Shown in pieces: positions 1-64,000 of a stretch of 64,000 bases of DNA. The position numbers and the translations under genes were made by a program. Every line of letters starts with the position of its first letter. Positions within the stretch are counted from its first letter, which is position 1. This DNA comes from Marsupella aquatica (taxonomy: Eukaryota; Plantae; Marchantiophyta). The stretch covers positions 9,163,079 through 9,227,078 of the forward strand of contig OZ316898.1 in the NCBI GenBank assembly GCA_973895155.1, in the 5' to 3' direction. The notes beneath the pieces are model-generated. The model had not been told where the DNA came from. It worked only from the letters and a program-made list of their open reading frames with translations, and made no database searches.

Positions 1-1
1 A

Positions 2-613
2 GATGGTAGTAACTTCTCCGCAAGTCAGATTTTCCAGAAGGCAGCTCATTGTTGTGCCATTTGTGACGATGGTGGTGGCTAAGCCATATGTGAGGGCCCT
101 TGCATGAGGCATTTCCACCTCAACCTGGAGTCTGACCTTGCTGCAGAAAACAACTGTCCAGGGGTGGGCCTCCCGTCAGCACACCAGGGAGGCTGGATGT
201 GCACTGATTGTTTGGAGAAGCAGGCTAAGTGTGCACAGTGTGGGAAGTTGGGGTCTTATGAGGGCTCTGTTGATGCTCCACCACTTGTTAGGAAATGCCC
301 TGACAGATATTGTGTGAGGTTCTTTTGTTTTTCATGTTTGCCCGATCTTGCCACAGCTTGCCCACTTCATAAGTGCAAGGCATGTGGTCAGCACGATGAA
401 GATTTCTGGGTGGACATAGTCCACTGTGTTAGGTGTCCCACCATGTGGCACTTTCATTGTTTGAAGGAGCATCAAGCAGAAGGCTATGCTTGTGACAGAC
501 ACATCTATCATCACTCTGCACATGGTGTTGATCGATGGATCTTCTATTGTCATCGCCATGCCATAGATCCTACTTTGCACACTCCCATGAGAGATCACAT
601 TTCTTGGCTTTGA
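2..613 (+). pseudogene. EDM2-like composite PHD-finger region (5'-truncated, in-frame TAA at 80-82)
   Basis: Frame reads CAICDDGGG*AICEGPCMRHFH...WMCTDC..KCAQCGKLGS...CPLHKCKAC...CVRCPTMWHFHCL...WIFYCHRHAIDPTLHTPMRDHISW. This matches the motif order I recall for plant EDM2 PHD fingers (CAICDNGG..CEG.C.RSFH...CPLHKC..C...CRRCP..YH..CL...LIYC..HEID..L.TP.RDH). Confidence 0.8.
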
Positions 614-1211
614 ACCTGAATAATATACATGCATAGTGCACCTGATGTGGATACCTTGGAGATTGCAGACATTCCAATTTTGAGAAGAAGGACCTCTGTA
701 GGAGAGGATGCTTAGGCAACAAGTACCCTAAGTTCATTACTTGTTCCTGGGTACATGCCTTCAAAAACTGCCCTTAAGCCTTCTAGGAACTTTTTTAACT
801 CTGCAATCATTTTGATCACGACTTACATGACACTGCTTAAATTAAATCAGGACTTCTCATTATGAGCATATAAGTTACAAGGCTATTTAATTTGCGAGAA
901 TTCCCTTAAAGTGTACCAACATTTTGTATTCTCATTGAATGTCTGCCCATTTACAACATCCGTATGTGGCATCACAAAACAATTGCACTTGTCACCTTCA
1001 ATATTGTGAAGGCACATATTCAAACTATGAGGTGCATGCTTGCAGGTGTCTAGTACGTTTGTCCCAATATTTCTCCCGTTTGGAATTGGAGCAGAGACTC
1101 ACCAGATGACTGGACTGGACCAAGTTATAAATGCAGCATTTTAAGGGCCCTCCGATTATCAGGTGAACGCATTATCTTCCGGTCTGCAGTGATTAGGTGG
1201 CCCGTGTGTAC

Positions 1212-2060
1212 ATGGCCTCTAGGAAACGTACAAAGGTTGACCACCCGCCTCTGTTGGCTGGAATCAAAGCCATTTTGATTCCTGGCCACTATGGGTTCAC
1301 CCAAGTGAGTTGGCCAATCGTACAAAAACGATTCTCAGAGTTCCATGGGACTGAAGTCAAGGACATCACTCCACAGACTACACATGTTGTTGCGGGGACA
1401 TGGCTGGATGTGATGAACAAGTGGTCATGGTCCTTCATTGATTCTGCCATTACCAACCAAGGTCTAAAAGTAGTTGAAGTCTCTTGGCTGACCGATTCTG
1501 TTAAACATAGGTGTGTACAGAGTACTGAGCAATATGAGTTGTGGGAGAGTGAGGAGGCCACTGCAGAGGCTTTGGCTGAAAAGGAAGCCTATGAAGCAGC
1601 GGCAGAGAAACCCAACTTTGCTTCTGTCCAATATGGACCTGTTGTCAACATAGGACACCATCCTATGCGTGCAGATGCTATATTGAATGAGCATGGCAAG
1701 GAGAGAAATACCATTATGAAGGGGTTCAGTGTGGTATTTGCAGAAGAAGGAATTGGGGAGACTAAGTGCAGACTGTACAAGTCTATAGTTGTTGAGCTAG
1801 GTGGGACAGTGGAGGAGAGTCTAACAGAAACCTCCACTCATGTTGTAGGTCTGTCATACATGAAAATATGCAGAAAATTCTTTAAGACAACAGTGCATGA
1901 TTTTGTCATGAACAACAATCTTTGGGTGCTTTCCCCTGATTGGCTTCTGGAATCAGCAGCTAGAGGGAAGCGACAGAATGCTTGGGACTTTGATATTTTT
2001 GAGGCCTGGCCCTCCAAGATTCAGCGGAGATGTATGCTTAGCAAAGGTGGGAGAGAGTGA
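1212..2060 (+). CDS. Tandem BRCT-domain protein (TE cargo)
   Basis: Two BRCT-like repeats: GTEVKDITPQTTHVV...VVEVSWLTDS and LGGTVEESLTETSTHVV...VLSPDWLLES (THVV and W-x-x-[DE]-S signatures). ATG at 1212. Confidence 0.8.
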   Translation: MASRKRTKVDHPPLLAGIKAILIPGHYGFTQVSWPIVQKRFSEFHGTEVKDITPQTTHVVAGTWLDVMNKWSWSFIDSAITNQGLKVVEVSWLTDSVKHRCVQSTEQYELWESEEATAEALAEKEAYEAAAEKPNFASVQYGPVVNIGHHPMRADAILNEHGKERNTIMKGFSVVFAEEGIGETKCRLYKSIVVELGGTVEESLTETSTHVVGLSYMKICRKFFKTTVHDFVMNNNLWVLSPDWLLESAARGKRQNAWDFDIFEAWPSKIQRRCMLSKGGRE

Positions 2061-2200
2061 GGAGTAGGAGTCCCTCATATTTTTGTATAAAACACAATTT
2101 TGTAATAAATGTGATCCTTGAACTAACTCATCTTGTCATGGTTGGTCGCAGTTGAAGTGATTGTTGTTTCCTGCTGCGTGGGGTGTGACTGTGAATCTAC

Positions 2201-2770
2201 TTGCTGGGCTCTGTTTGGCTGAAGACTTTGGTGGGTATGCTGCCTCTTCCAGACCGTCAGGCCCTATGTAGGGTCCTCCTACGGGTTGCATCGTGCATGG
2301 CTATTGCTTGGGCTTACTTGTGTGGATTGGTAACCAGACAGAGTGTAGCTCCATCCGAGATAATGCCTGCAGACCTTGGATGTGTTGTGAATGCTGTGGT
2401 GAATGAGGATGCACAGTCGGAAGAGGACATTTACTTTTCAGCAGATGAGTTAGACAAGCACGATGCTGTAGGTGGTTCCTTGTTGCCTGATTTGGCAGAT
2501 GATATAGTTCTTACACATGTCTGGCTGAGGGTTCTTGTGGTGTCTGGCGCACAAGATATCTGCAAATATAGACTAATTAGTACCCAGTGGAGGGACTTGG
2601 TAGCAACATGTGCACCATGGAGGGCACTGCTGCCACTGCTTGTAGGCACGGATCGAAGACCACCATGGCATGAGCAGGGTTTAGACCTTGATGACTTAAT
2701 GTACATGCCTGAGTACCTCAGGGCTGAGTGGCATCGACAACAGGATTGGTATCCGTATTTGATGTGGTAG
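2201..2770 (+). CDS. F-box-like small protein (TE cargo)
   Basis: LLPDLADDIVLTHVWLRV...YRLISTQWRDLV resembles the F-box consensus (LP.LPDDI...I...L...LR.VSK.WR.LV). Start uncertain. Confidence 0.55.
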   Translation: MLGSVWLKTLVGMLPLPDRQALCRVLLRVASCMAIAWAYLCGLVTRQSVAPSEIMPADLGCVVNAVVNEDAQSEEDIYFSADELDKHDAVGGSLLPDLADDIVLTHVWLRVLVVSGAQDICKYRLISTQWRDLVATCAPWRALLPLLVGTDRRPPWHEQGLDLDDLMYMPEYLRAEWHRQQDWYPYLMW

Positions 2771-3096
2771 TAAGATGAGGACATCTCACACCGGTCTCGC
2801 ACCTGGCACCTGTGTCTATGACTATACATGATTGGACTCTGATATGGTCATGGATGTACGTGCAGAGGCAGTACATGTGAGGACAGCGGAGGAGTTGACA
2901 CCCTCAAACATTTAGGAATTTTGTCTCATTCACTTGAGAATAGGTACATGACTCAGGCACCTATATTTTTTGTTTTTTTGTTTTTTTGGAACGTTACGTA
3001 TTTTGGCAAGTACAGTCGGGGGTGAAATCCTTAACAGGAAGTGTATTTTTCACTTGCATAATAAAATGACAGGGTGCTGAGTGCGTGTGTATAGTG

Positions 3097-6000
3097 ATGG
3101 CTCCAAGGTTGCCTCTTCACAACCCATTTAGGATTAGGCATCATGATTCTAAATTGTGGATGCGTGAACAAGCTCGGGCCGCCCAAGGTAGGAGTAGGAG
3201 GATGAGATGCCCATGCACACAGTGCCAAGGATTCAAGTCGTTGAGTTTGAACACTGTGCACCTTCACCTGCTGCGGCATGAAAGGCACCCTCGGTGGAGG
3301 GTTTGGAATGTACCAGCAGAAGAAGACTCCTCTGATGAAGAGTGGAGAGCTGACTTTGTGGATTCTAATACAGCTAGGCGTAGAGACTACGTAGAGCAGG
3401 ACATAGACTGTGCAGAGGATGGTCCTGGGGTCCAACATGAGAACGTGGATGACCAAGATGGAGATGCAGAGGCAGTCACTGAGGACGGTGGGATGGATGT
3501 CCCAAGAATGGTTCAAGAGATTTTTGAAGACCTTGATGCTTTTTACGACACAGTGGAATCAGAAGAGGACAATGAACCGCAGCCACACATTGGCGACGGC
3601 CAAGCTCAACTTGACTTTGACATTGGGGAAGGTGCAGCAGAGAGGGAGTGGGTGTTTGGGGGCCCAAAACACATCAAAGAAGCTTGCATTCCTATCTATG
3701 AGGGGTCGAACTGCTCCAAGCTGGGTTTTGTCGTGTTGTTGTTGAACATCTGTGGCAATCACAATGTTCCCAATATATTTGTGACAGAGTTGTTGACCTT
3801 CCTGCGCCGAAATGTGTTACCAGATGGTAATTCAATTCCAAAAAATATGTACGAGGCTAGGAAATTGATGTCTAACCTTGGGCTGAACTATGTGTCTATT
3901 GACGCATGCCCTAATGGGTGTGTTCTCTTTCGCAAAGAGCATGCAGATAAATTGACATGCCCTCATTGTGGTAAGCACAGGTACAAGAATGTAGGGAAAT
4001 GTACACACCCTGCCAAGGTTCTTCGTCATTTTCCTCTCATTCCTAGACTACAACGTCTGTTTAGATGCCCTGCCATTTCCAAGCTGATGACATGGACTCC
4101 TGATAACAAGAGCAGTGATGGCCTGCAGCGTCACATTGGAGATTCCAACCATTGGAAATTTGTTGATGAGAGGTGGCCACAGTTTGCTGCAGAGAAGCGG
4201 AACTTTCGATTTGGTCTATCACTGGATGGAGTAAACCCATTTGGAGACAAAAACAACCGTTATTCATGTTGGCCGGTTACGCTACTAAATTACAACCTTC
4301 CCCCATGGATGACTACAAAGAGGTTTTTTGTCATGATGGTGCTGTTAATCCCTGGACCAGCTTCTGTGACCGAGCAATTCATAGATATCATGTTGGCTCC
4401 AGCAGTGGAAGAGTGGAAGACTTTGTGGATAGAAGGGGTGCTAACCCATGATGTTCTGAAGGGGCTTCTTCGACCCAGCCCCTTTAGACTGCATGCAATT
4501 TGTTTGCTGGATATAGCAGATTACCCAGGCCATGGCATCATATCTGGACGAGTGACAAAGGGCTATGTGGGGTGCACACCATGTGGGAAAAATGTGACAA
4601 GTGAGTGGTCGCATGCCCTGCACAGTATGAAATTTCAAGGGCATAGAAGGTATCTGCCTGTTGATCATCCTTACAGGCACACACGGTCTCAAATTGCACA
4701 CTTCAATAACAAAACAGAGCTTCGTGGCCCACCACAGAGGGTCACCAGAGAGCAAGTCCTGAGGTGGGCAGCCAGGAAGGCTGATTGGGACAAGAGAAGT
4801 GCCACTGATCGAGAACCTGAGGATCCAGTGGTGAAACACGGTGTGAAAAGACAGACCTTGATGGACTTGGAGTTGGAGTACTGGAGGGTAATGTACTTAG
4901 CCTCCAGCCCCTGTATGATTGCAATTTTAGATTGGAGCAATGATGGATTGATGTTGGTTACAATCCTCCTATGTGGTTAATTAGTGTTTCTGTTGTTGAA
5001 TTCTTTGCTTTGTGGAGTGCAGGAATTCGAGCCCAGCAAACACAATGTGGACGTCATGCACATTGAGAAAAATATTTGTGAGAGCTTGCTGAAGTTCTTG
5101 TCGGGTGAGAAAGATACAGGAGCAGTTCGAGCTGATATGCAACAGAAGGGGATTCGCCCTCACCTTTGGTTGAAGCCCCATGCAAGCAATCCCAATGTAC
5201 TTCTCAAGTTCCAAGCTCCCTATGTGTGCACACAGGATGAATGGAAGACATTCTTGTATAGATTGAGCTGTCTGAAAGTGCCCTCTGTTAATGCTGGTGC
5301 CTTCAAGAAGCATATTACAAAGAATAAACTTGGCAGTATGAAAACACATGACTACCATGTGTTGATACAGCACATTCTGCCCCTATGCCTCAGAGGTCTC
5401 ATGCAGAAACCAGTCCGTAATGTCATTCTTCGACTGTGCAATGTATTTCGCCGTATATGTGTGAAAGTGTGGGATCCCCAAGGATTGGAGCAGTTGAAGC
5501 AGGATGCTGCTTATGTCCTCTGTGACTTGGAGATATACTTCCCCCTTGCTTTCTTTGATGTTATGACTCATCTCCTAATCCATGTGGTAGAAGAGCTAGG
5601 GCAGTATGGGCCAGTCAGTACCAGATGGATGTACCCTATGGAGCGATACATGAAGTTGTTGAAAGGTCATGTGAGAACATACTACAGGCCAGAGGCTTCC
5701 ATGGCATTGGGGTACATTAAGGATGAGACGTTGGGATTCCTAACAGAGTACATGGCTGGGTCTGGTGAAGCTATGACAAGAGTTTGGAAATCTGGTGAAG
5801 ATGATGGAGTGAGTGGCGAGGTTGTTGAAGGTGTGGGACGTGCTGTTCAGCTGCCTGTTGCGATTCGAGACAAGGCTCATTCATATGTGCTGGCAAACAC
5901 AGAGCCTATGCAACCATGGTGGAGGTGAGTGATTGAATTGACTTGCCTTTGTTGTGATGCTTCTTGTCTGTTCCAAGGGTGATCTTAGGTTGTCATGTGT

Positions 6001-6797
6001 TGTTTAGACCTAACTATGCCTGTACCTCATAATGCAGGGAATATGATATGCAAAAAGCTGCACACTTTGGGCAGCAGGATCCCTTCCCACAGTTCGAGCA
6101 GTGGATTCGGGTGACAATTCGAGAGCATAGTAGACATCACCCAGATATGGAGAAGGATTTGTATCTTCTATCTGTGCCACCACGATTGTCTATTCTGACC
6201 TACAAACGGATGAGAGCTTATGGAAATCATTATCGAGTGAGGGATGAGCAGGGTGACCATTGTGTATCATATGATTGTGGTTTGATTTCTGTGTTTGAGC
6301 AGAGAACCTCTGAAGAACAGAGGGGGTGGATGAAGATGGGTTACGTGGGGGAGTTGACCGACATTTGGGTGTTGAATTATGGTAACACAAGTGTCCCAGT
6401 GATATTGATGAAGGGATCATGGGTGAAATCAGAGTGGCAGAGACCAAGGGCCACCATGAAGCGTGATCATGATGGGTTCTTGTTGGCCAATTTTAGGTCC
6501 AGAGTACCAGAATGGTCTGAGCCTTTTGTTTTCCCTAGCCAAGTTGAACAGGCTTTCTTTGCAGATGTGGAGGAGTCACATGGCTGGAGGGTGGTATGCC
6601 ATAGCCAAGCACGGAACAGGCGGATGGATGGAAGTAAAGTAGAGTTCAGTTTGGATGACCATGCTGCATTCGAGCATCCTAGTCATGAGACTGTACTTCC
6701 AACTCGGGCAGGGACTGACTACATCCCCTTAACATTGAGAGAGACATATGATGAACCTGGGCAAATGGAATATGATGAGGTTGATGATTTGCAATAG
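3097..6797 (+). CDS. CACTA Tnp2/TnpD-like transposase, 3 exons (3097-4887, 5023-5924, 6038-6797), about 1150 aa, apparently intact
   Basis: Motifs CPCTQC, IDACPNGC..F, LRHFPLIPRLQRLF, LSLDGVNPF, YNLPPW, DYPG, DVMHIEKN, MKTHDYH, FFDVMTHL..H, WMYPMERYM, EPFVFPSQVEQAFF. GT-AG introns join the three ORFs in phase (1791+902+760 nt) with no stop. Confidence 0.93.
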
Positions 6798-6974
6798 GCA
6801 ACAGCTGGCGATTGGCAAGTATGAGGTTGAGGATGACTACCTGCACAGAGTCACATAACGGGAATTGCTGCCTGGAATGATGTTTAGGATAGTTGGATAT
6901 GCATGAAATTGATTGATACTTTGAATTTAGTGTGCTGATTCTCCCTGTTTGGTTGTGGGTGCTGTGCAGAAGCT

Positions 6975-9900
6975 ATGGGGGAAGAGGGTGATGACATGGA
7001 GACAGACATGGGGCTTGGAGAGTGGGGTGAAGAGGAAAGATTGGATATGGATGGAGACCCAGATGCAGGGGGCTCACAGAAAAATGCACCTGTGCAAGAT
7101 GCACAGGGCCCTCATCAAGTCCCAGGTAGGTGGGCAGCTAGAGAGAAATCACATAATCCATACCCTAGAAGGAGCCAGAGTTATTGGCAAGGGACGCCTG
7201 ATAATTATGATGATGACTATGATGGAGCAGAAGATGGATGGGATGAATATGAACACCCAGAGCGTGGTAGAGACGGGTACAGAGGGCAATGGAAAGGTGA
7301 GGAGGATGATTGGACAAGTAAGTGCCTTGTGCTAGTGATTTTGTGATGGTAGTAGAGATTTAGCTCAATATGCACTTATCTGATGTGTAGCTAGGGCAAA
7401 GAGTTTATCTTACAGGTCCATGAGTGTGGCATGTACCTGTTGGTATGCAGACTCTGATTGGGACAATCACGAAAACAACAAAGGCCATCCACGTTCAGAT
7501 AGGAGGCAATCATTCACAGGCGGGAGAAACGCCCCTAATTCATCAAGACAAAGCAATAGGACAGGTGGTCCAGAACCATCTATGCGCCAAGGGAGAGGTA
7601 ACTTGGTCATTGCAGAATTGCTCTGAAGTCCACTGTATATTTGGCAGCGGGATTTATGATTCATACTTACCTAATGTAAGTGACTGTAAATGGATCCTGT
7701 AAATGTGCAGGGACTCCAGGGAGGTTTGGACAATGCAATCCAGGCCGTGGGGGGAGATCAGGCCGTGGAGGGACCCCAGGCCGTGGGGGGACACCAGGCC
7801 GTGGAGGGACACCTAGTAGCGCTTCAGGGAGTACCAAGGCAGGAGACAGTAACAAATTTGGTAAAGTAGAAGTGAATTCCGAAGGTTGGATAACTCCCAC
7901 ATGTGATGGTAAGAACCGTTGGCATTCTGACCTAAGAGGAGAAGTATTGCGTTGGTTAGATTTGAGCATTACAAAGTTTAGGAGTCAGAACAAAGCTGAT
8001 TGGGCTGCTATCTGCAAGGACATTCTTGAACGGTGGGAGTATGTTGGTAATGATGGTAAGGGCCCAGTTGAAGATTGCATATCAGATTATGCAATGAGGA
8101 TTTTGAAACAAGAGAGGCATAGGTTGAAAAGGATGTGGATAGACAATGGTTCTAACAGGAGAATGCCACCACCCCCATCATTGGAACTGGATCAATGGAC
8201 ACGGTTAATCAAAGGGTTCATGTCGGAGGCTGGACAGAGCAAGAGTGAACTGATGTCAAATGCTCGAGGCAAAGTGAAACACCTTTCACAGGCTGGGAGA
8301 GGAAGTTATGCTCCAGTGAAAGAACAATTGGTAAGGCAGTGACATGCCTGATAGTAAGCCTCAAACTTATCATCTTGCTACCATTATTACATTTTCATTG
8401 ACAATCAACACTTGGTTTCATTCATATGTATGTTCATGTGGACTGCAGAAGAAATTGACAGGTGAAGAACCATCAGCACAAGAAGTGAGAGAGGAGTTCA
8501 TGAAACAAAGGAGTGAGGTGACAAGTGTAACTTCCAAACAGGTGATTATGTTATAATTCTGTATGTTCTGTGACTATTTGGCCTTGAGCATCAGAAAGAA
8601 ATGTAGTAGGAAGTAAGCAACCAGTTCTTGGGGACAGTTATCTGAGATATGTAAGCTGTGTTATGACAGGGAACTGTTACAACTCTCACAGAGATGTGTG
8701 AACGGTTGAAGTCATTAGAGTGTGGACTCCCTCGAGTGGAAAGTAAATTGGCTGATCGTTTGGATATTGTGGAGGCATCTGTAGCGAACCTTCTTGCATC
8801 AGTGGAATCTAATTTCAAGCTTGTGATTGAAAAATTGGGTGGTTCCCAACCAAACAATGAGGGCAACATTGTACAAAGTGTGCCCTTGTTAACAAAAAAG
8901 GGAATTGGCAAATCTGACACAGGTATGGAAATGACACCGGCCCATTGTTCATTGTGTCCTATGTTCAAATGTCAGAAGTAAGTTTTCATGAATTGAGTGA
9001 ATGGTTTGAATGCAGGAAGAGTGGAGGCAGAGAAGGACCTTGTAATCAGTAAGCAGAAGGGCAAGAAGGTTGCTGAGACAGGTAACCTGCTATGATCCAA
9101 TACATTTGAAAAGTGCATGGAGTTTTGTGAAGCTTAAGCCGGTTGGAGGTAATCTTTTCTGTAAGAACTGGTTGGATGAACTGGGATCTGAAGTGACATC
9201 ATGATTGATGTATCAGGTGATTCAAATAGCAATAATGAAGAAGATGTGCCCAGTGCCTCAGTGACCATAGCCAAGGAGGTATCAGGTAAGCTGATGCTTT
9301 AAATTCCTCTATATGAATGTTGAGCAACAATTCAGTGGTTAATAGATTCAACCTGAATATTGTGGTGTGTTTATTGATCAACAGAAGCAGACATGGAGCA
9401 TATGGCAATGGCAAAGAAGGGGAAGAAGGCTGTTCATAATGGTAAGGAGATAGTGACAACTTTGTGGTTGGTGACATGTACATTTAGCACATGTGATGAG
9501 TGATTGACTTATGTTGGACATGACACTGAATTGTAGTTGATGCAGAGTTGACAGACTCTCAACCAAGTGGGAGTAGGGTGAAGCGACGTCGAAACTTGGG
9601 AGCAACATTGGATGCAAGTAAGATTGTAGATGCTTCAATTGAAGCAAGTACAATGTTGGCAGATACTGAGATGATGTCGCAGGGAAATCCTGCTACACAA
9701 TCAGAAGTGTCAAATATGGATGCAGATTCTTTGAAGAAGAGTGTAGCCAATTCTCGATCACCAGCACAAAACACTCGTGCCAAAGTCATGACTCGCAACC
9801 AAGGTATGAATAATGTCATGTATAAGCCACCCAGGAAAGCCAAGAAAAACAGCCAGGGTAAGGTGGAGGTGATAGCCACAGCAGAGCCAGTCCATAATCT

Positions 9901-10141
9901 TCTATCATGGGAGGATGACTCGCAGGTATGTGTGGGTACAGGCATTTTGCGACCGGATCATGCAAAATTCCATGGCAAAGTGGTCCCGGATGACCATGTA
10001 GTAGTGTTGTTGACTACAGTGATTGTATCTGATTGTAATTTGCCATTTCCGAATAGAGACGATGATCCACCTCAGGAAATAATTGCAGATGCAATAGGAT
10101 CTCTTGTGCTCTGGCCATCAGAGTGTGTTAGTCTGCAGTGA
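6975..10141 (+). CDS. CACTA TnpA/Tnp1-like multi-exon gene (exon boundaries approximate)
   Basis: Exon 7710-8330 (W.....K....W, ERHRLKR.W, PPP....DQW..LIK.F......KSE.M..AR.KV) is Ptta/EnSpm-like. Last exon 9548-10141 has FHGK.VP...V.V..V....LPFP......I.DAIG..VLWP, typical of the Tnp1 C-terminus. Lies downstream of Tnp2 on the same strand. Confidence 0.75.
7738..7815 (+). repeat. 18-bp coding tandem repeat (PGRGGT-like, 4 copies)
   Basis: CAGGCCGTGG(G/A)GGGA unit repeated four times. Confidence 0.85.
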
Positions 10142-10639
10142 CTGAATGCAAGTGTAGATAGCATCATGTGAATTGTGTCACATTTTGACATTGCCTTGGA
10201 AAGATCCAAGAAATATCTGTACCAATTTTTCCATTTGGTAAAGAGGATGAAGGAGACGTTGTGTGTGACATTGATATTTCTGAATTCTGTATGTATGAAA
10301 CAAGTGATTGATGTCAAACTATGGCTCTATGGTGATTGTCTATGATACTGGAATCTATTTTATCATTTCAGTATTAGTGTGTATGGTATAGAGGAATACT
10401 TTGTGACCTTCTTTGTAGTCTATGAAGTTTGAATCTGTGAATTCATATTAGTGTACATGGTATAGAAGATGGGTTTCTGAAACTATGTATTCTAATGTTA
10501 ACATGATGAATGGTGAACTTATAGAGTGAGTTCATTCCAAGTACACAATAAAACATGAATGCAATATGTTATTTGTGCACAAGAGTGGGTTCATTCCAAG
10601 TAGTATAGTGGGGTCTTCATCACTCATATCCAGTTGACA

Positions 10640-10967
10640 TAAAAGACTTATACATACCCCACAAAGTATATTTAAAGACTACCCTCCATAACCTTTTTAG
10701 TCGTTCCCAACGACTCATCATCGCAGCCCATAAAAGACTAAAAACGACTCACCAAAGCTACCCACACAAAGACTAAAATAGACTGAAAATCCAGTCTATT
10801 AAACGACTTATAAACCAGTTCTATAAAGGACTCAGTTGATTATAGTAACAAAACATACGACTCGCAGTCCTATAAAGGACTAGAGTCCTTCCCAGTCGTT
10901 TCCAAGTCCTATACGGTACTGAATAGTCGTTTAATGGGGTCTAAATACCCCCCGGTTTCTACTAGTG
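10640..10967. repeat. CACTA subterminal repeats and right TIR
   Basis: Many AAGACT/ACGACT/AGTCGT motifs in both orientations. TIR ends at 10967 and is followed by ATC (candidate 3-bp TSD). Confidence 0.75.
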
Positions 10968-11864
10968 ATCGGCGAGGATTTTCTCTGAAGGGACCTGCAT
11001 AAGACTCACCCAAACAGTTGTTGACCACATCTTTCATATCATCTTCGGTCAGGTTCTCAAATGTAGGGTAGGATTGTACCATATCACTCACTTCCCAACA
11101 TATCTCATCTCCAGTGACATCCAAGATGGTATACTCAATCTTGGAACGCCAAATCTTACTTCCCCACTTATGGGAAAGTAAAGCATAGATTGCAGCATTA
11201 CTTTCATGGTCATCATTTATATTAACAAATGACCAAAGTGGATTGTTGACAGATATATATTGTCGGATGTCATAAGCCTTCCACAATTTTCTAAGGAATG
11301 GCCAAAGTATCTCTGGTAGAAAAGTGTCACTCTCGGCAATGTGTGAGAAGGGAGTTGGGAACAAACCACTATATTGTGGATTTGCAAAAGCCTTCACTGG
11401 AGAGTCATCAATAAGTAGAGTGTTTGTATCATCATACTTGTCTCCAAAACGACTCCACACCACACGCAAATCCTTCAACATAATATTTGCTTTCCCATCT
11501 GCTACGTCCGGTCTTTTTATGCCAGTATCAAAAGCATCTTCTTGTGTGAAAACAAATTTAAATTGCCTCCGCTCCTCTTCTTTGAAAATCAAATTCATCA
11601 TTTCATTAGTTCTTGGCCTCCCCGCACAAGTCCACAATGCGACATCAAAACCTTTGAAAGCCACCTCCAAAAATTGGTGCAACCCTGGCCTTTCCACGTA
11701 CATGAAATTGAATCCACCCCGTCTCCCCCAATGCACACCCCGCACAGTTGTTGTAGATCTTAACGGTCCTGAGCTTTTTGTTTTGACGCAATCCCAACAA
11801 ATTTTGTTCAGGTCCAAAATCAAGAGTTTTCTTCTTATATCAGAGTGCAATTTAGGAGTGAAAT
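10968..11864 (-). pseudogene. FCP1/NIF-family HAD phosphatase-like gene truncated by the CACTA insertion
   Basis: RKLLILDLNK...RPGLHQFL...FDVALWT...LKDLRVVW...NTLLIDDSPVKAFANP. The ORF runs into the CACTA TIR (SLVETGG is encoded by the TIR). Candidate acceptor TTTGCAG near 11865. Confidence 0.85.
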
Positions 11865-12343
11865 CTGCAAAGATCCAAATGAATCAAAATTATATCTAAA
11901 AGATAAAAAAGAAGAACTTAGGGTCGAACCTGGATCGACCCGACCTAATGGGGAAAACAAACATATCATTTTTGAATGTCAAAGCATTTTGATATATCAA
12001 TGTAGAAGTACCTTGCTCAAATGCTTTGTCTTGGACCAGGGTACCGCTTGCTGAAGGTAGACCAATAATATCCTTCGATGGAAGAGAACACGATTTCGGA
12101 CCGACCGAGAAGTGTGTCGGAGTTCTCGTTTAGCCCGATCCCGTTTTTTTTCTAAGGCAATGCAATGACCGATAAAACTGGCAAAAACTCTCCGAAACGC
12201 CACTTTCCTCCATTGCATCGCCGCGGGAATGCAGGGAGCGATACGTGCATCGGGTTTTACATTCCGTCAGTGAAAAAGTCCGAACTACGAGTAACTTGGT
12301 CCGAACCGCGTAATCCAGGAACGACCACGCACTAATCCAGGTA

Positions 12344-12407
12344 AAGGGGAAACTTAACCATGGTTAAGGGGAAATTAACCATGGTTAAGGGGAAATTAAC
12401 CATGGTT
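12344..12407. repeat. Three 21-22 bp tandem units containing the palindrome TTAACCATGGTTAA, just upstream of TATATAAA (12420)
   Basis: Read directly from the sequence; third copy lacks the last AA. Confidence 0.85.
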
Positions 12408-13020
12408 TAGAGCGTCTCCTATATAAAGAGGAGCAGGCTGCCCATAAAATGTTTGCTTTCGCCAGAGAAAATATCTCCTGACGGAGAGCGAATACCAAAC
12501 TCCCATCGAGTCTTACATTCCTCCCAAGCAATTCGACTCTTTCTACCGAAAACCCGATAAATTTATCGGAATAGCCATTCCTGTTCAAGTTCTCCATGTA
12601 AGACTAACTAGTCATTTAGTGTAAAATGTCCAGATCCGAGCGGACTGCGATAAATTTATCGCATTCTGCATTCCTCCGTTGTAATCATTTGATCCAGTGT
12701 TTAGAGAGGTGTTGCCTTCATTCCGATAAATTTATCGGAGTCTTCATTCCTTTCATGGAAAGAGGAGTAATTGAGAATCCGATAAATTTATCGGAGTTGT
12801 CATTTTTGTGAAAGATTGAATTCAGGGGTTAGGTGTCTGAGGAAGTCATATTTTCAATTCGAATGCGGAGTGCGATAAACTTATCGCATCCTCCTGTGAG
12901 AATAATTTTCCTTTGTTTTGTTTGGAGACTCATCTTCATCTCTGATGTCGCACTGTTGCTGGGTTTAGGAGGCACAACGGAAGGTCGATTGCACTCCGTG
13001 GACAATAGGTATTGTGACAA

Positions 13021-13350
13021 ATGGCTGTCTTCCTTGAAAATTGTGTCAAACGTGCACGCCGGTTGTACAAGAGACTCGTGCGACTCAAAGTTCTCCCCAT
13101 CGGTATAGGAGCATTGTGGATGGGTGGTACTGATCCTGGAGATAGGCAGAATCTTCTCCGCATTGAATTCTGCGGAATGAATGATGCAGGAGTTCCAATT
13201 TGTTCGAGGTTGATGTTAACAGCGTGTTTACATTCTTTGGAGTTTTCTTGTAACTATTGTTGTCGTCGTCTTGACAACAAGTACCACAAACAGGCTCACT
13301 TCTATTGTAAGATTTGGAACGAAGACCCTTGGGTGAACCTTTCACGATGA
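13021..13350 (+). CDS. Small Cys/His protein of unknown function (paralogue of 28501-28881)
   Basis: 109-aa ORF with ACLHSLEFSCNYC...CKIWNEDPW, similar to GCIHALNARCPAC...CQLWNTDPF at 28.7-28.85 kb. Confidence 0.6.
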   Translation: MAVFLENCVKRARRLYKRLVRLKVLPIGIGALWMGGTDPGDRQNLLRIEFCGMNDAGVPICSRLMLTACLHSLEFSCNYCCRRLDNKYHKQAHFYCKIWNEDPWVNLSR

Positions 13351-13639
13351 GTGTTTCGACCTTTTCATTGAGGCACGTCTTGTAAGGACATATTTAAATA
13401 AACAAGTCCTACCCTTGCGTAGCGAATATAATACGTCACGACTCCTAATCGTTAAACTGTCGTGCAGGGTTGGTACTGTGGATGTGTTCGGTTACACCTG
13501 GTGATTGAAGGTATTTTTATTGGTGGTTTTGGTAGCTCTGCTTCATGGTTGCATCAGAGAATCTAATCGTTGCAAAGATGGGATCCGTTTTAGCCCACGA
13601 GCGTAGGAAATATATTCGAGGAAAAGTGCCTGGTGTGGA

Positions 13640-13930
13640 ATGCGGAAGTTTGTTGAATCTCACATTTGGCCCCTCCTAGCCTTATCTTGCACACAAGATG
13701 AACACCTTGGCCTTGACCTAAAACTTCTACCAGAAGAACAACTGACTCGAATGAGAACAATCATTTGTCTTGGAGCCACCTCAAAGAAATGGAACCATCT
13801 TGTTGTTGGTACACGATTTTGGGCGCTATTGAAATATGTAGTTCGTGAGATCAATGACATAAACAAAATGCTCGCAAGCATTCCTAATGCCGACCTTCTC
13901 TCAAACATACATATTGCTAGGGTCTTTTGA
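13640..13930 (+). CDS. F-box-like fragment
   Basis: HIWPLL...ICLGATSKKWNHLV....FWALL resembles the ORF at 2201-2770 (HVWLRV...ICKYRLISTQWRDLV....PWRALL). Start uncertain, possibly frameshifted. Confidence 0.4.
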   Translation: MRKFVESHIWPLLALSCTQDEHLGLDLKLLPEEQLTRMRTIICLGATSKKWNHLVVGTRFWALLKYVVREINDINKMLASIPNADLLSNIHIARVF

Positions 13931-14232
13931 GAGGAAACTCATTTCCTCCCTCCCATAGATATGCTTGGGTGCTTTTCGTATGAGCAGTTTGATCAGTTTT
14001 GTAGAGTTTGGATAAATCTTGGAGAAAGCGGGAAGTGGACAATTCTTGCATGGCATGGACGAGTCTGAGTGGATGAGGCATTGCTGCAAACATCCGATAA
14101 ATTTATCGCACTCCTCATTCCTCTAGTCGATTTTGGGTGCTCTAAGTTTTGCTCGAGAAGAGCTTGTAAAGAAACACTTTGAATGTAATTGACTCTGCCT
14201 CCCCTGACTTCGGGTTGTGTGGTTCAGAGTGT

Positions 14233-14800
14233 ATTTATCTGATGTTGGTATTGCAAAAGTGGTTCCTTCATATGGAAGTTGCAATTTGAAATTGAAGCGA
14301 TAAATTTATCTGATGTTGGTATTGCAAAAGTGGTTCCTTCATATGGAAGTTGCAATTTGAAATTGAAGCGATAAATTTATCTGATGTTGGTATTGCAAAA
14401 GTGGTTCCTTCATATGGAAGTTGCAATTTTGAAATTGAAGCGATAAATTTATCTGATGTTGGTATTGCAAAAGTGGTTCCTTCGTATGGAAGTTGCAATT
14501 TGAAATTGAAGCGATAAATTTATTTGATGTTGGTATTGCAAAAGTGGTTCCTTCATATGGAAGTTGCAATTTTGAAATTGAAGCAATAAATTTATCTGAT
14601 GTTGGTATTGCAAAAGTGGTTCCTTCGTATGGAAGTTGCAATTTGAAATTGAAGCGATAAATTTATCTGATGTTGGTATTGCAAAAGTGGTTTCTTAATA
14701 TGGAAGTTGCAATTTTGAAATTGAAACGATAAATTTATCTGATGTTGGTATTGCGAAGAGTTTTCTTCATATGGATAGGAATTTTGAAATTTAACCGATG
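14233..14800. repeat. Tandem array of 71/72-bp units (7 full plus 1 degenerate)
   Basis: Unit starts at 14233, 14304, 14375, 14447, 14518, 14590, 14661, 14733. Unit ATTTATCTGATGTTGGTATTGCAAAAGTGGTTCCTTCATATGGAAGTTGCAATTTGAAATTGAAGCGATAA. Confidence 0.95.
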
Positions 14801-15499
14801 AACCGAAGGATCTTAGTATTGTCGACTAGTATTTTTGTCGCCCGTAGTTTTCGCGATAATTTTATCGGACTGCGCATTGCTGTTGAAAGAATGGCATGTT
14901 GACTATGGTCACTTGCGGAGGTAACTGGTCAATTGCGGAGGTAACTGCAAGGTAAGTTTGATGAACCGTGCAGTAATTCTTATCGACTGTGATGTAAAAT
15001 ATTTTTGGTAAATATCCAAAAACTGAGAAGACTGAGATTGGGTCGGAGCTTTCGTGGCTCAAATCCAGAGTCCGATACAGTTATCGCACTTGGCTCGAAA
15101 TGTGGATATGGATTTATAGATAAGACCTTTCATATATCTTCGGAGAGCGTGAATATGAGGTTGAGGAGAAAGTTTTTTGGATCTAATTGTTCCTTGATAA
15201 TATGAATGTTTGTTAGCATGAATTTCATTGGTTTTGATCATTATTAAATTTGCTGTTTCAATCCGAACTCCGATACGAATTACATTATTTCCCCAAAAAC
15301 GTGTTTTTGATGAAAAAAACTGCCGATTTTGCGAGATTCGGCGGAAAATGAAAATACACTTCTCGTTTAGAGGAAATAGTTCTCGTTCGGTCCGAAATCG
15401 TGTTAGAGATGCTATGACGAAACTTTGGTCTGTCCATATATGATTTCCAAACATAATATTTTAGATTATTGTGAAAAATAGAAGAACGAAACCATAACA

Positions 15500-18400
15500 T
15501 TAACCTCCACTACTAAATGACCCATATTCATGATCTATCATTTTATCACCTAGATCACTTTGGATATCAGAATTGACGCCAATAGGAAGCTGCTCCACCA
15601 ACGTTGGCGGCGCAAACACTGGACTCAATCTCAATTTGTCTATTATGTAATCAGGTTTGACCATTAACTTAGGCGCTTCCTCCAACATTTCTTTCAATCC
15701 AACTTTAGGTCCATTTCTCCAAATGAAATGAGTTGCATGATGGACTGTCTTCATATATCCTGTTCTACCTATCTCAGATCCAGACTTTTGAGACAAGCGT
15801 AATATTATGGGGCTTCCGCTTGACATCCTTGTGAAGACCAATTTATTCCCTGACGAACAAAATTGAGGAGACTCGGAAAAAGTTGAAGCACCTGCCTCTT
15901 CAGCTTCAACATTTGTTGTCTCTCCAAGTGGAAGGTTGTCTTCAATCGCTTGTGCAATACCAACTTGTAGGTCCGTGGTGGGTGTAGTGGCCCCAATATT
16001 CTGCCAACCTGCATCCAATGTGCACGATACCTGCGGTCTCTCGGGATGCAATTTTGATACTTCAGGGTTGAGAGGTTGCTGGAGGGTCGCCCTCAGGGCG
16101 ACCCGACATCATTATGTCGAGTTGAGGTAGCCCTTCAACACCGTAGGTAGTAATGCCAACCATTTCTGTTGCTCGAGCATCCCAATTTCCGCCAAAATCC
16201 TCCTCTACCATAGGACTTGAACCTCCATCATCATGCTGCAACTCACCATCCTCAAGGTCAACTTGCTGAGCGCCCGGTTGGGGGTTGTCCATAGGCCCGC
16301 AAAGAACACTTAGATGAGCTCTACTAGGACCATGTACTCCCATCCGCTCTTTCATAAGGGAGGGAATCCTGTTGCACAAAACCCTTGCATATGCTTGGGT
16401 GAAATGGTGTTCTTGCAAAGTGTCTGAATAGACAAAACAATCTCGGTATGCCAACAAGGCCACCTTCAAAACCTGCCCTCCTGAAAAAAAATTGAGGACA
16501 GTCTCCCCCTCACCGGAAAAACATTCAATAATATTTTTGAGCATGTGTCGAGGCTTGGCATGCGGATTGACAAATCCTCCTCGACTTCCGACCATCTCAA
16601 ACATTGGAGCTTGCCGCAATAAATCTGCCATATCAAATGCGGGAGACTGCTCCTCTGTCTCATTCTCTTTTCCCTTGCTTTTCTCTTGCTTGTTAGCCTT
16701 CACTTCAAAATTGAAATCACAGTCTACATCGGAGTGAAAACTAAATTTTGAATTGAACTCCGGCTTAAACAATTGATTCCAATCAAAATTGTCTTCACCT
16801 GTAATTCCAGCAAAAATGACCTACTCAATAGCTCCTGTAAAAATTAAGCCCTGCGGATTTGGGTGATCTTCCCGATCATAACTCCCGTATTCAACATGGA
16901 TGGCCAAACGCTTTTCATGTCCTAATTTCCTTAGGGCACTCAAGATGTTGGCTGGAAGTGGCCCTGGATGAGTAGTCATGACAACTACAATGGTTGTATT
17001 CCTTGGCAACTCCACAATATATTGGAGCAATACAAAAATTTCCGAATCTGTCCATTCATGTTGTCGTGTCCTACTAAAATCAACAATTGCAAGTGGACAC
17101 ATTGGCGTCGCCTCTTCCAATAACTCTGGCGTGGTTGTCTTCATTAGATTCTCATTGAAGAACGTCAAGAAAGGCTTTGTTCATGTGCGCCCAACTCCAC
17201 CAAATTGTTTGCAGTACAACCCGTCCAATCTCACCATTAGACTTTGAGCCTCCTTCACAATGTTCTTCCTTAATAAACTGCTAAGGTAGACCTCCCCAGT
17301 TGCTCTTCGCAATTTTGTCAACTCAAGTTGAGATCCCAAGGCCGGCATGATGTTTACCACCGAAGCCCATGATGTCCCCCCGAGAAACTTCTCCTTGTGC
17401 TTATCAATGACTTGCTTCAATTTATTCATTACCTTGATCGTATGAGCCATATCTGGCATTGACACCAGATCCATCTTGTTGGAGGCATCTTTCTTGAGAA
17501 GTGCTTTCTTCTCATAAACCGCGGTCAATATATCAATGATATCCTTAGAACTGATCTCCCCTTGAGTTCAAAACATCTAAAAAGAGTTGGCGTGACCAAC
17601 TTAAGTGGCCGCGGCCCACCATACTCTCCTGCCCCGCCAGGGAGCTTCCCTGCCAACCAATCCCAACAAACTGTTTGCCATAAATGGAAAAGATTATCCT
17701 AGGCAAAGAGCAACCAAAAAATGGCTTTCAGGCTCGACTTTCCCATTGTAATCTTTGCGAGGGCAAACCAATCTTGCATTTACATTTATCCACCAAAAAA
17801 CATGTTACTTAGATGTTTCAACTTAGAAATTTCAACTTCTCTGCCTCGCCCCTAGAGCGATGACAAAGCCATATGAAAATGGTTGGGGCAATCATTGTAT
17901 TCAAAGTTCAATTCCGTTTGGGTCGCTCCAAGAGCAAGGCAAAATTAAACTACAGTTCCAACTAATGCAAATGTTTACCTGGTATTTCTGGTTGTCTGTA
18001 CTTTGGTTTGTTCCAATTCCTGGACGCGGTGGTTTCCCACATTCATCAAATTGCCTTCTTGCATGAACAACTATCTCTAGAAAACAAGACTTAAACTGCA
18101 TGGTCTGATTACTGCATTTGAAAGGCTCGAGTGCTCGACCAAAATTGCCCTTGGAGTGAGGTCTGATAAGATCCTTGCTTTCCGATACTGGAGTTTGCTA
18201 GCAAGATCAGTTAGCTTGGCATCCTTGTCTGCCCACCCTTGAATCCATTGTGCAGCCTTTGCGGAATGTTGCCCACTGATTGCAAGAAATTGTATCTCTT
18301 GCTTCTTAACACCAAACAAAAACTGCTTCCGATCGCGTGCAGTATTGTCAAAATGTAACAACTGCTTAGTGCGCTCTAGAAATGGAATAAAATCTGCAAC

Positions 18401-19951
18401 ATGTGGTTCCTGGCCAGGGTTTTTCATCATTGATTTTGCTATCTCTAAGGCATGAGCCTGATTGAATATCCGATACACAAAAACTGCAGTAGGCGGAAGA
18501 ATACTTTTAACCGGGATTTCAAAAACCTCCCTGATTCCAAAAGTGTAGTATTGCTCGATGTTCCGCAAAGCTTTCTGCCCCTCCAATACATCTCGTTCCT
18601 CTGGTGCATCTGTTGGGCATGTATCATCCTCCGGATCCAAGACCAACCTTGCTTTTGACGCTGATACGGGCTTTGATTTTCCAATCTTGGCCTTCTTCTT
18701 GGGCTTCTTGGCGGAGTCCTTATCTTTCTTCTTCAACGCCGCCTTTTTTCCTCTAGTACTTCCTTCACTCCTTGGCTCTCTTTGTTTTCTCTTCTTCTGT
18801 GTTTCAGCCGGCGTCATTTCTTTGGCCTTCATCTTCATCTTCCCCTTACCTCGATGTTTTTCTTCCTTCTTCTTTTGAGTTGAAATCCACTTCATGCAAG
18901 CATCTTTGTCAAACTCGTCAGAGAAAATAAAACTCTTATCAATTGCTTGCTCATATTAAAAGCGTGTTGTTTCAATCATCCTCTGGACAAACCATGTGTT
19001 AGGAAGATTTATAAGGTCCGGATGATCATGCATGTACCGCTTCACAAAGAGGAATCCAAAGACAACATCAACCCCACTCAATTTGAATTTTCCATGCCTC
19101 TCAAGAACATCCTCTGTAGTGAACCCATCTGGAAGAAATCCCATTGAACAAATACTAGCCTCCAAGCGTGCTATCCACTCCACGTTGATAATTGACAAGT
19201 ACATCTTGATTGGCAAGTAAAGTCTGAACCACTGAGATCTTTCTCTGGATTCAATAATGATTGTAACATTGCGGTTATCACTGCAATTTACAAGGACCAC
19301 AGGGCCCAACGCAACTATCTTCTTGTCGTTCATTGTCTCAGCAGTGATTGCCTTGATACAAATCATCGACAAGTCATTCTCCATGATCCCTACTTCAAGT
19401 GCCCACAAAAATCCGGCCTTATCTTGTCCAGGGAAAATAAAGTCCTTGACATCCTCGGCCATAATATTTAACTCTGGGGATCCAAGTTGTTCTCCTTGCA
19501 AAACAAATTGAAACGACAACCATTAAAGCAAGAGATCTTCTGTGTCGCCTCGCCCCTAGAGCGAGCCGGAGACAAGATCTGCATCTGTTAGACAAAGTTT
19601 GAAACTAACATGTGGGTTGGGTCGCTCCTGGAGCGACCCTAGGAAAACTTAAATCAAGGTCCAACCAACAACAAAGTTGGGTCGCTCTTGGAGCGACCCA
19701 TGACAAATCTGAGGCAAGATAGGGTCGCTCTAAGAGCGACCCTTCAAAGACTAACTTGCATCAATTGTTGAATCATACTTACGTGGAACTGTGATATGAA
19801 ATCCCTTTGAGGCGGCCAAAGCGGATTCCACTGACATCTTTAGTAAAGTGTCTTGAGAATCATACTCAAAGATTTTACTAGAATCAAAGTTCAGGGACTG
19901 CCCAGAACTAGAAGTGCTAGTAGAATCATCAGAACTTGAGAAAGTGGCCAT
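15500..19951 (-). pseudogene. Spliced ParB/Srx-like domain plus beta-class N6/N4 DNA-methyltransferase-like fusion gene, disrupted
   Basis: ParB-like: VFEIPVKSILPP...YRIFNQAHALEIAKSMMKNPG...FLAISGQHSAKAA...SLSN (about 18530-18110). MTase-like C-terminal motifs: NPHAKPRHMLKNIIECFSGEGETVLNFFSGGQVLKVALLAYRDC (about 16570-16435). ORFs 19519-18956/18895-18077 and 17528-17181/17168-16821/16772-16062 are in frame across single stops. Frameshifts near 18105 and 16055; candidate introns about 19755-19498 and 17976-17780. Confidence 0.7.
19619..19743. repeat. Three 21-bp palindromes GGGTCGCTC-N3-GAGCGACCC
   Basis: Copies at 19619, 19679 and 19722. Variant with compensatory change at 16084-16104; partial copies near 17845, 17920 and 19548. 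Confidence 0.9.
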
Positions 19952-21099
19952 TGAAAAATGCCTGAAAAACGTTTAGATGACACGTGGCAGCCTAGGATAC
20001 GAGAACGCCTATAGCTGGACCACACCACGGAGCGAGGCTACAAAGCAAGGAAAAAAATCTACTATGAGCAAGGCAAAATCTATAGAGCGAGGCAAGAAGG
20101 AGGAGGGAAACCAGGGCAGCCGGGCAAGAAGACAATGGAGGAGGAGATGGATGCAAGAAGACAATGAGGCAAATGAGGTAATGTCTTTGCCTTTTGCCTT
20201 CCTATACCCTCACTGCCACGGCCGATCGTACCTTCGACCCCCAGCCATGGCCGATCGTACCTTCAACGCCCAGCCATCGCCGATTGTACCTTTGCCTTAC
20301 GCAACCCAGCCACTTGCTCCCTTCCACGCTCTTGTGAACTCGCAACCCTCATAATGACCTAGCTGTATGGGTATCCATAGATTTTGAATAATGGTGTAGT
20401 CGTACGGGTGTCCACAGAATGCCGATCAGAGTAATCAGACTTTCAGCCGCTCGATGTTGTGAACCCTTGACAAACTTGGCTAAAGCCTGCTCACAAATGG
20501 CATAAAGCTCTACAGTTCCAATCATTTCTCTCTTTTGTATGGCGCGTGCGTTTTTGGTCATTGCTCACTCTCGATCTCGCCCTTCGGCCCTTGTCTATAT
20601 ATCTTGCTTTTGTTCGGTGATTGACTCGACTGACTTGGACATTTATGGTTACAAGAGTTCATGCAAGGAAAGTCCTGTTTCAAGTACATTGCGTTAGTTT
20701 TGATGTCCTTGGTTGGTGACACGTCTTCTACAGTCCTTAAGCCTTGGGCCCTCAGTCTTAACTAATACGGGTCGGACGTGCAAACGCTCAAAGGGTGGAT
20801 TTTATTCATTTCGAACTAATAATTATAATTGACTTAGAAGACCCCAACCCACAATTCTAAACCCTAAATGCAAATATAAGTAAATAGGTACTTATGAAAG
20901 AGCAGGCATCTTAAATTGCTGGAAGGGTTATTTTTTTCCCGGTGCCATGTGTCATGGTATTAGTGGCCCACTTGTCAACACCTAATTGGATGGAGGAATA
21001 TTGAAATGTAAATACTTGCCTATTCTAAGGCAAATATATGTGTGGTCAAGTTTAACCTTGGCAGGGTTCGGGGTTTGGCAGGGGTTTGGGGATTTAGTG

Positions 21100-21121
21100 G
21101 GGGGGGGGGGGTTTACTAGTG
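21100..21121. mobile_element. Possible second CACTA right terminus (reverse complement CACTAGTAAACCCCC)
   Basis: G-run then TTTACTAGTG, preceded by TTGGCAGGG repeats. No partner TIR found in the window. Confidence 0.4.
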
Positions 21122-22204
21122 TGGTGTCCTTTGGGCGGGCTTTTGGGGCTTAGGGTTTTAGAAAGCACTTAACGCAAAGTGCTGGCCATTGGATCCAAGG
21201 GAGGGAAGATCTCCACCCTCCAATGAGTCAATCCGTGCCCATTAGGAGTTTTGCCTCCCACTCGATAGTGCATTCGCGTCCCGATTCCTGGTCACTCTGT
21301 TGTCGACCCTCGCCTGATTCACTCTGTCGCCCGCCATTGCTCATGGCTCCGCTTGTTGCTCGTTGCCCTGCTTGAGAGCTTGTCCACCATCGTCCGCCAT
21401 CGCTCGTCCACCATCGCTCGCCCGCCATCGCTCGTCGCTCGTTGCCTTGCTTGAGAGCTCGTCCACCATTGCTCGTCCGCCATCACTTGTCACTGGTCCA
21501 GCATTGCTCTTCGCTTGTCCACCATTGCTCTTGGCTTGTTCACCATCGCTCCAACCATCGCTCTGTCCCTCCAGAGCCCTAATCACTTGTAGGTAACTTG
21601 TGTGGTCGGCTGTCTTCGGGCCTTGTTTGTACTTGGGTGCCACTGTCTCGCTCTGCCGCCACTGTTCTTGATCATTGCCTCATCTACTCTTGTTCCCACC
21701 CTGCGCTCGATCTTGGCCACCATCGTTGTTGTTCCCTCTTTCACTCTGCTACTTTTCCGCTCTCAGCCGTCATCATCTCTTAGTGTGCGGCGAAGCTTGG
21801 GAGAGAAGGGAAGCTTGGAGCGGTGAAGCTTGGGAGTGGCGAGGCTAGGTCCTAAGGTGCACTCTCTAAACCCTCGTTTTTACTTTGAAGCTGCATTTCT
21901 AAATGTGAAATGTTGTGGACATGTCAATGTCGGGGCCAGAAGGAATGGAATTAAAATCATTCTTGCTTGCAGTGCCTTGTTTATTCTTTGCTTCACGATT
22001 CTATGAGGAAATGTTGTGTTGTCGTCCAATGTGATGGACTGTGTCGTCCAATGTGATGGACTGTAACGTAGTTCACTCCCGAGTTCACTGGCATTTAGGA
22101 CTTGCAGATGTGGGTTTTTTAGATGTAGCTCTCGGCTTGCCTGCTCACACTGTCATCCGTTAAAGTTCTTGATCTAAACTTAAGAATGTTTTGTGAACGT
22201 CTGG

Positions 22205-24200
22205 GCACAGAGATCCATCCTGGTTTCTTCGGGCATTGGTGGCTCCATCGATTGGAGGGGACGGCAACAAGACAAGAGGGCCAAAGTTAAGGTGAGATCC
22301 CGGGTGAGATATGTTTAGGTGTTCACATTCATATTTTTTCTTCAAGTCTTATACTTTTAACTTCTCGGGCCGAACTTAAAATTGGTCTATCAGCATCTGG
22401 GCGCAGGGATTGATCGTTGTTTCTTCCGGCATTGGTGGCTCCATTAATGTGAGTGGACACCAAGAAGACAAGGTGAGCATCTTGAGCTACGCACATTAAT
22501 TTTGCATGTATGTTTGTGGTTTTTGCTTTGTTTAGTTATTGGGGCAAACTTATAAAGTTTTTGTCATTTTGTGGTTGTAGGCGTCCATCTTGTTTTGTGT
22601 GGGCATTGGGCGGGGCATTGGGGGCTCCATTGATTGGAGGGGAGCGCAAACTGAGAAGTAGAATGTAAATATCAGTTGGCTCATTTCCCGGCTCATTTCC
22701 ATCGGCAGGTTTTGCAGACCCGCAATTGTGATCCTAGTGATTCGATTTTCTTTTGTGCATCTTGGGCAACGTCGATTGTTGGGGAGCACTCATAAGGCGA
22801 GAAGGTGGAAGTGAAGGTGAGCACCCCCGACCTTTGCACATAGACATGTTGTGACCATATGTATGTGGCATTTTTAAGTTCTCAAAGTTAATTGTGAATT
22901 TTTCTCTATGGTTTAGGGATCCATTCTTGGCATTGCGGGTTCCATCATTTGGAGGGAGAGCGGCGACAAGACAAGAAGGTGGAAGCATACGTGAGCACCC
23001 CTGACCTTTACATTTACATTCAACATGTTCACTGTACCATTATTTGGCCGCACACCCTCCCATGAGAGGGATTTCATGTGTAGCAATTGTTTTGCAAAGA
23101 TTGCTTCTTTTTCTGCAAGCACTTCAATCTTGTGGGTGTCGGTGATTGTAGGGGCCGATTGTTGTTTGTTTTGGGCATTGGGGGGCCCCGACTGAGGTGA
23201 TCCAAGGGATTTCTCTGTTTTTTGGCATTGAGGCTCAGTTCATTGGAGGGAAGGGGCCGAAGGTGTGATTGAAGGTGAACTCTTTTCCTTGGCTCTTTCC
23301 AAATAGTTACAATAGTGTTTACCGGGAGTGTTTACTTGGATTCTTAAGGCTTCTATTTTTTGCTTCTGAGCTATCATTCAACTGTTTTAGGGTCCTTTGC
23401 TAAAATCAGTCTGAGATAATCAGCACCATCCTAATGAGGTCTGAACATTGTGACAGACGAGTTCTTGGTTGACGATTGATAAACGGGGTGAGCCTCCACA
23501 GTCTAGAAAGGTCAACCTTCAGACTTGAGGTCGGTAATTCTTTTAGATTCTCCCTATGTTGGTTTGTTGTATTCTGTCATGTGTTATAAGGTCTACCGTG
23601 CTTGGGTTGACATGAGCTCTTGCAACCTATGAACATTTGCATTTTTCCTCCATGTAATATGTTTTAGAGCTATTGAGCCAAACACCATCCTAGGATTGGG
23701 ATTGTACAGTCGCATGTAGACCAGGTTTATTTGCATAGATTGCTTCTACAGCGGGTTCTATAGTGCATGTGGTTCAATTCTGTGTGTTTGCAATCTTAAG
23801 GGTTGGAATGTTGTCTTTCCAGGCATTGTGCAAGGCATTGCGGAGTGAAGGACATTGCAGCTAGACTGAGGTCATTGCGGGGATTCCTGTGTATTCAAGC
23901 GTTGGGGTAACATCTTCGTGCTAGAGAAGTGACTGTCAAGAAACCCGAAAGGTGGAAGAGAAGGTGAACTCTTTTCCTTGGCTATTTTCGCAAAGTTGTA
24001 ATGTTTGCCTGATTTGTTAGGCTTTATGTTTTTGCTATAGGTGCTCTACTGCATTGTTCAAATCTGTAGTTGTTGATTCATACTGATCTGGTATTTATTG
24101 CTTGCGACAGAAGAGTTCTTGGTTGAGGATTACATAGCGGAGTGAGCTTCGACTTTTGGAAAAGTCAGCCGTGAGACCTTGGTAATTCATTTACATTCTC
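22205..24200 (+). repeat. Dispersed degenerate repeats with exon/intron-like punctuation
   Basis: GGCATTGG(T/G)GGCTCCAT...TGGAGGG...CAAGACAAG variants near 22230, 22430, 22615, 22930 and 23225. Block about 23270-23540 is duplicated at about 23960-24190. Confidence 0.6.
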
Positions 24201-25326
24201 TCGGTGCTGGTTTTTGGTCTTCCATATTATCTTTGTCTATAGCTGACTGATTTATTGCATGTGCTTACATTTTGGGTTTAATGACTCAAATACATCTGAT
24301 GTGTGCAGGTGGTTGGACTCGGCACTGTGCAAGTTGTGAATTGAAGTTTACAGTCAAAGAGTCTTCTATCACCGAGGTAACACAGGGGTACAGCAATGGT
24401 AATCACCCAAAGCCAATTGTAGTTTGCCATAGAGAACCAAAAATCACATTTTAAAGTCTCCAAACTCGGTATTCGTTCCCTTTAAGAACAAGATGGGGTT
24501 GGTTTGATGTAATAAACTAAAAACAAAGCTTTAAGCTCTTGTGTCACACATAGTAATCAATCTTGACTACTTTAATCAGGTACTTTGAAGATCGCTCCAC
24601 AGCGGTGAGTAGTTTTTGATGATAACTCAACATCAGATAACCTTCAATTAAGCAAAAGATTGCAATTAACAAAACACAAGGAAAAATCTCTCAGAGTATG
24701 CTTAAGGGAGTCTGGAATAGACCAAGGTTACTCCTTAGACATAAGTAATAATGGAATGACTTTAAGGGAATCCAAATCCACACGGCTTTTCAGATCTAAA
24801 CTGCATACTAGAGTATCCTTTTAAAATGCTGGCAACATGTCTTGACCTTTCTTCCTAAGTGATACTTAGTCAAGATCTAAAAGGATAAATACTTCAGCAT
24901 TTAGATGGTACTAAGCAACATGAAGGTGAAAACATCATTTCCAATGTAACTTAAACTCAATGAGTTAACTCTAAGAACTTGTGAGATTACAATGTGTCAC
25001 CAAAGCGGAATCTGACATTATAATTCACGAGATTCATAACTGAGGTTTTACTTCAAGTATTTGGGTTCCAAAATACAAGAAGGAGGTAAGTCTCTCCAAT
25101 TATTAAGTCTGATTTAGAACTCGTAGGTTCAGAATCAATAGACTTAACAAAAGGGAGGCAAAAATGCAGAACTTAACCATCTCTCTACACTAGGGGAAGA
25201 GGTATAAATAGTGATGAACTACAGAATAAGAGGTCACAGGGTCGAAGAGACATGCCTCTTCATAACCCTCAAAAAGTCAAAACGACGATTCAATAAGTGG
25301 AAAGCCGGAAAAAATGGCTAAGTATG

Positions 25327-25391
25327 AACTCTTAAACTCTTAAAAACTTAAACTCTTAAAAACGTAAAAACTTAAACTCTTAAACTCTTAA
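25327..25391 (+). repeat. (TTAAACTC)n-like short repeat cluster
   Basis: AACTCTTAAACTCTTAA reiterated; same motif and orientation as 28216-28387. Confidence 0.8.
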
Positions 25392-25596
25392 TTTCGGTAT
25401 ACTAAAAATTGAGTAGATTCAACTATTTTTAATTTTCTACTCCTGATTCGAAAAACTCTGAAATTTTTCCAGTAGGGTTTCCTAGGTACAGACTACAGCC
25501 TAAAGAAGTCTCATAGCTTTTAAAGCTCTACAACACATTTAGAAAAATTGGTAAAAGTACTATACTTTTCAATACTAGCTAAAAAGATAGTCTCCT

Positions 25597-28011
25597 TCAA
25601 GCTTGTTGTCGAATATCATCGAGTTCGAGCAGCTCCACGTAGGTGACAATCCGATTCTGTGTTACTTCCATCAGCTCAGTCTGACGTGGTGATCCTCGAG
25701 AGTAGGGTAGGCACCTTAGTTGTCTCTCAGGATACATCAAAGGCATTCGCTTCATCAAATAACAGGAATCTATACGAAGAGCTTCTCTGTATATCCCTAG
25801 TACATCATAGTTGTTGCAGGTGGCAGCATATACTTGGGGATAGTGATGCAGCAACTCATCACTATTCATCATCCTGGAATAGAAGGGTCGAAGTCTCCAT
25901 CTGACATCCTTAAAATATCGGTTGAAATGAGCCAGGGTCTGAGTAGTGACATTATTCCAGATCCTCTGTTTCTCAGCTAGGGAACTGGTGGAAACAAGGA
26001 CAACCTTCGGCTCTCGTGGAATGTAAGAGTTCTGGTGAGAAGTGGATTTCTTACTCTGCATGAGAAAAGAAATCACAAAGTCCAGAGCGTAAGCTGCAAA
26101 ATTCCCGAAATAGGCCAAAACCAAATCTGGATCTTCTACTTCTACATCCCCTTGAAGTAGCATCATAGCAAGGATGGGTCGGAAGTAGATTGAGTCAGTC
26201 CAGAACTCATCAAATTGAGCCATCTCCACTCTTGAAGTTCCGAAACTTCTGAGGTCAAATATGTAACTGGCCTCAGTCTTCTTAAGGTAGTAGTATCTCC
26301 AAAACTCTCCAATTGGGGGTCTGTTGGCCTGCATTATCTTACAAGTCTCCACGTACCTCTGCACTTGAGACTCTGGATGTCGTGTATATCTTTTTTCAAT
26401 GACAGAATACCGGGGTGTTTGAGTAGAGGAGGTGACAACTGCCACTAAATTTGGATCAGATCTTAAGGTAGTGTCAACATCCTCAAATCCTTGCCTTGGT
26501 GACGACTCGACAGAGTTGTCATAAGATCTGATGGAATCAAAATCAGAGGGTGGATCAGAATCCTCAGGAAGATCCTGTCTAACAGAAGGATGTTCATACT
26601 GTGGTTGGGTATAAATAGGTCCCTCGGTTGGCTCATAATTGGAATCTGGACTATAAATGCAGTCACCCGGGTTGGAAGGGCCTTTGAATTCTGTGTACTT
26701 CGGAATTAAGTCACTAACCACAGAGATTATCTCCTCAGGTTCACACTGAAGCAATTCCAGTAGGTCAGTTACAATTGCAACACAACTTGTGTTTCCTATC
26801 CTTGAGACAGGTTCACTTGGCTCTGGAGGTAGATTCTGTGGGACAGTAGGAGTGAGAGCAACAAATTCTTCTGGTGTTGACCTCTCAATGGGAGAAGCGG
26901 TCCTGACAGGGGTTAGCTGATCTGGAAATGGAGAGGATAAGCTAACTGCCTCGGATCTCAAATCACAGACAACATCGTAGAGTTCAACATCACTGCAACC
27001 GAAGAGAGAGATTAACTTATCAATAAGCTGCTGATTTGACTCTGCTTTCGAAAAAGGGGGCATGGTGACTCCTCGTATGGCAGTAATAGTTGGTTCAACA
27101 ACGACTTCTTGTTGCTCAGGAAAAATCTCGTCTCCTTCAGCTTCAAGTTGATCTGCTCCACTGATTTCTCTTGGAGAGTATAAAATGACCTCCATGTTGT
27201 GTTCAGGGGGAAATTCCGAACCACCTATCGAGACATCCTCCATATTAACATCGATGTCCATATTAACATCCTGATCAGTGGAATTCAGCAGAATGTCCTG
27301 TTCTGATTCTGCTACACTAATTTCTTCCTCAATGTCCAACTCGATCAGAAGTAATCCCCTTTCTGTTTTCTCCTCCGGATGTAAACAGTCATGTGCTTGA
27401 TACAGCTGAGATAGATAGACTTGTAGACAAGTAGGTCTGCCTGCCTTCATACTTCTCACCTGATCGTTCATCACATTGAAAAGTAACAACGCCCAATTTG
27501 CTTGGATAGCTCCACTGTGAGAAGCTACGATAGTATTCGCCAATGCCACAGGGCAGATAGTTGGTCTCTTCGGATGGAGAATGGGCACTAGAAATTCTAA
27601 AAGAATCCTCAAATCCGGATAGGTACATTGTGTCACATTCCAGCCATTGGTAGGATGGCGAATCCCTGAAAAGTAAGGAGTGGACAAATCTTTTTTCTTT
27701 GAATATAATCCTTCTCCATCTAAGGGGCAGCGGAAGGCATGAGCTACTTGCTCAACTGTCCATAAACTTGGCCGAGCTCGAATGGTTTGTCGAAATTCAG
27801 GGGCAATCAGTGATCCTCTCACAAAATCCTGTAAATAAGAGTCGAGCTCCACATTCCAAGGGATTGCGAGTAGATGTTCCAATCCGAGCTGCTGTAACGA
27901 TGTTCTCAAATTTTCACAACTGTCGGGCGCCAAAGGAATTCGAGCGACCACACTCTTAGGAATTGCCAGAGTTTGAACACGATACTGTGCATCAGCGTCC
28001 AAGTCAGCCAT
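25597..28011 (-). CDS. 804-aa intronless ORF, probably a retroelement-associated accessory protein
   Basis: Uninterrupted ORF. N-terminal region (LGLEHLLAIPW...TIRARPSLWT...GEGL...NGW....C....LR.LLEFLVPILHP.RPT.....LANTI) resembles a repetitive hypothetical-protein family I recall from bryophyte genomes, followed by an acidic/Pro-Ser linker and an unknown C-terminal domain. Confidence 0.7.
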   Translation of the reverse strand: MADLDADAQYRVQTLAIPKSVVARIPLAPDSCENLRTSLQQLGLEHLLAIPWNVELDSYLQDFVRGSLIAPEFRQTIRARPSLWTVEQVAHAFRCPLDGEGLYSKKKDLSTPYFSGIRHPTNGWNVTQCTYPDLRILLEFLVPILHPKRPTICPVALANTIVASHSGAIQANWALLLFNVMNDQVRSMKAGRPTCLQVYLSQLYQAHDCLHPEEKTERGLLLIELDIEEEISVAESEQDILLNSTDQDVNMDIDVNMEDVSIGGSEFPPEHNMEVILYSPREISGADQLEAEGDEIFPEQQEVVVEPTITAIRGVTMPPFSKAESNQQLIDKLISLFGCSDVELYDVVCDLRSEAVSLSSPFPDQLTPVRTASPIERSTPEEFVALTPTVPQNLPPEPSEPVSRIGNTSCVAIVTDLLELLQCEPEEIISVVSDLIPKYTEFKGPSNPGDCIYSPDSNYEPTEGPIYTQPQYEHPSVRQDLPEDSDPPSDFDSIRSYDNSVESSPRQGFEDVDTTLRSDPNLVAVVTSSTQTPRYSVIEKRYTRHPESQVQRYVETCKIMQANRPPIGEFWRYYYLKKTEASYIFDLRSFGTSRVEMAQFDEFWTDSIYFRPILAMMLLQGDVEVEDPDLVLAYFGNFAAYALDFVISFLMQSKKSTSHQNSYIPREPKVVLVSTSSLAEKQRIWNNVTTQTLAHFNRYFKDVRWRLRPFYSRMMNSDELLHHYPQVYAATCNNYDVLGIYREALRIDSCYLMKRMPLMYPERQLRCLPYSRGSPRQTELMEVTQNRIVTYVELLELDDIRQQA

Positions 28012-28215
28012 AGCTCAAATTCTGCTCACTGAGCTGCGCGAAGAATTGTTTGGAGTCGAGAGCGATGAAAGATGCAGCGGAAGAGAAGTCAGGAGTGAGC
28101 GCCTATGTTCTGGATTCCTCCCCCTTCAAGGCCTGCTCCTCGTTTTGTTGCAAAGTCCCGTTGGAGTTAGCCGTAGCCTGTCACAATCGCGGGGCTCGCC
28201 AGTTCGCAAGTCGCA

Positions 28216-28387
28216 ACTCTTAAAGTCGTAAAGTCTTAAAGTAGGGTTTACTCGTAAACCCTTAAACTCTTAAACTATTAAACACTTCAACTCTTCAACT
28301 CTTAAACTCTTAAACTATTAAAGTAGGGTTTACTCGTAAACCCGTAAACTCTTAAACACTTCAACTCTTCAACTCTTAAACTCTTAA
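28216..28387 (+). repeat. (TTAAACTC/TTCAACTC)n repeat cluster with duplicated AGTAGGGTTTACTCGTAAACCC
   Basis: Read directly; GGGTTTAC-TC-GTAAACCC is itself an inverted repeat and occurs twice. Confidence 0.85.
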
Positions 28388-28500
28388 TCTTCGGCAGAGT
28401 TTAGTTTACTCGAGTTATCAGCAAATATAGTTTAACTACTTCAAAAATTTAAAAATTTTCCGGTTTTCTTCATGACTTTGGAATTACTGCCTATCTACAC

Positions 28501-28881
28501 CAATCAGTAGGTCTTCTTTACGAGAAGGCAGTAAGGCTTCGTCGTAAATTGAGGGCTTTAGGGTTGTTCCGAACGGAGTTACCTGTTACCATCCTTTTTG
28601 GGGCTGCTCCTCCCCCTAGGATGATTCGGGTGTCTATGTGGGAAAAGTATATGAACCCTATGTCCATTCTTTTCACGCTTGAGGTAGAAGGCGTACAGTA
28701 CACTATTGTTGCAGGTTGCATCCATGCTCTGAATGCAAGATGTCCTGCATGCGATGTACATCCTGATGAAGATGTGAAGGACAATGATGTGTTTGCTAGG
28801 AAGTGTTGGTGGAAAGTGTGCCAGCTTTGGAACACTGACCCCTTTGTGTTAGGAGAGGTAGAGCTTAATGACGGTCACTAG
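28501..28881 (+). CDS. Small Cys/His protein of unknown function (paralogue of 13021-13350); start uncertain
   Basis: Open frame ...YEKAVRLRRKLRALGLF...GCIHALNARCPAC...CQLWNTDPF. Confidence 0.55.
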   Translation, partial: QSVGLLYEKAVRLRRKLRALGLFRTELPVTILFGAAPPPRMIRVSMWEKYMNPMSILFTLEVEGVQYTIVAGCIHALNARCPACDVHPDEDVKDNDVFARKCWWKVCQLWNTDPFVLGEVELNDGH

Positions 28882-30370
28882 GTACGTGTGTAGGTACAGC
28901 ATTTACGGTCTGGTCTAGATGGAATTTAGGCCTACACGACCGCATGGATGGGTCATTTTGTAAAACGTATCTGGTGTTGATCCAACATCAATTTTGGAAT
29001 TAACTTATCATGTGTTCATCAGTTTCTCAATTCTTATGTCATCCTCGGGTTAGGCAGTCTGAGTTTCTCACGTTAGAAACTATGATGATAATTATGACAA
29101 TCCTATCATCGTATCTACAAGGCATGCCATCAAAATTGACGAGCTGATGGACTTGCCGATACTTGAAACTAACACACTGGCATTTTGCCTCCTAGGATTG
29201 CAAATGGTGATGGACCTGTGGATGATGAGTTGGCTTGTCTAGCAAACCAAAGGTAAGGTTTGGTTTCATCTAGTTGCTCAAGTAATGTACTGGATAGATT
29301 GATGTACAGTTGTGAGTTGAAAAATAATAAGCATTATCGTGATGTTGTTCTGTGGTTCTAAAACTCTACGATGTTGTTCAGGCATTTGCGTGGTGCATTC
29401 TGGGATCGCGAGCACTCTCTTGTGCGGATCTGCCATCTGGACTCCAAGGTACAGCCAAGCAATATTCTTCCCTGGTGCTTGCTGTCCATGTATTTTGCAC
29501 TTCTGTTTTCAAAGGATAATGTACAGGGCATTGTGTGTTTCTCAGGTAAGTTGTCATTTCAGCTTTGTGACTGTTGCTGTAGATAAAGAACTTGTTTGCA
29601 GGGCCCATCAAATTAACTAGAGACCATGGGGAAGTAATGCCCCCATTGGAGACTGCTGGATTTGGTCGCTGGCAGTCTAGCGCTCTGTTAATTTTGAAGC
29701 AGGTTGTCCGAAAGTATATATAAGGGTTGTTGAGCGCTTCAACCCTATTACGTAATTATAGGGCTTGTGTGGTCTAGTCTGGGCTTCTCCAATGCTGTCA
29801 ATAGTGAGTCTGTGCGGCCCAACCGTCAATTGGAGGAGAGGGATTGGAGTGTGGGCTTGGCCCCGACCGTACATGGACCTAGCACATTAACTGGGATAGG
29901 GACAAGCTCTAAAAGGGACAAGCTTAAATGGCCATGTGTGGATCCCATGCTCACTTGTGCTTACGCCAAAATTGGAATCCTTGCCTGCAAAGGGTATGTC
30001 CCTTCCCACCCGAAATTCTCGGAGAAAGTAGCAATGGACCTTGCAAAAGCCAATCACCACGAGAAATGGCCGGGATGGGGCAAGGCCCTCGTGGGATTGG
30101 TCCATTGGAGGCGGTCTCCACATGTCTGTTGGGCTAGAAGACTCTGTCGTTTTATATATCCATCTTATCCCTCTTTCTTTCTGTCAATCTAATCACTCTA
30201 AGTGACTTATCCTCCGTTCTTCCACACTCATCGCTTTGCAGTAGAACCTGCTTCGTCTGCTTAATGATAAATAGGAAGTTGACACTCACGGTGTTGATGG
30301 TCATTTTGTATTCTCAAATGTTTGCAGGCCCATGTGAGGTGCATAGGGCTCCCGAAGAGGGTGTGGTAGA

Positions 30371-30811
30371 ATGCCACCCACCACATTATTTCAAGTAGAC
30401 TCAGAAGGTGGGGAGCAGAAGCCTGTGTCATCATATAGCTACCTCATAGGTGAATATTTTGCTGATGTCAGACTAAAGTTGGAGTCAATGTTTGACTTTG
30501 ACTTTATCGATGTCAGTCTCAATACGAGAATGCAAAGAAAATGGGAGAAACTCAATCTCATTGAGGATTTTGGGGGGAAGATCATTATCATCCCCGTGAA
30601 TACTAGTGATTCTCCTATTCAGAATGTGCTGATAGGACCGCATCAAGTCCTCCAAAGCAGCAATGCCTCAAATGGGCCCTCCTGGACGGAGAGTGACAAG
30701 CGTGCCACTTCTCCGATCATGGACGAACCCGAATTGGACCCTACTCGAGATTCTGGGGCTCCATCATCTGAGCCTGAGCCTGATCTATGTCACCTGCTTA
30801 TCAAACGATGA
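30371..30811 (+). CDS. Hypothetical protein or exon of unknown function
   Basis: 146-aa ORF with a globular-looking first half and a low-complexity tail; no motif recognised. Confidence 0.3.
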   Translation: MPPTTLFQVDSEGGEQKPVSSYSYLIGEYFADVRLKLESMFDFDFIDVSLNTRMQRKWEKLNLIEDFGGKIIIIPVNTSDSPIQNVLIGPHQVLQSSNASNGPSWTESDKRATSPIMDEPELDPTRDSGAPSSEPEPDLCHLLIKR

Positions 30812-31843
30812 ACACAACAAACACCACTTGGTTCCACTAAAAATTGTTTGTATCGTATGACGGGGACGTGGAGGGACGCTATATGGATCAATTTCATACT
30901 AAGGATGAGTAGATTCGTTTTCGCTCCCGGAAATGTATTTTTTGATCAAGTCTACCGACTATACGTACTCTGCTTTTGATCAAGTCCCGTGGACTACCTT
31001 GTTTCTACTCCTCCTGGCCTTTGGCAAAGTGCTGTCACCACTCTCCCACTCACAGGGTCGACCAAGCCATGTAAGTTTCTCTAAATACTCATACTAGGGG
31101 AAGAACACAATCGTGCAACCAAGAGAGGGAACAACACACAAGAAGTCATGAAAATCCAACCGAATCCATATCTATTAGTGGCCAAGGTAACACATTGCAT
31201 GGGCAACCCGGTCTCCTACCGTCTACCCAACTCCTGCCTCACGGGACAATGCGCCTCTCCACCTCAATACTCTGGATCAATTCCCTACTCTTGTTGAAGG
31301 CTAATCCTCACAAAAACAACACTAGACTGAGTTCCCCCCTTGCTCCTACCGGGGGCTGCTGGTTAAATACCGAAAACAACAATGCATGAACAAACAAGCC
31401 CTAGGGTGTGGCGGCGGCCACTGCCCTGGCTGGCCGCCATCCGCTGGCGGCGCCTCTAACCTAAAAGCCTTCTACACGTGCGGCACACACATGCACACCT
31501 AACCCTATTGCTACCCAAGTGAGGCCAACGGTGCCTTCGTCGGTCCTCACTACCCCCCTGGGTAGATGCAACACCTCCTCCCCTACTCTTCCCCGGGGTG
31601 GCCCTTCCCGACGTTTGGCCCGAGGTTCCTTGCTTCCGTAATGCCGCCAAAGCCTGCCAAGCCCTGATGTACCCGTGACCGATGGTGTCCTTCCACAATG
31701 TTGTCTCCTCATCACCCCGCAATTCCAGTGGCAAGACCTGGCCCATGGCCATGGGAGTTCCCGGGGTCACCGACCTTGGTGGCATACCAGTGGTTCCCTG
31801 GCCAGATGTTGCATTCCTTAGAGCTTTGCGGGTTGACTTCAAC

Positions 31844-33400
31844 TTATTCTCCAGGCTCTTGCACTTCTCCTTGTCCTTCTTGGCCGCTTCCAACATTGGC
31901 CCGTAAGTCTTGGTTACTTCGATGACCCACTGCATCAATGGCCTTGGCCAACATCTCTGGCGAAGCAATGGGAGTAACACCGGGTGGACAGGGCTTCTTC
32001 CTCTTCCCTAGACTTAGGGCGTCGGCTCTCTTGGCCCTTGTCTCATAAGCACTCACCTGGCCACGCAACTCTGAAATCTGCTTTTTGAGGGTATCCACAC
32101 CCTTTTCGGCTTGCTTCATCATTACCAGCTCCTTCCTCAAAGCAACTACTTCCTCGGCCTCCTTGGCCTTGGTGGACAGGGCTCCTTGCAAGTGGCCAAC
32201 TTGGTCATAGGCTTGCTTCAACAACCTACTCCTCTCTTGAATAGTCTCTTCCTTGGACACTATGACCTCCTTCAGCGCCTTGTGCCCAACTTGCAAGGTG
32301 GCCACCTTAGCATTGGCCCTACTCAGAGCCCACTTCATGGCTTTGCACAATTGCCAGCCCTCGTTAATAGCATCACGGTACTCTTGCAATTCCGCCAAGT
32401 ATACCTTTGGAATGTCATACACAATGGGCTCCTCGGGATTACCAATCAAGGACTCCAACCACTGCATGGTAAACTCTTCATCCATATCCTCTTCTTCGTC
32501 TGGTGCCCCCTCCACCACGACATCAGTGGCCAGTTCCTTGGTGGAATCCGTGGTCAAATTCTGTACGACAGTGGTGGCAATCTTTCGTAAGACGGTGGGG
32601 AAGGAGGGCAATACTCCTTCCTCTGGTTCGGGAACTGAGATGAGCCCCTCCATCCTGTTCAAGAGAAATGACCCAAGAAAATGGATGATTCCTCCAAGCT
32701 TTTGGCCTTTGGGATCTGCGGTCAGCGTTTTCCTCAAACCAAACACCCACCATCCGTACGTGTGCTCCGGATGTTGCTTGATGTCCAATGCAATGGCCAA
32801 GTGTTCCCCTGTAATTATACCTGATTGTACCCGACTGAGTATTCGTTGATGGACCTTCCCAACAAAACCCCTAAGCGCTGGGTCCTTGAAGGATGCAAGG
32901 GAAATGTGTACCACAGAGGTAGCCTCCTTCACGTACATGGCCAACTCTTCCAATGTGAGTGTCCCTGGTGGCTCCATGGGGTAGAATGTCAGGTCCTGGT
33001 TGTGCAACATCAGCAACCGAGTCAATTCGTCATGAGGGAGGGTGCGCTTGATGCATGCAAAGTACAATCCATCATCCCGTAATTCCATCCCATCCTCAAT
33101 CTCCCAATGCCTATCCACTGGAGCACGCATGTCCACTCGCATTAAATTGATAATCCTGGTGGATTCAAATAATTCACGGCTATCATGCAGAAGCTTGGCC
33201 AATGTCTTGGGGTATGAACGTCGTTGAGTCCTTCGTGACATGGGTGCTTCACTGGTCCCTGACATTGTGGCCCTGGTTGCCAGTTTCTCTTCTTCTTCTC
33301 TGGCTAGCTGCAGAGCGATGTACTCCCGGTAGGCTGCCTTGTACCTCCTAATGCGAGCATTGGTGAACTCAGGTCTGTCTTGGGATCTCATCCACCCCAC
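31844..33400 (-). CDS. 518-aa intronless hypothetical protein with C-terminal coiled coil; frameshifts into 31456-31980; probably TE-borne
   Basis: Long ORF with a heptad-rich K/E/L/A segment. Upstream TATA-like CTATATAAG on minus near 33690, next to GC-rich repeats. Confidence 0.55.
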   Translation of the reverse strand: MGWMRSQDRPEFTNARIRRYKAAYREYIALQLAREEEEKLATRATMSGTSEAPMSRRTQRRSYPKTLAKLLHDSRELFESTRIINLMRVDMRAPVDRHWEIEDGMELRDDGLYFACIKRTLPHDELTRLLMLHNQDLTFYPMEPPGTLTLEELAMYVKEATSVVHISLASFKDPALRGFVGKVHQRILSRVQSGIITGEHLAIALDIKQHPEHTYGWWVFGLRKTLTADPKGQKLGGIIHFLGSFLLNRMEGLISVPEPEEGVLPSFPTVLRKIATTVVQNLTTDSTKELATDVVVEGAPDEEEDMDEEFTMQWLESLIGNPEEPIVYDIPKVYLAELQEYRDAINEGWQLCKAMKWALSRANAKVATLQVGHKALKEVIVSKEETIQERSRLLKQAYDQVGHLQGALSTKAKEAEEVVALRKELVMMKQAEKGVDTLKKQISELRGQVSAYETRAKRADALSLGKRKKPCPPGVTPIASPEMLAKAIDAVGHRSNQDLRANVGSGQEGQGEVQEPGE

Positions 33401-33689
33401 TCCCCCTCAAGAGCACAACCGGTGACCGATTCCCGTTCCTCAATTCCTAGAGCTTGGCGTCGTGCGGCCCCCGTACCCAACCACGATAAAATAAATCAGG
33501 TTCCCTCTCCAACTAAGTCCTTGTCAATCCCCACTCCAGCTCACTCCATGGCCGCTCTCAGAATCACTCAAGGAAAATAGAGGTAGTATATGACACAAAG
33601 GGGAAGGTTGATGAGGAGAGAAAAGAGTTTCGGCAATGAGTGAGGAGCGCAAAAAAAACTGGGAAAAAAGAGTTGGAAATGAGCACTTA

Positions 33690-34740
33690 TATAGGCCGCT
33701 CCTCCCCCCAAGTTTCGCTCCTAATGGCCGAGGCCTCCCTTCTTACCCTGCGTACCTGCTCTGCCCAAAGGGGGAATCCCCTGGGATCCAGGGACCTTAA
33801 CTGCCTCCCTCCCCCATGAACCTTCTCCCCCAGGTTTGGGGGATTTTAATCCCCCTCCCCCTTCCTCCTTATGTACCTGCTCTGCCCCAAATTTGGGGGA
33901 TCCCTTGGGACCTTAACTGCCCCCCTCCCCCACGGACCTGCTCCCCAGGGTTGGGGCATTTATTATCCCCCTCCCCCCATCACGCCCTCTCTCGCTCGCG
34001 CGTCCCTATGGGCACCTTAATGGCCAACCCCTCTACCACTTTGGGGCCCGGTGCCCTATGCTCCCGGGTTTGGGGATCCCCCTGGGATCCAGGGGCCCTT
34101 AACTGCCCCCCTACGTACCTTCTCCTCCTCCAGGTGTGGGGGGTTTATTACTCCCCTCCCCCCTCACCTTTTCTCGCTCCCTCTGGCGCCACCTGCCCTT
34201 TGTTCGCGAAGCCTCCTGGCCGGCTCCCTCCTCCCGGGCCACCTTCCCTTGGCCGGCTCCCCCTTGGCTCGCACCCCTATGGCCGAGGCCTCCCCTTGGA
34301 AGGGGGATTTAATCCCCATGATCGTGCTCCCTCCTCCTGAGCCCGGGCCACCTTTTGGCCAGTTCCTTCCTCTTGCCCTCTTTCTTGGCCAACTCCTTTT
34401 GAAAGGGGAATTTAATCCCCCCTTTGTACCCCTACAAGCTAAGGCCGGGCCTCCCTTTGGTCGGCTCCCTCTGCTCTTCCTGGCCGGCTCCCTCTCCCGG
34501 GCCCCTGCTTGCTATGGCCAGCTTCTTTTGGCCGGGGCTAATTTGTGTTGGGGTCCGTGTGGCTGGTCGGGGCACCTCATGCGACGCTTGGCCACTAACT
34601 TCTTCGACCGGCCCCCATACGTAAATACTAGGGCTGGTGATAAAAATGTAAAGCTAGATAATCTCCCGGCTCCAGCATGGAATGGCAATAGGGCACATGC
34701 CTTGGCCCGGACCGGCCAGCGGCCAACCCCCCAACTCTGA
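33690..34740. repeat. GC-rich (C-rich on +) degenerate repeat region
   Basis: GGG(A/G)ATCCCCTGGGA...CCTTAACTGCC near 33775, 33897 and 34073; many TTGGCCGGC motifs. Confidence 0.7.
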
Positions 34741-34876
34741 GGCTTGGCCGACAACTAAAATTAAGAGGACATAAAAACCATCAATACTCACCTCATCTTA
34801 TTGTACGCAAACTATCTTTGGCGAGGTTGTAAGAGAACAAAAGCAAAAAAAACTTGACACAAATCTATTTATTTAC

Positions 34877-37800
34877 ATGTGTGCGTCACTACTACCCTTT
34901 AAAATCATTCCTTGGGACCATTGGCCCCGTCACAATCTACAAGTCACCTTTCTGTCAGAAGTGATGTCCAATGATCTTAAGAGAGTATGGACATCATCTG
35001 TGGAGAAGTTGTTGGCTTACATGGAGTCCATTAAATGTGGTGACCACAAATGGAAGGTCAAAACCTGGGACAAAGACAACCTGCCAAGGGAACATCTTGA
35101 GTGTTGTGAGTGTGACACTCGGGTGGAGGGGACGTCAAAGGGAGGATTGATGGATAAGACATCCATCAACAATGCTTTCACAAACTACAAGAGCAAGCAT
35201 TTGCGCTCATCCAAGCATGCAGCCCGTGTTGCATCAAATAGGGGTGAGACTGTGGACCCACAAGAGATTGGTAGAAGGGCTCTTGCTACTAGTATGAGTG
35301 ATAGAGCCATACTAGACCAACATCTGAGCATTGTGGCAAAGGTCAATGAGTCCCAGAGTGTCAGTCAGGATACATTTACTGTCGTGGGCGATGTTCAGAC
35401 TCGGGGGTCTCACTTCCACAAAAATGACATATCACGTGCGACGAAGGATAGGGTCATTTTATTGGTTCTAAGGGAAGACTTAAGAATTTTTGTAGAAGAA
35501 CAATAGGGTCTTTTAAATTCAATTTTGAGACTTATAAGAATATTAGGGTCTTTTTAATCCAATTTTTAGAATATTCCAAGAATATTCCAACTTTATAGGG
35601 GTTAAAAAATAAAAAAATTTCTTACATTTTAGGGGGTCCGAGGCCTAAAAACGTCGCAGGCGATGGGGAGGTCCCCATATAGTGAGACCCCCAAGTGTTC
35701 AGAAGGACCCAGTGGAGCTGCAGAGGTTGAAGCTTTTCTGCAACTTTTGTCTGTGCCACATGTCATTGATACCAAAGCAACGGAACTTGGAGTCCAACCT
35801 GAACGCTCATTGTAGTGGGTTGAGTCATCTTGATTACGTGACAAAAAGTCAGAGGCCCGCAAGAAACAAACCTGTCATGTCAGGACGTCCTGGAAGACCC
35901 CGAATTGTGGACAGGAGGGATGTCAAACAACGGACAATCCAAGGGTTTTTGAGCCGTTCGTCCACTCCAGGTGCCTCCAACAGTTCCTCTCGGGTGCCTA
36001 CAGCAGACAATGATAGAGGTATTATTGATAACTTATCACTTTTGTGTTGGGGTCTATGGCGGGATGAGGTACAATATGGTTCAGAATCCAGGCCTATCAA
36101 GGCAGTCTTGAACGACCAAGTCAAAGTAGAGGGGAACTGGTTTGCAGAGCCTCTGGTCAGGGTAGAGGTGTGGTGTTTGTCCACTCAAGAGACTTGTGTG
36201 ATCATGGGTTTATTCAGACATTCCAAATGTAGGCGAATTTCACAAGAAGGGGGTGGTTTTGAAGATTTGACATGCTCAAAATGTTTTTCCATAAAAACAT
36301 TAGACGACTTTAGACAAAGGGTATCAAGAGAAGATAAAGCCCCTGAGAAACGGGGTTTCAGAGGGACCGGGAAGGGTAGGCGCTTTGGGTACCTCACAAT
36401 TTTTGAGATTCAATGGCAAGCTAAAGTGTATAGGAACACTCTTTGCAGAGAGAGAAAGTTACAGAGATTCCTCAGCCACAAATTGCTTATGTTTAAGTCC
36501 TCAGTTCCAAGTGTTAGGGAGGTTTGCCTCAACTATCAGGGTCCAAACAAGGAATCTGTCTTGAAAACTTGCCAGTCAATAGTTTTAGCACACAAAAGGG
36601 GCGCATTTGGTGGAAGGGGTGCTCTATGGGATATGTTGTCAGATATAGCTTCAAACTTGAACAAAGAGAAGGAAGGCTATAGATATAAGCCAGGAACAAA
36701 GCTTCTATGCCAGACATTGTTCTTGCATGGTGGGCGCCGTGTAGTTGACTGCCTTTCCACTAACGGAATAGGGCCTAGTTTAAACACCCTGCAACGAGAC
36801 AAGAGAGGTATGTCAGTGTTCAGAGCAGGGCTCCATGAATCTCAATTCAAGTTTATTGCAGAGATCTACTCTGAAATTAAAAAATGCCTGGATATATCAG
36901 GCCCAATTCCCTGCTTTCTGGCAGAGGACGAGACCTATGTCAAGCGAACAGTAAGGTAATTTTCCTTTAACAGCTTATGAATATTTGTCAAGGCTGTTCA
37001 ATGACTTCTCTAGTTCAAGTATGTGGAGTTCTTTGAACATACACTAAAGTAGTGACATCTTGCATTCTTTGCAGATGGTTGCATAAAGATGATACACTTC
37101 TTGGGTTTTGTGGAAGCAAAACCGACCATGAATGTAAGACTGGATTGCAGATAGAGGTGTGGCAGGGAGAAGTTGGCTTCAACAACATTATAGGTGCTTT
37201 TGATAATTCAAGGGTAGGGCACCTTGCAAGGTGTGTGATAGTGAATCCCCTTGCTGTGGGCCTCGCTTGCCTGTACTGGGCACGTCAACCTGTAATACGT
37301 TTGACAGTCCTTGGGTCATGCGACAATGGAGTGACATGGATTCAATGTGGACCACCCACTGTCTAGAGAAGGTGGGCCCTGTACTAGGCCACGCAAGTGA
37401 TGGGGATTCGCGAAGACGAAAACTCATGCTTGAGGACTACAGTGGAAGAGGGGTACCAGGGCCAAGGGTACCAAACCTGATGTGGGAAGGTTGGAAACTG
37501 ACTCACACCATGACCAATGATGGAACATTGAGGCATGCAACAGGGCTACATGATCAGGATTTTATCCACAATGGGAAGAAGCTAGTTAATCCACTGGATT
37601 CTACTGCCCGAATCCTAAAATTAGGGTCACAGGTGGCAAACTTGAGTCACCTGAGACATGTCTACCGTTTATATGATCATGAAGAGCATGGTCTTAACGA
37701 GGAGGACATAAGACGTGCAGACAGGCAAAATTGGGCAAGTGCACAAAGACTGTGTAGCCGCAAAGTGAGTTCCATGCTAAAGATGCTACGATTGCGCAAG

Positions 37801-39514
37801 GATGCAAAGGTGGAGTTGGCACTTGGGTCTGAGGTTTATACAGGGATATGTGCTGATTACTTGGACATATTTATGAATACCCGACTCACTTTGCGAGAGA
37901 GAATTGTCCTATGTGGGAAAGTGGGTTTCTTTTTCAGGTTGTGGCGTCTATGGTGCTTCCATGGTAATCATGCAGTGGGAGGTAACACACAGAGTATAAC
38001 TTTTACCAAAAGTTGCATCCCTATGTAGACTTTCCTGGACATACAGATGTCAGTCCATTTTGTAGTCTTCTTGATAATTCAATTTAGGACTAATTTCCGT
38101 CATCTGCCAGTGCCATTACATCTGACCAGGTCAGATGCTTGTGAACAGTTTTTTTCCAAGGTAGGGGGTATGCGGGGTAATGAGCGGAACTATGATATAG
38201 CAGAATTAATAGAGTGTGCAACCTCCCTTAATAGGTTGGCTGCAATGGATCTGGCAGAGGGAATGATGGGTGTTGGACAGAGCCATAAAAAGCATAAGAG
38301 CATTTGGATGACTCTTCATCCTGTAGAAGAGGGGATTGATATAGAGGCAGACTAATCAGATTACACAGGGATTGAGATGAATGCAGATGTCGTCCTAGCT
38401 TTGAAAGAGGGGTTCAAGTTGGCTCAAACTGCAGCCACTGAATTGCAAATGAATCCTTCAACATCTGCCAACAACAAACTATGGTGGAATTCATGATGGA
38501 AAGTTGAGGAGAAAGGCACCATTTGGTGGCTGGTGTAATATCAATGTGGACACCCTGGTAGATGTGCGGGATACTCTACCTCTTGAGTCCACCCCTAGAA
38601 CCACCTCCACTGAAAGTGTACTTGGAACTGCATCATCATCTACACCGATCTCAGCCCCAATGTCTGGCCCAAGCTTGCAGGCGAGTGTCATCCCTATTGT
38701 CATTCCTATTGGCGAGGAGAGGGAGGTCCATAGGGAGGTAGACCCAGATTTAGAGGTGGCTGGGGCTGAACTGGAGGCTACCATGAATATAATGTATTCA
38801 AACTTGGTTTATGGGGCGCCCATATAGGAAGTGTGTCCAACTGTCACTCATAATGGACGAGAGATCTACAAAAGTACATTGGTAAGTCAGCTTGTTGGGA
38901 ACCCTCATCTTAGTAAGGACCGGCTGACCCGAGTAAAGCAGAGTATATACTTCAATAACTTGGTGGATAAACCCATATTTCTTGAAGGAGTTGCAACTAT
39001 GTTCATGACAGTTGGCAGTGATTGTGGGGTATTCTTTTTGGATGAAATAGAAGAGGTCAGAACTACTCTAAACACAGAGGCCAATTCTAGAGCACAGAAA
39101 GGGAAGGATCAAGGGGGAAAAAGGAAACAATCGATGCAAAATCCTAGGAGGCCAAGAGGTGAAGCAGTACTTGCATCTTCTGCTCCTGGTCCAAAATATG
39201 GTTGGTGGATTGGTAGAGTACAGAGCATACATCGGAAGTATGGTGGCACCATTGCCAGATCAAGAGAAGCACTAGATCTGCTAGATAGGCCTGGTTCTGA
39301 AGCAGGGTGTCAAGTTGTCTTCAATTGGTTTACTCCTATTGGCACTCGTAGGCATAAATTTGCCTACAATATATGTGATCCTCAGACCATCGACTTGGAC
39401 TGTGTCATATCAACAGTCAATTTCACAGTTGATCCATTGTATCCTTCAGTTTTTGAGTTACATCCAAATGATGTACTTGCGCTCGACAATTTTGTAAGGA
39501 ACAACATTGTGTAA
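34877..39514 (+). pseudogene. P-element/THAP9-related DDE transposase with two N-terminal C2H2-like zinc fingers, disrupted
   Basis: Zinc fingers CCEC..HLRSSKH and CNFC..HCSGLSH. Catalytic-like motifs LAEDET, GHASDGD, QDFIHNGKKLVN (D-x2-H-x2-K-x3-N), DRQN, SDACEQFFS. Intron 36956-37074; frameshift near 37260; stops at 38026, 38353, 38493 and 38825. Confidence 0.7.
35403..35692. mobile_element. About 290-bp MITE-like insertion with 12-bp TIR GGGGGTCTCACT...AGTGAGACCCCC
   Basis: Perfect inverted termini and an AT-rich interior. Deleting 35403-35691 fuses ORFs 34877 and 35682 in frame (VQT-PSVQKD). Confidence 0.75.
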
Positions 39515-39802
39515 TCAGGTGGAGTTGCCCAAGGTACATCTCTACCCTAGACTTCCATCTCATAGTGGGAAAAACATTGTTTGGTTGTAGGGAAGACAGT
39601 AAGGAAGGGTATATAATCTATTCATTTCATCTGCAATTCATTGGTAAACCTGCCTACCTACAATGTGACTTCTTGCACTCTTCAATATAGTATTGTCATT
39701 TCAATTCTCTGATTTGCTAAGTTCATATTGCTGATATAATATGGTTTGGTCCATTGTGGATTAGGTTATTGACATCAGCTTGGGGTATATTACAATCAAA
39801 AA

Positions 39803-42800
39803 ATGGTGTTAGTTACTGGAGTCAAGAAGAAGTGCAGACGTGATCTTGGAAGCCCTGCAGTACCAAGAGGCAGAGTGAGAAAAGGAATTTGGAGACCTGC
39901 AAAGAGTAAACCTGTAGGGGATGAAGCCAAAGTGATTGAAGTTCCTGCAAAGAGGAAACCTGTAGAGGATGAAGCCAAAGTGATTGAAGTTCATTGTGAT
40001 GATGAGTCTGTATTTGATACAGGCTTAGAAGCTTGTGATGTTGTGGTTCCTATTCTAGAGTCAAGTGTGAAGGGGCTATGTAGGATAGTTAGGATTGAAA
40101 GATCTGAGCATGTGTGTGCTGTTGTGCCGGCAACTTCTACAATCAAATTTTTTGGCCTGCAGAATTGCCTGTAAAGTGTTGCTTAACAGAGCATCCTAAT
40201 GGCGATGGAGGCTAGATGTAGTAAATCTAAACAAGGTTGTGATTTAGCAGCCCGAAAATATTTACTTGTAGTTATTAATAGCATGTTCTCTTTCATACAA
40301 TTCTAGAAAGTACATTAGTGAATTCTCTATACCAAAGAGACTTTGATAATAAAAGTATACAAGTATTTTCATCATAGTTAGCTTTGGGTGTTTTTCTTCT
40401 ATTTTGAATGAATTTTTTTATAATGGAGCAACGTGAATTAAATTATCTCAATTTATCCCTTTATAATAACTAAAGGATATAAACAAAGGCCAAAACTCGG
40501 ATTTTTAGAAGTAACAAGAGAAATATAAATTATCAAAAAAATATTAAGAAGGGGTACCAAGAGGGGGGCCGATCACAGGGGGGTCTGGATATTTTACTAG
40601 GACTGAGGGCCCAAGGTTTTGAAAATCACCGAGTCCATTGATTCCATCCAAAGAGAAGGTTGTTGCAGGTTAAAGTGTTGCTTGAACATGCCAAGAGAGG
40701 ACTTGGAGGCAATGAGGAGGGAATTCCATGGAATGTCAAGTGACAACAAAACAAGTCATATCTTCAGTCTTTTTGGGTGTAGAGAAGACCAAGTCAAGAG
40801 AAAAGGATTTTTTGTTCTAAAGGGATGTGTGGTTTGTAAGGATGCGTTCATAAAAATGCATGGGTTTAGTACGGCAAAGTATTATGATTACAAAAATCAG
40901 TACGAAGCTGGGTGCACAATTGGTTTCCATGGAAATCAAGGGCAACATAAGACACAATCAAGCACCTTGCATGCTCGTGCATTGTTGGAGTCCATTTTAA
41001 TCCAAAATGGAGAACCAATGCCACATCTTCCCTATGGTGGGTCCAACGGCACCAATACTGTCGAATATTGACTCCCATCATGTTTCACTAAGAAGGAGAT
41101 TTTTCAAGAGGTATTTGCAAAGATGGAATTGGACGGCTACGCTAAGGTTACTGAAGTTACTATGTACAACATCTGGAAAAATTATTTTGATAATTTTGAC
41201 TTTCACAAGGGCAGTGCATTTGCCAAGTGCACATTTTGCACTGAGTTCAAAGATCAATTGATGCGGGAGAAGAGGAAAAAAGAGCATGCAGAGATTGAAG
41301 AGAAAAGAGCATGACATCTTCGTGAACAAATGTCAAGGAGATATGTTTACTATGCTCATAGGGTTCTTGCAAAGAAGGATCCTCAAAACTATCTTTGCAT
41401 TATTCATGATAAGATGGACCAAGCCAAGACTTGGATCCCCAGATTGGTCCCCACTCCAAAATCTCTCTCTGGTAGTGGTCAACCTCTGCCCATTGCTCTT
41501 ACTGGGATGTTAATCCATGGAAGGGATCCAGGAGTGTATGCACACTTTAGTTTGACTGGCCTTTGGCCTGGAGATGCAGACTTCACTGTGACATCTTTGG
41601 CCAAATGCCTTCAAGATTTGGAGGATTACACTGGAGACAAAACGGGAGACATGCTTGAAGCTTTCAATTGGAACGCAACTAGGCCAATATTTCAGTCTCT
41701 TTTGGACTTTGAAGCATTTCAAGCGGGTTACTTGGAACCCAAAAATGTTTCAATTCTCAAGTTTCAAGGCCTTGATGACGGTCAGGAAAGCCAAAAAACC
41801 AGCACAACAGATGCTGGTTCTAGAGTTGATCCTGAGACTACGAGCTCTTTCAAGCCCTTACCAAGGCACCTAACACTGCAGATGGACAATTCAGGAAAAG
41901 ATAATAAAAATCAATATGTGATGGCATTTTGCAGCGAGCTTGTTAGCAGGGGGTGTTTGAAACTGTGCAAATGTCATTCCTCATGGTTGGCCACACCCAT
42001 AAGGATGTGGATGCACTATTTTCTCAAGTATCCAAACAGGTCAGGTACAAAGAGGTTGCTACCCTCCTTGCGTTGATGGCTGAGGTTTGGGAGTGTGAAA
42101 GCATCCATCCCGTACCACGATTGATTCAGGAGGTTGCATCTTACAAGCAGTATTTGAAGAATTTCCAAGTGAAAGAGATTGAAGGTCACTCAAAACCAGT
42201 GGCATTTCTACTCAAAACCAGTGGCATTTCTATTCTCCATGAGGGATAATGTGCCAGTGTATCAATATAAAGCACATGTCAAACAACCTTGGCTTCCAGC
42301 AACAAGGAGGTCAATTTGGAGAACTGATCTCATCACAAACACGCTCATTTTACCGGAGGGCCAACCATTTGCAAAACCTATATCAGGGGAGGTACAAAAG
42401 AAAGCCGAGGAAATCATCCAATTCCTTAATCGTTACATTGATTTCTTGAGGAAAAGTTGCAAGGATGAGACCTCTGCAGCATACCGCGAGAGATTTCCTT
42501 TGGTGAAATATTGGGAGAGGCTTGTTATGGCACTCTCTGAGGCACTTACAATAGAAGGGGAGGGAGAAAGACAATTGTCATTGACAACTGATTTCTGGCC
42601 AAAGACTAACCATGGCACAGGTTACAAGGTGATTTTGGGGACCTCTCAACCTTCAAGTGAACCTACTCAAAATTCAGAGATGATGGACCTTCAAAATGAG
42701 TACATGGAAGAGATGGAAGGTCAAGCTGCACCCTTCGTTGGTGCATGAGAAGAGCGAGAACTTGCACGTTGGATTCCCCTACAAGATATTCAAGAGGGTC

Positions 42801-43261
42801 ACTTTGTGTTTTTACGTCCAGAGGATGAATGGGAGCAAAAAAATGGCAAAGGGCGTTTCTGGTTAGTTCGAGCTTTGGCTGGTGTGGATCCAAACCATGA
42901 GGTTTCTTCACTAGATTCGCAATTTAGTGAAGGGTCTTCTTCAAGGTTTTCTAAGAGCATTCACCTAAGTAGCATTCCTAAGCGGTATGCTCCTATGTTC
43001 CAAGTGCAATGGTGGAGGCCTAAACATGGTAAGCATGATGCAAAGGATGATGTTCGATACGAACGTTGCTTTCAGACCACTAAGACTTGGGAGCTAGATC
43101 CTGGGTTTAACACTATCACTCAAAGTTGGCAGTTTGCAAATTCTGCAATGTATGGGTTTAAGTCAGGTGCCAAAGAACAAAATATTATGGATAGAGGTTT
43201 GACAATTCCCAAGAATGTTTTGAAAACTCTCAAAACTTACATGGAAGGTATTGATGAGTAG
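39803..43261 (+). pseudogene. Sola-like (DUF7869-type) DDD transposase, disrupted
   Basis: CC..KC, VCKDAF..MHG, HGN.G, FAKCTFC, IIHDKMDQ, LQMDNSGKDNKN, FLMVGHTHKDVDALFS. Stops at 41069, 41312 and 42746; frameshifts near 41953 and 42210. An AT-rich block (about 40215-40600) separates a putative 5' part, so the start is uncertain. Confidence 0.75.
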
Positions 43262-44817
43262 AGTGATAGAGTGGTCACAAGTGTCCACTATGTAATGACT
43301 TGTAGTTAGGAGGGTCAAGTTAATTTCCATGCATTTGTCTAAAGTAAGTGAGAGAATAAGGCTTGCAATCAAATACTCTATGATCTCTCTTAGTTATTGA
43401 ATGGACTTTTTGATAATTATTGTTATTTTTGTCTTAGTACATATATTTCTAGAAAATGATGGCAGTTCTAAGTTACTTGGATGTCATCCTAGCTAGTTTG
43501 AATATAAGATATTTAACTTGTCTAGCATTTCATTGTTGCTTAGATAATGATCCTATCCAAGCTAGATGTTTTGAGTATAGATGCTATCCAAGCTTATGTG
43601 TTATTACACAAGTTCTATCTATTTTCAACCAAATGAAAACTTTTTATCACCCAAATGTTTTTTAATATTATCCAAATTAATATTTTCTTTGCCCAAATGT
43701 CTATTTTTTTGCCCCAAATTTATAATTCATGATGCTTAAATTTTCATTTTTCATCCTTCAAATTTACAATTCTTATGCCTAAACGTGTGTTTTTAAATGC
43801 CCAAATTTCCAAATCTTCTTTATAATTCCACTTTTAATGAATATAGTGATATTTGCTGAATTTCATGGAAATCAGCATGACTGCTACATAGCTTCCCCAA
43901 CATGGGACCAATGGAAAATTAAGTATTGGAGCATCTCCTTAATTACGAGCTTTGCCGCACCCATCCATCGGTAGGTCAACGTTCAAAAAAATTCACACAA
44001 TCCTTGGCTAGATACAACTGGTAATTGTAAAGTGCAAGCAAACAGTAAAAATTTTACTCACACGAACAAAAACATTTCCTGCATGACCCCTATTTTTCTA
44101 CATGCAATTGCCTAGCTATCAACTACCTGGTTGGTAACATCCCTTTTGGGGACTCCCTTTTGCTAGCGAGCTCGCTAGCAATCTGGAATCCTTAAAAAAA
44201 CAAAAAAAAATGTAAAGGGCACCAAAAAGCAAAAAGGGCACCAAAAAGCAACTGAAATTTAGAACCATTATTGTCTCGCTATCAAAATCTACTCTACTCG
44301 CCATCTCCTGTTTGCTCACAACATAGAATACTTCAGATACAACTTACTCCATGTGTGTGAGATATTTAATTTGTGAATCAAAGGCATCATCAAGCGTTTG
44401 ATTCGCTCCAATCATTGTGGCCCTTTCGAAGGTGACCATCAACCCAAAAGCATGAATGGGATTCGCTCCAACAAGCTTGGAGTGGGTCACCAAATAGGGT
44501 CAGCTAGAAATTGGGCTAATGGAACACAGCCTGTATATATCTCGACTTGAGGATGATCTCGAAAAATCCTGACACTGCCTCCAACATTCGTGAAAAGTTT
44601 GAGTGATGGCAGTGTTTCGCCATCAGCCCCCAAAATGGGGCTGATGGAACACGGCTGTCAAGCCCCCCTCACTAATGAACCTGGCTGTCTCCTCCTAAGC
44701 TCCTTACCTCCCGCAGGATTCATTCCAGTTGTAATCCTTCGATCTTCTTCTTTCTAGGCCTCTTCGGGCTCTAACAGTAGAACAACTGGAGACTGAATCT
44801 AGCATCATGTCGGTCCT

Positions 44818-45049
44818 CTAGCCACGCTCAGCCATTCCACACCAGCAAATTTATCAAAGTAGCTTCAACGCCATTGTAGATTGATTCTAACATTATATCG
44901 GTTCCCTAGCCACGCTGAGCCAGTCGAGGCCAGCAAATTTGTCAAATAGCTTCCAGGCCATTGGAGATTGATTCTAACATTATATCAGACAGTCCTCTGG
45001 CCCACGCTGAGAGCCACTCCAGGCCGGCAAATTTATCAACCCAGCTTCA
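44818..45049 (+). repeat. About 2.6 copies of a ~90-bp unit immediately upstream of the OMT start codon
   Basis: CCACGCT.AG...CAGCAAATTT.TCAA..AGCTTC units at 44818, 44906 and 44997. Confidence 0.8.
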
Positions 45050-47255
45050 ATGCAGGCGATCAACAAGGACGACATTAGCAATGGAGGACCTGTTTCTCAA
45101 CACGATTACAGCCAGTACGTGGCCCGCGACATGATCATGAAATTTGCGATCTCAATGACGCTCAAGGCGGCTGTTGAGCTGGGAATTCCGGACATTCTCT
45201 TCAACGCGGACGGAGGGAAGCCCTTGACACTAGAGGAGATCCTCGTGCACTTGCCCGTCAAGTCGCGCCAACCGGACTCAGATTCGACGAGGAGGCTTGC
45301 ATGCCTCCTCAAACCGTTGGTGTGGGAAGGGTTCTTCACAGAATCCTTCAATGATAACAAACAACCTGAATATGGCCTGACCAAAGTCTCCAAATGGTTT
45401 GTTAAAGAGACCCAGTTCAACATTCTACCAATAGCAGGTGCTTATTTGATCATTATCAAGCTTCAGTTTATCGGTTGGGAACTTGATCTCACTCGTCTGG
45501 ATAAGCTTGCATTTGATATTAAAGTTGTATTCAAATGAAACTAGAACTTGCCAATAGTACCTTAAACTATGGAAACTGCTGGTCAATGTTTGAATTATTT
45601 GACCAGCAGTTATTTACATCTGAGATGCCTATAGAAACTGCTGGTCAATGTTTGAATTAATTGACCAGCAGTTATTTACATCTGAGATGCCTGCAGAATT
45701 GATGTTGCGTGAAGAGGTGACGGGTGCTTCCGGTCGCATGAAGAATTCCATTCTAGACGATGCTGTCAACCCGCTTCAAGAACTGCTTGGAATGTCTCTA
45801 TACGAGTACACTGGTAAACATCCGAAGTTCGGCAGCGTATTTCAAAATTCAATGGCCGGGTTCAGCAACATGGCCCAGATGCACACCGTGATCGATAGTT
45901 TGCAGCGCTCTCGTGTGCTTGAAGGTGTGGAGACTGTAGTGGACGTAGGAGGAGGGACGGGAAGTTGTGTTGCTGACATTATCGCCAAGAACCCTCAGAT
46001 CAAAGGAATCAACTTCGACCTCCCAGGCGTCATTGCCCAAGCTCCTGAACTAAAAGGTCAGTCACTGTTATTCACCATGGATCCTAGCTACATATATCAA
46101 GATTTTGCTCCCGCTCGATCGTCACTCTCCGACGGTTCTCTCGTTATTGACGATCAATCAATCACCTCACTCGTGTTACATCACTAGTATTGAATAAGAG
46201 AGTTCACGGCTTGAACGGAGTATCCACCAGTAAGATTTGTCAGATGTCATTTCTAATCGTATTTTACATATTTTAGTGGAGCTTCTCTGGTATGAGGGTA
46301 CTTTCACTTCCTCGCTAACGTAACGCATTGAATCTCGACTTCACAAAGCGAGAGTTGTTTAGGACAATCGAGTAAGGGGAGTGACAAACTAAAACCAAGT
46401 TCCCTATTACTATATAGTGTGGAGTTTTAGTTATTAATTCCGTAAGTTACATTTAAGGCAAAGGCAGATTTCTTTCGAGTCCTCTAAAGAACTTGGTTTC
46501 TCTCTTGCAACGTTCAGGTATGACAAACATAGCAGGCAATATGTTCGATTCTGTGCCATCTGGAGACGCAATGTGTCTTAAGGTAGGTACTACGCATGAT
46601 TACCACTTTTTGTAAAATTGTAGCATGCACTCATGCCGATCTGTGCGTGCTGAATTCGATCATATATAAACAATTCTAGCATCAGCAGCACGTGCCAGCT
46701 GTGAAAGTATTAATGGTCACAAGCAAACTTTTTTGTTTTCAGACTTCAAATGGAACTATCACAAACATTTTGCATTGTGTATGATTTTGGGGGCAATAAT
46801 CCAAATGTTCGGTTGCTTTGGAATGGCCCCAGCACGTGTACATCTTGTCCCGGCCATTGGTGCCACTTCAACTACCGTAGGTGTAACTAAGTTGGGATAC
46901 TGCTCACTTCTGTCAGTGTGGTTCACAATGCTGATGAATTGTCGTGGTGTTGCAGTGGATCATACACAGTTATGACGACAAAGATGCCGCTGTGATTCTG
47001 AAGAATTGTTTCAAAGCTCTCCCCAAGCAAGGCAAGGCCATAATCCTCGAGTATGTCTTACTTGACGACAGCGATAGAAGCCCGAAAGCCAAAACGGCGA
47101 TGTGGTTTAACTTCTATATGCTGCTTTTCAAGAAGGGAGCCCGGGAGAGAACCAAGTCCGAGTACGAGAAGATCATCGCTGCAGCAGGATTCTCGCGCTC
47201 TGAGTTCATTCAAGATTCAGAGTCCCTGGATTTAATCATTGCATTCAAGGAATGA
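45050..47255 (+). CDS. COMT-like (class II) small-molecule O-methyltransferase, 4 exons (45050-45437, 45697-46056, 46518-46582, 46956-47255), 370 aa
   Basis: Dimerisation region LKAAVELGIPDIL, then VVDVGGGTG, INFDLP.VI, GNMFDSVPSGDA, KWIIH, ILKNCFKALP, GARERT. GT-AG introns are in phase (1113 nt total), with the 65-bp third exon typical of plant COMT genes. Confidence 0.93.
45574..45692 (+). repeat. 62-bp tandem duplication at the 3' end of OMT intron 1, each copy with a 13-bp inverted repeat
   Basis: AACTGCTGGTCAA...TTGACCAGCAGTT at 45574 and 45636. Confidence 0.85.
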
Positions 47256-47965
47256 TACGAGTACATTCATATTATCCAATTTCTATAGAAGTCAGCATAG
47301 TTTCCATTACGGTCGGATCCTTGTGTTTTGAGAAATGCAAATAGAAACTTATTGCTCCTTTGGGTCGATGACATCATAGTTGTAGCTCAAACTTTACAGT
47401 AGCTAAGATGTCTAAATGAAAAAAAATTGTTAATTTCTCAATCTGAGTTAAGAGACATGGAAGATCTCACTGACAATGGAGCAGCGCTATGACTAAGAAT
47501 AAAGCAGAAAGATCACTTAGCCTAAGTCAGGCATGCAGCATCTGCCAAAAATCTCTTAGTACCCTCCCTGTACCAGCATGGATGCACAAAGTGGAAAACA
47601 CAATCTGTTTTAAAATTAATCTCTTATTACAACCAACTCTCATGCCTGCTCAAAGTGCCGTAAATCTACCTGTACGAAGAAGAATCGTTGCTAGCCAGTT
47701 TCTCTTATTCGAGATAGGCCAGATCACAGGAATACAAAGTGAGGATGGAATCCACAATAACGAAGACGCTAGGGTGGCCATAGCTCTCATACCCATGTCT
47801 TCTATTGACTATCAGGCTAGTGTCGTCCTGACATTTGCTTCACCGAGAGTACTAGTGAATCCTAGCTTAACATTGATGTTTCTGCGAAGAAATAAAGTGG
47901 AAATGTTTGTATAATGACGCGACGCTAGAATGTAAGTCAGATAGCAACATTCCAAGCGTTGGGAT

Positions 47966-48155
47966 ACTCAATCATCCAACTGCATGCGTTTTAATTTAAG
48001 ACTTCAATCAGCTCCAAAGTATCTCGTGCTAGTTGCCTCTTTGGCGACATTCACTCGCACACTCAATCATCCAACTGCATGCGTTTTAATTTAAGACTTC
48101 AATCAGCTCCAAAGTATCTCGTGCTAGTTGCCTCTTTGGCGACATTCACTCGCAC
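47966..48155 (+). repeat. Perfect 95-bp tandem duplication
   Basis: ACTCAATCATCC...ACTCGCAC at 47966 and 48061. Confidence 0.9.
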
Positions 48156-48399
48156 GGCGCATATAACTAGTAAAATTCATGGTGTAAATTCCATTCCAGT
48201 TTTGTTGGTTTGCCCCTTCTGCCCAGTTGAGTTCTTGTGGCATCCTGTATTTCCATCGCTCGCTCCTGCTGGGTTTCCATGGACATTATATTCATCCGTT
48301 AAGGTTCTTCTCGTAAGGACGAAAAGAAATGAAACGAGCCATAGCAAAGGACACAAGATATTATAAGCCGCCTCTATCGAGTAACTCTTTTAATTGAAT

Positions 48400-48690
48400 T
48401 GAGCAAAATCGAGTGTCTACGGAAATAGATTCTAGCATTGTTTCTCATGATTAAGCTGCTCCTGAAGAATAGTCAACTAAAGAATTGCAGAGGGGCACGA
48501 AACGGAGTCAGGAGGTAGAGCAAAATCGAGTGTCTACAGAAATAGATTCTAGCATTGTTTCTCATGATTAAGCTGCTCCTGAAGAATGGTCAACTATAGA
48601 TTCTAGCATTGTTTCTCATGATTAAGCTGCTCCTGAAGAATGGTCAACTAAAGAATTGCAGAGGGGCACGAAACGAAATCAGGAGGTCAA
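48400..48690 (+). repeat. Local tandem and partial duplications
   Basis: ATAGATTCTAGCATTGTTTCTCATGATTAAGCTGCTCCTGAAGAAT occurs three times. Confidence 0.85.
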
Positions 48691-51095
48691 TATACGTAGG
48701 GAAATGAATTGCGTAGATTTTAGGCAGGTAGGTGCCTTCAACTGTATTCCTTGGACTAGAAACGTGACATCTTGATCGTAGTTCGGGCTATAAAATAAGT
48801 GTAGCTATTTTATAGAATATTAGTGGATGAATTCGGAATCCTGCCAAAGATTCAGGCATTTTGTGGAAATATAGACATTGTCGTCGAAACGTCTAGGCAT
48901 GAGCATGAGTTGCTCTGTCAAAATACCAGCGGTGACTGCACTCCACAAAATTTAGTAGAAATGCTTAAATACATGAATTGCTCTCTCAGAATACTACTGG
49001 TGACACTCCACGAGGTCACATGTGTAGGCATGAAAGAAAGATGTATCGTCCAAGAGAAACAACAGAATTCCAGAACCTCACATTGCACCTGTTCGATGAA
49101 GGGTTGGCCCCTATCACAACAGTGATTTCAGAAAGACACCTGCAAAAGTGGAATACACAAGGGATCCTTTGCTACCAGCCGCTACATTAACTCGGCTATC
49201 CATCCGAAGGAAATAACACTTGTCTGGATATGCGCAAAATACATACAACTGCATCATTCAATCACACATTGGGATCAGGATATATCGATGTGCACTTCGA
49301 CTCTGACGCCAAGCGTCAGTTCTGGATGGGCAAAAGTTGCGTGGAATCGCCTGTGCAGACGAGACTCCTATGCACAATCTAATAGACAGCTAAATGTGTG
49401 GACTCTGCTCCATTGGTTCTTTTGCTGGAGGGGTAAACGCTGACTGGAAAAGGACTGTGCAGACAAGATTCCTGTGCTCGATCTAACAGACAGCTGTAAA
49501 TATGTGGAGTGATATTTTGCTCCATTACTTTCTACAGAACAAGCTCTCCTCTCCCCGCATCAATATAAAGGACGTTCTAATCTCCATTACAGATGACCAA
49601 TGGGACGTACGTCACGTTCTCCTTGCAAAGTTGGTGATATGGCAAGTTGAACAACCGTATGAGTAAGTGTTGAGTTAGCAATAGACGATTGCCAGATACA
49701 GCCAAGCTTTGCGCAATTTGACGGACAACAAAATAAAGTACTACTGGATCCTCTCGTTACCCTTGTTGATCCAGCTAGAAACACAAAATATCCGTTCAAA
49801 AGACTGCCGGGAAAGGACTTAATGCTTCTGAAGTTCCAAACCCAAGGAGAAAATGAGAAACTTATGAAAATATTTAGTCCTGGCTGACAGAACGAATGAA
49901 TAAACACGTTCCAAACCTAAGAAACGACGGATGAAGAAAAGGGATTCTCAAGTCCACAGGACAAGGCGAAGGAGTCAACTAGTTTGCAGACCGAGGAGCC
50001 AATGGCCGAATCAACAAACATATTGTTGACTCAAAGGAGAACAAATGATTGAAGACATTTTCAGGCAAACCTTTGCGATAAACGAAGTCATGAAGTCGTT
50101 TACCACAATCATAAGCCATTCAATATGTCTAAGATAGACAAACGCATTGATCAAAGTGGCAAGTCTTAGATGTCCTCTGTGACTAGGAAGTGAATTATAA
50201 TATTTTCAGATCTGAGTTTCCTCACAACGTTTGTATGGAACTGAAAGTTTAAGCAGATAAGAGGTTCAAGAATTAATCCTCTCATGTTTCATTGCTGTCA
50301 TCTAGAGACAGCTAACTACAAGTCCTACGCATCACCGGATCACTCCTGGCGTCAAAAACTGGACGTGACAAAATCTCCCAAATCTCCAGCTCTGTTAGTC
50401 AAATTTTCCATTCCCTCAGCTTTCTTCCTTCACATTCAGGTAGCTCAATTGTTCTCGATTCAACCACACAAGCAGACTCAAAATAACGATATTGCAGCAA
50501 ACATGGTTCCAAGATATTTATCATTGATTGTATGAAACAAGGAGTTCAGCATTCAACATGATAGCTTACCATTTCTAGCCGAATTTGTCGAACATTCAAC
50601 AACAAAAGTAGGAGAAAGATCCAAGAACAGCCACAGCGCGCATGACTGGACTTCTACTGCCCCGGAAGAAAAAAGGGGTGCGTGCATCAATTGCTGCTCC
50701 GAATAGACTGCCAGTAGCAACCATAGCTTAAACCCAAATTCTATTGGAGTTGGAAAACAAGTTCTGAGCAACGAAGCAACTACAGCCCACGAACATTCTG
50801 GTAAATCAAGCGAGTAAATTAACCCTGTGGTTTCCTAGCTCCTACTCTTGCTATCCTGTCCTCAGATGGAATCTTAAATCTCCATCGCCGAATCTGTAGT
50901 GCTCCCGTCCAACTCCTTTCGCTCAGCTCTTTTCAGCTATGGAAGGATTTGACAAACTCCAGAGTCCAAATTCTGGAGCACTTGTGGTATTCCCTTGTGG
51001 CCTTCCTACCGCAAAGATGACACCATTACACCACACAGCTGATACAGGGCACCCAGAAAATTTTGATTCTTAGAGAACTAACTAACAGAACCCCT

Positions 51096-52796
<1,701 letters not shown>

Positions 52797-52822
52797 TCAA
52801 TCAATCAATCAATCAATCAATC
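52797..52822. repeat. (TCAA)n microsatellite
   Basis: About 6 copies just upstream of the TS start codon. Confidence 0.9.
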
Positions 52823-52852
52823 CACTCTGCTGCTCGACCGATCCAATGCTTT

Positions 52853-52990
52853 CTAGGGATAACAGGCTGATCTTCCCCAAGAGCTCACACATTGACGGGA
52901 AGGATTGGAACCTCGATGTCGGCTCTTCGCGACGTGGGACGGTACACTACGTTCCAAGGGTTAAGGCGGTGCGTGAGCTGGGTTCAGAAC
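52853..52990 (+). pseudogene. Degenerate plastid-type 23S rRNA domain V fragment (NUPT)
   Basis: CTAGGGATAACAGGCTGATCTTCCCCAAGAG...CCTCGATGTCGGCTCTTCGC...GTTCCAAGGGTT...GTGAGCTGGGTTCAGAAC matches the peptidyl-transferase region as I recall it, with substitutions and an internal deletion. Confidence 0.88.
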
Positions 52991-53089
52991 AAGGCTTTTC
53001 GTTAATCAGGGTCAGGGACAAGTAGAGCCATTGTGGCGACTGCCAATTGGCTTGCCAGAGAAGAGGTGGCGACCTCCTGGACCCATGCC

Positions 53090-53480
53090 TCACGAGGGGG
53101 TGGGTACCTCTAGCCCTCCTAAGGTATGCCAATTGGCTTATTTTATAAGAAGAGGTGGCAACCTCATGGATCCATGCCCCAGTCAAGAGGATGGTTATCT
53201 GGGCTCGCCCAAGGTATGCTGCTTGGCTTGCCAACAAAGAGGTGGTGACCTTATGGATCCATGCCCCAGTCAAGAGGATGGTTATCTGCGCCCGCCCAAG
53301 GTATGTCGATTGGCTTGCCGACAAAGAGGTGGTGAACTCATGGATCCATTCCCCCACTTAGGAGGGATGGCTTGCTTGATAAGAAGAGGTGATGACCTCA
53401 TGGATCCATGGCTTGGTGAGGGTGGCTATCTCTTGCCCGCCCCAGGTATGCGAAGTGGCTTGCTTAATAAGAAGAGGTGA
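53090..53480 (+). repeat. About 4 degenerate ~90-bp tandem units
   Basis: AAGGTATG...TGGCTT...AAGAGGTG...TGGATCCAT recurring. Confidence 0.8.
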
Positions 53481-56400
53481 CAATTAAAACTCTTAAATAC
53501 ATTTTAGTGAAAAAAGTGACAAAGCAATGTATGTTAATGCAAAACCAGGGAATGAAAGTAATGGTTCTAAGGAATGCTGACGATGGAAACATATTAAAGT
53601 GTACATGTACTTTGTAGAGAGTTCATAGAGAGACCAGACATAGGACAATTGTGTGCACCTCACTGGGAATATGTACCAGGGAAAAAACTCTGATTATAAT
53701 GAACAATTCTATCATTGTATGCAGACTTACAGTGGAGCCCAATTGCTAAGGACTCATGTGTGGGATGGGAGGAATCTGGTTCAAATCCTCACATTTACAT
53801 GGCAGGCAATTTTAGTCCTTTGGTAAAGGAGTTGCTGCAAAAAAAATGGGGGTGAGTGCAAGACTTTTGCCCTATTGTTGGGTCAGACCAATGAGTGCCC
53901 CAATGCTCCTTCCTTGCTAGCCCTGGCCCCTGCCCTGGCCAGATAAAACTCACCCCACCCTCAGTTGAAAGAAATTAAATACAACACCCCCCCCCCCCCC
54001 CCCAACCATCTAAATAACAGCAAGATGGAAGGGCCAAGGTGAACAGACAATAACCAACCCTAACACCCTATCTTTATAGGATGAACCAATTTCAGGCCAT
54101 TAAAATAAAACCTACCCCTAAGAAAACACAAACGCCTCACCATCTAAAAAAGAAAATGAAGTTTGGGTTACTTTTGCTGGGAGTTTGGCCGCTTCTTCTT
54201 TTAAAAGAATTAGAAGAGGAAATAAAAAACAAATTGACAAAACATTGGGGAAGCCTTGGAACATGAAGGTATTATGAGCGAGGCTACCCTAGGCACAGGC
54301 AGCCTAAGTGCATGATTTTAGGGATTATGGGCCAGACTAGGCACAGGTTACAAGGAAGGGTAGCCTGGGCACTGGCTGACACAGAGCACAGTGATCTAGG
54401 CCACGAGCACTGTGAGAATCAAACAAAGGTCACTTTTGGGTGATCCAAAGGTAAGAGAAAAATGTACTTTAGATCCAACGGCTGAGATTGATTCCCTCCC
54501 AAATCTGCTTTTGTAAGCGGACGATGCCCACAAAGGGCCCGATTGACTATTATAGAGTTACGAAGATATACTTAGTTCCAATTAGCTTCGCAAATAAAAC
54601 AAATAATTCAAAATTTCTGGTGCCCAAGGGCACCAATTCGACATTTCAGATGCGCAGGAAAAATGTGCAGGCCGTTGGGGGGACTTGGGAAGAAACTTAA
54701 ATCCTGAGAGCCAGGAAAAACCCCTATCGACAAGCTAAGGAACATGTTAGCGGTCCAACCATGTACTGTATGTACTAACGCACTTTTACCCGAAGGCTTT
54801 TGCAGAAGAGGCCCTATTCCCACAAAATGCTTCAGACATTCCATCTTTCCCCTCTCAAGGGCAACAAGTTGCTCTTTTACGCAAGTGGCCATCGTGAGCT
54901 GATGCGATTAAAACAATCTCGTCCTTCTTGACGTCAGAACTGAGGTAGCATATGGTTACAGACAGTTCGAGCACAGTGAAAGCCATCCTGAGTAGTGATG
55001 CCATTCTCTCTTTTCTCGTCAATAAAGCCATGTGAGTGAAGCAAATCTACCTCTGCTCACAGGAACACACACTTTTCAAGTTCAACTACTAACTGATTAT
55101 CTGTTCCATCTATCAGTACACATCCCTCATCACATTGAGTATCGTCCTCCTGTACTACCTCCACCCTGTAAGGGCCTGCAAGACATTCAACTTGGTCACG
55201 CATACTTAGGACCAACACAAAATCAAACCCAGGTTGCAGCCTAGCACTCCAAACTTTTCATTTTGGATTTGGTTCGCACCTTGTTCTGTGATGGTCGGGA
55301 AAGTCACAAGCCTAGGTCACACTTCTCTCCACTACTCTATCTCTCATCCCACCACGAAGCCCTGAAATTTTGAAGAAATTGTCACTCCAAGTAATTAACT
55401 GATAGACATATTCATGGGCATATTCAAACGACGATGACGAATCTCACAACTCAACGACTATTGATTTGCAAGGCAAACAATGTAAGCCTTTCCTGTAAGA
55501 AGAGCATTTCCATGCACAATCATCTAGTGTAAAAAGACAACAAGATGTTCCAGAATTGTGCATTGCTCTCCAAGAGATACCTAGTACCTCAAAGAATTTG
55601 AAAGGACCTTAAGGAATGTTCTGAGGCAAGTCCAGCGGCAAAGGAGAATGTTTAACTATAACATATTGAACTCTCCTTACAGACCGATGCCCATCCTCCG
55701 GCCAATAAACCTGGATATCACAGCAATCTGTACCAGACCATAGTAGCAGGACAGCCATGGAAGCTGACAGCAAAATGGAGCTAAGTGGTTCAAGAAACCA
55801 CAGCAGGCACATACAATGCTGCATCCCCATGGAATCTCGTATTTGCTTACTCTCTAATGCACTCACAATCCATGACAGACTCTTCCTGGGTATGTGCACC
55901 AACATTCTGAGAAATAGGTTGATGATTAACTTACCTCGTATCCTTTCAAAAAGATTGTCTTTCCTCTCTGCACTCTCCCTTACACACTCCTTTGCACAGT
56001 CAGTCAATTATTGGATTCCAAATTGCTCAACAAGTAATGTAATTGTTTTGTCCATCCACTCGCTCTACGGAATTCAAGACGCCTACAATACCCTACACCA
56101 AAACCAAATTTTCCTCATCCCCCAACGATGGACGGCTATTTATTGAACACTCACATTAGAGGCTCAGACTTCAGCCTTGTCACGACATGTCTCTTTCGAA
56201 GTCCTGTGCTAATTGTACATTGGGAACAGAATTAATTTTATACGTTCAATCCACAGCATGACATTTTAAGCTTCTTACAAGTGTAGGGGTAAGAAATAAT
56301 TTGTTTTCTGAAGTACCTCCAGAAACGCATTGGTGCGGTCATGTGATGTCATCCAGCTTTCCCCTGGAGCTACTTTTTCTTTGGTGAATAATTGAGGGTT

Positions 56401-56964
56401 ACCAGGTTCGAAGCCCTCTCCCTGGTTGCTGACGTATTGTGTTCAGGCTTAGTTTCGCACCTGTTATTAAACATAAATGAAAATATAGAATAGAAATAGA
56501 AATAGCAAAATATGGCTGAATAATGTTTTGCCAATCATAAATGATGAAGCTTTACACAAAGCCCAAGAACATCATTTCCTGTTTGTCAGATTGTTAATGT
56601 ATGAAGCTTTTGACCAAGCTGATTGGGGTGGATTTCACAAAATGTTTGCTACAACCACCAATCACTAGGGGAAACGGTAATCGATTTGCCCACCCTTCAT
56701 TGCAGCAAAGAGAATTTCTACCGTCAAACTCATAGATCACTACTCTTTGTGGCCTTGGAAGTGATTCTCAGTTGATTTGTTCCGTTTGGATAGTTAATGG
56801 GTCCTTGTGTAGGACAACTTTTTTCTGGCAGTTCTTGCAAGGCATCCACGTTGCATTTTTGGCATCAAACACAAAGAAAACTGTTTAGGCACGGTAGAAA
56901 AAGAACATACTGCTTACATCATCTCATACGTTTAAACCAGTTTAAAAGTTTAATCCTTGGTCTT

Positions 56965-57567
56965 TGTCGTGCGCATACACATCGCTACACAACATATATC
57001 GCTTATCACATACATCCAAACATAGTCACACTGCCACATCACAAACACAAGAGAATGGAATACAAGTGGAACTCATGTCCACACATGTCCAAAACCCACA
57101 ATAATCTCCATCCAATCGGCACAACGATCCCGATCAACAATACCCCATCGATCCCTCACCGATCCGATCACACACGTATGTCAAGCCAACGCACCTTGCA
57201 CTACTCAAGGAATCCACGTTACACAAGCGGAGCTCACAGCCACCATAGCCACTCAAGCTCCTCTCTCTCCAAGGCTCAACATTGAAAGATGACCTTTCAA
57301 TGCCTCACAAGTGAGAAGTACCCTCTCACACAAACCTGACGGAACCTTATCGGCTCATATAGCACACATACCAAACATACAGATCTAGATAGTACGATAC
57401 ACTCTAACACTACCTAGAATGGTGTGACAGTTGTCGTGCGCATACACATCGCTACACAACATACATCGCTTGTCACATACATCCAAACATAGTCACACTG
57501 CCACATCACAAACACAAAATAATGGAATACAAGTGGAACTCATGTCCACACATGTCCAAAACCCACA
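56965..57567 (-). repeat. 3' LTR (TG...CA) with ~136-bp direct repeats at both ends
   Basis: Starts TGTGGG at 57567 after the PPT and ends CGACA at 56965. Blocks 56965-57101 and 57432-57568 are near identical. Confidence 0.8.
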
Positions 57568-57751
57568 ATCGCCCCCCTAGCTGGGAGTAAGGTCCCCTAA
57601 CTCTAGCTAGCCATGAGTTCTACAAGGTTGATATACACCTTTTTAGGTGTGAAGATCAGGAGGCCGGGTGCAAGTGAGCCCCATCGATCACCTACCTGCA
57701 ATCCATATCTGCCAAGAGAACACAAATGATAACTAGTCGGCCTAGTCGGCT

Positions 57752-59090
57752 TCACCGACACTGAGGACACAACCATGATCCACTAGGAATCACCTGCAAT
57801 GGTGGTGTCAAACATGACATGTGCCACCCTCTAGAACACTTATCACAAATCAACATAGTAGCTGCTCCCTGAGCAGATCCACACAACATACATTTCAAGC
57901 CAGCACGAACATGTGCCAAGCTTGGATCTACTGTACCATCAATGTTGGGAAGGTGACATGGTGCACAGTTGCGCACATGATGCTTCCAAACCATACCATC
58001 GTGTCCCTCCAACATCAGGACACCAGAAGGCAACACTTCACGCACACGTAAGATTGTCCGGCCTGCGGTCACATCAAGTGTTGTGGGTGTTATCTGTTGC
58101 AAATAAACATAATCACCAGGATGAAATCGTTGAATGCTTGCACGGTAACCTCCTCCACGAATAGTGGCATACCTCAAAGTATCACGATGTTGGGCAATGG
58201 CAAGGTTGTCAAAAGCCATGGGCATCACTCTCTGAAATACCCGTGCTTTCTCTGAACACACCTTGACCCAAACATCAGGATCATCCAAGTTCACAACTGG
58301 TGCAGCATCACGACGAATAGCTGTTGGCAAATCTGGCTCTCTACCATAGAGCAAAAAGTAAGGTGAGAAGGATGCAAGTGATGCTTGCCGACTGAAACGG
58401 TAGCCCATAGCTAACCAAGGTAGCTAGAGATCCCAATCTCCCAGATGACCAACCTGCAAGCCATACTTACGCAATCCTCTCTTCACAGTTTGCACATTCA
58501 ACTCTCTCAGCTAATCCATCTACCTCAGGATGATCACGAGAGGTAGTACGATGATCAATCAAAGCTTGTTCACACAAACTCTCAAACTCTCCACGGAACT
58601 TAGTTCCCTGATCAGTCAACACCTCAGCTGGTGCTCCAAAATGACTGAGTACGCAATCCAAAAATGTAGCAGCAACTCCTCCACTAGCTTTATCTGGCAA
58701 CGCCACTAGCTTTATCTGGCAACGCCACTAGCTCAATCCACTTGGAGAAGTGCTCCACCATAACCAAAACATATCGATTATGGCGTTGGGTAAGAGGTAA
58801 TGGACCAGCAAAATCCAAACTCCAACGATATCCCAAACCCATGATCGGTAACAGGTGCAACTGGGGAGTGGGAGCATTGAATGATGCTCTCACTCTATCG
58901 CATACCACTGTACACTTAGCTATCAACTACTGGACATGAGTGTGCATACCACGCCACCAATACTGTGTCTGCAGCAAGCTATAAGTGCGCTTCACACCAA
59001 AGTGACCCAACTCCTCGTGTGCATGTCGCACCAAATGTACTCGTTATGATGGTTTTGGTACCACCAACACCCTACCATCATGCAGTACTC
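57752..59090 (-). pseudogene. Integrase (HHCC, DDE) with C-terminal PHD finger
   Basis: HEELGHFG..RT...YWW, WSLDFAGP, VLTDQG, GLAER, FSPYFLLYGR. Terminal CMLC...LICDKCSRGWHMSCLTPPL...PSGSWLCPQC (C4HC3). 22-bp duplication frameshift at 58681-58724. Confidence 0.9.
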
Positions 59091-59399
59091 TCAAAAGATG
59101 GTTTCCCTCCCATCGAAACCTCTTGGCTCTTTGTAGAACCCTGTCACGTTCTTTGGCATCAACACTGCCAACAATAGAACCACTGCGCAGATATTCCAAC
59201 ATCTCACATCATTGTGAATATCTTGCTGTCCAAAAGTTACCTCACCAACATCCATATCTGAAGACTCATCATCCACTCCATCCAATGAGGTAGAGTCCAC
59301 AGATCCACTGTATGCTGGCACCCAACAAAGAAAGGCAGATGCATGCCATCCTGGCACCATCTCCTTATCTGATTCATCATGCCATCTGGCTCCAGTCTC

Positions 59400-60860
59400 A
59401 TCTTGCTGACTGGTACATGAATTGCGGCTTAATCCATCTGCATCCAAGTTCACTTTTCCAGGCCTATGCACCACCTGGAATCATACTCCTGTAATAACAA
59501 TGCCCATCGTGCAAGCTTCCCTGTAAGCTTGTCAGACTCCATTAACCACTTAAGAGGCTGATGATCAGTGATCAAGGTGAAGGGGTTACCAAACAAGTAG
59601 CAACGAAAGTGTGCAATAACCCACACTACTGCCAAATACTCTCCCTCATAAGAGCTATACTTAGCCTCTGTTGAATTGTTTGATCTACTGGCATAAGCCA
59701 TAACAAACTCATTCCCCTCATCATCCTTCTAAGTCAGCACTACTCCAAGTCCTATTCCACTCCAATCAGTGTGTAGCTGAAATGGTCTGCCTGAAATGGG
59801 TATTCTCAAAATAGGGGATGATGCCAACCTTTGCTTCAACTCCCAAAAGGCATGCTCCTGGTCATCACCCCAAATCCATTCCTGATCCAACTTAGTGAGT
59901 ATGGTCAAAGGTTTAGCAAGCTGGCTAAATCCTTTAACATACCTCCTATAGTAGCTCGCCAATCCCAAGAATGCACGAACTCTACTCACATCAGTAGGAC
60001 AAGGAATCTGTGTAATGGCCTCCACTTTAGTCTGTTGTACACCCATTCCCCCTAGGTATATAGTGTGGCCCAAATACTCAATCTGGTCTTGGAAGAACTT
60101 ACACTTGCTAGGATGGAGCTTCAACCCATGTGCTCTCAATCTCTCTAACACAGTCTGCAAGTGCTGTTGATGTTCTTCCACAGTAGAAGAATAGTCCAAA
60201 ATATCATCAATATAACATCTAACAAAATCCAAACCTGCAAGGATTCAATCCATGACTCTCTGGAACTCAGCTGGTGCATTCTTCAAACCAAATGGTAAGA
60301 ATAAACCACTGATACAAACAATCTTTGCCATAAGAATCAATCCCCCAGAATGTTGTCCTGGACCTGTCAGCATGCCTAATTGGAAGCTGATGGTACCCTG
60401 CCCTCAGATCCAATGAACTGAAAACCTTTGTATGCCCCACAGCATCAAAGATCTCCTCAAGTGTGGGCATGGCATATCTATCAGATTTTGTCTGGCGATT
60501 AATGGGTCTGTAATCACCACACATGCGCCTATCTTTGTAATTTCCATGCACATCCTTCTTGGCTAGCATCACTGTGGTAGATGCATACTCCCCATATGAA
60601 ATCTCCACCAATCCAGCCTCCAACAAATCTTGAGTTCTGCTTTGAATTAGAGCTCTCTTCATGTCACTATAATGGTATGGCCTACGAAAGATTGGCGCAT
60701 CACTAGCCAATTCAATCTGAATACCAGGACCCTTTAATGTCCTCAAATCTTTCATGCTAAATGCAAAACAATTCCAGTAACTCTTCAAGAATTGATGCAT
60801 GCGACGTCTCTCCTCCCCTGTCAACTTAGGGCCAAGCTGTGGTTCCCAACTCTCCACCAA
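59400..60860 (-). pseudogene. Reverse transcriptase and RNase H
   Basis: RMCGDYRPIN, FSSLDLRAGYHQ, YIDD, KCKFF....YLGH, FLGLASYYRR, LHTDWS, AYASR, YEGE, TDHQPL; several stops and frameshifts. Confidence 0.95.
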
Positions 60861-61089
60861 ATCCCTAATATCTCTTTGTAGGGTAGAAGAGATAGCCGAT
60901 GATTGCTATTTAGCAGTAGATTGAGCAGTCCCTTCCTGCTCAACAATCTGTCCAGCCTTGGCCAATCCTGCCATAGGTCCATGGACTGTCTGCTCGCCCC
61001 TAGCCGTGGTCAGTACTGTCTCAGTGGATCGCAAGCTCACCAAGGGACAATCAGTAATTCTAGCAGAGCGCATCCGCAACTGTTCAGCT

Positions 61090-62070
61090 TACTCCCAAGC
61101 TGATAATCCAAGTCAAACAATTCAGGTCCATTGCTTGACCAAGAACCTAGCGCCGCAAACTCTCTGACACAGAGGCAACTGCAGTGGTGCCAGTCAAAAA
61201 TCCCATAGCACGCTCTCTCTCATCAGCAGTAGGTTCCACTAACTGCTGGAGAGCTATGTCCCACACAAGTCCAAGGCCACCTGCTCTGAATGCATATGAA
61301 GCAGAGTGGCTTACAAGAGTGGGTAATGCACAACGTGGGCACCCAACTACATTGACCATTGTCAATGGAGGTCTATCAGGTTGGGTCACACCCTGTGCAC
61401 GACGCCCTGGATCCAAAATATCATCCACCACTAAGGCTGGTGAGCGTGGAATGCTGTCAAATGCGCGCTTCAGCACCTCACATGGGATCAAATTAGTCCA
61501 CCACAAGCGTGGATGATGTACACGAGAACCCACACGTGCAGCATCCAATAACACAGTAGGTCCAATCCAAGACCTCACCTGGTGAACACTGGCAATAATT
61601 CGACTACGATCATCACCTAACAATGGCACATTCTCCAAAATGTATGCTGGAGACTGTGTCTGATGTAGTTGGAGATGACGCAGCACCCGTAATATCTCCC
61701 AAAACAATGCAGAGCATGGATCATGAAGTCCATGCCCAATGCCAACTCTAGATTGGCCCTGACATGGCCAACCAGCAATCACCAAATCAATGGGGCCAAC
61801 ATGATGCAGATGATCTGCCCCCAGCAATGAAATATCAGCAAGTAGTGCATGTTGATAACCACAAACAGCATCCACTGGCAACAACTATGGATATCTATCC
61901 ACCAACATAGCCACATGTCACAATGAGAACCTCCGTGCTGTCTCATCTGACTCCATATACAAATAACGACGCACATGAATTCCTGCCTGAAGAACAGTAG
62001 CCAATCCAGTGCTAATCCCACCAAAAAGATCCAACAAACAAATACCCTCCGGTGGATACTGCCAAGCAAT
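61090..62070 (-). pseudogene. C5 DNA cytosine methyltransferase domain within the retrotransposon pol
   Basis: Motif I LLDLFGGISTG, II YLYME, IV DLVIAGWPCQG, VI YILENV, VIII HPRLWWTN, IX ERERAMGF..G.T, X LGQAM. Single frame with three premature stops (61918, 61888, 61147). Confidence 0.92.
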
Positions 62071-62133
62071 AGGAGTGGTATCCAATGGTGAAAGAGTCAC
62101 AGGTCCATCTGCAAGAGGCTGCTCTGCTCCTGA

Positions 62134-62830
62134 CTATGGTGTAAAAGCATGACGCCATGCATCATGTACCAATTGTGCTGCTGTTTGTGGCAAGGCCTGT
62201 GCAGTGCCCCACACTGGTGGCACAACACTACCAACAGGTAATCCTCGCATGATGTGCTCCTTATGAGACTCCTCCAATGGTGGAACATCTGCTGCATGCG
62301 CATTACCCTCAATCAAATCATCAGGTCCAGCAATTAGACCATTGAATGCTGCCAAAGACAATGGTGTGGATTTAGGGCCTCCCACAGGTCCACTAAATCT
62401 CACTGGCAATTTTCTCAATCGAGCATCTCCTGATTGCCAATCAGGTCTATATGACACTGATTCCTCCCAAAAATCAAGAATAAATCCCATGGGGTAGAGC
62501 ATTGTACATCCCACCAACACATCATATGACTCTGCCTTAGTCAGAATAGCTCGCGCCTGTATCTGTGAGCTATCTATGGTATGACCTTCTTGAATCCTCA
62601 AATCAAGAGGTCTCCTGGTAATGTGCTGTGTAGGTGTAGGTTCCCCCAATGAAGTCTGAATGGGAAAGGGACAATCCTCTAGACGCAATCCCAATCCACG
62701 TATGGCAGACTTTCCCAACATCAAGGGTTAAGCACCAGTATCCAGTAACACCCTCTCTGGCTGGTATACTGCTCCAGAAGGCCCAACTAATCGGAAGATA
62801 CCACTCCGATTATCCAATGATACAACACTA
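62134..62830 (-). pseudogene. Retroviral-type aspartic protease
   Basis: PERVLLDTGA*PLMLG at about 62760-62715 and downstream YDVLVG. Confidence 0.8.
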
Positions 62831-63226
62831 GGTTTAAACCTAGTCCTCTCAAATGTAGAGCGTGCTGGTAAATCCACCAATCTCGCTGCTGCTGCATGTC
62901 TCACTAGTAGCAGTAGGTGGCATGGTCTTCACTGCATCAACACTGCAAGTTGCTTCTGCATGGGAAACAACTACTAGAGTGTCCTCACAGAGTGTAGCTG
63001 CCAATTTGAACACTTTTGCAGGACCAACTCCCAAGTTTAGCATGTCTGTCACTGAAAATAATGGGGCGCATACCATGGCAGTAGCCGCCCTCAACAAGGT
63101 ACCCGTCATCCCTGCTGCATCACTACCTGATTCTACCAACTTACCCACATCAGGGTTTGTCCGAACCGGGTTCATAGAGGCAGTCTGAACTGTCTCTGAC
63201 AATATAAAAGACTGAGGAAGCTTTGT

Positions 63227-63958
63227 CTACCAACGTGCATCCCCCCTTTGTGGATCTAACTCCACTACTGCTCCTCGGGGCTCAAGAGCTTTGGCTGCCC
63301 CACGTGTCAAAGCTGCTGATGCATCAATATGTGCAGTGCCACACATGAATCCCATGGTGGCAAGGTCTCCATCAGCTCCATAAGATGTGGAAGGACCATG
63401 GGATGTGGAAGGTCCATAGGATGTTGATGCCCCATCACCAGAAGTAGGTCTCACCTGGGAACTAGCCATGGCAGCTAGCTGTTGCTCCAATTGAGCAATC
63501 TTAGCATCCTTTGGATCTATGGTTACAGCAGGGGCAGTGTCACCTCCCTGTCTCCCTGCATGTGGCATGCCACGACCACATCCACCGCCTTTACCTCCTC
63601 CTCCTCTTCCCTGATCATGTGTACGGGATCCTCCTCTCCATAACTTAGGATGGAGTGAGAAACACCTATCCTTGGTGTGTCCAGGAGCTCCACAGTGATC
63701 ACACTGTTGCTGATCAGGCGCTGATGCTCCCCCTGATCCTCTATGATCTGGGAAATATCTCTGTGCATGATCCCCACCACAGGTCCAACATCCTGATTGC
63801 TGTCCAGCATAAGAGGGCACAGGTCTCTGGCTGGTAGACTCTCGTGCAGTAGGCTTCTCCCTTTGGCTCTTCCGTGCAGTAGGCTGTGGTGTGGATGTGG
63901 ATGCAGCCTTTGGTGCTTCCTTGGCAAATCCGGAAGTCACCACCTTCTCATTCACCAT
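63227..63958 (-). pseudogene. Gag C-terminal region with zinc knuckles
   Basis: CDHCGAPGHTKDRC (CCHC) and a degenerate CWTCGGDH knuckle. Confidence 0.85.
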
Positions 63959-64000
63959 ATTGAGCTCAATGCGCTCAGAAAGTGTAAAAATAATTGCTAA

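Follow-up and report, generated by a model that had tools for sequence, protein, structure and literature searches.

A DNMT3-like methyltransferase ahead of a probably leaky stop codon in a liverwort Gypsy-type retroelement

The presence of DNMT3-type cytosine methyltransferases in Gypsy retrotransposons of streptophytes is already established (de Mendoza 2018). Two close counterparts of the element reported here are described in the available text of that study, namely SymbioDIRS-Dnmt3 from dinoflagellates and KnitGypsy-Dnmt3 from the charophyte alga Klebsormidium nitens, in agreement with the precedents that the original prediction had named from these two groups (PMC5890265). There, the retrotransposon DNMT3 domains of Symbiodinium are reported to perform de novo CG methylation in yeast, the Klebsormidium Gypsy enzyme yielded no activity in yeast (judged inconclusive by the authors), and methylation of cDNA prior to integration was already proposed for DIRS elements (de Mendoza et al. 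2018; PMC5890265). DNMT3s in streptophyte retrotransposons are also mentioned in the portion available of PMC12344493, and "streptophytes (Gypsy-DNMT3)" are named in that of bioRxiv 10.64898/2026.05.21.726589. Chlamydomonas Gypsy-7a_cRei and related elements resemble the present one, as far as the accessible description goes, in being green-lineage Gypsy elements with a PHD finger and LTRs divided into subparts; however, compared by description only, the domains listed for Gypsy-7a_cRei do not include a cytosine methyltransferase (10.1101/2022.06.16.496473). Phygy and Selgy are likewise Ty3/Gypsy elements of non-seed plants outside the chromovirus lineages, but neither a DNMT nor a PHD finger is mentioned for them in the available part of PMC6317226. 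No DNMT-bearing Gypsy element from a land plant is described in the accessible portions of PMC6317226, PMC11244446, PMC2836005, PMC3441728, and three preprints. Similarly, no description of bryophyte copies, a Gag-side DNMT, a readthrough context, an integrase PHD finger, or three alternative DNMT positions was found in the literature searched, with subscription papers, figures, and preprint supplements mostly beyond its coverage; published DNMT trees may already include bryophyte sequences.

The element considered here was recognized by six-frame reading of positions 56900-64000 of the window, a 64,000-nucleotide stretch of the genome of the liverwort Marsupella aquatica, as a decayed Gypsy-type retroelement on the minus strand. 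It shares with KnitGypsy-Dnmt3, as portrayed in the accessible text and Fig. 4 legend of PMC5890265, a streptophyte host, Gypsy domains, DIRS-like split repeats, and an unpermuted DNMT3-like domain under purifying selection. Unlike KnitGypsy-Dnmt3, in which that text places the DNMT in the Pol ORF with reverse transcriptase (RT) and RNase H, the liverwort element resides in a land plant, its DNMT ends the Gag-protease (Gag-PR) ORF, and a conserved readthrough-type stop lies between DNMT and RT. With SymbioDIRS-Dnmt3 it shares a DNMT3-type domain and the repeat order A-coding-B-A-B, whereas the dinoflagellate element, according to the same partial source, relies on a tyrosine recombinase and carries its DNMT in Pol, and the liverwort family has a DDE integrase and 4-bp target duplications.

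All of the flanking domains that the original prediction had listed (gag, protease, RT, RNase H, and integrase) are found around the DNMT by motifs and Pfam matches, in the Ty3/Gypsy order gag-PR-RT-RNase H-integrase, every feature lying on the minus strand. The 3' part of gag (62954-64000), with two zinc-knuckle-like motifs (CWTC at 63790 and CDHC at 63703), was delineated by tblastn with the Marchantia protein P0003 (41% identity) and is disrupted by one stop and one frameshift; the 5' end of the element falls outside the window. The aspartic protease (LLDTGA, 62748-62731) and a linker follow at 62140-62898, assigned from the motif and from relatives, in the frame shared with the DNMT (61090-62061); on ORF1 of the intact relative L035 the Asp_protease_2 match (E=2e-4) is below the curated cut-off. 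Downstream are a broken RT (YIDD at 60214) and RNase H (59483-60850; RVT_1 and RT_RNaseH matches), a broken integrase (57950-59200; rve matches) with a 22-bp tandem duplication at 58681-58724, and, at the integrase C-terminus, a PHD finger (57758-57892; PF00628, E=1.7e-11) that the original prediction had not named. This copy is dead, with three stops interrupting the DNMT frame (at 61920, 61887, and 61149), the frame shifted near 61089, and gag, PR, RT, RNase H, and integrase each broken as well; it is a member of a high-copy liverwort family of Gypsy type. Its CpG observed/expected ratio is 0.30 compared with 0.69 for the neighboring gene, a depletion compatible with silencing by the host, as for any transposon, and uninformative on self-methylation.

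That the host is a land plant is borne out by an intact, intronless threonine synthase gene in the window (51099-52796, minus strand), the product of which shares 92% identity with that of Calypogeia fissa, 83% with those of Marchantia and Riccia, and 77% with that of Sphagnum; these values place the host among the liverworts, most probably the leafy ones. The window also contains a CACTA/En-Spm-type transposase region (3070-6794, plus strand; Transposase_21, DUF4218, and DUF4216), preceded by a BRCT-domain ORF (1197-2057) that lies in similarly CpG-poor DNA and is possibly transposon cargo; an intronless 324-aa frame with a NIF (CTD-type) phosphatase domain (10912-11883, minus strand; E=1.6e-16); and a frame with a DUF7869 match (41315-42073, plus strand; E=3e-16). 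Frames of 805, 520, and 436 aa (25600-28014 and 31847-33406, minus strand; 35649-36956, plus strand) matched no Pfam family at E<=0.001.

The predicted complete set of DNMT motifs in unpermuted order was confirmed in a single minus-strand frame: LDLFGG (62034-62017), IAGWPCQ (61779-61759), ILENV (61641-61627), HHPRLWWTN (ending at 61492), ERERAMGF (61221-61198), and VLGQAMD (61146-61126). A 245-aa open stretch of this frame matches PF00145 (DNA_methylase) with E=1.1e-9 and a score of 38.6 bits (cut-off 22). DNMT3A, B, and C lead a sequence search of solved structures, DNMT3A being the best, and the predicted structure of the corresponding domain of a relative, L001 (pLDDT 95.5), finds DNMT3A as its best fold (E=3e-20, TM 0.71/0.84). 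On sequence and on this model, the domain can thus be classed as a DNMT3-like C5 methyltransferase; the original prediction had called its motif style DNMT3/DRM-like. Sequence does not reveal whether the context methylated would be CG or CHH.

The domain might instead have been kept for a non-catalytic task, such as binding of cDNA or RNA, or might methylate RNA, a reading with which the inactivity of KnitGypsy-Dnmt3 in yeast (reported in the available text of PMC5890265) and a target-recognition region that differs from the one in DNMT3A (the second alignment block reaches no better than E=7.9e+02) would both agree. Nevertheless, all 62 aligned DNMT sequences retain the catalytic Cys and Glu, and the motif VIII Arg is nearly invariant (the first Arg is His in this copy, a change absent from its relatives), and the top fold ranks for the L001 model are held by DNMT3 and not DNMT2; a non-catalytic or RNA-directed role is accordingly considered quite improbable. 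Purifying selection on the domain is also evident, with dN/dS of 0.08-0.20 in six between-family pairs (about 0.1-0.2 between families; a seventh pair is saturated) and 0.30-0.65 in three within-family pairs of decayed copies, although dS is near saturation and the ratios are accordingly rough.

Whether the DNMT belongs to the element or represents a one-off passenger, i.e., a host DNMT3 retrocopy inserted into a single element, was addressed from several directions. When longer relatives of the DNMT were sought, 122 proteins were recovered, headed by one of 83% identity and by proteins of Marchantia polymorpha, Calypogeia fissa, and Sphagnum, and a profile search retrieved 646 cluster representatives at E<=1e-30. 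In four public sequencing runs, sister-copy contigs cover 30 of 30 bins of positions 60700-62200, that is, the DNMT and its borders, so sister copies do carry the domain; as thousands of contigs fall in this interval in the best run, the family is very abundant. The stops of this copy appear to be private: those at 61149, 61920, and 62136 are sense codons in 93-99% of the depth of the best run, among the variants listed, and the site of the stop at 61887 is open in the relative P0001. No point in support of a passenger insertion was found, and the occurrence of the DNMT across liverworts, Sphagnum, Closterium, and green algae, the congruence of RT and DNMT trees, the purifying selection, and the sister copies that span the domain and its borders together rule such an insertion out, leaving it a negligible likelihood. 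The claim of an integral domain was therefore upheld.

The claimed location inside pol, by contrast, was not. The DNMT closes ORF1 (Gag-PR-DNMT) and is separated from RT by a conserved stop, and intact relatives hold two ORFs, Gag-PR-DNMT and RT-RNase H-integrase-PHD, rather than the single gag-pol frame that had been expected. PR-DNMT forms the C-terminal end of 44 of the 249 mapped proteins (28 of the 44 also contain Gag), and full-length ORF1 proteins mostly stop 63-187 aa past the DNMT (77-85 aa in Marchantia and Calypogeia, for Marchantia from the proteins alone). In the window, the C-terminal tail of ORF1 (60909-61088) aligns to the last residue of P0001, the closest relative, with 67% identity, and the C-terminus of P0001 coincides with a TAG at 60908-60906. 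This stop is followed by CAA TCA (60900-60908 together) and then by RT, all in one frame, and thus has the form of a type I readthrough signal, i.e., a stop and CAR-YYA in frame with a downstream ORF; readthrough is predicted. Tobacco mosaic virus has UAG-CAR-YYA as its type I motif, and CARYYA is effective on UAA too, according to the available text of PMC3542737. As in that virus, the same hexanucleotide follows an in-frame stop that divides an abundant upstream product from polymerase domains; unlike in the virus as described there, it marks the transition from ORF1 to ORF2 in a retrotransposon, after the protease and DNMT domains, and its readthrough is a prediction.

Conservation of the junction was assessed in sister copies and in relatives. 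Positions 60840-60980 were compared with 323, 130, 39, and 2 contigs of the four runs at a 2% variant threshold; zero variants were listed for 60900-60915 in any run, and the flanking positions 60894-60899 and 60916-60921 are variable. Two loose ends at the junction proved to be diverged copies with TAA-CAA-TTA and TAG-CAA-CCA. In addition, 103 loci were fetched and 83 examined, the other 20 (12 short viral-contig matches and 8 of 11 genome-contig loci, all phage-type methylases) being excluded from all counts. Both the end of the DNMT and the start of RT are present in 61 of the 83 loci, 42 of window type and 19 of another type. A stop and CARYY in the RT frame occur in 39 of the 42 window-type sister loci (many redundant, from similar metagenomes, and comprising three groups besides the window) versus 12 of 772 decay stops inside domains; of the three misses, two are a single C-to-T change away and one has no stop. 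The three groups are a Sphagnum-like family (CAACCC), L001/L055/L056, and L035/L036/L041/L093; strict CARYYA is found in the window and 7 loci, and CARYYC/T in 32 Sphagnum-like loci. Two of these relatives, L035 and L093, are fully intact and comprise exactly two ORFs split by UAG-CAR-YYA (in L035, an ORF1 of 1369 aa with protease and DNMT and an ORF2 of 1047 aa with RT, RNase H, integrase, and PHD), and L041 has the same junction and ORF2 with a frameshifted ORF1.

ORF2 could alternatively be expressed through reinitiation or from an RNA of its own, spliced or sub-genomic, in which case no readthrough would be needed and the DNMT would still be a Gag-side product. Such a route is suggested by the Sphagnum-like family, most loci of which have an AUG three codons past the stop in the CAACCC context, by UAA as the stop in 10 of 40 listed junctions, and by the precedent of Candida Tca2, in which, as far as the source seen goes, the bypass of the gag-pol stop is unclear. 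Against it speak the CAR-YY context, preserved in the RT frame without exception across four groups whose linkers are unrelated in sequence, and the families that offer no AUG: the window, L001, L055, L056, L035, and L093 contain no in-frame AUG ahead of the conserved RT start. The occurrence of UAA, for its part, is compatible with a functional CARYYA (PMC3542737, in the text available). A route other than readthrough is thus rated improbable, and the conserved ORF1 stop, as its sequence context indicates, is likely leaky and read through into RT-RNase H-integrase-PHD. A long RNA stem predicted 3' of the stop (60802-60898) is suggestive only as a readthrough stimulator, given z scores of -1.5 in the window, -2.9 to -3.5 in three intact relatives, and -0.4 in L001 against values of up to -2.8 in upstream control regions.

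Placement at the end of the Gag-PR ORF is one of three DNMT positions encountered in green plants, the others being PR-DNMT-RT and RT-RNase H-DNMT-integrase-PHD, both in pol. The 19 other loci mentioned above have the order PR-DNMT-RT without the readthrough motif, and in L060 and L063 the arrangement of ORFs points to a shift of frame behind gag. The same metagenomes contain a second family (cluster 1; L053 and L059-L080), which places its DNMT in pol between protease and RT, has the identical split-repeat plan, and is without the readthrough motif; it thereby matches the Pol-ORF placement given for KnitGypsy-Dnmt3 in the accessible text of its description. The third layout is seen in 56 of 249 proteins, those of Haematococcus and Scenedesmus among them, and three intact elements have the DNMT between RNase H and integrase (L057:787-10355, L094:2-9516, and L095:122-9916), two with overlapping gag and pol frames and one with a single frame of 3265 aa. 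Whole elements on contigs filed as bacterial (L093-L095) are most simply mis-binned eukaryotic DNA. Related DNMTs also occur in algal retroelements of Cymbomonas tetramitiformis (P0360) and Closterium (P0303, P0306, P0327, and P0328).

In quick, unrooted trees drawn with midpoint rooting, host DNMT3/DRM not being included, the window clusters with Marchantia, Calypogeia, Sphagnum, and L001 with SH-aLRT support of 99 for the DNMT and 100 for RT-RNase H. In the RT tree, a transcript protein of Coleochaete scutata adjoins this group, Klebsormidium and Closterium fall in a wider clade, and the chlorophyte layout stands apart. In the proposed comparison with charophyte elements, the RT and DNMT trees agree, and four Klebsormidium RT proteins lie within the same wider clade (SH-aLRT 90, 31 rows), but they are not sister to the window group. 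None of the three domain-mapped Klebsormidium RT proteins showed a DNMT, and no DNMT protein named as Klebsormidium was among the relatives identified. Names of Physcomitrium or Selaginella are absent from the best 120 ORF2 matches. As far as such quick, unrooted trees can tell, the pattern is compatible with inheritance inside streptophytes.

The termini also depart from expectation. Where a polypurine tract and LTR had been claimed, the polypurine G-run is present (57570-57582, in the same place in 7 of 7 relatives with the junction read), but the element has split direct repeats in the order B-A-B instead of two identical flanking LTRs. Immediately after the tract come B1 (57569-57432), which ends in GACA and is followed by a 2-nt spacer; a unique A2 starting with TGTC (57429-57103), the 5' partner of which, A1, is expected past 64000; and B2 (57102-56965), the GACA of which is the 3' end of the element. 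B1 and B2 form a 139-nt direct repeat of 97% identity, and AAGA, the 4 nt after B2, is the predicted target-site duplication of this copy. The complete A-coding-B-A-B layout is seen in L031, L037, L060, L063, and L067; in all five the B/A junction reads GACA-NN-TGTC, and in four of the five 4-bp target duplications are readable (TCTC, AAGG, CCAA, and GGTC). Ends of TG...CA type (TGTC...GACA), a polypurine tract, and a short target duplication are therefore features of this kind of element, with the window itself contributing the 3' end only. The inner B/A junction resembles the joined cDNA ends of retroviral two-LTR circles. Membership in DIRS/Ngaro can be ruled out by the DDE integrase (rve) and the 4-bp duplications. 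A CG insertion preference of the Phygy kind is absent from the four target duplications, unlike the preference of Phygy for NCGN sites given in the available part of PMC6317226.

The best solved matches of the PHD finger downstream of the integrase are those of CHD4, DPF3, KDM5B, PHF21A, and UHRF1. The PHD fingers of these proteins are readers of unmethylated H3K4. On family resemblance, a PHD finger attached to the integrase would bind unmethylated H3K4 tails and steer insertion off active promoters. The main text available of PMC5890265 does not mention a PHD finger, and the passages seen of three of its supplementary files mention neither Marchantia, Sphagnum, nor PHD.

Taken in order, the layout suggests the following mechanism. 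Most ribosomes would probably terminate after the DNMT, and a minority would continue into RT-RNase H-integrase-PHD. Because the DNMT lies on the Gag side of a probably leaky stop, its production would likely match that of the capsid and it would be packaged: co-assembled at capsid stoichiometry, it would outnumber RT and integrase in the particle, where the protease would release it next to the cDNA. The DNMT may then methylate the finished cDNA, so that the new insertion arrives marked like host transposon chromatin, a step given slightly better than even chances. The reading as a whole, in which Gag-PR-DNMT ends at a readthrough-type stop and supplies a packaged enzyme that methylates new cDNA, is favored by a similarly narrow measure. 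Gag-level amounts would not be necessary for retention of the DNMT, since related lineages keep it in pol.

An abundant DNMT could also act outside the particle, in the nucleus, on integrated copies, competing elements, or host loci, and would then serve copy-number control or interference with host silencing. From a Gag-side position, enzyme would be expected in much greater amounts than a particle with its single cDNA requires, self-limiting and host-directed functions are discussed by de Mendoza et al. in the text available (PMC5890265), and the gene annotation of Marchantia includes several full ORF1 copies (1278-1281 aa). Conversely, fusion to Gag-PR predicts co-assembly into particles, and the DNMTs of other lineages, situated in pol beside RT and integrase, point to the cDNA; action outside the particle is hence regarded as unlikely, if less so than the alternatives above. 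Co-assembly of Ty3/Gypsy polyproteins into particles is established.

The present analysis adds to the known streptophyte elements a land-plant range, a conserved and probably leaky stop junction that groups the DNMT with Gag, and intact Marchantia frames, with full-length Gag-PR-DNMT annotated in Marchantia polymorpha as, for example, Mp4g09160, Mp5g06330, Mp5g06860, and MpVg00370. The role of retrotransposon-borne DNMTs has been open since 2018, in part because the known hosts, Symbiodinium and Klebsormidium, are difficult experimental organisms. Elements of this kind abound in liverworts and Sphagnum, and Marchantia serves as a genetic model for which methylomes have been published. From the conserved stop follows a stoichiometric prediction, namely DNMT in large excess over RT or integrase, and the three natural DNMT positions constitute a comparative test. 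DNMT gene counts in bryophyte genomes are possibly inflated by transposon copies.

In the broadest and more tentative scenario, which is plausible yet falls somewhat short of even chances, split-repeat Gypsy elements would form an old clade in green plants that possesses a two-part epigenetic kit, a DNMT3 writer and, on the integrase, a PHD reader of H3 tails; the land-plant lineage would have moved its recoding site so that the DNMT is produced at Gag level via a leaky stop of the tobacco mosaic virus type; and particles would pre-methylate new copies, with surplus enzyme that could methylate the bryophyte genome. If this is true, the intact Marchantia ORF1 copies would allow self-methylation by a transposon to be tested in a land plant that is a model organism.
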